NCBI GenBank assembly: GCA_000320545.1
Contig: ADNK01001596.1
Coordinates: 1-64,000 of the forward strand
DNA: 64,000 nt
Direction: 5' to 3'
Origin: Bigelowiella natans CCMP2755
Lineage: Eukaryota > Protista > Cercozoa
This document shows positions 1 through 64,000 of this stretch, in pieces. Made by a program: the position numbers and the translations under genes. The notes below the pieces were generated by a model. It was not told the origin of the DNA, ran no database searches, and saw only the letters and a list, made by a program, of their open reading frames with translations. Within the stretch, counting starts at the first letter, position 1; every line of letters starts with the position of its first letter.

Positions 1-1072
1 ATATATCTGAACCCCCTTCCTTCTTTCTCTCTTGCTTGCTGTCTCCTCCTTTAAATATTACTTAACGTTTGCAGAGTAGTGTTGACCATATCCACCCCTG
101 ACTCTCGACAAGAGTTGTCGCAGGGGTGCTGATTCTGAAGCATTGCAACGATGTGCCGCAAGCCTAGAAGAAGCAGCAGCAACAAGTACGTTAAAGAGAA
201 AGGCAAGATCACTATGAGGCCAGAGCTGCACCTCTGGCGTCTTCCTTCGATATAACAATGCGGTGTTATCGGGCCGTCCATCACGGGAAGGAGAGAACTA
301 ACCGACGAATAGATTCGGTGCTCACCGCCTGATCATCGTTAACACAGACAATCACTGTTTGTTGCAACCTCCTTCGGCGTTGTGGTGTGTGCAAGGACAT
401 ACCTCTGGTGGGCCTTTGACTCCCCTGACCCATGATAATAAGAGATATGCCTGCAAGCCACATAATCGACGCGCGAGTAGCTCGATGGAACTTAGGGAGG
501 GGGATTCTCTCCATTTTATCGGTTCCGGCTGTGCCGCTGCAGAGACGTGTTTGTTTCAAGGCATGGGCTGGGGCACTTGTGCGCGAGTGCGGTTAGGAAA
601 CAGGAAGACCTACAGATTCGGTCCTTTTTTTGTACCAAAAACTTCTGCAAGAAGGCTTCTTCTCTTACAATATATTTTAGTCATTTTTTTAAGCTGAACA
701 CATCCTAGGCGGTTCTCGCATCATCTCTCACTTTCCGTCGTCGCTGAGGTCTGCAGAATCCCTTTGGGGGTTTTCCCCAGCGACAAGAAATTATCGGTGG
801 AATTCCCATAGGAATTGATATAAAAAAACGCGTCGCACCAGGTCGCCGACCTAAAAAAAATTCTGAAAAAATAAAAAAGCGGCAAGTGCTAAAAACCCAC
901 ATCACACCTTCCCGTACTCCGTAGAAGGCGAATTTTCCATCTCCGCGCCGAGCTCGCTTCTGTCGCGTGCATGGTTACATGTATTAGCACCGGCGACACA
1001 ATTAGAGTAAAATAAATATTATTATCTCGGTGGAGGGTATCTACGTGAGGAAGTAGAAACGTTACTCCAATA

Positions 1073-3673
1073 ATGGCGGGCCCTACATGTGTGTGACTCT
1101 CTGTGTGTATCTTGTCGACAAAAGAAGGGATTTCAGAATCGTAGTGGTTGACTTTTTAGTCATGATGCTTTATTATTATTATTTTTTTTTTATTTCATGT
1201 TACTTTTGTGCTCGTATTGAACAAGATACTGATTATTATCTCTCGTTGCTTAGATGCAATCCTTCAAGACCACCCTGTGTGGAAGCTGCTGGTCATGATC
1301 ACAGCCATCGCTCTTCCCTGTTGCTGTGCGTTGTTCTTAACCGTTCATATCACGCACACGCGCTTAAAAGGTGTTTAAAAAAAGAATTTGACAACGCGTG
1401 TCATCATCAGCGTTTGCTTTCATAAAAATAGGGCTATTCCACCATTATTTAGCGAAATGTACGCAAGCGCGCACCTTCACTTATATATTATTTGTTGTGG
1501 TTGGTTTGGTATGCGCAGGGGCTTTTCATCTACGTAGATCCTCCTCCCTAACACAAGAATTCGATGTTATTATCTTGTGCGCTTTCGCCCTCTTGTTCGT
1601 GGGGGGTGGGAGCGTTGCATTCCTTCTCCTTGAAGTGGATAGGAACAGCGAGCAGTGCAAGGGAATGTATCTCTACGCAGCTTTGGTTTACTTAGCGTTC
1701 AACTTTTTGTCATACCGGCTGCTCATGGCCCGGGGCCGCATGCTCGACCAGATGAACGAGTACACGCGCGTACATGATCTTCTCTACTGGCTGGTAATGG
1801 TTTCTTCTGTTGTGATACAATGGTTTATAGCGCTGACATTGTAGGATATGCCACTCATGATATCTCCACCTGCATTTCATATAACCTTAATTGAGATGAA
1901 GCTCTTTAATCGATCGGTCATTACTGATTGGATGCCGAGTTCTACTATTATGATAGACATTCATCCATCATCACCGTGAGTATCGACGTTAGGTGCACAC
2001 CGTGTTTATTGCATACGCTGTATGTGGGATGGGACTTTACAGCACCGCAGAATTTACGATTCAGCCGCTCAAAGCAGGAGGAAGGTTACCAACGTGACGG
2101 TGTATTATTTGAGCATGCTGCTGTCCGCAAGTCATCTCACAGAAATCAACAAATACTACCTCTAATGTTGTTTGATCTATACCATACCTCAGCTTTCCTA
2201 TTAATAAAACCTTTGGCGTTCTTTATCTTCTTTTACGTGAACCTGTCACAATTGTTCCAGGGGGAGGGAGCTATGCGTCCTCGAGTTGTCTGAAGGACTG
2301 TCGCACACGGCATTACTCATCACTTTGGCTGTGTGGGATACGGGCATTAGCTTATCGATTCTTTGGTTGCTCACCCTTTCCTTTCGAGACACAAGCTCCA
2401 GTCTGATGCCGGTGTTGAGAAGAAATATCGTTGGGACATCTCTCGCTGTCAGCAGGTATGTGGGGGTGGGGGGGAGGGCTTGTTTGTTGCACACCAGATT
2501 ATGTACTGACTATGCCTACGAACCTATTCACCATCACTTTCACCATTATTATCATCATCATGAGACTCTAGTATGCAAATATTTGCACATATAAATCACT
2601 TGGTACGCTGGATTAGGTGATTTTTGTATTATGTGTCCCCCCCCCCCCCCCTCTCTCCAGCACGGCATCGTTCATAGTGTTGATAACTGTAATGAGTGTG
2701 GAGAGTGATAAGAATGGAGGCGAAGGCTTTCTGCCAGGGGTTGCAATAGCATTTGCCATGTAAGTTGAGAGAAATGAAGACAAGAAGAAGAAGATGAAGA
2801 AAAAGAGGAATAAACACGACGAATTTGAATTTGGCCGACACCACCGTAATTGTAGATATAGAACAACTTCTAAACAGAGACGTTGGCATTTCTGCTGCTC
2901 GTTTGCCAGCACCAAGTGTTGGCTTTTCTTCAATTATCTTTCTACATCTTTTCTGCTTTGTAAACAGAAAAATGTGATGATGTATCGTCCCCTTAGACGA
3001 CTTCCTATTCAACTGAGTTTTTCCCCCGTCTTCCTTCTTTCACTGCAAGGCACGATGTACTCATAAACCTCCTGTGCATCAACTTCATCTGGCCCTCCAC
3101 CTACTATGCGAAAAACCTCCAAAGAGTGTTCAGGAAACGATGCCATGATGGACCCTCCAAGAACAACCAAAGCCACAGCTTCAGCAGCAGGTGCTCTTTA
3201 CATTAGTATCACAATTCATATCATATTTCCCACTTCCCCTGCCTCACGAGGAGCATCTACATTATCGACGTAGGTCGGTTTCTCGTTCTCGGGAGATTCG
3301 AATGATGATGAACCACGTATCTGGAAGAGTCTCCAAAACAAAAAAGAAATCCCTCCCAGATATGATCGCAGAGAGAAGGCAGCAGAACGCTCAGAGGAAG
3401 AGAAACAGTTTTAGCAATCCCAACAGTGTCACATTGGTAGCTGCAGAGGAGGATGAGCTTCATCAACAGAAAATCACGCTGCTACCAGCCGTCGCAATAG
3501 AAAGTGGAGGTGGGGGGGGCGAGATGAAAGAGCAGCAGCTTTGGATTTCATCTAACAACTTCCAACACGTTCCATCCCCCCCTGCCTCCCACAGTCTCTC
3601 CAAAGTCGCACCACTGGCAACGTGCGTGAGTTATGACGTCCAAGCATTAATTCGTGTATTTAAACATGTATAA
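1073..3673 (+). CDS. Multi-exon hypothetical multi-pass membrane protein (boundaries approximate)
   Basis: Several hydrophobic ORF segments (1398-1844, about 2330-2455, about 2660-2760) separated by GT..AG-like introns, then a hydrophilic tail ORF at 3191-3673. No family recognised. Confidence 0.4.
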
Positions 3674-5011
3674 TGAATGAGGATGACGCAGAGACTTTTG
3701 AAAACGGTGTCACAATTATGTCATTGTTGGTGCTCGTGTCCGGGCAATTATGCTAATCTTGATGTTAGGTGTGAGCGATCGGGCTCAGATGCAACTGCAG
3801 GGGGGATCATTTTGTCGTCATCTGGAAATTTTAATTGTGGATTGCAACAATCCAGTAACAGTCACCTGAAAGCTGCAGGAGGGCCACAAATCAATCATCA
3901 GAATCTTGATGAATCGGTACGATCGGGCATCATTGACGTCTAATGACTCGCTCGTAGGTAATCGGTAAAGAAAAGTTTCTTCGTCATTGATATAAAAACA
4001 AATTCATAGAAGATGTGCTGTCTGAATTCCAGATATTTGGCGACGAAGGGGGTTGCCAAACTGATGATTGCTCGAAATCGGAGCTGCTACCCGATTTGGG
4101 ATTCTGGTCGCAGCAAATCACTTCATTAAAAATATACACTTGGAGTGTGAAAGTATATACCTTGGACAGTGGCTTAGTATGTATATTTTGCGGGGATACT
4201 TTGACCATATGTAAGTGGCGAGCAGGATATGATACAACATTCGTCACGTCAAAAAGAAAGTAGAAGAAGCGTCAACATGACCGACAGCCAGAAAACAACT
4301 ACTAGAGATCTCCTGATGATGAAATTTGCATGAAATTTCAATGCATAATTTAATTTGATAATTTATGTGTAAGTAATTGCACACGATTTAATTTAATTAA
4401 TAGCAATCACTTCAGAGTGCTAATGTGATGCATGCGAGCGAATACCAGGACAATCCGCTTCGGAGATCATGCTAGCATGATTGTATTGTGTGTGAAAGTT
4501 GGTGTCCACGTTGGAATAAACCGCTCGCATGAGTACTTAACATCTGATTTTCAGTACCTCTGGATGTGTTCGTATATCTCACTAGCGAAATGCAATGCTT
4601 GAATGCCGCATTTTTTAGCAAACGAGTGCGAAGTCCAGTCTAGACAATGCACATGCGAGCGACTAATCGATTCAGCCTCACAGCATCTAGATTCATCCGT
4701 TTCTGGCACATCCAGACATTTTGGCCATGCTAGCATGTCTAGTGCTACAGTGTCTCGCTAGATCTAGCTAGCTAGAGATCTAGCTAACTAGAGACATCTG
4801 GATATGTGAGTACCCGATGCTAGCGACAATTTACATAACTTTACCTGGGACAATTTCCACTGTGCAAAAACGTCATCGATAAACACAAACTCGTGACTGT
4901 ATTTCGGCAAAAAAATCCAGTCGCAACTCGACCGAGTGATTTGGTATTTTCTGGCTTAAATTATTGTCTGTGATTCGAATCAGCTATTTTACCTCAGAGC
5001 TGCCAGCACAA

Positions 5012-6172
5012 ATGAGAAGGACAACAAGTACGAAAACCACACCTTGGGCCAAGAAAGGATGGTTGGCGAACAAGATGAGAACGGGGGATGCTGGCAGTCG
5101 ATCAGGTGGTACGGACCATCACAAAGATGCAAAAATGAAAACAACGATGAAATCCGCAACTTCGGCCAAGAAAGGATGGTTGACGAACAAGATGAGAACA
5201 GGGGATATTGGTAGTCGATCAGGCGGTATGGACTATCACAAAGATGCAAAAAGTCAACGAAAAAGTAAACAGAATGAAGAGATTCTTAAGTTGTTTGCGG
5301 GCTACCGAAAGTACAACATCGAGAATATGGGGGCACTGTGGAAGGATAATATAGATCTTGTTAGTGCAAAGATAACCAGTTTCGAAGACCTAGCGCCCCA
5401 TGTGAAAGAACTTCGTAAATGGGCCGAGACGTTCGGCATAGAGAATTGGGGTCTGGTTCTGCGACCGAATGCTAAGGAGAGTTACACGGACTCTACTGAA
5501 TCAGAAATAGAGAGGAAATTATGCAGCTTGCAGATTACTAAACCAGAGACAGAATCTGAGTTGAATCGCATCAAGATAACTGGCATAGTTCGAATTGATG
5601 GTACCAATAAAAGGACCACAAGCCAAGTGAAGCAGTTGATAGAAATCCTTAAGGACTTGGGAGGAAATCCGAGCAGAACTGAATTTAATCCAGAATTGAC
5701 AGGAGAAAATTTTGGCGCGAAAAAAGATGAAGATGCCAAGTTTTCTTATTCAGACGATGACGACTTCTGCATAAAACAGGATTGTGGATCCTTAAAAACA
5801 AGCATGCGATTTGATAGACAGGCACGACCTCGATTTCTTGTCTTGGCAGAAAGTGAGAAAGCCGAATATCCTGGAGATTTAACCAATGATAAGCACAATA
5901 GATTATGGGAACATGTCGAAGACTACGTTTGCTATAAAGCTCCACATGTTTTCGAAGTCAGTGTGAGCTATGGGTCGTGGAAGAATAGCAAAAGGCTTCA
6001 CATAAAGCTGAACACAACGAGCGAAGAGAAGTACATAGCTATCCACGATACATATTCAAAAAAAAATTATGAATGGAAACAATTACGACGTAGGCCGAAT
6101 GACAAGAGAGGCGTTAGAAAAAAAGAATCATCACATTGGAAAAGGGGAGGATTTAGGTCGGGAAAGAGTTAA
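5012..6172 (+). CDS. Intronless hypothetical protein of about 386 aa, possibly TE-derived, with an N-terminal tandem duplication
   Basis: Long uninterrupted ORF (track 4964-6172, first ATG at 5012). The peptide AKKGWLxNKMRTGDxGSRSGGxDxHKDAK occurs twice. Confidence 0.5.
   Translation: MRRTTSTKTTPWAKKGWLANKMRTGDAGSRSGGTDHHKDAKMKTTMKSATSAKKGWLTNKMRTGDIGSRSGGMDYHKDAKSQRKSKQNEEILKLFAGYRKYNIENMGALWKDNIDLVSAKITSFEDLAPHVKELRKWAETFGIENWGLVLRPNAKESYTDSTESEIERKLCSLQITKPETESELNRIKITGIVRIDGTNKRTTSQVKQLIEILKDLGGNPSRTEFNPELTGENFGAKKDEDAKFSYSDDDDFCIKQDCGSLKTSMRFDRQARPRFLVLAESEKAEYPGDLTNDKHNRLWEHVEDYVCYKAPHVFEVSVSYGSWKNSKRLHIKLNTTSEEKYIAIHDTYSKKNYEWKQLRRRPNDKRGVRKKESSHWKRGGFRSGKS
5047..5251 (+). repeat. Direct repeat, 2 x 88 bp with a 117 bp period
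   Basis: 5047-5134 and 5164-5251 align without gaps and differ only by transitions. Confidence 0.9.
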
Positions 6173-8999
6173 GGATAACCTACGAAGGGAGTGAAGGTCC
6201 CGTTAGTGCAAATGCAATATAAAATATCATGTAACAAAATTTAAACCTTACGAGACTCTGCAACTACTGGTCTATTATCTGAGCTGCGCGGCGACCTCGC
6301 TCGCTGTACATGTGGTGAGCAAGCCAGCAAGGCTGGCGCACCAGACCGAGCGGAGGTATCTAGAATTAACTAACAATGGACATTAGGCATGCATGTGCTG
6401 CACATATCTAGACATGTTGCTCGCGCGCACTAGCGCACACTGTTGTCACTGAATAGTATCTATGGCATGTTTTTAGTGTAATGCATGCGTAAGACGGATG
6501 TAACGAAGTGATTAAATTCAATGGCATCATCCTACGCGCTACACGTAGAGATGCATGTCTGATAACATGTTTATAGATATAGAGAACGCGTACGTACGAC
6601 TACGCTGCGTGTCTGTAAATTGCCGCGGACTCATGAGGTCTACTTGCATGTGGACACACTGCATGATATTGCAAATGACAGATATCACTGGTGCGCTACT
6701 AGCGCTACTACTGCATCCCATGTATGTACACGATCTCGCTCAAGGGCACTCCTGATAATGCCGAGAGTGCCGTAGTACGTCGATCGGCATGGTTGGAATG
6801 CACCAGCTATGTCCATTTGAATTAGTAGATGACACTGTTGAGATGTAGATGCAACGCTAACAAGAACGGGTGATGGCACATAGCTAGATAGCCTGCATGC
6901 GAAGTGGTTTAACAATATGAGCAATTAACGACCATCTGTACATTATCAGTGAATTCGGAAGATATCCAGATTATTAAATCTACCCATGATGTTGGAACAA
7001 TCAAAATTCTACAGAGTAGATAGCCCTATTTCGCATGTCGCCCAAGTAGGGATCCGTTCGTTTCCGCGTAAGCATTGGAGGTTTCAAACCATGAGGCAAA
7101 GCCAAATCCTCTATGGATGTCTTCTCGGAACTTGGATTATTCTGATTCGCAATTGCGCTAGATGAAGAGCTACTGCAGAGTGCATCACTGCGAATAGATA
7201 TTTTCATAGTGAAAGGTTGCACAACAAGGCAGAGCTTTCATCTCTATGTCAACAAAAAGCTCGGGTGATGTTATACCTGACTCTTGTGCATCTTCTTTTG
7301 TTCCACATGGCTGCATTTTCATGATCCCTGAGCATATCCGACTCAAGGGTGTGCATGTGACTTCAGTTCAAATAAACACGTACCTTCCGTTCGAACGCAT
7401 TTTTTGCTCAAGGTTTTGTTCACTGTTCATCCTTTCGCTCCGTGCCACATCTAAATGTCCACTTTGAACTATCGCCAAACTTTGAACAGTACGCAGCCGT
7501 TTGTTTGGAAACATCACAGCGCAATTCGTACACTCTGAGCTCAGAAGCTCTGAATGTCTGCAAGTGCTAGATTAGGAATTTTTGGAGGGGGAACAGACAA
7601 TGAATTTGACACAATTTCTGTCATTCATCATAGCGACAGAATTAGTTCATTGTCGCACAGATTTTTCATTGAACTTTTTTTGTGAAAGACAAACGATGAC
7701 GCGCAATTGTCGTTCGAGGAACTTTCCTCGAATGTTCATCGGTAACCAAGACGACACTTCCGACATCATTGCAGGAAAGGCCAGTGGCTGATTTAGCCAC
7801 AAATCGCATTCGTTGGGAAAACCAAGTCTTCCCAAGGATCATGGTCTTGGTGACGTCGGGGGAGTTTTAGAGATCTAGAGATGGAGCGGCATTCATTCAT
7901 GCATTCTTTCTTTCTTTCCTCATTCATTCACTTCTTCTTCTTCTTCATCGTCGTCGTTGTTGTCGTCTTCTTTTCTTCAATCAGTGGCAAACAGGCGCGA
8001 GTGCGATGCGATGCACCCAGAGCTGGTTTGCATCGGCATCGCTAGCTGCTGTTGGGTCGTTTGCACACACTTGTTCCTCCTCTTCCTTCTCCTCCTGTTC
8101 TTCTTCCATTTTTTTCTTCCTCTTCTTCGATCTCATTCCCTCTTGTGCGCTTCTTCGTTTTTCACTCCAGCATTGTTCAACGTGCAAGGTCTTGTCTGAA
8201 GGATGCAATCTGGCAATGGATGAAAGGAGCACACCTGGAGGTGCCAGGGAGATGACTAGATCTAGAGATGATCAGAAGAATGCAACTTGTTTCAGTGCTA
8301 CCTAGCCACGCATGCCATCGCCCGATCTGGGTTCATTGCGTGCAGCCATGCGTCTGAGGTTTGTCGCAGACGATCCAGCGATGCGTGAGCCGCAATGCCA
8401 GAATGCCCAGGATGCATGAGACGGAACAGAAACAACGACAGGTCGACGTGTTGCACGATGCGATCTAGCGCTGACCAGCTAGATCTAGAAATGACTGGCT
8501 AGCTCCAGCCTTGCTAGCTCCAGAGCTTGCTAGCTTGGCTGGAGCTAGCCACTAGGCCAGGCTAGCAGGTGAATCGAACTGGAAGTGAGCACTAGCGAGC
8601 GCACTAGCGCACCAGCGCATTCGATTCGCCATTGTGGACAACGCAATGTGATGTGCATGCGCATGTGATGCACGTCACATTCCAATCTGGCAATGTGACA
8701 CACACGTCTAGACGTGACACGTGCTGGCCAGCTGAGTCTCTGTGTCGGAGTCATCTGGTCACACTGCATGCCTGTGCATCACACGTTGCTAGCTCTGGAG
8801 CACTGACAGCTGGATGCATGGACATGCATGTCCCTGTGCGTGCACGCGCAAGGAACACACGTGCCCATGCACACCGTGTGCACCAAAAAGCACACATGCT
8901 CTGTTCATGTCCACACATGCACCAAACAAGCCACTACACATGTGCCGAAAATTGCATGCACACGTGAGCGCCATCACTTGGCACACGTGTAGCCACAGG

Positions 9000-9424
9000 T
9001 GTGACGGCGGAAAATTCAAAGGAATTTGACCGTTGAAAGTGGTCAATTTTGGAAGTCAATCCCGTTGAAATGCCCTGCAGTTTTGGCAGTTTTGGGTGGA
9101 GTTGGTGCTGTTGGTTGGTTGATTGGCAAATTGAGTCATCAAATGGGAAGCAAGTGGTTTGGGAAAAACCAAGTTTGTGTGCACGCAGCTGCCTCGATTG
9201 GTCAATGGCAGCGAACCCGCACCTGGCAGTCAGTTCGCTAGAAGTTTGAAAGCGGTCAGTGTGTTTGTTTGAGCGTGCACATGCGTGTGTTCTGAAGTCA
9301 CCAATGTCATCAGGGTTCATTGTTCATTGGAAAGTTTGATTGTTTTTGCTGAATGAGCGGCGACGAGCGTGCTGGTTTGGCAGAGGCAGAAGCCGACACT
9401 GGGAGATTGCTTTCAGCTGTCGCA
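9000..9424 (+). repeat. 5' LTR of element A
   Basis: Near-identical to 15114-15538. Confidence 0.95.
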
Positions 9425-12400
9425 GATGGCAGCGGCGCAGTGGAACGAAAGGAAAAAGTGCCAGAGGTGATGCACATTGAATCAGGAGGACCTGTTGCTG
9501 CGGGTGCTGCAGGTGACTTGAAGGAATCCAATTGGCAGGAAGTTCTGCTTGGGATGAAAATTGACAAGTTCCGAATGATCCTGGAAGGGGTGTCCATCCA
9601 GGAGAAACTGGCGGTCAATTTCAACAAGGACATCCGCAGCTTGCGTGACAATCGCAGTTCCCGCAGGTTCTTCATGGATCGATGCAGTGACAAAGGAGTG
9701 CCGGAGAAGACGTGGAAATGCTTCACAGAAAATCCGGAAGCAGCGGAGGACTTGATGGATGACGAAGATGCAACGGCAGCAGAGGAAAAGAAACAAAACA
9801 AAATGCGAGAACAAGACATCGGGGATCACCGAGGAATGTCTTGCAGAGCGAAAGCCATGGAAACACTTGGAAAGAAAATCAAGGTGAGGGGAGAACTTGA
9901 CCCAGCCTTCATTCACCGTGAAAAGTTTCGGAAGAAGGTGAGAAGAATCCAGAGTCAAATCGCAGGGCACAGCGAACTCTTTGGAGCGGACATGAGATTC
10001 GGACACGAGTTCTTCCGAACGATGTTGTCCCAGGATGCACGGGACAGGTTTGATCTGTGTGTCAAAAAACAGGAGAAGGAACGGCAACACCGAATGGATC
10101 ATCGCGAGAAACTCGAACAAGGAACACAACACTTGTGTGGCGAAGAGTCCCCGCAAGACACAAGGTTTGGGTTCAACAAGGAGTTTGATGAACTGCGAAA
10201 GGAGAAATTCAGATTTGCAGACCAAGTGATGATGCACAGTGAGCATGAACAAGTGTGCAGTCTGTTCCCGACGCACAAAATTGACCAGTGCGACAGGATG
10301 AACCATTGCAAAACCACAGATGTGGTCGATCCCTGCTCCCAGCCATGGCACATCACGACACCATGGGCATGACTCCAGCCGAACTCTTCAAACAGCTGAG
10401 AATTGGAGAGGAAATGATTCAGGAGTCACAACCGAAACACAACAGTGTGAATGCAATTGGAATGGAAGGGAACAGGAAGAAGAAGATCTGTTTCAACTTC
10501 CATGAAAAAGGGACTTGTCGACATGATCGATGTGGAAACGAATGCAAACGTGGTCATGAGAAAGGAGGGAAGTCCAACAGACTGTGCAAGTGCATCAGAG
10601 AGGGAAAATGCAAATGGGGCAAGAGATGCAGATTTTCGCACGAGCCAGGGGATGAAGCGACAAATTCGTCGAAGATTGCAGTGGATGCAAGTTTCCCCAA
10701 AATCATTCCTAGTTCCGATCCCTCTGCCAACACCTCGAATGGTGATTGGAGGGAATCCTGTGAGGACGTGGTGCAAACTGTGGACAACGATGTGGCAGAA
10801 TTGGCACAAGTCAACATCCCACAGGTCAACATTGCCTCCAAGCCCTGCAATGCAAATGAGTCTTCACGCCATTGTGATGTGCTGAGGGTGTTTGTGGAAG
10901 GCAAAAGTGGACCTGCTGAGATGAAAGCACTCCTTGACGATGGATCGCAGCCCACCACCATCAGCCTGCAAAAGATCAAATTGCTCGGCAAGCTGGGGGC
11001 AAAAATGAAAAGGACAAAGATGAGTGGCCAGGTTGGAGGTTTGAGTGCCACCTGTGTCCGGATGGAGGGTGAGGTGGAGTTTGAGATGAGAGTGAAGTGC
11101 AAAACCGCTCGGGGGGGACACGTGAGGCTCAGGATTTTTGCCACAGTCCTGGATGGGAATGCAAACTTTGACTTCACAATTGGCCAAGATGTGAGAAATC
11201 TGCACCGCATCGTGTCGCACCCAGACCCCAAACCCGAGCATCGCAAAGTCACAATTGATGGCACACCTGTTTGCTCTCATCCCTGCACTTCTCACCATCA
11301 AAATGCGAACTCCCTCACACTGGAAAGCAACTTGCTGGCCTCACCTGCATCAGCCCAGGATGCGGGCATCACCGATGGTGAAAGAAGCAAAACTGAAAGG
11401 CTGTCAAACTCGTGTTCAGTCCATGAGACACTCGACCTGTTGGATGCAGCGGATTCCCGATCAAGAGAGTGCGACCACGTCTGCGGCACTGGGGTGCCGG
11501 ATGAGGAAATTGAACACAGTCTTGGTGAGATTGTGTCGCTCCAACACGTCCACAGGGAATCAGAACGTGGCAATGCTGAACTTGCTTCGGGAGACTGCTT
11601 GCGTGTGCTGAACAGGGCAGAGGAAGAGTTCCGCGCAGGTTCAACACTCATGACGTCAAGAGAGCAATTTCATTGCCTGCGTCGTGTCCTGTGTCGTTGC
11701 TCATCGCGATTTGTGGAAAACACACCTGAGACAGGAGAATTGCGCATGCCGAAACACGAAGTCCATGATCACCTTTCACCGGGAAAGAAATTCATGCACC
11801 AAAAGGCTCACCGATTGCCCCCGGACAGATTGAATGCGATGGAGACCAAGTTGGAAGAACTGGAAAAACATGGGTCGTGCCACAAAAAATGTCGAATGAA
11901 GAAAAAGTGACAGCCACTTCACCTGCATTTCCTGTCTGGGACAGAGGCAAGAGCACCTGTCGGGTGGTCATCAGTGTGAAAAAAGTGAACGATGCTGTTG
12001 AACCAATGCACTTTGTCATGCCGATAACTGAAAACACCATGCGAAAAGCAACAACGAAAAACTGGGTGACATCGACCGACGCAAAATCTGGCTGGCCACA
12101 GATGGGGTGCACAAAGAAAACGCAAATGACCTTCGTGTTTGCAACTCAGAAACGTGCCAGATCAAGTTTGGGCCTGCCATTTGGACACAAAAATGCTCCT
12201 CAGACACTTGCGTGGTTGATGATCCAGATCATCAAAGGTCTCAACGACACGGTGGTTCGTGTGGATGATTGCTGCAACACGGGGGACACGTTCATGGCAG
12301 CATTGTTGGAGTTCACCAGATTCATGCAGAGGGCTGAAACCAAGAACTTGCACCTGTCTGCTGAAAAATTGCAAGCGTTTCCGAAAGAGTCATCCATGGT

Positions 12401-14945
12401 GGGGGTCATCCGAAAAAATGGCAAACATTGCCCAGACCCGAAGAGGATGCATCCCCTGGATGCTCTCCAACCACCTGAAAAAGGAGCACGATTCCTCAAG
12501 TCAGTGCAACGCATCGTGGGGTCATTCACTTGTTGTTCACGATGTGTCAAAGACTTCTGGAATGTCATTCGACCTGTCAGCATCCTGAATTCAAAAAACG
12601 CTCCACAAGTCTGGGGAAAAGAACAACAGATGGCTTTGGATGCAGCGAGGGATGTGCTGAAGTCTTCGTCTTTGTTCACACCTGAATTTGAACACATCAC
12701 CCGTGAAAGTCCATTCCTTGTGGATGTGGATGCGTCCAAGTGTGCTGGGGGAGCTGCTCTGTCTCAAGCAGTTGATGGGGTGGAGCGCCTTGCGTGTTGC
12801 TTCAGCTTCACCTGGCGGAAACATCAGATGAAATGGCACGCAATGAGAAAAGAATTTGACAACGGTGCTCGGAGTCTGGACTGCTTCAGTGTCTTCATGA
12901 AGGGATTTCCAACGCGCGCAAGAATGGATGCAAAGGTTGCCATGCACATGGCAGCACATGGACAAGATCAATCACGCGAACCGCACACGAGAATCTCTGT
13001 GGCTCACAACTCGCACATGCTCGTGGGGGTTGAGTGTGGAGAGGGCCCGAGCCACAAGAATGCGGATTGCATCAGCAGGCCTGGACACAGTGTTGAAAAT
13101 GATGCGGATGAAGAAACACTGGTCAATCTCTTTCCTCTCCATCATGCTTCGGCAATGCTCAAACACTTTGGTGACAAATTGCAGAACAACACCTGCTTGA
13201 GCTGTGACCAACCGGCAGTTGGATGTCATCCCACGGATGCAGAGGTCAAACTCACTTGCTCACAACTGTGTTGTGATTTGGCGAAGAAGGTGGGATTTGA
13301 CGAGTCCAAGTTTCGCATCCCATCCAAAGGGACAAACACGAAAAGCAAATCAAACCAGAGCAAGCTTGCTCCCAAAATCAATGTTGCGCGCTTCGACGGG
13401 GACTCAATGTTGCACCCGTGCTCTGCGTTGGCGCATGAAGCAGACGAGCATGTGGAAAATTGCAACACAATGGAATGCAAAACAGAGTTCTCACCTTTGC
13501 AGTCGCACAGTGTGGAGGTGGAGCTCAAGTGCGACGTCTTGTCTGAGCGCCTACCTGTGGAACAACGAGAAGAATTCACCAAAACGTTCGCAGCTCTGGA
13601 AAACAAAGACAATCCAAATCATGCTCTTGCTGCGGCACAACATGAAATTGTGGATGACACCTTGCACAAGTGCGGCGACTGTGAAAACGACGATCATGGC
13701 ATCCCTTTGCTCATTGTGGTTCCCAAACAACAGCGGAACAAAATCATGGACGCCTGCCACGTGACGAATTTGGCCAATCACAGATGTGCAAACGATGTGG
13801 CAACAAAGATCCTGCAAGCATGTTGCTGGAAAGGCTTGACGTGTTCGTGCAAAAAACGTGTTGCAACCTGCCAGGCATGCATCAGAACAAAACCTCGTGT
13901 GAAGCAATCACCTCACAAGCAGCTGCAGATGAGAGGAGTCATGGAAGCTGTTTCGATTGATGCCATTGGACGCATGGAAGGAAAGCATCACCACATGCTG
14001 AATGCGTGCATCTCATCGATCGGTTGCATTTTTGCAAAATGCCACAAGAAGCTTGACGCTGAAGTTGTGGCCGAGTTTCTTTTCGACTTCATTGTCGTGT
14101 TTGGGGCACCTCGTGAAATCCTTGCTGACCAGGGACCTGAATTCATGAACAGCGTCATGCTTCACTTGAAGAACAGATTCGGTTTCATGAAACTCACTGC
14201 ATCGAGTGAATCCAAAACGGGCAACTCACTGATTGAAAGAAAGAACAGAGCACTTGACAACGGAACATTGGCACAGCTCACACAACTGTCTGAATCAAGA
14301 TGCAATTGGCACAAAGAATCACCTTGTGCTGTCTTCTCAGCCAACACTTTGTCACCTGATGCGCGAGGAAACTCGTGCGCTGAGCTCCTGTTCGGGTTTC
14401 AACCCAAGTTGGAAGGAGACTTGAACTGCAAACGTGCACCTGTGAGAGAGGAGAAAGTTGCAGACGACATTGACTCTCGCATTCAAGTCATGAAGAGGAT
14501 GAGATGTTTGTTCATGACGGACAGATCCGAATGGAGATTCCTGAAAAATTTCAAACGCAATGACAAGATGGGGCAACTGAAACGACACAAAGTTGGGGAT
14601 CTCGTGTGGTCACATCGTGACGAGGACCGCAAAGGGCATCGTGTTGCTCCGCATTTCGCGCTGAAAAAGACAGGCCCGGTCCTGATCACAGCTGGCATCA
14701 GAGATTCAAACAATTGCTGTGTCCATTGCAACACTCACAGAGTGAAAGATCCTGAAACAAGTCATCGGAACGTGGTTCATGCAAAGTGTTTGTCTCCCTT
14801 TGGCACCTTCACAGCATTGCCAGAAGTTGCAGTGCCACCACAGGATGAAGTGTCTTCATCTGAGAGTGATCCAGATCTGTCCAATCTCCATCAGGGGATG
14901 AGGGAGAAGAAGATGATGCTGACATCAGTGCACGCAACATTCTGA
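9353..14945 (+). pseudogene. gag-pol of element A in three frames (9353-10372, 10288-11910, 11877-14945)
   Basis: CCCH fingers, protease ALLDDGS, RT LPFGHKNAP and RVDD (ex YVDD), RNase H DAS, integrase zinc finger and IDA...ADQGPEF...E with D-35-E spacing. No Tyr seen in any of the three ORFs. Confidence 0.9.
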
Positions 14946-15113
14946 TGTCTGCTCGTGTGCGCAAGGCACCTGATCCTGGAGCCTTTGTGTCGCATTGAAC
15001 TTGTGATTGAAGTCGAAGTTTCCAAGTGTTCCGTCAAGTTTGTGCAAGTGCACAAAGATTGCAACGTGGAGTCAGTTTTGCGACGTCCGCAAATTGAAAA
15101 AAGGGGGGAATGA

Positions 15114-15538
15114 TGCAACGGCGGAAAATTCAAAGGAATTTGACCGTTGAAAGTGGTCAATTTTGGAAGTCAATCCCGTTGAAATGCCCTGCAGTTTTGG
15201 CAGTTTTGGGTGGAGTTGGTGCTGTTGGTTGGTTGATTGGCAAATTGAGTCATCAAATGGGAAGCAAGTGGTTTGGGAAAAACCAAGTTTGTGTGCACGC
15301 AGCTGCCTCGATTGGTCAATGGCAGCGAACCCGCACCTGGCAGTCAGTTCGCTAGAAGTTTGAAAGCGGTCAGTGTGTTTGTTTGAGCGTGCACATGCGT
15401 GTGTTCTGAAGTCACCAATGTCATCAGGGTTCATTGTTCATTGGAAAGTTTGATTGTTTTTGCTGAGTGAGCGGCGACGAGCGTGCTGGTTTGGCAGAGG
15501 CAGAAGCCGACACTGGGAGATTGCTTTCAGCTGTCGCA
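15114..15538 (+). repeat. 3' LTR of element A
   Basis: Preceded by a purine tract and followed by TSD ACAGG. Confidence 0.95.
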
Positions 15539-16796
15539 ACAGGTGCATGTGAAGTGCGTGATGTGCACACGTCGTGGACGTCTGCACGTGCATGGACATG
15601 CATGTCCCCAGCACATGGACACAACAGTGATTGGCTAGTTGGGCAGACCAGCAGACACCCAGACCCATCGTCTAGCTGGAGACGTTGTTGTTGCATGCAC
15701 TGCAACTCTGGACTGGCAGGGCTTGCTTCAATGACAGTGCTAGCCAGCTAGCACAGTGCTCTGGAGCTCCAGAGTTTCTTGCGCGTCAGAACTGGACAGC
15801 GCCAGAGCGTCACCGCGTCCACAGGAGTCACCGCGTTGCCGCACCACGCACCACCATCCACCCAGCCATCCATGCCAGACATTCTGCTGGTCTGGTCCAG
15901 TGGTGCTGGAGTGTGCTGGTGTGATTTGAAGTGCATGCCAGCACGTGAGATGCGGCGCCACGTGTGATGTGCGTCCAGGCTAGTGGGTGCTGGCGATCCA
16001 GCTAGCATGTCAGCAGCGGTGGTCATCTAGTCGTCTCTGGACCCAGTCACGTGATGGACTGGCACGATCTAGCGATGCCTGCGCTTGCGCCACGGTGAAA
16101 CCTCAAACCTTAGCTAGCTTTGCTTGATGGGCTTGTGCCACGTTTCAATGAATCACGTTGAGCACGTGCGCGCATGCATTCAGACGAAACGTGATGCCCA
16201 ACACAGATGCGTGTGATGCATGGGACAATGCATTCGATGATGACAGCCTGCGGTGCCATGTTGAATGTGATGGCAACAGCATGTGCACGTGTGGCAGCAG
16301 CAAGCAAAGCAATGTGGTCAATCAACAATTTGAGCAAGACCAGAAGAGACAAAGTGCACACTTGCAAGTGTGTGCGTGTCCCTGACTTTGCATGCACGAT
16401 CAAAACATCAATTGAAGCCGAACCAAATCCAAAATGTCAAATTCCATCGCGCAAACCGAGAAACAAGGCGATGAAAGTCCACACTTGTCTGATGAGCGAA
16501 GTCACAGATGGTTGTGCTCGCGACCATGTTTCCCACCATGTTTCCAGACAGAACCTGATGTGTGCACGAAGCAGTCCACACAGCGATGCGAAGACATTCC
16601 CTGTGTTGACATCCAAAAATCCCACCAACCATGCGCCAACAAAATTTGACAATGGTTCAAATTCGAATCCCATGCGGGTGCACACAGGGCAAGCACGGCT
16701 GCTGCATCTAGCGTGCATTGTTGTTTGCATGAATGCATCTTGATGCACAAAGCGGACAAATCGTGTACACAATCCAATGTGGCTTTCATGATGTTA

Positions 16797-18362
16797 TTAC
16801 TCGTCGATGGCTTCGATGAAATCCCTCAAAACTTGGCATTTGTCCAAACACTTGGTGAAGCATGATTCGCATTTTGTATTCAAGCAATCACAATCTTCTA
16901 GTAAACATTTTTTGCAGCCGGGCTCATTGATGGATTTTGAGTTAGGTCGGAAGTGATATCTCATTAGCTTTTTGAAGTTTGCCGCAAAATGTGCGCCGAA
17001 GACCCGTTGAAACGGGGACTTTGAAACTTTTTTCCACTTCCTCTTGTCTCCCTTCCCAACCAAAAGCTTGTAATGTAGGTGACCTTTCCTGTAATATAGT
17101 TTATGCCCAGGAAGAATCTCCCCACCCATTCCATATGTATCCATTTTCCAATCTTTTGCTCCGGGTTTGCTCATATTCCAGAGTTCGTAAATTCCTTCAC
17201 GATCACCCATAATGTACTCTGATACCCTTCCATCTGGCATTTCAAGACATGAATTATGTACTGGAAACGAGGTGTTCAAGGACGCTTCAGGTGGGGCACG
17301 AATCCAGTCCTTAGCGCATAAACCATTAGACTGTAATCCAAGAGGCCTGGTATGCTCGTTTGCCCAACATTCAAACTCTTCAGGCTTTGTGCCTTCATAT
17401 GTGTATGAAATCAATGCATGTATGTCACTATACCAGTACTGAAGCCCCTCTAACACATATCTAGTAAGATCGGCAGCCGAACGATGGGTGAAAAGCGAGT
17501 AGATCCCATTGCACACCGGATGGTAGCAGCAGATTGCAATCTCGGCATCGTCTCCAAATCTGTCAAAATATCTTGTTGAATCTGTCCATGCCATCATATC
17601 ATGATCAAGAAGATTGAAGCGCGCCGGCCATTCGATGTCAGGGTCGCCGACTATCAGCCATCGCATCATCGCGGACTGCCACAACCAGCCACTTCTTTTC
17701 ACATAGCTATCAGGCTTAGCGTTTGGCATCATGCGACAATACAGATTGCCAATTTTCTGAAACCCAAGATCCACATATTCGACAAAATGCTTCGAAGCAA
17801 ACGCCTTGCAGCTGCCTCCGGCCTCATAGAGGTACACCACCGGGTTAAATTGTTTTGCTTGAAGCATTGCAATTTTTAGGTGCTCTGGGCATATTTTTGG
17901 AGAAGCCAGTGCTTTTTCACACAATGTGATATTGAGAATAGCAGTCGTATAATTGCAGTAGGAATGGGAGCAACGCTGAATGTTGAGGAATGCAGGTGGA
18001 GTGTGCTTTACCCCGTACATTCTGATCAAATTCAATGCTGATTGTTAGATCTAAAACCATTAGAACATGAACCCTGACTGTGACGAAAACTCAGGCAAAA
18101 TCTTGAAATGTAATCATCATGCATATACATATATACATCGCACGTAGATTTCACTCGAAGATAACAGAATCGATGCATTGAAGGTGGAGACAAACCTAAT
18201 TTCTGAAGTGATCGCCCCCTCCTTCGGGCCATCTTTCGTTGTTATCGTGCGCACGGGGACTGTTTCTTCCTCATGCACCCCACAGTCGAAGTAGTTGAAT
18301 CCTGTGAGACAAATGACTGTGGCTGCCAATGCAACTGCAGCCAAAAAAATGTCTTTTCGCAT
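16797..18362 (-). CDS. Type II membrane protein, probable GT-A fold glycosyltransferase-like
   Basis: N-terminal anchor MRKDIFLAAVALAATVICLTGF (ATG at 18362), a probable short intron, then a 412-aa ORF with MMRWLIV...LLDHDMM (DxD motif) and a Cys-rich tail. Normal Tyr and TA content. Confidence 0.6.
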
Positions 18363-19248
18363 ATTTCTACGAGTTTCGGAGCCTGTGAGCACAGCCAGAC
18401 ACAATTATGTTGCAGGCCGGTGTGTGGGGCGGGCAAACGATGTCTCTCCACTATGACCCGCAACTTGTGTGAATTTGTGTGAGGTACGAGTCACGTCATT
18501 TTCCTTACAACTGCAACTTCGAACGACTGCGAAAAATTAACTTCAAAAAATGATGACAATTATGCACAAACGTCAGATGAAACAATGAAAAAAAATTGCA
18601 AACGGACTGCATTTGAAAGCAAGTGCAGAGGGAGTTCCCACTAGATCTACTCCCTCGGTTGCCCATTCGCTACCGCAGCCCTTAATCCTATGGGAAGTTA
18701 CACACTTCCGATTAATGTTGGCACGCGCCAACGCGCCCATGCATGTGCGACATCAATTTTTAATTGTCGCATGCAGGACATAGACTAGGATAGCATCAAT
18801 GATACACTATGAATCCTATGCCGGTACAATGTAGTCTAGTCCAATTAATCGTCCGATGGGATTTATTTGTCCGATGGGACGACAACCTCAATTTCACCTC
18901 AACGACTCCGAAGAGTTCGTTGTTCTGAGCTTGTTTTGTCAGTTACCATCACTTGATTTTCACCTCAAAATGCAGGTCAAATTGTGGTGAAAGACATCTT
19001 TTGTGTGCACAAATTCAATTTTTTACGGTTAAAAAATTTGAATTTTAACAACGCTCCCCCCTCACCACCTTTTTCATCATGCGAAAAAGCCACCGTGTGG
19101 GGCGATCACGGGGCAGCGTGAACAAAGAAAAGCACGCACACGACTTGTTAGTCCTTGAGGAGTCGTGTGGGAAGATGAGGGATGGTCTGGCGGGTCTGAG
19201 TCAAATGTTCAAAAATGAACGCAAGGCGTTGAAATGCGTCCGTGTGCG

Positions 19249-19574
19249 TGTTGCGCGTAAGGTGTTCACAGGCCGAGGCGCTACGTGCACAAGTAGGCAG
19301 GGGGGGGGAAAGGCACGTTTGCTTCCTTTTGAAGAGTTGTGTTTATTTTTATTAAAGATTATATTTTTATTAAATCGTGCACTGCGTAATCATTCGCGAA
19401 GCTTTCGCGAATGCCGCCGCACGTGGGGCAGCACACTTCCGGTGTGCTGCCATGAGTCCCGCCGGAACCCACGTGCCTATGCTGTATTAATATCTACGTT
19501 ATCTATATTCTATATCCGCGACAACCCCTTTGTTGTCGCACGTGACTTGTGCCCGCGTAGTGGTACGCGCTACA
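19249..19574 (-). repeat. 3' LTR of element C
   Basis: Identical by eye to 24639-24964, with near-inverted termini TGTTGCGCGTA...TACGCGCTACA. Confidence 0.96.
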
Positions 19575-19625
19575 CCTCCCCCAAGTCACGTTGCTCCTTC
19601 CTTCCTTCCTTATTCCCTTAGACCT

Positions 19626-22600
19626 TCATCGCTTTCGGAACTTCACCAACCACCAGGTAATAGATTCCTCTCTAACCTTATCTCCTTTGTCGCTTACCCA
19701 GAACTCACCTTCGTCCTTAGGTTCGTGTCCATACCAGCCCTCTGCATCAAGGTCCCCCAGGACCTTATACCAGTGCTCAAAGGGTAAGTCGGGAACAGCT
19801 AGGTAGAGTAGCTGATATTTTCCGTCCTTTATTTTCATAGCTACCCTCTCCATATTTCGTAATCCAGGGTAGCCTAGATAGACAATCTTCATGCGCCAAT
19901 CGTCGTTCACCCTGACCTTATTGTTTCCATATTCCACATCGAACTTAGGTCGGGGTCCTAAACAAGGCATTGCTCGCTCCCACACAGTAGGGTTTACTTT
20001 AACATCCTCTAGGAGCTTCTCACCGATATCATAATTCTTTAGGTGACTGATGTGGCGCAAGGTGACCCTGTTCCCATCATAGATGTAGTACTGCTTCCTC
20101 CCCTTCCTCTCGGTAACCTTTGCAACGCCACCCCAGAAGGGGTCTTGTTTATTTCTCGATCTCAGATTTACCTTGGCCCTAACATACTGTCCTTCCTTTA
20201 GAACTCGGCCATCGTACGGGACCTTCTCGTCTTCGCTCTCGGTATCGTCGTCGTTGTCGTCGCCTTCTTCCCTCTCCTTATCCTTGATACCTCCCCCAGA
20301 CGTGAAGGTGTCGTTTACTAACCCTTGTATCTTGTCTGGTGTGGTGCTATTTATCCTGCTTAGGTTGGCCAAGGTGCGGTGGAGTCGCTCTACCTTGGAG
20401 TTGGACTGGGCATAGTATACAGGTGAGGCATCAATATTAGGGTGTGGTAGCTGTAGAAGAGAGGTCTCATTATCCACATGTAACTTCTTTGGTATCTTGT
20501 TTATGCTAACTTCATCAGGGATAGCCTGGAGCTCAGACTCCCAGGTACGGTAGCAGTTAGTAAGCCTCTGCTTATATAAGCCTTTGTTCTTCTTAGCAAC
20601 GTTGACCTTGATAATCTTTTTAACCCAGCACTTTCCAGTGGCCACATCAACGAAGGTAAGGTAGTGATAGCCATCGTACTTATAAACATCAATTTGCACG
20701 ATATCTAAGAAGTTCCTTGCTTTGATTTTCTTAGATGCACGGCTCTTGCTGGACTCCTTGGTGGCGACGCCTGCCGCCTTCAAGCTGGAGCACCTGCAGC
20801 CACGCAGGTATGTCCTTATCTCTTTTAGCTTGTAGGGCCAGTAGTAATGGTAGAGTAGAGCAGTGATATGGTTTTCTCCTACGTGTGCAGGTCCATGGGC
20901 GGTAAAGAGAAGGGCTCCCCTGGTCCGCCGTGGCACGTAGGTACGCCTAACATTATTAGTGTATACATATATCCTATCACTAAGTACCTCATGCTTGTGT
21001 TTGTATTTATCCAGGTGTTCTTGAAGGTGCTGGAGCTCCTCTGGCTCAGGCAGGAAGTCGCCGTCCTCGAAGGTAATCGCGTTAACCATAGGGGTGACCT
21101 GGGTAGGGACTTTCTTTTCGAACAGCCTGCTGAAATAGTCAGCAAGCTGCTTGTCTCCTGGTGCGTAGACCACTGTCCTCTTGTCCCTAAACTCTTCCGT
21201 GTCCGCCCTCATAGCTGCATACTCATCGTTAGGCGCTTCGAGCTTGCGGTCGATGCCTAGGAGGGGCTTGTGGTCAGTCATTAAGGTGAAGCTGGGCACC
21301 GACAGCAGGTAGTATCTTAGTTTCCTCTGCGCCTCAGTCATGGCTTTATACTCTCCTTTTGTAGGGCTGTACTTGGCCTCAGCTGCTGTGCAGGCCCTGC
21401 CCCACACCCGTATGATCTGCTGGTCTTGGGTAAGTACAGCAGCCATACCTAGCTTAGACCAGTCTGTCCATAGGGTAGCTGGTCTAGTAGTGTCTAGCTT
21501 AGCATTCAATAGGGTGTTGCTGCATAACTTTATTAGGTTATCGAAGTGGGCATCAAGGCCAGCCTTGGCCCACACCTTAGCGAAGCTGAGGCCTACAGAG
21601 TTCTCCTTCCGGTAAGCAGTAGTAAAAGCAGCTGCAGTCCTAGCGTAGGTAGGGGAGAACCTACGTAGTATCCAAGCTGCAGTCTGCAAGAATGACTTTA
21701 ACTCCTTTGCATTCTTAGGTTTAGGGGCTTGCTGTAGTGCTGCTACTTTCTCGGGGTTTGGGGTGATGCGGCCTTGCTCCAGGTAATATCCACACCACTT
21801 GATTCTTGTAGCTAGGAATGTACACTTCTGCAGTCTAATAGTAAAACCGAAGTGTGCAAACCTAATAAATATATTTTCCAGGAGGAAGATCTGAGCGACG
21901 ACTGTGTTGGTACATATTATGTCATCATCCACATACACAAACACAAACACCCACAACACAGACGCCATCCCATCATGTGTGTATGCCCTGTAGTTCTGAC
22001 TACTGAACGCATCCCCTGATATGCTTAGGCCGTAAGGGAATACGACGAAGTGCCACTTCCTGTGCCTGCTGGAGAACGCGGTAATGGGGCGGGAGGTTTT
22101 GTGGATGGGTGTCTGCATGTATGATTCATTTTTATCTAGGGAAGAGTAGTATTTGTATCCTATGACGTGTTCAATAACGTCATCTATCCTTGGTGTAGGT
22201 GTCTGGATCCTCTTTATTACTCGGTTGTGGCGGATGAAGTTGTGCGCCAGGCGGAAGAAAGGGTAAGTAGGTTTCTTAGCTAGCACATGTCTCACGTTCC
22301 ATGGTGAGTTGCTTGGCTCTATCTTCCCTTCCTTTGCCCATTCATTGATCTGCCACTCTATCTTTTCCCAGTCCGCTTCCGGTCGCCTATGTTCTGGGTC
22401 ATTGATGATGCACTCTTCGTATCCCTTCTTTAGCTCGATCTTTACTGGGGTAAGCTTGCTGGAGGGCTTCGTCGTCGGCTTGGTGATGTCAGAGTACTTC
22501 TCGTTTAATATTTTATTAATGTACTTTTTGCCTTTGTCGATATCCCAATCATCAGCTGGGGGGGTCTTGTCCAGTAGCTCCGTTATCTGTCGGATGGTCT

Positions 22601-24599
22601 TGCCGGGGTTCTTCTTCCGTAGCTCGGTAGGTGTAGGTAGCTTGTTGTCCGCTAGGTCCATAAACTCTAACGCATTAACGCTTGACTCAGAGGTCCACTC
22701 GTCAAGCCGTATCATGTTCTGGCTGATGGTCCTGCCTGACTTCTTTGGCAACTTAGCAAAGTATATCTTGTGATTGTAGAATGATATGATCCCCCCTAAT
22801 TTTTCTAGGGCATCCTGTCCGAGGAGTAGTTCCATGGATAAAGTCATGGCTACTCGGGTCTTGATTTGGGTCTCCGCGTCGCTGCCAGGTATCTGTAGCT
22901 TTAGCATTAGCTCACCGACGGTCTTCATGGAAGAGCTTCCGTCTGCTTGAGCATATTTACGTTCTTTCTTAGTCACTTGATCCAATAGTCCTAACCTTCT
23001 TACTGTGCTTAGGCTTATGAAGGACTTCGGCATGCTGCCACTATCCCAAAGGGCAGGTAGTTTCTTGTAGTCTCCGTAGCTGTCTTTAACTTTAACCTTG
23101 GTCATAGCAACTTTGATAGTCCTGTTAGCGTCTTCGTCATTAATGTTGCATACTCCTAAGTTCTTTATGTCGTCTAGGGTCATGGGCTTGTCTTGGTCCT
23201 GCGTTGCTGGTACTGCTGTCTTCGTCGGCGCCTGCTTAAGGTGATCTAATATTCCGTTTATCTGCTGCTGTATAGCATTGATACTGTTCTGCTTTTTGTT
23301 CTTATATTTATTGTTCTTCCCGTTGTTGCTGCCTTGCCATTTGCTGTTGTTATATCCTTGTCCTCTGCCTTTCTTTCTCTTTAACTTCTCGTAGTGTTCG
23401 TTGAGCTGCCTGATCGTCATCCTGGGTCGTCCTTCTTTCCTGTCTCTGCAGTCTTTAGCGGTGTGTTTCCCTTTACGTGAGCAGTATCCGCAACGTCGGT
23501 TACCTTCCCTGTCCTTGTACCAGTCTCGCTGCGGCTTAATAGCGTTAATGTTTCCTATGCCAGGTACCTTAGGGCTGGTAAACTTGCGGTCCTGCTCCTG
23601 CTCGCGTAGGGATATAGCCTGCACTGCTGCCTCCATCGTGGTGTAGCCTTTCTCCGTAACGTAAGTGGATTCCTTTATCTTTAACTTGAACTCTTCAAAC
23701 CTTGCCTGATCATCACCTGTGTTGTAATTAAAATCATGTAGTTCGTCGATCATATCCTGGAAGCGCGTGGCAAAGTCTCTAACAGGTTCTCTCTCATGCT
23801 GCATCATTGCTCTGTATTTTCTAATAGCCTGGGGTAGGGAGTTAGCATCCTGTTCATTTACAAAAGCCTTCATTATCGCCTCAACGTCTCGTAGCCCACT
23901 AACTGTAGTGTGTATTTTCTCTAGCTGCCTGATCCGGGTCCTGCCTGTCTCGTAAAGGTCCATGGCTTGCTTTATTATAGCTAGCCATTTGAGCTTGTCG
24001 TTTTCGGTGGGGTTAGGGGTAAAGTCGCAGAGTATACTCCTAGCGTTCTTCCACCACCTCCTTGCCTCACCTCTTTTCCCGTTGTATTTCGTTATCATAA
24101 CCGGTGCTGTTTTAACAGACATGAACTGGGTGTTCCGCTGTACCGGCTGCTGCTGCTTGACGGTGCTCTGGGTCGTCCCCCGCGAGGCGCCCAGACCCCC
24201 GTCGTTCCTAAACAAAGCTGCCCACTCTGGAGGTAAGTCTGCTTCGTAATCCATGATGTCCTGCATGATAGCTGCCCAAACATCATGTGTCTGATACTTG
24301 TATTCTATCGATACTTTCAGTTTGGCGTAGTTGCTCGCCCTGGGTCGCAAGGCTCGTAATGCCATTACGACCTTCTTGCTTTCGGCGGCCACGTCCTCGT
24401 CGTCCGCCTCGTAGAAGTTCTCCAGTGCCTCTGCTGCTGCATCTGCTTTCTTAATCCCGGGTGCTGGTCCCGGCGGTGCCTGTGGAGGTGTTCCTCCTCC
24501 TTCCTTAGCGTCCGTATCGCCCTTCCTTTCCTGTTTCTGCTCGTGCCCTTGCACGGCCTGCGAGCCAAAGTCCTGCTGTTCTTCTAGCTGCTGTGACAT
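19626..24599 (-). CDS. Gag-Pol polyprotein of element C (1657 aa)
   Basis: Zinc knuckle CGYCSRKGKHTAKDC, protease ALWDSGS, RT FPYGL and YVDD, RNase H TDWS...TDHKPL, integrase core, SH3-like CTD and an extra C-terminal domain. Confidence 0.96.
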   Translation of the reverse strand: MSQQLEEQQDFGSQAVQGHEQKQERKGDTDAKEGGGTPPQAPPGPAPGIKKADAAAEALENFYEADDEDVAAESKKVVMALRALRPRASNYAKLKVSIEYKYQTHDVWAAIMQDIMDYEADLPPEWAALFRNDGGLGASRGTTQSTVKQQQPVQRNTQFMSVKTAPVMITKYNGKRGEARRWWKNARSILCDFTPNPTENDKLKWLAIIKQAMDLYETGRTRIRQLEKIHTTVSGLRDVEAIMKAFVNEQDANSLPQAIRKYRAMMQHEREPVRDFATRFQDMIDELHDFNYNTGDDQARFEEFKLKIKESTYVTEKGYTTMEAAVQAISLREQEQDRKFTSPKVPGIGNINAIKPQRDWYKDREGNRRCGYCSRKGKHTAKDCRDRKEGRPRMTIRQLNEHYEKLKRKKGRGQGYNNSKWQGSNNGKNNKYKNKKQNSINAIQQQINGILDHLKQAPTKTAVPATQDQDKPMTLDDIKNLGVCNINDEDANRTIKVAMTKVKVKDSYGDYKKLPALWDSGSMPKSFISLSTVRRLGLLDQVTKKERKYAQADGSSSMKTVGELMLKLQIPGSDAETQIKTRVAMTLSMELLLGQDALEKLGGIISFYNHKIYFAKLPKKSGRTISQNMIRLDEWTSESSVNALEFMDLADNKLPTPTELRKKNPGKTIRQITELLDKTPPADDWDIDKGKKYINKILNEKYSDITKPTTKPSSKLTPVKIELKKGYEECIINDPEHRRPEADWEKIEWQINEWAKEGKIEPSNSPWNVRHVLAKKPTYPFFRLAHNFIRHNRVIKRIQTPTPRIDDVIEHVIGYKYYSSLDKNESYMQTPIHKTSRPITAFSSRHRKWHFVVFPYGLSISGDAFSSQNYRAYTHDGMASVLWVFVFVYVDDDIICTNTVVAQIFLLENIFIRFAHFGFTIRLQKCTFLATRIKWCGYYLEQGRITPNPEKVAALQQAPKPKNAKELKSFLQTAAWILRRFSPTYARTAAAFTTAYRKENSVGLSFAKVWAKAGLDAHFDNLIKLCSNTLLNAKLDTTRPATLWTDWSKLGMAAVLTQDQQIIRVWGRACTAAEAKYSPTKGEYKAMTEAQRKLRYYLLSVPSFTLMTDHKPLLGIDRKLEAPNDEYAAMRADTEEFRDKRTVVYAPGDKQLADYFSRLFEKKVPTQVTPMVNAITFEDGDFLPEPEELQHLQEHLDKYKHKHEVLSDRIYVYTNNVRRTYVPRRTRGALLFTAHGPAHVGENHITALLYHYYWPYKLKEIRTYLRGCRCSSLKAAGVATKESSKSRASKKIKARNFLDIVQIDVYKYDGYHYLTFVDVATGKCWVKKIIKVNVAKKNKGLYKQRLTNCYRTWESELQAIPDEVSINKIPKKLHVDNETSLLQLPHPNIDASPVYYAQSNSKVERLHRTLANLSRINSTTPDKIQGLVNDTFTSGGGIKDKEREEGDDNDDDTESEDEKVPYDGRVLKEGQYVRAKVNLRSRNKQDPFWGGVAKVTERKGRKQYYIYDGNRVTLRHISHLKNYDIGEKLLEDVKVNPTVWERAMPCLGPRPKFDVEYGNNKVRVNDDWRMKIVYLGYPGLRNMERVAMKIKDGKYQLLYLAVPDLPFEHWYKVLGDLDAEGWYGHEPKDEGEFWVSDKGDKVREESITWWLVKFRKR

Positions 24600-24638
24600 T
24601 GTTAGTCAAATCGTTTCCCGTGTGTGGAAGCCAAAGGT

Positions 24639-24964
24639 TGTTGCGCGTAAGGTGTTCACAGGCCGAGGCGCTACGTGCACAAGTAGGCAGGGGGGGGGAA
24701 AGGCACGTTTGCTTCCTTTTGAAGAGTTGTGTTTATTTTTATTAAAGATTATATTTTTATTAAATCGTGCACTGCGTAATCATTCGCGAAGCTTTCGCGA
24801 ATGCCGCCGCACGTGGGGCAGCACACTTCCGGTGTGCTGCCATGAGTCCCGCCGGAACCCACGTGCCTATGCTGTATTAATATCTACGTTATCTATATTC
24901 TATATCCGCGACAACCCCTTTGTTGTCGCACGTGACTTGTGCCCGCGTAGTGGTACGCGCTACA
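24639..24964 (-). repeat. 5' LTR of element C
   Basis: Followed on the minus strand by PBS TGGCTTCCAC. Confidence 0.96.
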
Positions 24965-26019
24965 TGCGTCCATCGTCGGGGAGCCAGTTCCTGACCCCGT
25001 CGCCAATGTCTGAACCCTCTGCTTCCACCCCTGCATCGACTACTTCGTCTTCAAGTTGTTCCACGTGCGATTCCACGTCAAAAAGACTGACAGAGGTCAT
25101 TGGTCCGCTTGATGTCGATGGTGACCGCATCGGCAGCAAGCTCCGTCGTTCCACCAGAAAATCCAATTTCTCTGCATCATCGGTTAGTTCGTCGTCGTCT
25201 AGGGCTTCTTCCCGCACAAGTGTGAGTATGATCGAGGACGATGTTGTTGCTGTGGTGGGGTGCAATGCAGTGTTGTCCACAAGAAAGGCAGCTGTCCGAG
25301 GTCCCACCTCGAACAGATTCGGAACAAATGCTGGCAAAAGGGAAGTGTCCAGCAAGGAGTTGAATCTGCCCGATCCTCGAGATTTGACTGCACCGGCTAA
25401 AAAAAGGACAGCGGCAGAAGTGATCCGCAAATGCACGCCCCGCAGGAAGGCATCTGTGATGAATCAGACAGCTGCATGGGCTGGCATGAGCAAAAGAAAT
25501 GCTGGACGATGGTGGAACAATGTGTGGAATGCTTCTGAAGGGGATCTAGTTTCGGATGTGTTGCAGGCCAGAGGCCAGCCACCGAAATTGAAGAAAAGCA
25601 TGATGTCGAGAGTGTGCAAGGAGGTGGTGAACGACAACACGGGTGCAAGCAGCAATGTGAAGTTTGCTGTGACAGAAAACGACACATTGCGCCGAATGGA
25701 TGAGCTGGTGGAGGAAGAAGCGAGGAGGAAGAACAAACGTGCATCAAGGGCCAAGATGGGCAGATCCACGAAGTGCGTGATGCTCAGTGCGATGAGCCTC
25801 ATCACCAACACCAAGAGACGCGTGAAGTGCAAAACCCAGTCCAGAACAACCGCCGAGTCTTCTCTGAGGAATCTGGTGTCTTGCTGCTGTGAAAAAACGC
25901 AAGGTGTTGAAATGGGTGCAATGTCAACCCAAATGAAGATTGCAACGATGGACACAGTGACATCACACGTGATGTGCATGTGGTGTTGCACGTTGTCTGC
26001 AATGAGCATCCCCTTGTGA

Positions 26020-26369
26020 TGCATGTGGTGCTGACGTGCATGCATTGCAGCAGCAGCAGCAGTGGCAGTGGTCATTGTGGTGCTGCATGTGGTGCTGACG
26101 TGCATGCATTGCAGCAGCAGCAGCAGCAGTGGTGGTGGTCATTGTGGTGCTGCACACGGTGCTGACGTGCATGCATTGCAGCAGCAGCAGCAGTGGTGGT
26201 GGTCATTGCGGTGCTGCATGTGGTGCTGACGTGCATGCATTGCAGCAGCAGCAGCAGCAGCAGTGGTCATTGTGGTGCTGCATGTGGTGCTGACGTGCAT
26301 GCATTGCAGCAGCAGCAGCAGCAGCAGTGGTCATTGTGGTGCTGCACGTGGTGCTGACGTGCATGCATT
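26020..26369. repeat. Minisatellite with a unit of about 60 bp containing a variable (GCA)n run; left part
   Basis: Repeats of TGCATGTGGTGCTGACGTGCATGCATT(GCA)nGTGGTCATTGTGGTGC. Confidence 0.9.
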
Positions 26370-26883
26370 TGATGTGCGCCATGCTGTTGGAGCTGCGCCA
26401 TTTCTCTGCTGAGACGCTCAACCCTGCAGCAAGTGAGCAGCAGCAAGCTCAATCCTTTGGCTAGACAAGTTGCAATCCAAACATCCTTCCACATGGATGC
26501 AGCTCAGCTTCAAGGACATCGATCCTTGAAGCACAATTTGGTCATCAGACATTGGTTTAGATGCAGCTCCAGTCATCAGCGCAGACGCAATCCACCGGGA
26601 GCTAGTGCTCCGTGGATGTGGTCAGCACAGTGCAGTTGGCACGATGTGGTGACGACAATCCTCTGACGGGATGTCGTGGTCCTTGTCGCAAGGAACAATG
26701 TCGCGATCAGCGCCCTTGCGACAGCACATCATGTTGACACGTGCTGACAGCCGAAGCTTCTCGAAAGCTTCGGGAAACAATTCGGAACATCAATTTGCGC
26801 GCCAAATGCTGTCAATGCGCAAACATGTAACGGAAGTAAATCGTGATCAGAATTGAAATGGACAAGTGCCTTCGCGCATCACA
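26370..26883 (+). repeat. 5' LTR of element B
   Basis: Matches 31893-32406 with a few transition-only differences. Confidence 0.95.
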
Positions 26884-26932
26884 AATTGGCTTCCACTCTA
26901 GGAAATTTTTTTTTGCCCCCCCGGACCCTCCC

Positions 26933-29900
26933 ATGACCCCTCTTGACACCGCCGTTGACGCTGCAGTGGCCTTCACGAAGGATCCCACCGACAGCAAGGC
27001 GGTGCAGCACGCCCTCAGCGCCCTCACGCCGAATCCCATCTTTCACGAGTCACTTCGTCAGGGTGTGGAGAAGGCTACGGACGCTCGCATGTTTGGAGCT
27101 TTCAGGTTGATGTTGATTGAGGCCATCCCGGAGGGACAACCTCGCCAAGCTAACGTCAGTGCTACTAACTTGCAACTTTGGCGCACCTTCTTCGCTACGG
27201 ACAACGGTAACTCGTTGCCCGTAGACGATGCTGATGCTGTTAAGTCCCCCTCTGCTGACAGTGAACGGGGCCAGCAAATGCAACCTAAAGTCAGAATCAA
27301 ATCCACGAATGACATCAACAAAGTTAGTGTTACCCTCCCGAAGTTTAATGGCTCGAGAGGTAAATGTACTCGTTGGTGGAAGAAGGTTAGAAAGACTTTA
27401 GAAAGTACTTACCCCGGTTTCGACTCGAAGGAAAAGAACCAGTGGTTACCTGTGATCCGGGGTTGCCTTCAAGGATGCCAAGCGGGTTACGAGAGACTCG
27501 AGCAATGCGAGGATCGAGAACCTAAGTTGATTGGCACGGTAGATAAGTTAGATGTTTACCTGCTCATGGAGAAGTTCGTGAAATCTTACGATCGGAACTC
27601 CAAGGGCCACTTGCTTCAGGAGTGGCGGGCGCTATCCCAGAACGATCGCGAGCTTATCGATGACTTCAAGACTCGCTTCTTCGGATTAGTCGCCGACCTA
27701 AAAGAGCAAGGTCACGTGATCCCACCTAATCAACTTTGTGATTACTTTAGGGACATGTGCAAAGAGTCCGCTACTTTGCGTATCAAGAAGAAAGAAATCA
27801 CCGACATCGATGCAGCTGTGGACTACATCGCGGAAATTGAAGCGAATGCTGTCAAAGGCACGTCGAAAGGTCTACATGATATACCCCGATCTGATCGAGC
27901 CGGTGGAAATGAAGGTACGAAAGAGACGTTTACCGACAGAAAAGGTAAAGTTAGGTGTACCCATTGCTGCGGGTTGAAGCACGGGCAGTCCCAGTGTTAT
28001 CGCCGTAAGAAAGGGAAACCTAAAGTGACGTTGAAAGAGAGAATTAACTTAGAGGACCAAAGGGATAAACGTAGGAACGGTCATAACGGGAGAAAGGGAA
28101 ACTTGAGGGGAAACTTGAACAATGCATCTCAGGTTCTTCAGCAGCAGGTGGAGAAGCAGGGCAAAGCGATGAACACGTTGCTAACGATGCTCGGGGGAGG
28201 TAAGGAGGCTCCGCAGGAGCCGACCCTCCAGGACGTACGTTCTATGCTTCACGCTGTATCACCTTGCGAGGCCGCGGGGCCTCCTCCGGATGCCGCTGAT
28301 GTCCCGCCCGTTGATCATGTGCCCAGCGCTGAGGATTGCAAACCAGCTTCAGCCCCTACCCCGACCCCTTCTCTACAAAGCGCTAACTCTCTTCACGGCA
28401 GCCGCAAAGTGTCCATGACGAACATCGGCTTGCGTAACTCAAAGGGACAGTTTGATACCTTTGCTGCCCTCTGGGATTCTGGTGCCATGCCCGAGTCACA
28501 TGTCAACCTGCACACAGTCAAGGCATTAGGCCTGCAGAGGTTGGTCAAGGTGCATCGAGAGAATCACAAGAACGCTCAAGACCAGTCGACTTTCTCGACC
28601 ATCGGTTCCATCGAGCTTGAGGTCAACCTCAATGGTGAGGTTGTGCCTTGCACCTTCAAGGTTGCCCCTGTTCATGTGAACATCATTCTGGGACAGGGAT
28701 TTTTGGAATTAGTGGGAGGGGTCATCAATGTGGTGAACCATGCTGTTACCTGTCTCCGCATTATCGCGACGCGTCCAGCAACCCATGATCAAAGCATCGG
28801 AGTGGAAATCAGTCGGCAACATTGGAGCTGAGGATTGCATGAATGGTTTGCCGCCTCCTGAAGAATGCCGCAAGATGCATCCAGGGAAGAACCTGCGCCA
28901 GACAGCGGAGATCCTCGAGCGGACTCCGCCGAACGATGACCTAACGGTGGAGCAGGGGCGGGAACATGTGAAGCATTTGCTCGATGCGAAATGCAAAAGC
29001 ATTGCCGTGCCGAGATCTTCTCCTTCTCCGCACATGCGCCCTGTGCGCCTGCGACTCAAAGAGGGGTACGAGGATGTCATTGTCAATGTGCCTCCTCGCC
29101 CGAGGCCGGACCGCGACTGGGACCGGATCGAGAACCAGGTTGCGGAGTGGGAGCGCCAAGGGAAAGTGGTCCCCACCACTTCTGCCTGGAATGCCCCGCA
29201 CGTCGTCGCCGCTAAGTCTGCACCCCCTCATTTTGGACTAGCGCAAGATCACAGGAGAGTCAACAAAGTGTTGGCACCTGCAAAGTTCCCGCTTCACCGG
29301 ATCGATCTCATCGTCGACGATCAGGCGCGGAAAAAGATTGAATCTGTTCTGGATCAGATGGAGGCACACATGCAGACGCCGGTCCACAAGAGGGACCAGT
29401 TCATGCTCGCCTTCAGTGCTAGGAAGGGCAAGCACATGTTCACTGTGCTGCCCCACGGGATGAAGGTGTCGGGGGACCTGCACACGCAGCGGAAGTTCGA
29501 GATCCAGTCCTCCGATGGCGGTTCCGTCCTCCTGTGGCATTTCACATTTTCACATGTTGATGATGACGCAGCAGGTGCAGACACGGTTGCAGCACACACT
29601 TTCATCATGCAGTGCATGTTGGACAGGTTCCTGAAATTCGGGACAGTGATCCGTCCGGAGAAGTGCGAGTGGCTGAAAAAGGAAGTTGTGCATTTGGGTC
29701 ATTCAGTTGGCGACGGTGTTGTGCGCCCTGACCCTGAGAGCCTTGCCGCGTTTGACAGTCTTCCTGAACGCCCCCTGAACCACAAGGAGTTGCGTCGGTT
29801 CCTCGGCATGGCCCAGTGGCACCTCAAGCGCTTCGCCCCCGAATGTGCAGAGTGTGCGGCCGTCCTGTCCTCCACCTGCAACAGAAAGCCTGACTCGGAA

Positions 29901-31874
29901 AGTCCTCTCGCGGAAACGTGGAACGCAGCCTGCCAGTCGGCGCATGATGGGATCATCGCCATGTGCAAGTCTGACCTTCAGAACAAAGCATTCGACAAAT
30001 CCTGCCAGTCCTCGCAGGTCTGGTTTGACTGGAGCAAGTCAGGTGTCAGTGCGGTGCTGGTGCAAGATGGTGAGGTGGTCAGGGCACATGGGCGAGCCTG
30101 CAATCCTGCAGAATCTCGCTGCTCCCCCACCAAAGGCGAACTCCTCGCTTTCACCGAAGCCCAGCTCCACTTCCGTCCCCAGCTCCTCAGTCTGGATGGC
30201 TTCCTGATGGTGACGGATCACCGACCGCTCCTAGGTGTCATTGAGAAATTGGATTTGGACAATGAAAACCTTGCCTCCCTCAGGGTTGAAACTGAGGAGT
30301 TCAGGGACAGGCGGACGCTGGTGCATGTCAAGGGCGACTCCAATCTGTCGGACATCTGGTCAAGGATGTGGCCAAGTGAGACGACAGAAGAGGGCTCCCT
30401 GACCAATGTGGTTTGCAGCATCACCCTTGAGGGGGGCGATTTCAAGCTGCGGAGCGAGGACCGTCGGGATCTCAGCGAGCGGAGAGAGAAATGTGGGTTG
30501 GTGCACCAAGTCTCTGATGCGCACGCTGAGGTCACAACTGAAGACACGCAGAGGACACACGTGCCTGCTCGCAGTCGCCGTTCTCTGCTCTGCAGTCTCC
30601 ATCTCCCTGATCATCAGGGGGAGCACACTCTCATCCGCAGGCTCCAGCCTCACTGCATTCCTAACAAGCAGGAATGCGTGCGGGAGTTTCTGAAGCACTG
30701 CACCTGTTGCACCTCTGAGCCGCAGACACTTCTCCGCCGCGAGTCCCCCAAGTCCAAGCAACAGTCTGTTGTCCAAGCGGACAAGCACTTGGACGTGGTG
30801 CAACTAGACGTGTGCTCTTGTGGGGACCAGAACCACCTCACGTTTGCGGATGTCAAAACGAAGAGGGCATGGGTCAGGAAGCTGCTCAAGAAGGGCGCCG
30901 CGAAAAAGAACAAGGGCGCCCACAAACGCAAAACACTGGAACAGTGTGTGATCTGGGAGTCCAGCTTGGGCCAGACACCCAAGCAGTTGCGGATGGACAA
31001 TGAGGATGCGTTGATCGCTGTTCCTCACAAGAACATCCGCGCTCACCCGGCTTGCCGTCCCCAGAACAATGGCATCATGGAGAGGGCTCATCAGGAGATT
31101 GCACGTCTGTGCAGGTCGATGAATTCGACCCCTGATGAAGCATGCAAGTGCCTCCGTGTCAACTTGGAACCCCTCAAGCCTGCATTTGAAGCTGGGGGAG
31201 GCGAGGAGCACAAGATGAAATGTGGGCTAGCTTCAAAGCAAGCTCAGCCGTCAGCCAACATTGCCACGGCGTCGGCACATGACGGTAGGACTCTCGAACC
31301 GGGAAGCTTGGTGCTCGTCAAAGTGCACTCCCGCTCCCGGAAGAAAAGCGATCCTGCATGGGCAGGACCGTTTGAGGTGCAGAGTCGTGCCTCCACCAAG
31401 TCACACTTCCTGAAGCGCAATGACAGGCTGTCTCACCGTCATTTCGACGATGTGAAACCGTTCTCCTTGGCCGACGAGACTTTCAAAGACTCCAAGGTGA
31501 ACCCTGTTGCATTCGAAAAAGGGAAAAGCTGCTCAGGTGAGATGCCAAAGAGCTTCGACGTGAAGTGTGAGAACCTGAATGCGGACTGCTCCGGGGACTG
31601 GAAAGGCAAGACCGTGTGGTTGGGACATCCGGGAGGGGAAGAGCTTGAACGAGTTGTGTCCAAGTTGAAGCTACGAGGCTTCAAGTCAGCCGTGCTCGTC
31701 GTCCCCGAAGTTCCCTTCCGTGATTGGTGTGCCACGTTGGAGGGCATTCGGAACGCCCGTTGGCACGGAGTAGAGCCTGGAGATGAACACCAGTTTTGGG
31801 TGGACTCTTCGAGCCGCCCCCACTGCAAGCCCCCTGTTGCTTGGTGGGTTGTGAGGATGGCTGGCAAAGGGTGA
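26933..31874 (+). pseudogene. gag-pol of element B (frameshift near 28750; RT motif HVDD)
   Basis: ORFs 26843-28831 and 28740-31874 with ALWDSGA, LPHGM, HVDD, FDWSK, TDHRPL and integrase. Only one Tyr seen in the 1044-aa pol ORF. Confidence 0.92.
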
Positions 31875-31892
31875 ATTCGCGTCTGGGGGAGG

Positions 31893-32406
31893 TGATGTGC
31901 GCCACGCTGTTGGAGCTGCGCCATTTCTCTGCTGAGACGCTCAACCCTGCAGCAAGTGAGCAGCAGCAAGCTCAATCCTTTGGCTAGACAAGTTGCAATC
32001 CAAACATCCTTCCACATGGATGCAGCTCAGCTTCAAGGACATCGATCCTTGAAGCACAGTTTGGTCATCAGACATTGGTTTGGATGTGGCTCCAGTCATC
32101 AGCGCAGACGCAATCCACCGGGAGCTAGTGCTCCGTGGATGTGGTCAGCACAGTGCAGTTGGCACGATGTGGTGACGACAATCCTCTGACGGGATGTCGT
32201 GGTCCTTGTCGCAAGGAACAATGTCGCGATCAGCGCCCTTGCGACAGCACATCATGTTGACACGTGCTGACAGCCGAAGCTTCTCGAAAGCTTCGGGAAA
32301 CAATTCGGAACATCAATTTGCGCGCCAAATGCTGTCAATGCGCAAACATGCAACGGAAGCAAATCGTGATTGGAATTGAAATGGACAAGTGCCTTCGCGC
32401 ATTGCA
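31893..32406 (+). repeat. 3' LTR of element B
   Basis: Follows the PPT and is followed by TSD CATT. Confidence 0.95.
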
Positions 32407-32507
32407 CATTGCAGCAGCAGCAGCAGCAGCAGTGGTCATTGTGGTGCTGCGTGTGGTGCTGACGTGCATGCATTGCAGCAGCAGCAGCAGCAGCAGTGGT
32501 GGTCATT
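32407..32507. repeat. Minisatellite, right part (split by element B)
   Basis: The same unit resumes exactly after the TSD. Confidence 0.88.
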
Positions 32508-32943
32508 GAAAGTTGCATTCAATCAACAGTTTCCGGTGGTGCGAATTCGTCCCAATGGTGGAAGGTGGGATCACGGTTGCCCTCGTCACACGAGCAGTCA
32601 ACAAAATGTTTTTCACAGGCGCGAGATTGTCCACCCCCCTGACTGTGTTCCTGATGTGCCCAATGTGCTTCCCGCCATGATGACAATTGACCGACTTTCC
32701 ATCAGGTGCATTGTGATTGTCCACGATGCGCAAACTCACCAACGAACCGCCAATTGGTGGGTCACGCAAACCAGTTTTGTCATCCTTCTTGATCCAGACA
32801 GTGGCAGTGTGAGCATGAGTTGCCACGGTGCTCGCATCAGCAGTGTTGGTGCCAACTCTCTTGATTTCTGTGGGCTTCATTTTTTTGGGCTTGCAAACGT
32901 TCAGCGAACTTTGTTTGATTTCTCCCATGGTCTGAACACACAC
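32503..32943 (-). pseudogene. HIRAN-like domain ORF inside element D, hypermutated
   Basis: VSLRIVDNHNAPDGKSVNCHHGGKHIGHI resembles the HIRAN pattern LxxxxxNxxDxxAIxVxxxxxxIGY[IV] if His is read as former Tyr. Confidence 0.4.
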
Positions 32944-34236
32944 GTGTGAACATCATGAACCCCATGAACACATGAAAACCCAATCACCTTCCGTTCATTG
33001 ACGACAGACGATGCCTTCCTGACGGGGTCCATGCCACTGTCGCCCTGTGGCATGCCACCAAAAATCAATTTCACTCAAATGGTCCTTGACCACCAAAACA
33101 CATGCACCACGCAACAATGTGCACACCAGACGTCAGAGGGCGAGGACCACTTGATTTGTGACACCTCAAGAGATGCAGAAGGGGGGTCTGATGTGGGCTT
33201 GGTGATGCAAGGGTCGGCCATTGTTTGCATTTCAAGGCTCCCGTGTTTGCTTTTTGAAACTGTCACTTTGAAATTGCGTGTTTTTTTTTTGGTGAAATTG
33301 CGCATTGACACTCGTTGATGAATGAAATTGATCTTTTCCGAAAACACCCAATTCCAACCCCAATGATGCACATGAATGTGGGGCATTTCGTCCAAAATTG
33401 CCATCGGACGAATGAGTCCCATCGGACGATCAATTGGACTGGTGAGAGTTCTGTTGACTGCATCGATCGCACCCCCAACAAGATCTCGTCCAGATGTGCG
33501 GAACAAGGTCCCTCGCTGCTCGTTGATGAATGCACAGGGGAGGTTGGCCCAAGACACGGATGAAAATTGACAACACTTTGACTCCGGAAGTGTGGCTCTG
33601 TTTCACATCGGAGTTGAACCAGCGCAAAGAGCACATTTTTTTCTGGGCAAGCACGTGGAGCTTTCATGCTCAAAGCACAGTGGGCATGTGTGCATGTGTT
33701 GAGAAAGATGTGGAGGTTTCTGTCAAACATTCTTTCACGTGGTGAGTTTGGGACAAACGACAAGCCTGAATGAACAATGTTTGGGAACATTGGCCAAAAG
33801 GAACCACGTTGTTTTGTCTTTGTTCAGGTGAAAATCGCATTGCATTCAAACTGAGCGGCCATCCGGGCGACAAATGGCAACGTGTGACTCGTCACATGGG
33901 CTCACTGCCTCGTGTGAGCTTTCAGGACCTTGAAGGGGGAGCCAGTTTGCATGGGCGGTTTTCCCTTCAATTTTGTCCATTTCACCGACCATCCACAACG
34001 AATCGTTGCATGCCCCCCTCCTGTGACCACGTTTCTGGGCATGCAACTCACGTCACGTGCCCCCATGTGACCAACCAACACACGGGAACGTCAGCCTGAA
34101 CCCATGTGAACATTCTCACGTGCAAATGCAAGGTGCAACAAAGCACAACGTGCACTGCCATTTGCACTTGTGCACGTGCATGCGCGCTCACATGCACTTG
34201 GTGGTCGCAAACTGACCACAGAGTCGTCTTTTTTGT

Positions 34237-35847
34237 TTGCATCACTGCAGCCTCAGTTCTGATGTCGTCTGTGTTTCAGGGTCCAAGTGCCTCACAAGTC
34301 TTTTCGTGAAGAAGTGTGACCTGTCATCGTGGGGGGCATTGTGCGAGAAGTTTCAAGTTCCCCAGAACGACAAGTGGCTCAGTTTCGCAATCGAGTTCCA
34401 CCTTGTTGAAAACAAGATGGCTCCAGAGAAGAACAAGCGGGTCGTTCCAGACGTTGCATTGAACAGTTTCCAGAATTGTGTTGACCAATGCAAAGCAAGA
34501 CGCACGATGGAGGATGCAGAAAGAACTCAACTCAAGGGAGATGCGATCGACCTCAACGTCCTCACCGGAGTCGTCGTCGAGAAACCAGGGATCGTCGTGC
34601 AATCGAAGGGCGCAAATCAACAGGTGTGCACTTCTTTTCAAAGTTGCGAAAATGCCAGCACGTTCGAAACTCTGTGTTTTTTGTCAGGTCACGTCTTCGT
34701 TGACACTCTCATTGGAGCTTTTGACATCGGGCAGCCTTTCGACGACAAGACTCTCAACATCCACGTCAACAAGATGCACGCTGGCAAACAGCTGGATGTG
34801 GATCGCCACATTGCTGGCAACTTCACCCTCACCATTCGGTGTCTCCCTGAAAACTCCAACTCTTTCAGGGAGATCATCGGCAATTTTGGGCACGACGACG
34901 TCGACGTGCTCCATGCACACGAGCACGATCGACGTCCACAAAAGCCTGAGACCTCTTTCGCTCCGATGATTGACGCACACATCATCGCGAAGAACGGGTG
35001 TTGCGCGCATGTGGACTTGGGGAAGCGCGAGAACCTCACCATCACTTCGAGTCCAAAGGTCACCACCGTGGAAGGCAAGTCTTTCACGGTGGACAGAAAA
35101 GGCGATGTGATGGAACACCTGTGCTCCACTTTTTGCGAGGAGAGATCTGCTGTCCCAATTGCCCACGGTGGACAAGGGTTCGACGCGTGTGCACTGTTGC
35201 ACCACACACGCAACTGCACTCAGTTGAACCGTCACCGGGTGATTGCCAACTTCACCAAGGCCAAAGTCCACTCGATGACTGCCAAGGATGATCCATCTTC
35301 TCAGAAAGAGCTTTTCCAGACCAAGTTCAATGCCATCTTGACCAAGCACAGTGCCCTTCATCGTTTTGGAAATCACTGGCGTGACCTTGGCCGTTCTGAG
35401 GGGAAGTCGCCCGATGATGCCTCCGACGACGAAGAAACATCTCTGATTGAGCTCGTCAAGAAAAGTGTCAGTCCAACCAAAGGCAAAGGTGAACAACTCA
35501 CTTTGATTGTCACTCGTGCACTGGTGCATTCGCAACCCACACGTTTCTCAGGTGAGAAACGCCCACACACTTTGCGTGCCAGAGTGTCTCCTGCGAAGAA
35601 GGCCAAGACCACCAAGGCTGTGGGCAAGTCCATCAAGCGCCGCACGTCCGACCCTCCGATGTGTCACGTGTGCCAGAAGCCCATCTTGCCCAACGAGGGA
35701 CGAGAATGTGCTGAATGCAAGGACTTTGTCCACAAGGATTGCTTGACCCACAAGAGCACCGAGTTCAAGGCACGCTTCTGTTCTGAAGCGTGCAAAAAAG
35801 CTCACATCAAGATCACTCGCGATGCAGCCAAACTTTGGTCAAAATGA
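34237..35847 (+). pseudogene. Hypermutated 536-aa ORF with a C-terminal PHD-like finger
   Basis: CHVCQKPILPNEGRECAECKDFVHKDC...FCSEAC is a C4HC3-like pattern. No Tyr, no introns, coding-like composition. Confidence 0.6.
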
Positions 35848-37019
35848 AAAAAAAAAAAAAGGTCTGCAATGGCCCATCGTGGCCCATTTCTGCACGTCTC
35901 ATCGCTTTCCTGATGAGAAAAAGCTCCATCTGCAGTCTGTTTTTCCTTTTTTGGCCACGTTGTTTCAATCTCAACTGCATGCATTTTTCAATGTGAAATC
36001 GTTCAATGTGATGTTTGCAAATGCAAATTCTCTTTGATGCATTTCAAAACGCGCTTCACTTTGCAATTTGCTGACTTGCCTCCGTTTGCTCTCGCATCTG
36101 CCATGCACACGTTTGTCACAATGTCCATCATGTTTGATTCGCTGCCCCGTTTGCACGTGTTCATTCTCATGCTGCGCTGCGTTCGCGTTTTTTCCCCGCC
36201 ATGTCATTTCGCGCAATCGCAACTTTGCCTTTTGACAGCGCTCTCAGGCATCACATTTTGCGTCGATCGTGACCATTTTTGCCTCTGAAGTGGACAACCA
36301 AGCGGTGCTGACAGTGGATTGGTGCAAAATCTCAGAAATCCGGCCAAACTAGCAAATCCGATCCTCAGCGGGACCAAAAATCAAAAGGTTTTGCCCGCTT
36401 TTCGGAGGCCGGAAATTGGCTGGAAATTGACGATTTCCGGGATGGTCTTGGTTGGTGCGCAATGTCGAAAACTTCTTGCTGAACAAACTTTGCAAGTTTG
36501 CCGGGCAATCCGTGGATTTCCAAGACGCAAGAGGTTCATGTTCACGGATGCATGCTGCATGGTTGGTGTCAATGACGATGCGCACAGCGACATCGACTCC
36601 GCGCTTTGTGGCCAGAAGCAAGTGCGCACGTGCACTTTGCCAGTCCAAACACACGTGTGTGCAATGTTGCTTTCATGCTTCTGATTCCGTGTGCAGCAAA
36701 ACCAAAGTCGATCGTGCACGGTGCTCCTTCGGGCGAAGCGACCGCACTGGCGTGGATCGGCGCTTGGACGTGGCCCTCAGGAAGTTCCTGCTCAAAGCAC
36801 ACGCTTTGCGTCGCCGCCACATTGCTGCTGGTCACACTGCTCCATCACAGCTAGCCAGCCATTGTGCCAACTTCAAAATCCTGTTGGTCTTCACCGTGCA
36901 GTTGGTCCTCACCAGAGCTTTGCACTTCGTGCATTGCAATCTTCATCATTGTCGTTTTGTTTTTGCTGCTGTGTCATCACCATTGGACCATGACCTGGAG
37001 ACTGCTGCAGTCCAGCACT

Positions 37020-37720
37020 GCTAGACTGCCCAGCTAGCTAGCTGGATCTGCTGGTCCAGACCACCAGACTGTCATCAGCAGAGATCACCCCGCTAGCTAG
37101 CAGCTAGCTAGCTGGCCCGCGATCGCCACCTGCTCTGGTGCTAGTCCACAATGAAATGCCTGTCTCTGGCTAGCTAGGTCCGGATGGACGCGTTGAGCTC
37201 CATCCAGAGCTCTGGAGTTGCAGCAGACAAGCTCTGGAGCTAGCTAGCTAGCAAGTCTAGCTAGCTAGGAGTCAAATGAGTTCGTTCGATTCCAGTCTAC
37301 TAGTGTGATTCGAATCGCATCGCAGATCGCAATCACACAACTCTGGAACTCTAGAACTCCAGCTAGCCAGGCTAGCAGGCTAGCAGGCCTAGACAGCTAG
37401 ACAGGCACACAGCTTTGTAGCTCTGAGCTACTAGACAGCCCTAGCTAGCTAGAGCTAGAGAGCTAGAGAGAGCTCCAGAATGCTAGACTAGCTAGCTAGT
37501 GGAGCATGTCAGCGCTAGAGCGTGGAGCTAGCTAGCTAGCTCTGGTGGAAACCATGGAATGGCTGAATCATCTGGACCATCGCCGTGAGCTGTTTGATCG
37601 GTCCTAGCTAGCTAGCTAGCGCTAGTGCTGTGCGCATCTAAAAATGTAGGCGTCAGCACAAAGCGGACTCATGATGCACTAGCTCTAGAGCTAGCTAGTG
37701 CTAGAGTGCACTAGTGCAGG
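37020..37720. repeat. CTAG-rich low-complexity tract
   Basis: Dense CTAG, CTAGCTAG and AGCTAG words mixed with CTGG and CCAG. Confidence 0.85.
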
Positions 37721-37929
37721 AACAATGTGTTCTTCTCACCATCTATCATCACCACTTAGCTTTTCCGATTTTAGCACAAAATCTAAAAAAGTGTCACTAA
37801 CAAATTCTAGCATGCATGCTTTTGGTTGCCAAAATTCATCATTTAGAGCGGATTTCATTGCATCATCACATGGCATGGATTGAACACTCAGCCTTGAAAT
37901 CTGTGCTACTGATCCGAATTGTACATGAG

Positions 37930-37977
<48 letters not shown>

Positions 37978-38219
37978 GATCTAACGTGGATATATTCATT
38001 GATTATAATAACATGTCTAAATTTCATATATAAGAATTACTGCAATTTCTTCCAATTTTTAATTTTTACTAATAACCCATGCACTTGCGACAATAACAAG
38101 GTTCTTTGCCTCTCAAATGTAAAGGGATGTGACGATCTCGCCCCTGTGGAAAATTATCATTATCGATGTTTTCATGAGGAGTTATATCTTAATGGTGTTC
38201 AGAGACGTATAAATGACAA

Positions 38220-40166
38220 GCAGTAGCATACCTTGGATTTTGCAGAGCCCCTCTTTGTGACCCCCCTCTTAATTGGCGTTGCCCTTCTCGGCGTCCGTTT
38301 CTTTTCGCCCCTTGCAGCCTGCCTCACGCGCGATTTTGCACTTTTCGGTGCTAGACCATTACGACGTACAATAGGAGACTGTGCACGCTGAGTTTGCTTC
38401 TTCTTCCTCTTCTACGATGAGAATAAATTACAGTGCATTTGAAATTTAGTTCTTGGGAAAACGAGCCAGAAATATCGAAAACAAAAGCTTCACAATAAGA
38501 TCATGAGGTTAATCAGCTTGGAAATCCAGTTGCCATGCAAGTAAATATCAAGAAAAAGAAAAGACAATAAGAAGGCTATTACAGTAATTGAGTTCTTCAG
38601 AGTTAATGCCCCTCCTAGTCGCTTCGTCCCCTCTTCCGCGCGCTGTGAACACCATTATTGCATAAAACAAAATATCACAAGGGCCATCATTCCTGCATAT
38701 CTCTCTAACGTTTCCTTCCTTCCATTTCTCTTTTCTCTAATTCAACGTTTGAAACCAGGGGGGGGGGGGGGGAGTGGTTGGGGGATTGAGATACGGAAAT
38801 CTGTACATATAAGAAAGGGTTCAATGAGTGAAAAACGAAAGATGCTTGGGTGGCTGTTGTGTATATTAGGCAGGGAAGAGTATTGTTTTTACCATGATAC
38901 AGAACTTTTTTAATGCCTTATTTCTTCGCTTCTTCGTAAACTTCACCGTAGGAATATCTTCCGAGAAGTTCTTTTCCTCTCCATCCACAACTAGCGAATG
39001 CTGCTCCTCCTCCTGCTGCTGCTGCCGGTGGTGGTAGAAGAGGTTGTGCTTTACATCAGTTTTTGCAACGAATTGCTCACTGCTGCTCACACCTCCCCTT
39101 CCTCCCCCCCCTCCTTTCAAATTTCTGCTAATGATGATTGTGTCTTTTCTGGCGTGCACAGAATCTACAGAATCGGGAGATTTGATTATGGTCTCTCTCC
39201 TAGAGTGCGCTGATGCAATGGAGTCAGGAGACTTGAGTATGGTCTCTCTCCTTGAGTGCTGTGATGCAATCGATTCAGGTGTTTTCACGATGGTGACTCT
39301 CCTCGAATGCGCTGAGGCTACCGATCCAGGCGATTCCTCCATATCGTTCCTGGCACTGCCGTTGTGGTTCTTTCTGCTGTGTCGGTATTCTTTCCTTGGC
39401 GGTGTAGTGCGTGGCGGCAGCTCCGGTCCCTAATAATGTGTGTGAAAACAATAGTAATAGTCGGTATATTGGTGATGCTGATACCATTTAAAGTAGCAGC
39501 GGCGACGACGACGACGAATACGACACAAATATGTTCTCCATACTCTTTAGCATGTCACCCTGATTTAGGCCATCATCATCCCCTTCCCCCCCCTACGAAA
39601 TCGTTGGTCAACCGTCGTCTGCTTCAAAGGGACTGTGGACTGTGCAGAGGCTGTTGTCCTCCCTTCTTTGCGTCCCTTTGCCTCCCTATTCGGTAGCTTT
39701 GGGGAAGAGGATGAAGAAGCTGCTACCACAGTAGCAGCAATTCTATCTCTCGGCCTCACTGGTAGAGGAGGTGCGTTGCGTGGCTGCTGCTGCTGCTGAT
39801 GATGATGATGATAATGACCGCTGCTGTTCATATTATTATCGTTGGTTGTATTTTGAGGTTGTTGTGAAGGTGTTTGCGGTTGAGATTTGTAGTCATGCAA
39901 CTGCTGCTGCCTCCTCTGCCTATTCTTGCGGGGTGGGGTTTTATGCGGCCTGGAAAGAAGAGGAGGAGGAGCAGGAGGCGTCGCATTCGGGTTGGTATGA
40001 GAAGAAACTGTACTAGCCACCACATTACTATCCTTGTGGACCTCGGGACTCTTAATACTACTACCCCGCCGCCTTGGAGGAAGAGGGGGGGGGCTTTTGT
40101 TTGGTGGAGGGGGTCTTCTCTTGCTCCCTTGCTGCTGCTGCTGCCGCTGCTGCTGTTGTGGTCGCA

Positions 40167-40202
<36 letters not shown>

Positions 40203-40359
40203 TTGCGTTATTTCGATCATCACCTCCATGGGTCTTCTTCCGTGATTTGAAGCAATGGGAGGTTACAGATGTCTCCGGTCGCTCACCGGGGTAGTCTAGA
40301 TCAATATTGCTGTGAAAGTAGTGATGATGGTGATGGATGGCGGACTTGTTTGCATTTCG

Positions 40360-40390
<31 letters not shown>

Positions 40391-40985
40391 GCTTCGTTGC
40401 CCTCACAACCAGCATCATCGTCATCATCACCGTCTTCTTCTTGATCGTGGCTGTAGCTAAGAATCTCGTCGTCATCATCATCATCATAATCATCATCCGC
40501 TTGACGGCTTCGCCCTCCATTATTACAGCTCATTGAGGAGGCAGCGTCTTGTCTACTACCAGGAGAGAGCTCCTGTGATGCAGCACGGCTATTTTTATTG
40601 CGGCTTTCCTCACTGACATCGAATTCCACTTCGTCCTCGTAATCATCGCCATTGTTGCAATCATCGTTATATCCTCTATCCTCTGGAGAGAAGGGGTAGG
40701 GAAAAACAGGCATCGTGTCATTGGTATTCTTCACCATATCATGTATCACATCTTATTGGAACGGGAAACAACGTATTACAACTCCGCAGCTCTCTTCACA
40801 ACAAGAGGACATAATACCTACTACTACTACTACTACTACCGCTTTCCTAACCCCCTTTTATTCTATTACTACCATATCGTGTGGCTTGCGCCGCACTGTT
40901 ATGCATAGGAGGAAGTCCTAATGGATTAGCTTGACGATGATGGCTACCAAGACCCTTTCTCTCCGCCCCCTGACCCTCCATTGGC

Positions 40986-41019
<34 letters not shown>

Positions 41020-42678
41020 TTGATGATAATGATGATAATTGGAGACCACTTGCCATTGGCATAGAACTACTTTGGGCTACCGCCGCTCGTACCAGCGAGG
41101 ATGACGAAAATAAAGTTGGTGCTCCTGATTGGCCGCTGCTACTCTGCTGCTGCTGCTTCTGTATTCCTTGAAGCTGCTGCAGCTGCTGCAAGACCGCCAA
41201 CTGGGCTTGCTGGCTTTGCGACAATGATAATAATGTTGGTGTTGTTGAAGGAGCAGGAGCAGGATGATTATGAGAATGGTGATGACGACCAAATTGCTGC
41301 TGTTGGTGTTGCTGATGAGGATTTGATTGCCTCGATGCTTCTAACAGTACTGCAGGCTGTGCTATAGCAGGAGCAGCAGAAGTAGCAGCAGTAGTAGTCG
41401 TTGTGAAGGAAGAGTCGTTTTGAAAATGCTGATTCTGCTTTATTTCCACTCCCACAGAGCGTGGAGGAGAATAGGGGGAAGGCCGACTCTGCACAACATG
41501 CATACCACTAATTATTCTTCACGATACGCACATCAAACCCGCACACACACACACACACACACACACACAGATGTCTTATCTCACTGTATTATATAATATA
41601 TATGTAATATAAGTTAAAATATGTTGGAAAAATGGAAAACTATTTTCTGTTATTCTTCCTTCTTTGTCCTATCATCTTTTCTTCTATTAACGAAACATCC
41701 TTCCCCCTCCTTACACTTGATGAATTCACCACTCGTTTCCTACCCCCCCCCCCCCCCCTCCCCTATTGATTCTATTTCTCACCACCTTTGGAAGGTTGTT
41801 TAGGACGTTCACGATCGAGGCAATTGCAGGATCATAGTGCACATTATATCTTGAGAGGAAGAGGGAGAAGATGATGACATTAGTTAGAAAAGATAGATTT
41901 ATGATGCTTGCAGTCGTTATCATATCCATATCAATAACACATGCATATCACTACATCTAAAAAGTAATTTATGCCAGCCCACACACACACACACACACAC
42001 AAACATACGTAAGCGCACATTCTAAACCAACCAAATAAATAAATCACTAAACTGTTCGGCCTCATCGCGTTTAGGTGGGGGCTAAGAGAGTTTGGGGGGG
42101 GGGGATGAAGACAGCAAAGCGAATAGAACAAAGGGCAAAACACAATCGAACGCTCAGAACCGTAAACATATAGTGCTATCGTTTATACAAAACAAACCGC
42201 CGTCCGGCAAATCATAGCCCCCTCCCCCCCCCCCCCCCTAAAATATACTAAACGACAACTCTGCAAAAACTTTCCGTTGGAAAACCCATTCTCTTCTATC
42301 GACATATATGTTTTTCATTTTCTCATCGAAGACCCTATTCTTCTTGTCAGGCGGCGTTTCACTTTGAGCAAGGATAAGGCCAATGCTCTGGCTATTTCTT
42401 TGGTAAATGTTGTTCTTTTGTTGTTGCTGCTGCTGTTGTTCTTGCTGTTGTTGTTGTTGGGCGCTAACTCCCCCACCCTGTGGAACCGTGCCCAGTCGCT
42501 GCTGCTTTGCTACCGCGGGTGGACTGTGGCAATGTTCATCTATATACAAAAGAGATTTGAATGCACATGATTCAATGAGCAAAACCATACTCTTAGTGCG
42601 ACAGCAACAAGAAATGCTCAACCAAGAAATATATCTGAGTAGAAGAATGGGAAAAAAGAGAAGAGAATAAGAGAAGCA

Positions 42679-42709
<31 letters not shown>

Positions 42710-43516
42710 TTGCTACAATATGAAGATGACTGCTGCGACTACTACCACAACGGTTTCTACTACCCCGAGCGCTGCTGGTGAGTCTTGGAGTCTCTCGACA
42801 CCCTCCAAATTCAAACTGAGGGGGATGGGAAATGGGCTTTTGCCTGTAATTATATCAAATAGCACACACATTGAGGAATATGCTCATAAGCTAAGATGCT
42901 TGCGATTTTCAGAATAGGGACAATCGATAAGGTATCAGCGGTCAATAATGCAACTCCCTCTCTCATCGTCATCGTTGTAATCATCACTATCATCATCATT
43001 ATTTTTTCCTCCTCACCCAGCTACACGGGGCCGCTCTAGCTGCGGGTGGTAGAGGAGGGGGTCGGGCTCGCAAATATCGCTCAAATCGTCCATCGTGTCT
43101 ACATACATGTGTTGTAACGGAGTGAAATATGAGTCTCGTCAGCTACCATCCACGCACATAGGTAGCGCTGCTCCAACTCTCGACGTGTGATACGAAGATA
43201 CTGACCTCGTCCTCTCTGCGGGTCAGCAGCCTCCTCCGGAATGCCCCTCAAATTATAAGGCGAGGAGGGGTGGGAGGGCAGCTTCGATACCAATTTCTTC
43301 CTTTGTAATAACAATAAGCAACAACTACGGATATGAGTACTTCTAATACGCAGAGAGCCACAAGCACACCTATAATTCAAATGTTGGAGAGATCTCTGAA
43401 GATTTTCAAATTGTGCAATATACACGCAATGCATTCGTCGCATAAAAAAATAGCCATGTAAGTAAACATGTAAATAAATAAGTAGAGAGAATCGAGACGA
43501 GGGAAATTATATACAA

Positions 43517-43558
<42 letters not shown>

Positions 43559-45749
43559 ACATATATTCTTCACCTTCTATTGTGCAGATCGTCTCCGTGC
43601 TCCGCAGTATAATCACTACTAAACTTGTTGCTACTGCTGCTGCTGTGACCCACATCAACCATGGGGCCTTGGGTTGATGGGGTTAACACATTGCTGTTGT
43701 AGTTGTAGTTATTGTTCTTCTTCTTCGCACTCGAAAGCATAGCATCAAGGTCTGGGGTGTTGGGTTACCAAAGGCGCAGTTATGGGTTGTGCTCAATTAT
43801 GTGGATCTGCTGTCTGTTATTGCTTCGATGAGGCGGCTAGGAAATCATACACACACCCCAGGCCTGGTACGGTAGCGAAAGCTTTTAATAAAGCCCTCAT
43901 CATTTCGTATCATGCCGTATTTTCCTCTTATTTTGTTTCTTAGGCATCACGACTACTACTACTACTACTACTACTAGCACTACTTCTCCCATGAGTGGTC
44001 CTGCTGCTACTTTTGGTCTTATTCCTACACTACTAGTACTAGCTCAAGTTTAATAGCACTACTTGCATTCGATGCCATGATCTCTTCATAAGAATGGTTG
44101 AAGGGCTCTAGAGGCTCATCGTCGTCGATGATACTGATCATTAGAAAAACGGAGACCACCGATTAGTGCCACAAATAAACTCTATCACGATGATGCTGCT
44201 GCTGTTAAATAATAGATGAAAACAATGAGGCACACCGATGAGGATGTCCTCCTACAGCAAGCATCACAACAACTACTACTTACTCTGTTGGGGGTATGAT
44301 GCTTTGTAACACAGGATCTCTGTGGGGGGAGAAGGCAAGGATAGCAATGGGATGGGGGTGGGCGCGTACGCTCAAATTCATAACTGACGTGACTTCAAAA
44401 TATTGATAATGAAGAGAGGAGAGGTTGTATGGTGATATCGTCCCTCAGAAAAGACATTCAGCTTCTTTTCACAGAAAGAAGAGAAGAAGGGGGGGGGGGG
44501 AGGAGGAGGAGGAGGAGTAGGAGGCAGATGTGTGTTTTACAGACATTGCGACGTCATGCACGTACATTTGGGCGCTTCCTGCGTTCTCTTTCCCCCCCCT
44601 TCCATGCAATCGTCGGCGATGGCCTTTATCGAAGATGGGCGGTGGTTTGTTCGACAATGGGGAGAGGCTGTTGTTGTCCAAACCGCAAAAAGAAGCTATC
44701 CTCTCAACCCGGTGCTGCTGCTGCTGATGCTGTATATGTTGCCTGTATTTAGTGCTGCTTGTAGAGGAGATTTTGCTCCTGCTCCCTAGCCTTGTTCCTC
44801 CACCCCCCCCGGGCTGATTGAAGTTTACTTCTTTAAGAAGATTGGTGTGAGAGCTCATCATCTCCTAAATTAATCACCACAGCTGTTATATGCATATGTA
44901 AAAGCGAAGCATTTCAAAGCAGAGGGAGCAATGGGAGCTTGGCCAGCCCGTAGAACCAAGAACGCTAGAACCAGGTTTCGTGATCACTGTTACTACAACT
45001 GCTTCTTCTTATTCTTCTTCTTCTACTACTACTACTACTACTACTGTTACTACAACGTCTTACTGTAAAATAACAAAACTGCGCAACTACAGCAATAGAA
45101 TTTTTTACATCGTAAGATCGGTCAAAAGGCTCAAGAGGGTCCTTCTTATGTTCCTCCTCCATGCGCTTCTGCTCTTTCTGAAGATCCATCATAACTTGGT
45201 CTTGGGAGAGGACCGAGGTGTTACCTGTCTGCCTCGAATCCTGAGAAATCTAAGGGAAAGTAAGAATACAACTATTATCAGCAGCAGCAACAATAACTGA
45301 TGGTGAAAAGCCGTAGTTAGAAAGAAAATTTTTGTGTATCTGTCTGAGGCGGGAAGTCTTGCTATAGATTCATTTAGCATGGATTTGGGGAGGAAGAATT
45401 GCACGTGTGGTGTGCATGCACGCTACTATTTGATTTGCCTTTATTACCATCGTGATGTTCATTCTGAGTTGGCTCATTTCGGCCTCGATGCCGCTCACTC
45501 TTTTCTCATAGGCTGAGACCTGCTCTTTCAAAGCATCATTTGCTTCGTTTTGATACTTGAGCGCTTCATCTTTCTTTGCAAGTTCCTCTTGGAGGACCAG
45601 CACGGACTCATATAGTCTGTATTAGTCGATTGAATGGAGGAGGGGAATACATACCATGCCGATAATCAACGATGCGTGTATATTTGACAGAAAAAGAGTA
45701 ATGGCAATAACTCTATTGTCAGGTACATGCTAACGATGTCTCCCGTCCG

Positions 45750-45791
<42 letters not shown>

Positions 45792-45850
45792 GTAAAACTC
45801 CCATGTATTACTTGTCTTTCTCTTCTCCTTCGCCATCGTCTTCTTCTTCC
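38220..45850 (-). CDS. One or more multi-exon low-complexity hypothetical genes with coiled-coil exons
   Basis: Minus-strand ORFs 45370-45603 (coiled coil), 43099-43443, 40847-41503, 39565-40749 and 38866-39342 (SPDSIASxHSRRETI repeats), separated by microsatellite-rich introns. Confidence 0.5.
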
Positions 45851-47501
45851 TCCTCCTCCTCCTCAAAGGATGAGTCATTCCTATTAGCGACAAAGTAGTA
45901 GCTGAATATCTAAGTTATTCTTAAGGAGAACTTTATCATATATGTATAAATCAGTGGGAAAAAATCTATGGACTGGATGATTGGTTTGGCAGAGGATCCC
46001 CCAAAGTCATTACGGACAAGTCCGAAAGACCGTTTCTGAAGTCTTTGGAAAGGGCTGAATGATGATGAAATGATCATCATTTATCCACACAAACGTGGCA
46101 GCGTAAAAGATAAATAATGGCCCATTTCCATTTCCATGAAATTGCAATGTGTGAGAGTTTGAAAACAAATTGGATGGATATGGAGAGATTTTTCATAAAC
46201 GTCTCCGCTACCTTCTTATTACAGAAGCCTGGGTCTCATTATCATGGTGATCGTGATCTTCTGACGGATGATCCTTTCGGTAGTCTTCTTCTTGATAAGA
46301 GCTATAAACGACCTCGTTAATCGGATTTTCGTACAACTGCGGACGATGATTTCGAGATTCATGTGACGGGCTCTGCAATACATCGTTTCGGACGTGCACA
46401 TTCCGCTCTGAAAGCAAACGAATTAGGTTCCGATTCAAGCATGTATGCAGGAAATGTTTATTCACCAGGCCTAGCCTTCGGGGACGGGCCATGTCCATCT
46501 GTTGAAGCTACACAGCCCATCTAGAAACGAACACGAAGAGGAGAGCCAGGCGTGGAGAGTGACTACCTTGGCCCTTCGTCGGCAGATATGGGGAACACAA
46601 TGGGACACGTGCGAGCACGGGATTGTAATGATCTCACAAACCGTCGACATTTACTTGGAGCGACATGAAATGACCATTGTCACACCAGTAGTTCCTAAGG
46701 CAAGAAACACCCTAGCCGTTGAAGGCGAACAACAACAGGCAGCGCGACGAAAGGAAGGGAAAACGCAAGTTATTGCCCTCAAATCCAACTGTTGCGACAA
46801 TGACGCTCTTCTCGAACCTGCGAAACACAGAGTCAAATCCCTGCAAAAAACACCTGCAGAAAAGCTACCAGCCGCATTCAAGGGGTAAAATAGAAGCAAT
46901 TGCCCAAAAGAATAGGAAGCTAATGAATCCTCAACGTCCTGTAATTCAGCGCAAATTGACCGTCACTGCCTGCATATGGGAGTTCAAATGTACCAAAACG
47001 AGCTCGAGTGTGTTAAAACACGTGGGTTCCGCGAGCTTGCTGCAGGAACCCAGAACCACCGCCCGATTTCACATTGTAACCTAAGATTTCTTACATATGT
47101 GGAGGGCGACAATCACCATAGTTCGAAAAGTCTCAAAAATAGGATCATTTGTGCCAAGAGGGAATCGATTAAATCTTAAAAAAATTAAGAGAGGAAGTCT
47201 CTCGAGTCCTTAATCCCAGTACGCCTGCTTCGACCCGCTTCGATCGCCTCGCTGGGTTATCCCTGGAACATATTAGGAAGAGGGAAGGTGGAAATTATTA
47301 CTTTTCAAAGACTTTGGCGGACCTATATAAAATTCATCTCCACAGGTACCGTTGTGAGCAGAGCTGGGAGCTCATCCTTTCTCTTAGGAAGCAAAAACAG
47401 GACGCTGAGCAAAAACTGGAATACAATAGAAAGAGAATTGATGGCATATACTTCTACAAAGAACTGAGGATAAGTCACAAAGCTCCTATTGCTTTGTACA
47501 A

Positions 47502-48801
47502 ATGAGCATACCAAAGACTACCTGTGTGAAGATTTCTTATGGTGGTGGATTGAGACGGGTATGCGTTGAGAATATTTCGGTGAAAGCTCTGCGTCGCGAA
47601 ATCGAAAGTAAGTTCTGCGTTTGATGTGAGGATTCTTATCATACTTCATGAATAAATTACAGTATCAAAACGCTCACTAACATGTACCACTGCCTGCGTG
47701 TTTCTTTTTAGAAATGTTCCCTGAAATTCCTAGTGGCTACCTTTTGAAGCAGAGGGATAACGATGGTGACCTCATAACCATTGCTACGGATGAGGTAATG
47801 AGTATAACTTTTGAGAGGATGGGGATCAATAACGAAAAGGGGACACGGCAGCGATAACAAAAAGGGGACACCGTAGGATTATTACGTCTGCATGAATAAT
47901 TGGTTTTATTTTACAATATTCAGGACTTGAACTTTGCGATTTCAGAATGCCAAAAATATTTGAAGCTTATGGTTGTGCTTGGGTCCAAAAATATTCGGGC
48001 ATCTTCCAAATATGTCCAAGTTCGTTCGAATGAAACGAAAGAACAGCGATCTAAGAGTCCACCTACCACGCCGCTGATACGATCAGAGACGCATCCAACA
48101 CGTTCGCAGGAGCCAAACTCTAGAAGGGGGGGTGTACGACACCGTCCCATGGATTACGACGATGATTTCAAAAAGCAAGTGCGCCCTCTCCATCCTGCAC
48201 ATCACCTCGGTAACCAACACCATATTTATCAACAGCATCGTCCCCAAATGGTTCAAACTGCAGCAGCAGCAGCTAGCAACATATACCCCGGACGAGGCCC
48301 ATCCCAACATCATCATCAAGCGTATCAGCAGCAGCACCACGACCATATCCATGATTCCACCACCTCGCCTGCTCCTATTCCTTCTTCATCCTACCCTGTA
48401 GCTATACCGTACACCTCGCCACTTGATCATCCCCAGATGATGATTCAAGGTGGTGGCCCTGTGGGGCCATCACAACCAGCGATTCGAATATCGAACCCGG
48501 ACACGGGTGTTCCGCATGCTGAGGCTATTTCATTTCGCCCTGATCAGACAGCAGTGGGTGGCACTACCTCTGTCCCTACCGCTGCACCCGCCTTGTCGTC
48601 CTCTTCCTCTTGCTCCTTCCCCTCGTCGTGCCCGCTGGTAAATGCAGCTGGCAATCTGAGGGCAGGAGTTGCGGGCCTCGTCAAGAAAACAGCTGAGGAA
48701 GTCACTAAGAAGGGGAAAGAGCTGTTCACAGCCTGGGTTGGCAATGTGTGCGATACCGTGGAAGGCATGCAACTGAAGAAATACTTCCAGAATAGGTCCC
48801 A

Positions 48802-48842
<41 letters not shown>

Positions 48843-49852
48843 ATACTTACACACACACACACACACACACACTGTAAGAGAGATAGGAAGTTTTTTAACA
48901 TCCGCGATCATTGTCTTAGTCTAACTAGGCTGTGTTGTTTTCTCGTAGATTCCCATCTGTGGTATCTGCACGCGTGGTGAAATCGAGAGGATATGGATTT
49001 GTAGAGTTTGAGAGTGAGGAGGAGCTTCACAAAGCGGTGCAGGAGATGGATGGAAAGACATTCATCAAATGCCCGTTGAAGGTTAAACTTGGAAACGCAA
49101 GGAAACCTTCCCCACCCCCGGGAAACAGGGCTGGTAAATCTCCCTCAAGACGCCATCGTCGTGCAATGAGTGGGGGAGGGGGAGAAGGAAAGAACAAGGC
49201 AGGTGCATCTGTTCCCGCAAAATCATTGCCAAAAGTAGAAATTACGGAGGTTCGCGAGGATGACTATCCTGTCGTCGGGGAACCGGGGGAAATTGTAAGT
49301 AAAACATGGGTCGTGCAGAACTCAGGGGATGAGCCCTGGCCAAAATTAACGTTTAAGTTCACTGAAAACAGTTGTAGTAAGGGGAAGAACAAGAATCAAG
49401 GTGTGAACAATAACACCAGCGGTACTGGTGGCGGGTACTCTTCAAATTCAGAGGTAGTGCCATCGCTCGAGCCGATAAAAAAGGAGATATTCGTCCCTGC
49501 GCTTGCCCCTGGCAAGGTCGCCTTCGTGACAGTAAACTTTAAGCTGCCAAAGAAGTGCGGAATGTACGAGTCAACCTTCAGAGCTTATTGCCCTGGAAAG
49601 CAAAAATGGGGGCCTCACTTTGTGGGACGGATAAAGGTAGTCGAAGACCTCTCAAAGGAAAGTGCGGACATAGATCACACCAAACAGCCTGATTACTACC
49701 TGAAAGAAGTAGAGGCGCTCGTTGCCATGGGCTTCGGCGACGAGGAATTATGTAATCACCTCATACGCGAAACTAAGGGTGATCTTCATATGACCGCAAA
49801 GTGGCTCGCACAGCACATTGGGCGACCAGACGACAGCACCGACAAAAATTGA
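47502..49852 (+). CDS. NBR1/p62-like protein with PB1-RRM-FW(Ig-like)-UBA domains
   Basis: Exons 47502-47607, 47712-47794, 47924-48795 and 48949-49852 splice in frame at GT-AG. PB1 VKISY..LRR...DNDGDLITIATDEDL, RRM RGYGFVEF, FW domain KTWVVQNSGDEPWP, UBA LVAMGF. Confidence 0.85.
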
Positions 49853-50829
49853 AAGAATAATGAATGCAGAAAATAATTAATCGTTAATAGAACGACCCCC
49901 TATACTATATCTGCCTCACAATATTTATTGATACTTGTAGCGCATTGATAATATTTCTACATTACAGTGTGACGAAGATGGCAGCCGCAGCGTGTGGCTT
50001 GTCTGTCATTTTTATCGCTCGATCTAGAGATACTACACGCGCAGCAGCTGTTGTTGCATGTACGTCGTATGCGCTATGCGCTATAAACAAAGCCACGCTT
50101 TACATACACCTGTACGTCGCTTGTGCTAGCTGCTTACGAAACGTCTATGTCCAGATGTGAAGCGCTGTCACACATCTAGACTTACACATTTGTGAATGCC
50201 ACAATCTAGCAAGAATCCGAGGAGAACTTATAAACAACTAGCTGCAACATTTGACAGATTATCCTAAATCTAGCTAGCTACAGATAACGGATGTAAAGGA
50301 ATGATTACATTCTTTCAATTGTCATCCTAATGTAGCTGTACAAAGCTGCTGCTACATATATGTATATGCCACAATGTACGTGTAGCACCATTTGCAACAC
50401 AGGAAAGACATGGATCAATTGCTGTGCTGTCCTATATACTCGCAGCAGAGGAAAAGACATGCAAGTCATAATCGATGCACGTGTGTACATGTCGTTCAAC
50501 AATCCTTGCCACAATTAGCAGATGCATGCACATAACTAGATGGGACGAATACAGTGAAAGATCAGACATCGTCATCCCAATCTAGCAATGTAGCCATGCA
50601 AGATATAGATGGTCACAGCGCTGAGATCGATCATGTCTGTTAGTTGCTGTGATTTTGTATGTCATGTTTGCGAATGTTTCCAGTGTGCGAGACGGATGTA
50701 CTCAATCAAATTAAACTTGCGAATGTGTTGTTGTTGTTTCCCGCCTTGAGGTGCCGCCTGTGCGAGCGAACAATTTTTTATGTGTTCCTTCCTGGCTTGG
50801 TCAATTTCTTGGCTTCGTCTTTTCTTATA

Positions 50830-50865
<36 letters not shown>

Positions 50866-50890
50866 TTATATCCGTACAAGACAACATCCG

Positions 50891-53394
50891 TCACGAGCTT
50901 CTGGAATGAAGTTTGATAAGGTAATCAACTATTGCATCTTCTATTTCCCTTCCCTGGGATGTTTCCACTTTCAAGACTTCAATTTTAGAAGACTGCACTA
51001 TGCTGACTTCTCTATACCGGGAATGAAGCTCATTTGCTACAACCGCATCCATTCCATACTTAGCTATCGCCCTGAATGCATAAGTAATCATTTGGCGCAA
51101 AACTGAGGAATATCATTATTCGCACCTCTGAGCTTTCTTGATGAGTAAGTTCAGGTCTGTCTCTAGCTTAAAGGAGACGCAGAAAACTTCAGGTGCCCAA
51201 CTTGAACGCAACACGCCCAACAACCTATGTGAGGAGGGGAAAAGATTGCGTGGGATTATGATTTTCTTGACTTTCACCCTCTCACATATGCTGCAAATTC
51301 GGACCAAAGGTTCAACATTCAATCAAGAGTATTATGTATCGATATTTCGTGATCGTTTGTCGCCTTTCGCATATCGTCGGCATCGTTGTCGAGATGAATA
51401 CTAATTCCAACTTTGGGGTTTGCTGTAGGACAAGGTGGAGAGGGCCGTCTCTAGATTGAATCTTCACGATCGTAGTAGCAGCAGAAGTAGCAGGGGGGAA
51501 AACGATATTGTTTAATTCGACATCAGTGTTATTATCACTCAATTTTTTTTAAAGCATTTCACGTTACTTCCTTTTATCAGACATCTCTCTCTTAGTGGTG
51601 AATTTGATCACATTTGGTATCCTATAGGCACCATCATATCTAAGCTATTTCTCGCCCACCCCACCTTATGTGTTGGCTGATCCGTCATGAAAAAATCCGA
51701 CACTGCCGCGGAGAAGTACATCATGCTGTTTTCCCATTTATACACAAACTTTGTCAGTGACGACGAAAAAGTCTCCGTTTTGGCTTGTCGTTACCCGTTG
51801 GATCCTGCGAGCTGTGTCGCTCTTGCAGCCAAGCTGTATTGAGAAAATGTCCAACATCCCATTTAGTAATAGACCGCGTACGATGATATCGTGTATGCTC
51901 GTGTTTATTGCGAAACTGGTAAACATCACCCTCACCGTAGGAGGAAGAAGTACTCATCACACGACTCAAATTCCACCGATTGCAATAGGCCTTTTTCCAC
52001 CAAAGAACATACCCGTTGGCACAGCAGATTGTCAGTAACGTGTAGTCAAAGCTATCGATTAAGAATATTGGATGATCACTTGGGAAAACTAATATGTTCC
52101 TTGTTCTTCACGTTAGATCACCTTTTTCTTTGATTGTATGGAATTGGCGGATGTTGTCCACCGTTGCTTCCGTGAGCTCTAAGGATACCACGTTCTTGCC
52201 CTTCGCGTCTGGAATATCGATGAAACACCATCAATCCTATCACCCTCTGTCCGCATGCTTGTTCTTCGAATCTCGAATGTCCTTTGCTACATCATTAGGA
52301 TACATTCGCGCAGTTGCCGTTATGATAGCAGTTTTTACCTACCGAGTGCTACCGAGCTGAGGAGGTTGTGGTCAACGTAACGAGACTTCAAGTCCTTTTG
52401 TATGTGTCTGGCAAACGCGTCGACGGACCCCTTTCGTCGCAAGTATAAGACTGCGTATCCTTTCTACTTCAAGAGGAGGAGAGGGAGGAGGAGAGACACA
52501 TATGACTAAATCAAACCGCCTACCAGCTTTCTGCCTAAGAATTCGGAATGGAGGCAACATCCTCGAAAGAGGGAGATTCGTGCGTCTTCTTTATGGAAAC
52601 GCGAGGGCAATAACAACAACAAGAAGAACAACCTTGAGGAAGTATTCCACAGATATAGCTGCGCGGGTCCCAGTGCTGAAGTTATCGATGAACCGAACGG
52701 TGTTCTTTTCTAACGGGACTGACCACCATCATTACGCAGGAAGGGGGGGAGGGGGGAAGCACAAACGAGCTATATGTTACCGAAAGAAAACAAGCCCCCA
52801 CTAAGAGCATTCTCATGCAATGAGAGGGAAATCGATCCATGATCATACAGCAATGTGCAAGAATAGCCATCATCTATCTAACAGCTCAATCGGCTGATGC
52901 AATCCCCAGTTACCTGTAGTGCCTCCACCAGTAACGCATACTATCTTTCTCCCGGCTTTAAGATGCGACCGAACGAACTTGCTCATCTTCTTCTCCATTC
53001 TAATTGCATAAAAGGCGAAAGAGATGAGATTGGGGGGAAGATAAGAATGGATCTGGACCCTTCTCACCCTTTTTCGTCGATAGGGGATTCTGTTCTTCGA
53101 AAGTACTCTTCATGTGTTATTGGGCCATCGTTATCCTTTGTATGTCGTCCTGATATGGTATGATCTCGTCGTAAACAGTTCCATTCATGCATCATTCCAG
53201 TATCCTTTGCTGTTGTCGTCGTACCACTTTCTTCTCCCCCCCCCCCCCCCTCCCACACACGCACACAGATAGAGGCAAGCAGGTACTATTGAAGAATAAG
53301 CTCTACCTTGCGGGGATTTCCGAAAAGGGGCGTTGCTGAGGAACCGCACAAGGGTCACACCCATCACGCCCATGCTGCACGCGAGCGCAGCCAT
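50891..53394 (-). CDS. PPCS: Phosphopantothenate-cysteine ligase (multi-exon)
   Basis: Motifs [10 protein letters not shown]|[24 protein letters not shown]...HK|[11 protein letters not shown] and VVANELHSR. Confidence 0.92.
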
Positions 53395-53615
53395 GTTATT
53401 CCCGACTTTCCAGTTCAATTCCACCTGCCAATAAATAAAGCCTAAAACATCCTGAATATATAAACATTCAAATTTGACTTGTTTTTGGAGCTGGATTCGT
53501 ATAGCTCCAGAATGATTTAGATAGACAGAATATTATACTACATATATCGATAGATGTCTAAATGTTTATTCTAAGATTTGATCCGACTCGTGCAAGCACA
53601 CATTGCCCCCTCATC

Positions 53616-55432
53616 ATGCTTCGTCGCCGTCGTCGTCTACTAGCTTCTCTCCGGAGGGAGGCGATTTGTGGCCGGAGAGCAAAGGCCGCAATTCCACAAC
53701 GTTGTATGTCCAGCAAAGGTAGATCTCGAAATTCTCCTCCCTCCCCCCTCTCTTGGCCATGATTATCATCTCATCTTATCGCATCGACGGTGGTCCCCAA
53801 CAACCCTTGCTCACATAGCAGCGGCCACGCCCTCGCAAAAGCTCCGTAGCTTGCTCGAAAAGGACGGAATTATTACGATGCCGTGCTGTCACGATGGATT
53901 GTCGGTAAGACTTGGGCTCAATGCAACGTCATCGTATCGTCGTCACCATCGCTTGTCTTCACTAACGTCGTTCATGCCATCCCTGCGATCGTTTTTGTAC
54001 TCGACACACCGGTCGCTGTTGCCAGGATTAATCCATCTGCGCTTATCATCCGATTGCTGTTAGGCCGTGCTCATCGAAAGGGCTGGGTTTCCCGCTACCT
54101 TCATGTCTGGCTTTGCTGTATCCGGTAGGAAACCCAGGAAAAACAACTTGCATCTTACCACCTCTAATTGCCGGAGTATACGATGAAATAACCCCCGAGA
54201 TCAGTTTCCTGCCCCCACATTCCCTTGAAAATGCGTTTTATCAGCGAGCTATGGTCTACCCGACACTCAGCTGCTGGGGTTCGCAGAGATGAGGGACGCC
54301 GCTAGTAAAGTGGCTTCCTCCATTTCCATTCCTGTCATTGCAGATGGGGACACGGTAGCAGCAGCAGCAGAGACAAAAGATGGTTTTAGATATTTGGGAG
54401 GAGGCACTTGTTTGCTCTCCATTTTAATGCTTTCCCCCTCCCTCTCTCTCTCTCTCTCTCCCCCCCCCCCTCTGTTCGAAACTGCCTTCTTCACGATAAC
54501 AATTCTAGGGTTATGGCAACGCAATCAACGTCAAGCGCACGATTCGAGGCTACCAACAAGCAGGCGTAGCTTGCATCATGCTCGGTATTGCATAGTCCCT
54601 CACCCTCTCCCCCTATTCCCCCCCCCCCCTTCCCCCTCTCCAACCGTTAGAGTTTACTATTCGCCGATCGATGCTGCCTCTTTCTTTCGACTGCGTAGAG
54701 GACCAAGTTGCCCCTAAACGATGCGGGCACACCCGAGGAAAGCAGGTGGTGGGCAAGGAGGAGGCCATGGCGCGTGTGCAGGCAGCTGTCGATGCGAGAG
54801 AGGAGCATGGGTTGGACATTCTGATCATGGCTCGCACAGATGCTCGAGCCATTGATGGTATCGACTCAGCCATTGAGCGTTGCAAGGGTTTCGTGGACAT
54901 CGGAGCGGATATTACGTTCCTTGAGGCTCCGCAAACAGTGGAGGAGATGCAAAGGTCATATGATTTTTAATGAAAGAGTACGTTTGATTCGAAGCTTCGA
55001 GATCTTTACGAGCACTGATGAAAAGAAATGTGACTACGAGTAGCTCACATTGGTGTCCCCTCCTTTCCAAATAACGGCTCAGATATTGCGCAGAGGTTCC
55101 CGGGTTTAAAATGGCGAATATGTTAGAAAACGGTAAGATGTGATGAGATTATAGCGGAGTAGTAGATGGCAGCAGCTATGATGATATATCTTTATGATGG
55201 ACCATATCCAGGCATAACACCCGTGCTTCCTACTGAGCAGCTCGAAGATATCGGATTCAAAATAGCAGCGTATCCCTTTGCTCTTTTGAACGCATCAATT
55301 GTGGGAATGGCGGAAGCTCTGGAAACCCTCAAGAAGGGGAAATCACCTGAAAATCTACCGTTCAAGGAACTTCAAGATATCGTTGGTTTCACTGCCTACT
55401 TTCAGGAGGAAGAAAAATATGCTACCAAATGA
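53616..55432 (+). CDS. Isocitrate lyase/PEP mutase family enzyme (2-methylisocitrate lyase or dimethylmalate lyase-like) with an Arg-rich transit peptide
   Basis: Motifs GLPD, IPVIADGDT|GYG, EDQVAPKRCGH, IMARTDA and FLEAP across GT-AG exons. Confidence 0.92.
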
Positions 55433-56032
55433 ATGAATAGTGCCAATGGCAAAATAGAGCGAAATGCACGACTGGTCTCAGATAACCGTGATTCCATTTA
55501 TAATAGATAACGACTCGGGACGTCAAGATGTATATCGGGCTTCATACAAATATAACAATCCAAATAAGTTGTAATGAAAAAATTTAGCTTTTGTTTCTCT
55601 AGCTAGCTAGTTCTTGCACTGTCTAGCTGTGCATGTCATAAGCGCTATACATGTCATAACTGATATGCGCAACTACGTCTAACTCTGAGCTAGCTAGCTA
55701 GCTAGATCTAAAGATGTCTAGATGTGGCTGCATTAAACATCCACCGATCACAGTCTCGGCAGCACGAGAGCATGCAAGGCGTAATATAGTAATGTCGCGA
55801 TGTACCCACTAGCCCAGACCAGCTCTGATGTTTGATACTACCATCGCACTGCAGGCTCTGGGCTATGAATTACTCTGGCTAGCTGGGCTATGATTTACGG
55901 ACAAAACTAGAAAAGGCAGAACACTGCCCGCACCAATTTTGAACGCTACGCCTACCTAGCTACGTCAGGAGTCGACACTGCTGTGCTACATCATCGGTTC
56001 CATTCGAATTTGCAACAGCATGTAGTCGTTAC

Positions 56033-56068
<36 letters not shown>

Positions 56069-56678
56069 TTGTATAATATATGCATAGTTAAATACATACA
56101 TGCTTAGCATCTAGAGATATCTGCAGCATGATGGCCTATACTCCACATGTGCACACATGTCTCGAAGTTCTTCCGCGTTTTACGTGAAAACTGCAGCGTG
56201 CAGACCAGTAGTTCGAAGCTGCATCTGTCTTGTAATAAACCCTATTCAGAAACAGCTTGCTGGAGGGGGGGGGGTTAAGTATCTGATCTAAATTGGTATC
56301 TTTAGGCGAGAAACTAAGTTTTGCATCATAGAATACATTATAATCTAATCCATGGCCACATATCCCTGCTATGCAATGCGCCTTCTCAACGACCAAACGA
56401 CGACAGCAATTGCGAGTAATATTGCCCCTGTCTTTATATCTACTGGAAATTTCCATCCCCTAAATTAACAGTATCGTGAATCATGGAGAAACAAAGGGTA
56501 TATGGCCGACAAAAATCGCAATGAAAAACAAATTGCACGAATGATGAACGCCCTAGAGCATTGATCTTTACTACGTCACGAAACCGATGTATTCGATATA
56601 TTCGTGTCACAAAGGCAAGGTCATATTTAGGTGGGAATATATACACGACAACTGACGTCATCGTTTTCTCTTCTCGCA

Positions 56679-59238
56679 TCACAAAATTGCACAGTAGATC
56701 CATCTTCTTAGGCACCCGCACACTGTCCCTTCTTCTTCTCCTCTCCTTCTCTTTTTCCTGCTCGGTAGAAGCCTTTGGGCGAGGTCGTTACTTCCAGCAT
56801 CACTGCCGTTTATGTTGTTCTGGTTTCCGATGCTGTCTCTCAAAAGCGTGGTCTCATTTGGAGTGCCAAAGTTTGCAAGGGTCGGATATTTGGACTCAGA
56901 GGCATTATGTATCACCAAACTGCCAGGCCCGTCATCATCATCATCATCGTCGTCGTCATCATCATCTTCAAATGTAGAGGTTTCAGCCCCCGCTCCTTTG
57001 GCTGCTGCCTCATAAGCACGTAGATCTTGGTCATTAACTTTATTTGTGTTACTCTTCTTCTTGGCCTGCCTCAAGCGAGCAAGCTTCTCACTCCGTATGA
57101 CACGCAGACGATTTTTAATCTCGGAGAGTAGGGGAGAGGGGGGGGGCGAGGAGGACATGCACGCCGTTAGCGCTTCAGTGAGAAATGGGTGCGCCATTAG
57201 CTTGGGAGGCAGGGGACGGCTTTCTGGAGTTTTTTTTAGCATATCCGACAGAATGCTATGGAACTCATCTGACCAATGATTGCTGTTGCTAGTGCTGCGG
57301 CTTCGTCCCTCACTTATGCCCCCCTTTGCTTTCCCCTCCCCCTTAGTCGCCTCTCGCAGCTTGGGGGGAGGTTGCCTTGTGATGGCCGTCATTACGTGCA
57401 GGGCGGTGCGGAGATGAGTGTTGGGAGGCACCCCTTCAGCCAGCTCAATGAGGGTAATCCCGAGAGACCAAACGTCTGCATGGTAAGTAGCCCCCGCTCC
57501 CAAGATGACTTCTGGCGGCATCCATAACGGCGATCCAGCGATAGTATTGACCCTGCTTGTGCTGTTCCTTCCCAGTGTTGCAGTGCCCCCTAGGCTCACA
57601 GAGATGCCGAAGTCCGTAAGCTGAGAATAAGTAACTTAGTGCGGCGGCGGACATAGAGGAAGGGATTGGTGGCATTTAAGAAGAAGAACGACTACGGCAC
57701 TACTTTCTTTCAAACTATCGTACGACGGTCCTACCTTTATCTCACCCCGTCCAGTCAGCATAATGTTCCCTGCTTTCAAATCACGATGGATGATCTTCTT
57801 CGAATGCAAGTACTGGAGAGCCCTCATCACATTCGCAGCAATGTATCGTATCTTTGCCTCGTTCAGAGGGCCAAACAGATCGAGCATGTCTCTCAGAGAC
57901 CCGCCATTGCACAGCTCCATTAGTATCCATAGCCTCCTGGACTTATCTGGCCCAGCACACCCGTAGAATGACACAATTCCAGGATGTCGACCTACTCGTG
58001 GAAAGCATATGGGGTAGGGGGGGAAGGGGGGGGATACTCAATTTTATGTGCGTGGGAGAATATAATTGTGATATCAATTGAAACTCGTCAAATCTTTTTT
58101 TCACTTCATGACAACTGTTCTCCCCTTCCCTCCATCTTTCTTCTATTGAGACCAGCGTCATTATCCACTTACATTTCTTAAGGACGTTGATCTCCGCCAT
58201 GATCTCCTTTTGCTTGCTGTCAGTCGCCGCCCAGGCTTGGCCTTTGTATCTATCAGCTTTATCGCCATCTCAAGGTTGCCACCTTTGTGATATCCAACTT
58301 TCACGACACCGAAGGCCCCCTTCCCGAGTGTTTGGCCAAGCTCGAAATCCTCTTCTAGGGTTTTCTTGTTCCATTCGAAATCGGTATTGACGTGCGCCAC
58401 ATGCTTCACGTTAAAGGGGACACTCACCTTTTTGGTGTGTGGAGTTTGTATGTATATAATTTGGATTATTTGTGGACTTTGCTATCGTGATGATGACCAT
58501 GATGATTTTCCTATACGTATCTGGATATTGAAGGAAAACCATCAAGCACTTGAGTTTTAGCATGCATATTTCGTGTTTTGATATTATGTATGCAGTTATC
58601 CTCCATGCAGACTATTTACCCCCTGTTTGTTGTCGAGCGCACCGGTCTGAGCTTGAGAAAGAAGCCACGCATATGCTTTTGCCCATTTGTTCCTCTCCTC
58701 CTCATTGTCACATTGCAGGTCCAGAGTACGGTTGGCAAATACGAGTGAAAAACAGTGGCTGTCCCTCCCCTTATTCAGGCTCTTTCGGAATGCGTCGGTT
58801 TCCCAACCGAGGAGTACATTTTGCAAGTCCTTTATCTTTGCCGAACGGGCGGCAAACGTCTTCAGAATGGAGAGCTTTGAGGCCCATCGAACTTCCTTCA
58901 GGTCACGCGTACACACAACGAAACGTCGGTGCGGCTTCTTCCGTGCCACATGCTTCATGAACACTGCCAAAGGATGAAGTATCGAAGAATCATAATCCAA
59001 ACAGTCATTATTGAGAATTTGTTGATTACAGCTTTAAATATCTACATAAAGAATCTGGTATACCGTTGGGCTTTGTGAGCATCGTACTGTTTCTGAAAGC
59101 CTCTGCCTGCTGCCCCTGCCGGGCGCTACTTGTACGCCGTCTTCGTGCCGATAAATGCTGGTCTGCAGAGGATGAGTCCAAGCCCGCATATGATGATGAT
59201 TCGGAGTAGTGACGGGGCATGGATGGAGGTGGATTCAT
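56679..59238 (-). CDS. STE20-group Ser/Thr kinase with N-terminal PH and CRIB-like motifs
   Basis: PH segment FSLVFANRTLDLQCDNEEERNKW, CRIB-like VSVPFNVKHVAHV, kinase motifs GKGAFG, HRDLKAGN, DFG, GSPLWMPPE and DVWSLG. The true 3' end is uncertain. Confidence 0.9.
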
Positions 59239-59536
59239 GGCCCCTTCCTCTCACTCTAGATGAATCACTGCAAGGTAGGTATCTGAAGGATCGTGTGATT
59301 TGGGTTTTTCCCATCTTCGATGGGAAACCCATTGGAATTTGTTAGTGCGACATGAACACAAGTTGTGCTGCTGCTTGTCGCATAGCAAATTTAGGCAATG
59401 CAATTTTAGTGAAAAAAGGTCATTCGCATGTTTCTAGTATAAAATGTTAACTTGGCATGGCTCCTGTTGTTTTCGGTTGTTGTTTCGGCAGAACGCACCA
59501 AGAGCAGTACCGAAATTCGGAAGCATTCTCTTCTTC

Positions 59537-61199
59537 ATGGGGCCAAAGAAGTCGAGAGCTGGCCGCATACGGCGGACTCCCCAACGGAAGAGTAATGCTA
59601 GCGGACAGAAAGAGTCGAATCGGAACGTGCTGTCAAAGAAGGAGATCTCTGAGCTGCTAGAAACCAAAAAGAAGAAGGACGAGAGCCTGAAAAGGTCTGT
59701 TGCTTGTACCTGCACATAAACCAGCTTCGCGGGGTGGACTATCTCTTGTCTCTATTTTTTCATTATGTGATTGGAAATCATAGACTTAAACGACGAAAAT
59801 AATCGAACCGATGCCACTCCCAATCATCTCCAAAAAAATGTATGTTTCGATGCAGCTGTTGATGATGTGTGCCTCACTAATCAGGAAGGCGGAGAACGAG
59901 AGGATAAGGTCGTGGGCTTGCCAAGAGATAGTCTATTTGATTCTCTTCCTCTTCTCCCACCCCTTTCGATCCAAACCGCTACCATACCATCGTACACATA
60001 TCTTGTACTGAGATTTGACTGAAAAAGCAGGTACATGAAGAAAAAGAGAACTCTAAAGGATCTCGAGGTGGGTAGCTACTTGCTACTTGGTAGCCATCTG
60101 CTGCGGCCAGAGATAGAATGCATAACTTATCGCACATCGTACGTGTACTTTAGTGTGGCTCATCATGCTTTTATAATTAATTTGACAGGAGTATGTGTCT
60201 GAGAAATACGACGAGCTCGATGCTCTCGAAAGGCAGCGAAGGTACCACTGCCAAGTAGGGTGTATACCGTGATATCTACCGCTTATGAATTTCTTCCATC
60301 GCTTAACACCAGTTTTGCCTCGATATGTGAACGTTACCTGGTTATACTGATTATCACATTGAAATTTGCATATTTATATAGAAAACTAAAAGGCTGTCCT
60401 TCCTGTGTATTGTCATCGTCCTCGTCCTCCTCATCCCCGTTATCCTTTGCTACCGCACAAACGCCAGGCACTATAATGCACCCATATTCATGATGTTCCA
60501 GTAGAAGAAAAATATTATTTTGTATTTTCCACTCAACTGCCTCTCCCTATTCTCTCCTCTAACTCGACTTCCCCGATTTACTAATCCTGCATTCAGGTAA
60601 TACTACGACGAATCCCAAGGTGGAGGGAGGGGGCGCAGTCGCGACTGCTACAACAATCGGTATTTATCCAACGTCTGCTACTGGGCCTACTCCTCCCGCT
60701 GGAGGAAGAAAAAGAGAGCAGCCAGTTGCAATACCGCTGGCATCGTCTTCGTTGACGGCGTCTTCTTCCTCGTCATCATCCTTGCAGTCAAAATTTAAAG
60801 ACTCTCTAGTCGCGCACAAGGCTATATCCAGGGCTAGAAAAAGATCTTTGTAGGGAAAACACCATTTCATTACGATCATGAGAAGAAGATTTTCCATGAT
60901 TTTATGTTGGCTTGGCCGACATTTTCTCGCCGCAGTGAATAGATATATTTCGAGATAATCCTTCATAGGTGTACAGTTTTAATACCCTCCTGCCTTGCTT
61001 CTTGCTACCCTTTCAGAACATCTATTCTGAGAACAGCATCGACAGCATTGGGTGTTGAAGGTGCTCTTCCCCTCTCCTTCTTCATTCTAATTTATAACGG
61101 AAATTATCACTCTGATAGGGTTAACTCACTCCTACCAGCAGCCAATACAAATGTTCAGCACCCAAACAGCACTCCTATGCCATATTGGGGTGGGAGGAG

Positions 61200-61236
<37 letters not shown>

Positions 61237-62341
61237 GATACGCTTTAGGCTTCACATGCGTGGCAACACTGCATGCATACACAGAAGCCATCATAATTTG
61301 AACGTGTCGGTGTCAGGTGGAGTGTTTGATGATCTCGACGAAATATTCGGAGGCGGCGGCGAGGATGGGGGAAATGATCCATCAGCGGCAGGTGTGAGAT
61401 GCATACATGAATGATATATTGCCTCCTGGCATCCAGTAAAAGTCCTCGTCGGTTTCAGTTTTTGAGGCAGGGACACACAGCTTACATCTGCTCCACTGGT
61501 GTTCTCCTATGTTCTTTGGTGTTGTCGTTTGTGCGGGCTGTCTTAATCCAGAGCTGGATGAGGAGAAGCTGGCATTAGTCGCTGACAGCCTTATTGTTTC
61601 CTACGGGAGGAAGTACTCCGAGGCAAAATTCCTGGTCTTAGCGATAAGAAGAGGACAAATATAGTAACGCCAAGCTATTGGTTTGCCTGTTGGCATTGGT
61701 GTTTGGAAATGGAAATACTACTATGCCCTGCTCCTCTATAATAAGTCTACGTGCGGTATCTGGTGAAATCGAGAGAGTCTTATTGCCCTGCCCTTTGAAT
61801 TGATGGCGGTGGCATGGGTTGTGACACCTGTGCTTCCTCTTGCAGGTTGCGGCTGCAAGAACCCATTCCAGTCTCTGTGCGCCATTTCTGCTGCTTCAGA
61901 TACTCATGTGTGCAGGGTAATGATGGTAGGAACTAATGCGGGAAGGAGGAGGAGAAGTAGGAGGAAGAAAAAGGGAAATCCATCGTATTAATTATCATTT
62001 TTATCACCATTACTACCAACGTCTCTAGGAAAGAGGAGCTTTCGAATCCCAGCACCCTCAGCGGTTGATTCCATCCCCTATCAACCAAGAAAATACATTA
62101 TGCGTAGCCGTAGATACAGCAACCCCTACCCAGCCACATGGTGTGCTCACACGCGTGTACCGCGCACACACTTTCTGCTGTTGCTATCGGTATCAACAGG
62201 TAAGGTAGCAAAAGAAATCCTTTTGAGCAAGGAGCAGATGAAACGTCTCGACGAGCGAAGTCACGCTGCGAGGCTTGAGGTAGGTATATAATGACGATTC
62301 AAGAAGAGGGTGCTAGCAAATAAACTCCTCCCCCCATAGCA

Positions 62342-62378
<37 letters not shown>

Positions 62379-63180
62379 ACACACACACTTACACACATAT
62401 ACACCACATACATACGCTTCACATATTACAATCAGATTCGCAGCCGTGTGGAGGAATTGATGGAACTTGACACAACAAGCAGGGCTATATTCGGCACCAA
62501 CAACACCTACACAGATTTCCAAAATTCTGCAAAGGTCTTAGTAGTTCTTATGATACAAATACGAGAGGGGACAGATAATTGTATTTTTTGTTGTTGTTGA
62601 CCAAGTCGGCATGCATCTACCGGTATAACTTTTATGTCTATAATGCGTGGTTTTTCTAATAATCTGAAGGCTCTAAAAAAGATTCTGCAAAAGTACCCGG
62701 CCAGTAATCGCCCGTTAGAAAGAAAGGTTCTCTCTCCACAAGCTGATGCTTTTGCAGCAAAAGGGACAACAGGCAGATCATCATCATTATCACCGCCAGT
62801 CCCATCATCAGTCCCGCCATCATTGCTGCCACTGCAATCACAAAGAGATGGAGATTTGGAGGGAAGTCGGAGATGGCAAGGTGAGATACAGAGTAGACGT
62901 CTACAAATGGAACAAATTGCAACAAGCCATTATATAAACAAAGTTGTATGTTTATGTTTATCTAGCTTGCCTTGGGACCATAACAGATGTGCTGAGACCA
63001 GATCAGGTTTCGATGCGTGTGCGTTTGTTTATTAACAGTATGGAGAATGGAGCCAATAAATGGAAGCAGGATGGTGATTCCCGACATATTCATTTTGTTC
63101 AGATCGCGGCCATCTGTAGTTACGAGCAAAAGGAGAAGGTGGTTGCACGTTTCGTGAACAGCAACAGCAGTACCTCTTAA
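59537..63180 (+). CDS. Multi-exon hypothetical protein (basic N-terminus, probably nuclear)
   Basis: MGPKKSRAGRIRR start and a series of short GT-AG-bounded coding segments ending near 63180. Confidence 0.45.
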
Positions 63181-63189
63181 TTCAGACAG

Positions 63190-64000
63190 ATCTCTAGATC
63201 TGCTTGCTAAACTTTATTCACTGAGTCTGATATGTAGCCGATTCAACTAGTATAGCTAGCTAGCAGGGACACGATGCTGACAAATCTAGATTTTTTAATT
63301 TCATGCATGTACGCTGTATGTACGCCTGTACAGTGTACATGCTAGTGCGTGTAGCTAGATAGCGCTACGCACAGAATCTCTGCTAGACATCGAATTGCAT
63401 GCGTATACGACATGGCATAATGACAAAATGGTGTAGCACTACTAGCTAGCTAGAGCAATCAACACTGAACAATCGAGCGCACCATGGCGCATCGCATCGC
63501 ACGTCTAGACGTACGTGCATTCTAGCTAGCGCTATGGCGTAGCATGTCTCGTCTCGCAGATTTTTGCGTGCACGATGCATGTGTCTAGTGGACATGCATG
63601 ACGTCTGCGTACTAGATGACGATGTTGTGAAGAAAATGCGCACACATCAGACATCTAGACACGTGCATCGCAGTGTGTCTTCAGCTAGCTGGGCATGGAG
63701 ATCAATGCCATGGCTGTGAGGGGTCATGCGTGATGATGCGTGCGCTGCGTAAGCTAGTGCGGTCGCATCGTGCAGTGCGACCAGATGATTGTGCAACTCT
63801 GGAGCTAGGTGCCGGGATGGGCCGGTGGGCCAATCATGGACACTGGGACGAGCAACACGATGCACCGGTGCACGTGCAGTGCTAGCACATCACACATCTA
63901 GACATGTTGACATCACCAGCTAGATCCATCACTGCTAGTGCACACTGGACTGGCCATCACAATTGACCGATCATTTTGGTGGAAGTGTCACAGGTTGCAT
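63190..64000. other. CTAG-rich tract grading into another TpA-depleted domain
   Basis: After about 63650 almost every TA lies in CTAG, and TGCA/CATG/CACGTG words are abundant. Confidence 0.7.

Follow-up and report, generated by a model that had tools for sequence, protein, structure and literature searches.

The DNA analysed here, hereafter the window, is a stretch of 64,000 nt from Bigelowiella natans CCMP2755, within which a repeat cluster contains three LTR elements, referred to as A, B and C. The features of elements C and B on which this study relies are the following.

19249-24964, minus strand: element C, a Ty3/Gypsy LTR retrotransposon (LTRs and ORF)
24639-24964, minus strand: 5' LTR of C, TG...CA, followed by a PBS-like tract partly common with B
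19626-24605, minus strand: single gag-PR-RT-RH-IN-Dam-like ORF of C, 1659 codons, stop-free
20379-20950, minus strand: integrase of C, HHCC zinc finger and intact D,D,E core
20031-20216, minus strand: integrase C-terminal domain (CTD) of C, basic, net charge +10, ending 1-3 residues before the Dam-like domain
19626-20030, minus strand: C-terminal domain of C with a predicted Dam/DIRS-MT/PCIF1 fold, residues 1526-1659, about 134 aa, stop included in the coordinates
19887-19946, minus strand: contracted SAM-binding region, with the Asp of motif I but neither the FAS nor the DAF-type motif
19860-19880, minus strand: altered motif IV loop after predicted strand 4, GYPG replacing [NF]PP[FYW]
19770-19796, minus strand: loop after predicted strand 5, with a Pro and a Trp invariant in 37/37 aligned rows
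19249-19574, minus strand: 3' LTR of C, identical to the 5' LTR, with a polypurine tract before it
26370-32411 (end approximate), plus strand: element B, same lineage as C
about 26370-26888 and 31893-32411, plus strand: LTRs of B
26840-28831, plus strand: gag-PR ORF of B, separate from pol
28737-31874, plus strand: pol ORF of B
about 31470-31874, plus strand: Dam-like domain of B, TpA-hypermutated, without Tyr, TpA observed/expected (o/e) 0.11

Element C is a Ty3/Gypsy retrotransposon, with LTRs, target-site duplication, PBS-like and purine tracts and the expected domain order all present. Its two LTRs, of 326 bp each, are identical and are flanked by a 4-bp target-site duplication (TGCG). Pfam profiles were matched in the order gag, protease, RT, RNase H and integrase, and the catalytic residues are intact (DSG, YVDD, RNase H Asp, HHCC and D,D,E). 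The presence of a protease and a DDE integrase sets the element apart from DIRS-like retroelements. The integrase CTD matched the profile of a foamy virus integrase at E 0.08. All eight matches returned by an initial homologue search with C were 99-100% identical B. natans gene models, one of them heading a cluster of 22 sequences, and this near-identity places C in a young multi-copy family of this chlorarachniophyte. The PBS-like tracts of C (24619-24635) and B (26886-26899) have their first 10 bases in common; no tRNA gene was found in the 64-kb window, nor a primer tRNA match for either tract.

A mutator converting TpA to TpG/CpA has been described in this host in a preprint by Mettrop et al. 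(bioRxiv 10.64898/2026.01.13.699255), and its footprint is plain in the window. The insertion of C splits a TpA-depleted, ORF-like stretch without Pfam match (19049-19248 and 24965-26019), just downstream of which lies a 64-67-nt tandem repeat that received element B. The flanks of C have TpA o/e values of 0.17 and 0.10. Element C itself reaches about 1.1-1.2, favouring CTA, ATA and TTA codons despite the host mutator, and its 346 TpA exceed the 317 ± 7 of synonymous shuffles (0/1000 as high). Element A (9004-15538), of Gypsy type, is almost devoid of TpA (o/e 0.00-0.02); it lacks the Dam-like tail, and its ORF at 10285-11910 encodes a CCCH zinc finger. In element B, the gag region (26970-28470) has a TpA o/e of 0.74 vs 0.09 in pol, and both LTRs are nearly TpA-free, a sharp mosaic suggesting that the mutator is locally limited or that the copy is recombinant. 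The mismatches between the LTRs of B (26370-26888 vs 31893-32411) mostly oppose TA to CA/TG, or CA to TG, indicating that mutation struck each LTR separately once B had inserted.

Element C is also covered by antisense RNA. On the plus strand between 19622 and 23924, antisense to the ORF, at least 17 GT..AG introns of 56-165 nt are missing from RNA contigs of two marine metatranscriptome studies, with five splice joints common to both studies, while two DNA runs contain the element unspliced. TpA occurs in the donor or acceptor of 15 of the 17 introns, donor-like sites are more numerous on this strand than in synonymous shuffles (33 vs 24.5, p 0.014), and no long continuous ORF was found in the joined part of the spliced RNA. 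These contigs may come from read-through RNA spliced at cryptic sites, or from an antisense transcript connected with silencing.

The initial annotation of this DNA, made from the letters alone, had pointed to a domain of about 120 aa following the integrase CTD in both C and B. The peptides that it quoted were found, in C at 19887-19904 (DDW...), 19860-19880 (the GYPG motif) and 19770-19796 (VPDLPFEHW) and in B at 31593-31727, and the two tails align with 33% identity over 152 residues (E 2e-34). The domain thus stands, but its length has to be raised to about 134 aa, with a first helix beginning near 19997. A phmmer search with the C domain against 1.84 billion representative sequences gave 47 matches at E ≤ 1e-3, split into 8 near-copies of C (84-100% identity) and 39 divergent relatives (29-67%). 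Among 30 clusters inspected by record, 2 name B. natans and one is labelled as a bacterial MAG, probably through contamination; the others are metagenome, transcriptome or Logan entries. A search for longer homologous proteins scored none of 4700 candidates.

The association with the integrase holds across the informative members of this family. In all 19 divergent relatives with at least 30 aa upstream of the domain, the integrase CTD ends 1-3 residues before it; the CTD is basic in 13/13 (net charge +5 to +14), and the Dam-like domain is C-terminal in 35/39 divergent relatives. The domain is itself neutral to acidic (median net charge -4, positive in 7/29), and charge was discarded as a discriminator as a set of phage Dam proteins has the same median of -4. 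In an RT-RNase H tree of 42 rows, of which 34 were every third match passing the length filter, seven carriers and one relative truncated before the integrase formed a single clade (100/100) sitting on a long stem. Integrase and domain distances were correlated across 11 elements (Mantel r 0.62), which shows shared descent only. Conservation within the polyprotein is lowest in the domain, with a mean identity of 31% vs 40-53% for integrase, RT and RNase H.

To assign a fold, we relied on an alignment of 37 rows comprising C, B, 34 of the 39 divergent relatives and one cluster member. Supplied with this alignment, AlphaFold2 predicted five strands and four helices for the C domain (pLDDT 96, pTM 0.89), arranged as a five-stranded sheet with helices on its flanks; from the single sequence, the pLDDT was 39. 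Among viral models (BFVD), Foldseek returned 11 matches at E ≤ 1e-3 (TM 0.59-0.68), six of them named methyltransferases and five of these DNA N-6-adenine methyltransferases, with PCIF1-like proteins next. The top matches were phage enzymes of the Pfam PF05869 Dam type (E 1e-5, TM about 0.63), which are stand-alone genes with an NPPY/F motif, unlike the integrase-fused domain of C. Against the PDB, Foldseek gave no match at E ≤ 1e-3, its top rows being nearly all SAM-dependent methyltransferases. Realignment of the top 1000 PDB matches ranked PCIF1/CAPAM best (Z 7.9, rmsd 3.7, 123 aligned residues) and the six best solved chains were all PCIF1/CAPAM (Z 6.9-7.9), with lower values for KsgA and Erm (about 6.2) and for E. 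coli Dam (5.3); Z values below 8 are modest evidence alone and may reflect a common fold. PCIF1/CAPAM, an enzyme active on RNA, measures about 490 residues in its crystals and shares 6-10% identity with the C domain.

Sequence profiles were far less sensitive. The Pfam Dam profile matched neither C nor B and only one of the 37 members (E 0.032), and searches of Pfam, PHROGs, NCBIfam and PDB sequences from C or B alone returned nothing relevant. ESM Atlas neighbours of that one member (P0034) were Dam in 28/30 cases, although P0034 had been chosen for its weak Pfam Dam match and is not a blind test. A BREX BrxC-like identity proposed by ESM Atlas for C itself (0.92, 157 shared features, guide 170) was rejected, structure and profile both pointing elsewhere. 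Taken with the DIRS profile match described below, the models make a Dam/DIRS-MT/PCIF1 methyltransferase fold well supported for the C domain. The homology to N6-adenine methyltransferases advanced in the initial annotation is hence supported, with both the structural and the profile likeness to Rossmann-fold enzymes having been found.

The same annotation had likened the domain to the methyltransferase (MT) domain of DIRS-type retroelements, on the basis of a motif pattern. Scanning genome contigs with this motif yielded 49 loci, 14 of which contain DIRS-like MT segments, mostly inside long RT-RH-MT ORFs; Pfam identified RT in 9 and Dam or PCIF1 in 8 of 10 such ORFs (E ≤ 0.1). The label "DIRS-like" refers here to RT-RH-MT content. 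Twelve of these ORFs were observed in bacterial MAG contigs (L142, L147, L152, L153, L155, L160, L165, L166, L171, L173, L183 and L184) and are probably eukaryotic contamination. The only metagenome pattern match (L003) was dismissed as a chance match, and three pattern scans of viral contigs produced no real DIRS-type domain.

The profile of the C family aligned with a DIRS MT profile of 13 segments in register over residues 10-96 (score 29.6, P 2.3e-4), against at most 17.9 for 99 shuffles and 12.6 for the reversed profile. The choice of scan motif could have biased this comparison, for which column masking and the scoring of all 49 segments served as controls. With the selected motif columns masked, the score dropped to 15.7, within the shuffle range, and the register held; the family HMM scored all 14 DIRS-like segments above all 35 chance ones. 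Family members reached 19 bits with the DIRS profile vs 7.6 with a profile of 103 phage Dam segments, and phage Dam was rejected as a profile match for the family (score 20.5, weak and out of register). By sequence profile, DIRS1-type MT domains thereby come closest, with a register that holds from the first helix through the one behind strand 5, and the DIRS pattern cited in the initial annotation agrees with actual RT-RH-MT ORFs. In a 42-row domain tree, the family falls among the DIRS rows on a stem 3.3 long, with support (94/87) below the bar for a firm placement. A DIRS donor is favoured by these comparisons. The two kinds of domain differ in context, the DIRS MT following RNase H in recombinase elements whereas that of C follows a DDE integrase, and in motifs, the DIRS domains keeping DLFA, DAF and xPPF and the C family having none of the three.

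The active site is altered across the whole family. The [NDS]PP[FYW] signature occurs in none of the 37 aligned rows. The motif IV loop instead shows G in 26/33, Y or F in 25/33, P in 31/33 and G in 30/34 rows, with a register uncertain by one residue (GYPG or YPGL against F/N-P-P-F). Element B reads GHPG, and its His codon (CAT) would have arisen from Tyr by a TpA-to-CpA change. In the DIRS set, which was selected for PP, motif IV reads FPPF (8), YPPT (2), NPPF, NPPW and LPPF (1 each), indicating that the Asn was often already lost in DIRS elements. The SAM-binding region has contracted. Motif I Asp, kept in 24/31 family rows, lies 14 residues from the Trp preceding motif IV in 24/31 rows (range 11-16), vs 32 in 9/9 measurable DIRS segments and a median of 25 in 70 phage proteins, so that the region is about 18 residues shorter than in DIRS. 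No strands were predicted between residues 35 and 48 of the domain. The DAF-type motif, which has a role in SAM binding, is present in 13/13 DIRS segments and falls inside the stretch deleted in the C family.

Both alterations had been noticed in the initial annotation, the replaced NPP-type motif and the eroded SAM site, and both extend to the family. Its wording of a degenerate methyltransferase fits the loss of motifs but not a decay: absence of NPP in 37/37 rows together with the deletion of about 18 SAM-region residues marks a family-wide change rather than the ruin of a single copy. Two alignment positions are invariant (Pro80 and Trp87, both in the loop after strand 5), and identities between C and B at the three codon positions are alike in the domain (0.50/0.56/0.33) and in RT (0.50/0.63/0.33). 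Codon-position identity was used in place of dN/dS, as intact copies of C are near-identical and C vs B is saturated and distorted by the mutator. Because of this invariance and this likeness to RT, the altered active-site state is, as read from the alignment, old, stable and under purifying selection. The motif evidence argues strongly that the Dam-like domain is catalytically dead.

Earlier publications have covered Dam-bearing Gypsy elements as well as DIRS MT domains judged likely inactive (bioRxiv 10.64898/2026.05.21.726589; PMC4738411). The preprint of Fernandez-Moreno et al. (bioRxiv 10.64898/2026.05.21.726589, May 2026) describes DAM-LTR, Ty3/Gypsy elements with a Dam-like domain in pol, in five lineages, detected with the Pfam Dam profile at E<1e-5. 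It reports AMT1 in 9/13 hosts and no activity in E. coli, ties the elements to 6mA hosts and proposes that they deposit the mark. DAM-LTR and C are alike in having a Dam-fold domain in pol, a five-stranded predicted fold and a probable DIRS capture. They differ in that DAM-LTR conserves Asn-Pro-Pro, which is found in 0/37 C-family rows next to a shortened SAM region; in that DAM-LTR lies above the Pfam threshold, which the C family approaches at best with E 0.032 in 1/37; and in their hosts, mostly AMT1-bearing for DAM-LTR and scored 0 for AMT1 in the case of C (PMC12695648). The main text of the preprint has no mention of Bigelowiella, chlorarachniophytes, Rhizaria or Cercozoa, its five named lineages being non-rhizarian, and we found no description of the C element family in the open-licence literature. 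The C lineage is DAM-LTR-like by architecture while falling outside the motif and the detection threshold that define DAM-LTR, and its domain is a new, divergent variant of the Dam-bearing Gypsy type, a likely pseudo-methyltransferase borne by the integrase of a Gypsy lineage that branches deeply.

As to function, we consider it an even chance that the domain is a catalytically dead binding module on the integrase, a role suggested by its position behind the basic CTD and by conserved loops at the edge of the former active site. An ancestor of the long-branched Gypsy lineage would have acquired the domain in a single capture, the probable source being a DIRS-like element; once the polyprotein is cleaved, the domain would remain on the integrase and travel with the cDNA. 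The former substrate cleft, where topology would place the conserved Gly, Pro, Trp and Cys, may then bind chromatin, a host protein or target DNA, and tether or assemble the integration complex. The domain would occupy the place that chromodomains hold in chromoviruses, whose accessory domain likewise sits at the integrase C-terminus with an unrelated fold and has a targeting role (discussed in bioRxiv 10.64898/2026.05.21.726589); no Pfam chromodomain was found in C or B at E ≤ 1. Its rank as the least conserved part of the polyprotein speaks against a binding module. Elements C and B are both inserted in TpA-depleted repeat DNA, but two insertions cannot establish targeting, and some gene models fuse C-family pieces to host-like domains, so that the evidence on insertion preference is mixed.

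A purely structural part, stabilising the CTD or the integrase multimer without any outside ligand, would accommodate this fast evolution, as well as the fixed gap of 1-3 residues to the CTD and invariant residues that are mostly Trp, Pro and Gly; we regard it as unlikely, since other Gypsy integrases function without such a domain and the conserved loops, which follow strands 4 and 5 and include the 6-7 loop, would by topology lie on the former active-site face. The near-linkerless fusion to the integrase CTD, and not to RT or RNase H, also makes it rather unlikely that the domain acts in the particle by binding element RNA, its cap or an RNA-DNA hybrid, aiding packaging or reverse transcription. 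Such a role is recommended by the best solved match being PCIF1/CAPAM, a cap-adenosine methyltransferase, and by the many conserved Trp, although the other domains of PCIF1 are missing from the 134-aa unit. Iyer et al. (PMC4738411, 2016) judged DIRS MT domains to be PCIF1-derived and likely inactive binding modules, and suggested that they may bind template transcripts. Residual catalysis, through a rewired site or a host partner completing it, seems very improbable: the predicted fold is intact, with motif I Asp kept in 24/31 and motif IV Pro in 31/33 rows, but motif IV supplies neither Asn nor Asp nor Ser as acceptor, the SAM pocket is short of about 18 residues, and even NPP-bearing retroelement DAMs were inactive in E. 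coli according to the DAM-LTR preprint (bioRxiv 10.64898/2026.05.21.726589).

Two proposals of the initial annotation concern adenine more directly. That the domain steers insertion by recognising 6mA, or some other modified adenine, in host chromatin would suit its descent from an adenine-flipping fold, an aromatic residue (Tyr or Phe) of the motif IV loop in 25/33 rows and the presence of METTL4 in the host (B. natans score 1, PMC12695648). The same supplementary table, based on predicted proteomes, scores B. natans and Lotharella oceanica 0 for AMT1, AMT6/7 and AMT2/5, and AMT1 is marked in Reticulomyxa only among its four rhizarian rows (PMC12695648); abundant ApT 6mA is accordingly not expected in the host. 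With these scores, we hold the reader proposal to be very unlikely. The other proposal, a counter-defence in which the domain acts as a decoy for the enzyme of the TpA adenine mutator or as a temporary shield of cDNA and young copies, is prompted by the existence of this host mutator and by the unmutated, TpA-rich state of C between TpA-depleted flanks. Yet carriers are mutated: B has the domain together with a pol TpA o/e of 0.09-0.11, and 16 of the 18 amino-acid differences between a C-family copy (P0018) and C are of the TpA type, while the youth of C, attested by its identical LTRs, explains its own state. The proposal fails where the domain is encoded in cis, and we leave decoy and transient or trans shielding jointly a slim chance. 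Three short proteins among the metagenomic relatives (P0050, P0052 and P0057) are devoid of Tyr, as are B. natans copies hit by the TpA mutator, a hint that this mutator also operates in their hosts. It is, finally, a quite doubtful idea that the domain senses the product or the chromatin of the mutator, for example deoxyinosine at TpA, in which case it could direct the integrase towards repeat clusters that are hypermutated already, or give new cDNA a short-lived protection; if true, it would be the first case of an element responding to the chlorarachniophyte TpA defence.

Returning to the integrase-borne binding module, the retention of a fold that has neither its catalytic motif nor a full SAM pocket, within a host whose AMT1 score is 0, argues for a non-enzymatic use, which is a long-open question for DIRS MT domains as well. 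As the C family lies below the Pfam threshold of the DAM-LTR preprint (bioRxiv 10.64898/2026.05.21.726589), such captures are probably undercounted. With a young and intact family in a cultured alga that has a TpA mutator, and with a small and well-predicted domain, the function of this putative pseudo-methyltransferase is directly testable.

Follow-up and report, generated by a model that had tools for sequence, protein, structure and literature searches.

We analyzed a 64,000-nt stretch of the Bigelowiella natans CCMP2755 assembly (contig ADNK01001596.1, positions 1 to 64,000), hereafter the window. Its DNA is eukaryotic and contains three Gypsy-type LTR retrotransposons, A, B, and C, whose features are collected in Table 1. 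The host DNA outside the converted domains has a TA observed-to-expected ratio (o/e) of 0.72 to 0.80. Two multi-kilobase domains have a TA o/e of 0.01 to 0.17, and in both CA and TG are raised. No tRNA gene was found in the window.

Table 1 Coordinates of the three elements, their parts, and the surrounding features in the window
Feature	Position	Strand	Remarks
Left flank of A	7900..8999	.	CTAG makes up 17/20 of the TA left
Element A	9000..15538	+	Gypsy-type; 425-nt LTRs at 9000-9424 and 15114-15538
Right flank of A	15539-16760		CTAG makes up 10/11 of the TA left
40-nt inverted repeat, left arm	18838..18877	+	Partner arm 33401-33440, inside TA-free DNA
Element C	19249..24964	-	Gypsy-type; 326-nt LTRs identical to each other; single 1659-aa frame
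Tandem repeat, 64-nt unit	26016..26369, resumes 32407-32508	+	TA-free; insertion site of B
B target-site duplication	26366..26369	+	CATT, 4 nt; second copy 32407-32410
Element B	26370-32406	+	Gypsy-type LTR retrotransposon
B 5′ LTR	26370..26883	+	514 nt, TG...CA; 5 TA left: 2 CTAG (common to the 3′ LTR) and 3 unconverted
B PBS-like stretch	26887..26902	+	Starts TGG directly after the 5′ LTR; retains a CTAG
B gag-protease frame	26933..28831	+	Frame change near 28760
B pol frame	28737..31874	+	RT, RNase H, integrase-like tail; 1 Tyr in 1037 aa
B polypurine tract	31885..31892	+	Before the 3′ LTR
B 3′ LTR	31893..32406	+	514 nt; 2 TA left, both CTAG
Non-LTR flank	32407..36999	.	2 TA in 4.6 kb, both CTAG; TA o/e 0.01 (32406-36999)
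Open frame	34216-35847		In the non-LTR flank right of B
CTAG-rich edge of converted domain	37000..37730	.	CTAG makes up 48/53 of the TA

Element B is a Ty3/Gypsy retrotransposon, with paired LTRs, a target duplication, and PBS-like and polypurine tracts all present. Its RT motif is HVDD, where relatives have YVDD or YIDD. Only the RT and RNase H domains score against Pfam, and the tail of pol aligns with that of C and of the protein P0001. Element A is flanked by the 5-nt duplication ACAGG and retains 5 TA in 6539 nt; its three frames lack Tyr, its RT motif is RVDD, and its Pfam domains follow the order RT, RNase H, integrase. Element C lies 1.4 kb from B and is unconverted (TA o/e 1.13, Tyr 4.5%), and we used it both as the unconverted control and as an outgroup for B; its Pfam order is protease, RT, RNase H, and integrase, the protease and integrase matches being weak (E=0.002). 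The TG...CA LTRs, the 4 to 5 nt target duplications, and the protease-RT-RNase H-integrase order are those of Ty3/Gypsy elements. Unlike described Ty3/Gypsy families, the A, B, and C families are unnamed; the closest full-length relatives are unnamed proteins that are 41 to 51% identical, and a metagenome search for relatives of B yielded 51 pattern matches, none of which was confirmed.

The non-LTR flanks are converted as well as the elements. The flank to the right of B encodes a Tyr-free 543-aa frame with a C1/PHD-like finger, and the inverted-repeat arm lying within it differs from its left partner by four A-to-G/T-to-C changes, two of them at TA. Copies of the 64-nt tandem repeat vary among CA, TG, and CG in a direction that is not assignable.

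The LTRs of B differ by 11 bases at 8 sites, and all 11 differences are transitions. Three sites, given as 5′ versus 3′ LTR, retain TA in one copy (26559 TA/TG, 26828 TA/CA, and 26837 TA/CA), and three others pair CA with TG (26564-5, 26848-9, and 26880-1). These six had been listed in a preliminary description of the locus and all are present; that list was incomplete, as it missed two sites away from TA, at 26382 (cATg/cACg, TG vs CG) and 26536 (aAt/aGt, in an AAT context). At least three adjacent pairs would arise among 11 random positions with P=0.0008. The LTR pair of A has 3 base differences, at 9002-9003 (TG/CA) and 9353 (aAt/aGt), and none of them touches a CG. One A LTR starts with TGTGAC and the other with TGCAAC, just as reported earlier, position 9353 being additional. 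The differences that do not fall at TA therefore account for 2 of the 8 sites in B and 1 of the 2 in A. Assembly error as the source of the B LTR stretches is contradicted by contigs of public sequencing runs, which match the 5′ LTR of B with 0 differences at 26523-26633 (runs X19 and X2) and 26799-26945 (X19); X1 includes contigs that fit the 3′ LTR both in their numbers of differences (4 and 4) and in the variants listed.

To assign a direction to these changes, we aligned B pol with C and three unnamed relatives (42-51% identity) and kept the columns in which at least 3 sequences agree. At the 12 conserved Tyr columns B has 7 Cys, 5 His, and 0 Tyr. The 30 conserved Arg columns comprise 13 in which a CGN codon is kept, 1 His, and 16 with AGR arginine or unrelated residues. 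Tyr is thus kept in 0/12 columns, against 13/14 for CGN Arg (Fisher P=2.7e-6). When A pol is compared with P0022, the 38 Tyr columns hold 17 His, 8 Cys, 2 Arg, 0 Tyr, and 11 other residues in A.

Paralogues of A and B, 79 to 90% identical, are found among named B. natans gene models (P0004, P0034, and P0037). A search with host genes returned one weak, unrelated hit and nothing from a chlorarachniophyte. One of them, P0004, is a more converted copy of B, and its alignment covers 734 codons. All 8 Tyr codons remaining in the aligned part of B are His or Cys in P0004, while 34 of 35 CGN codons stay Arg. The two copies differ at 76 residues, of which 61 fit the proposed change (32 TA-to-CA/TG and 29 CA/TG swaps), 5 require a different state, and 10 have no relation to it. 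At the nucleotide level, A-to-G changes affect 32 of 74 scorable TA strand-events, against 1 of 174 where the preceding base is A and 2 of 251 where it is G; C-to-T changes at CpG number 2 of 171.

Other copies of the LTR were informative at the discordant sites themselves. At 26564-5 they carry the C-to-T without the A-to-G change, that is, TA, with depths of 71 vs 28 in X1, 150 vs 0 in X17, and 15 vs 0 in X19 (contig depth was not taken as copy number), and a loose contig end in X2 also reads TA. At 26848-9 the copies show only CA and TG. TA is therefore found at one of the three CA/TG LTR sites, and CG at neither of the two scored (26564-5 and 26848-9). TA, CA, and TG all occur among copies at 26558, 26564, 26570, and 26828. 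CG does appear as an end state: B reads CG at 26582, where TG stands in other copies, and at 26843, where CA does, and Tyr has become Arg at 2 of 27 positions in A pol. The CG states may have arisen by two concerted hits or by a weak second one; His to Arg was counted at 2/21 and Gln or Trp to Arg at 0/45.

Taken across these alignments, the ancestral state at converted sites is TA. This agrees with the earlier proposal that CA/TG pairs derive from TA, for which the His or Cys at 12/12 Tyr columns, the retained CGN arginines, and the TA at 26564-5 now speak, and with its disfavoring of a CG ancestor, given the 29 CpG that are unchanged in both B LTRs. The proposed ancestral TGTAAC for the A LTR fares less clearly. 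The preference for TA there has a single ground, the absence of CpG decay elsewhere (the A LTRs contain no other discordant CG); taken alone the site is ambiguous, as the reverse complement of the LTR end is TGCGAC.

Both strands are converted, His and Cys standing at 5 versus 7 in B and 17 versus 8 in A. No strand-coordinated runs were evident by eye among the 12 Tyr sites of B. Swaps such as Cys/His and Leu/Ser separate A from two of its paralogues; sites are settled independently in every copy and in every LTR. Since both strands are hit, editing of RNA or of one-strand cDNA is ruled out, and the two-strand hits together with the converted repeat, flanks, and inverted-repeat arm make chromosomal DNA after insertion the likely target. 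Mutation of the integrated copy, which had been deduced from the LTRs, is thus the best reading, although LTR discordance by itself eliminates the editing of RNA and of single-stranded cDNA but leaves that of finished double-stranded cDNA, a gap closed by the mutated flanks and by published mutation-accumulation data. The LTRs of A contain 1 TA and only 3 differing bases in 425 nt, and 220 nt of the B LTR (26608-26827) form a single invariant contig in all four runs, so that the LTRs were either TA-poor at insertion or later homogenised. The coding regions, unlike the LTRs, are converted copy by copy.

Surviving TA dinucleotides preferentially lie within CTAG. In nine converted zones, which were picked by TA loss, CTAG accounts for 90 of 112 surviving TA, compared with 128 of 2367 (5%) in reference zones. 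When the CTAG-rich flanks and the spacer between C and B are left out, CTAG makes up 13 of 22 survivors (P=2e-11); the classes as tabulated add up to 21. The sparing is incomplete: A carries 0.5 CTAG per kb, where host DNA carries 3.3, and CCAG is read in other copies at 26603 and 26899. The motif is absent from the accessible part of a preprint on a chlorarachniophyte giant virus. A lone 5′ C or 3′ G was considered as the cause of the sparing and rejected, as CTA is changed in 10/22 cases and TAG in 6/12, with 32/74 overall. There is no asymmetry between the half-sites at these small numbers, and the gag of B contains no CTAG.

Conversion is uneven within B. The TA o/e falls from 0.75 (27076-28460) to 0.20 (28461-29300) and 0.07 (29301-31892), and the ratio of TA-to-CA/TG changes to CA/TG swaps between B and P0004 is 10:9 in 26933-27480, 19:3 in 27481-28460, and 3:17 in 28461-29138. 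A least-converted core of about 1 kb (~27481-28460) is left in gag.

A process with this signature has been described in the same species. In the parts of their preprint available to us, Mettrop et al. (10.64898/2026.01.13.699255) counted 302 de novo mutations in B. natans, of which 231 fell in two integrated viral regions; nearly all of these 231 turned TpA into TpG or CpA, and the rate was about 1000 times the background. The integrated viruses are NCLDV and virophage DNA in the nucleus, and an ADAT2-like deaminase was proposed as the candidate enzyme. Reverse-transcriptase domains were enriched among TpA-poor genes and transposons were named as potential targets; ongoing hypermutation was observed only in the two viral regions (10.64898/2026.01.13.699255). 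At the rate of that preprint, the 62 TA in the gag of B would give about 2 events by hand arithmetic, and repeats may have been uncallable there. The changes seen here coincide with the reported system in running from TpA to TpG/CpA on both strands of nuclear DNA, and in producing contiguous TpA depletion with a gain of CpA and TpG, although a minority of the changes here lie outside TA. They differ in their targets: the window shows near-complete conversion of Gypsy-type LTR retrotransposons and of the DNA flanking them. As the process had already been reported, with transposons suggested as targets, we take the one that left these changes to be the known process, and LTR retrotransposons are an added target class of it. 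The available main text of the preprint makes no mention of LTR, retrotransposons, Gypsy, CTAG, or CpG; new with respect to it are the sparing of CTAG, the gradient inside one element, the TA-poor LTRs, and the untouched neighbor C. No other paper on TpA hypermutation was found in the literature searched, most subscription papers lying outside its reach.

We conclude that the two Gypsy-type elements and their flanks have very probably undergone a host TpA-specific A-to-G hypermutation, which turns TpA into TpG or CpA in chromosomal DNA, after insertion, and on either strand. A host enzyme would deaminate the A of TpA to inosine in silenced foreign DNA; the inosine, copied as G, would give TG, or CA when it arises on the other strand, and each site would end as one or the other at random. 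Targeting may follow a chromatin domain of silenced foreign DNA and not the pairing of repeats. Transposable elements and repressed genes of B. natans share one H3K9me3/H3K27me3 state, according to the part available of a second study (10.1101/2025.03.17.643675). The 1-kb gag core of B would have been reached last, C would be too recent for conversion, and the process may serve to defend the host against invading DNA. Loss of Tyr, including the one in the RT active site, probably inactivates A and B while leaving their frames open: TA-to-CA/TG changes create no new in-frame stops, hence the long open Tyr-free frames, and the six that were checked all terminate in TGA (6/6).

RIP of ascomycete fungi hypermutates chromosomal transposons at specific dinucleotides and spills into the flanks, and in all these respects the changes in the window are alike. 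Fungal RIP, however, makes TA from CA/TG by C-to-T changes at CpA and fills frames with stops, whereas the elements here lose TA through changes at adenine and their frames stay open. A need for duplicated sequence, which RIP has, may or may not apply here, where the LTR pair of C and the multicopy gag core of B are spared and the converted flanks could be single-copy or repeated. APOBEC3 and ADAR cause a deamination-type hypermutation of retroelements with a neighbor-base preference. These enzymes act on single-stranded cDNA or RNA and leave a one-strand signature inside the element, whereas both strands and the flanks are affected here.

CA-versus-TG pairs are the textbook product of methyl-CpG decay, in which a CG turns into TG in one copy of the LTR and into CA in its partner. 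The TGCGAC at the A LTR end (reverse complement) and the TG vs CG at 26382 would also suit such decay, and we nevertheless regard it as extremely improbable: the 29 CpG of the B LTRs are unchanged, the 3 mismatches of A touch no CG, P0004 retains Arg at 34/35 CGN codons, Tyr and not Arg is lost, other copies have TA at 26564-5, and CpG decay is incapable of removing TA. Editing of the element before integration, either of its RNA by an ADAR-like enzyme or of its cDNA, could draw on the preference of ADAR for a U before the edited A, as stated in the accessible part of the Mettrop preprint. Editing of finished double-stranded cDNA could yield differing LTRs, and the near-identical TA-poor LTRs of A imply either much loss before insertion or homogenisation. 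Editing of RNA or of one strand predicts a single direction, against the His:Cys ratios of 5:7 and 17:8; the tandem repeat, the 4.6-kb non-LTR flank, and one inverted-repeat arm are equally converted, and changes arising in chromosomes are recorded in the available text of the same preprint. Pre-integration editing is accordingly very unlikely.

The hypermutation of integrated DNA that we favor could also be set off by repeat pairing, as a mirror image of RIP, and not by a chromatin domain. Conversion affects LTR pairs, the tandem repeat, and multicopy families alike, and further converted copies exist of A as well as of B. Against this trigger, which we think unlikely, the gag core of B is as multicopy as its pol and yet spared, the perfect LTR pair of C is unconverted, conversion extends kilobases into flanks that have no repeat inside the window, and the main target in the preprint, as far as its accessible text goes, is single-copy. 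A further alternative concerns the gradient only: the TA-rich core of gag could be a tract recently gene-converted from a fresh copy, or else a mosaic of the assembly. The B family has several copies and no contig spans the element, which gives this reading some weight. The three bins (10:9, 19:3, and 3:17), however, form steps and not a sharp edge, and the TA alleles at 27874-27883 are covered in X2 with no difference among the variants listed. A tract or mosaic is, on balance, doubtful.

More tentatively, and as a possibility that we would sooner doubt than adopt, the window may record a spreading, chromatin-guided, adenine-mutating defense against LTR retrotransposons that moves inward from insertion edges and out into the flanks. 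CTAG would be blocked by a site-specific DNA mark or a binding protein, and resident families would have evolved TA-poor LTRs while their coding regions stayed vulnerable, an arms race in the mirror image of RIP.

The window offers independent support for a process that, in the sources available, rests on one preprint, and it places the stages of conversion side by side, with C untouched, B partial, and A full. The sparing of CTAG provides a testable fingerprint for candidate enzymes and is the most useful new lead, and the gradient in B makes a 6-kb site for studying the spread of targeting. Dating by LTR divergence is misleading here. The available data of the preprint give, by our own arithmetic, a rate of ~1.1e-5 per TA per generation, at which 90-99% conversion takes 2-4e5 generations; the 11 LTR differences of B, at the background rate, imply 3e7 generations.

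Two open frames outside the LTR elements are listed with other features below. The 543-aa frame carries a C1/PHD-like finger at its C-terminus (Pfam E=3e-5). The 415-aa frame, for which no match was found in Pfam, is rich in tyrosine and unconverted apart from the region near its 3′ end, where the onset of TA loss lies at ~16760. Tyrosine makes up only 0.4-1.1% of three other relatives of the A pol, namely P0071, a gene model of B. natans, and P0024 and P0035, both metagenome proteins that may come from other organisms sharing the TA-converting process. In the edge tracts of the converted domains, CTAG density reaches 66 per kb, compared with 3.3 in host DNA; such tracts may belong to a type of repeat or act as a boundary sequence.

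Open frames, edge tracts and inverted repeat in the window
Feature	Coordinates	Strand	Remarks
Dense CTAG/GCTAGC-rich tracts	37000-37730, 8400-8800, 15630-16120		edges of both converted domains
543-aa open frame	34216-35847		0 tyrosine; TA-free DNA
415-aa frame	16797-18044	-	between the two converted domains
40-nt inverted repeat	arms 18838-18877 and 33401-33440		encloses C, tandem repeat, B

In the intact element C (19249-24964), the two LTRs are identical and gag-pol occupies a single 1659-aa frame. Bordering a converted domain, the element is a candidate for a recent or active retrotransposon. The arms of the enclosing inverted repeat may mark the two termini of an older DNA element that received the insertions of C and B. 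In B, the gag-protease and pol frames are split near 28760, where other copies have one base fewer; relatives have a single frame.

Two A/G differences between LTRs, at 26536 in B and 9353 in A, fall outside TA. Each lies in an AAT context, which could represent a minor target or background.
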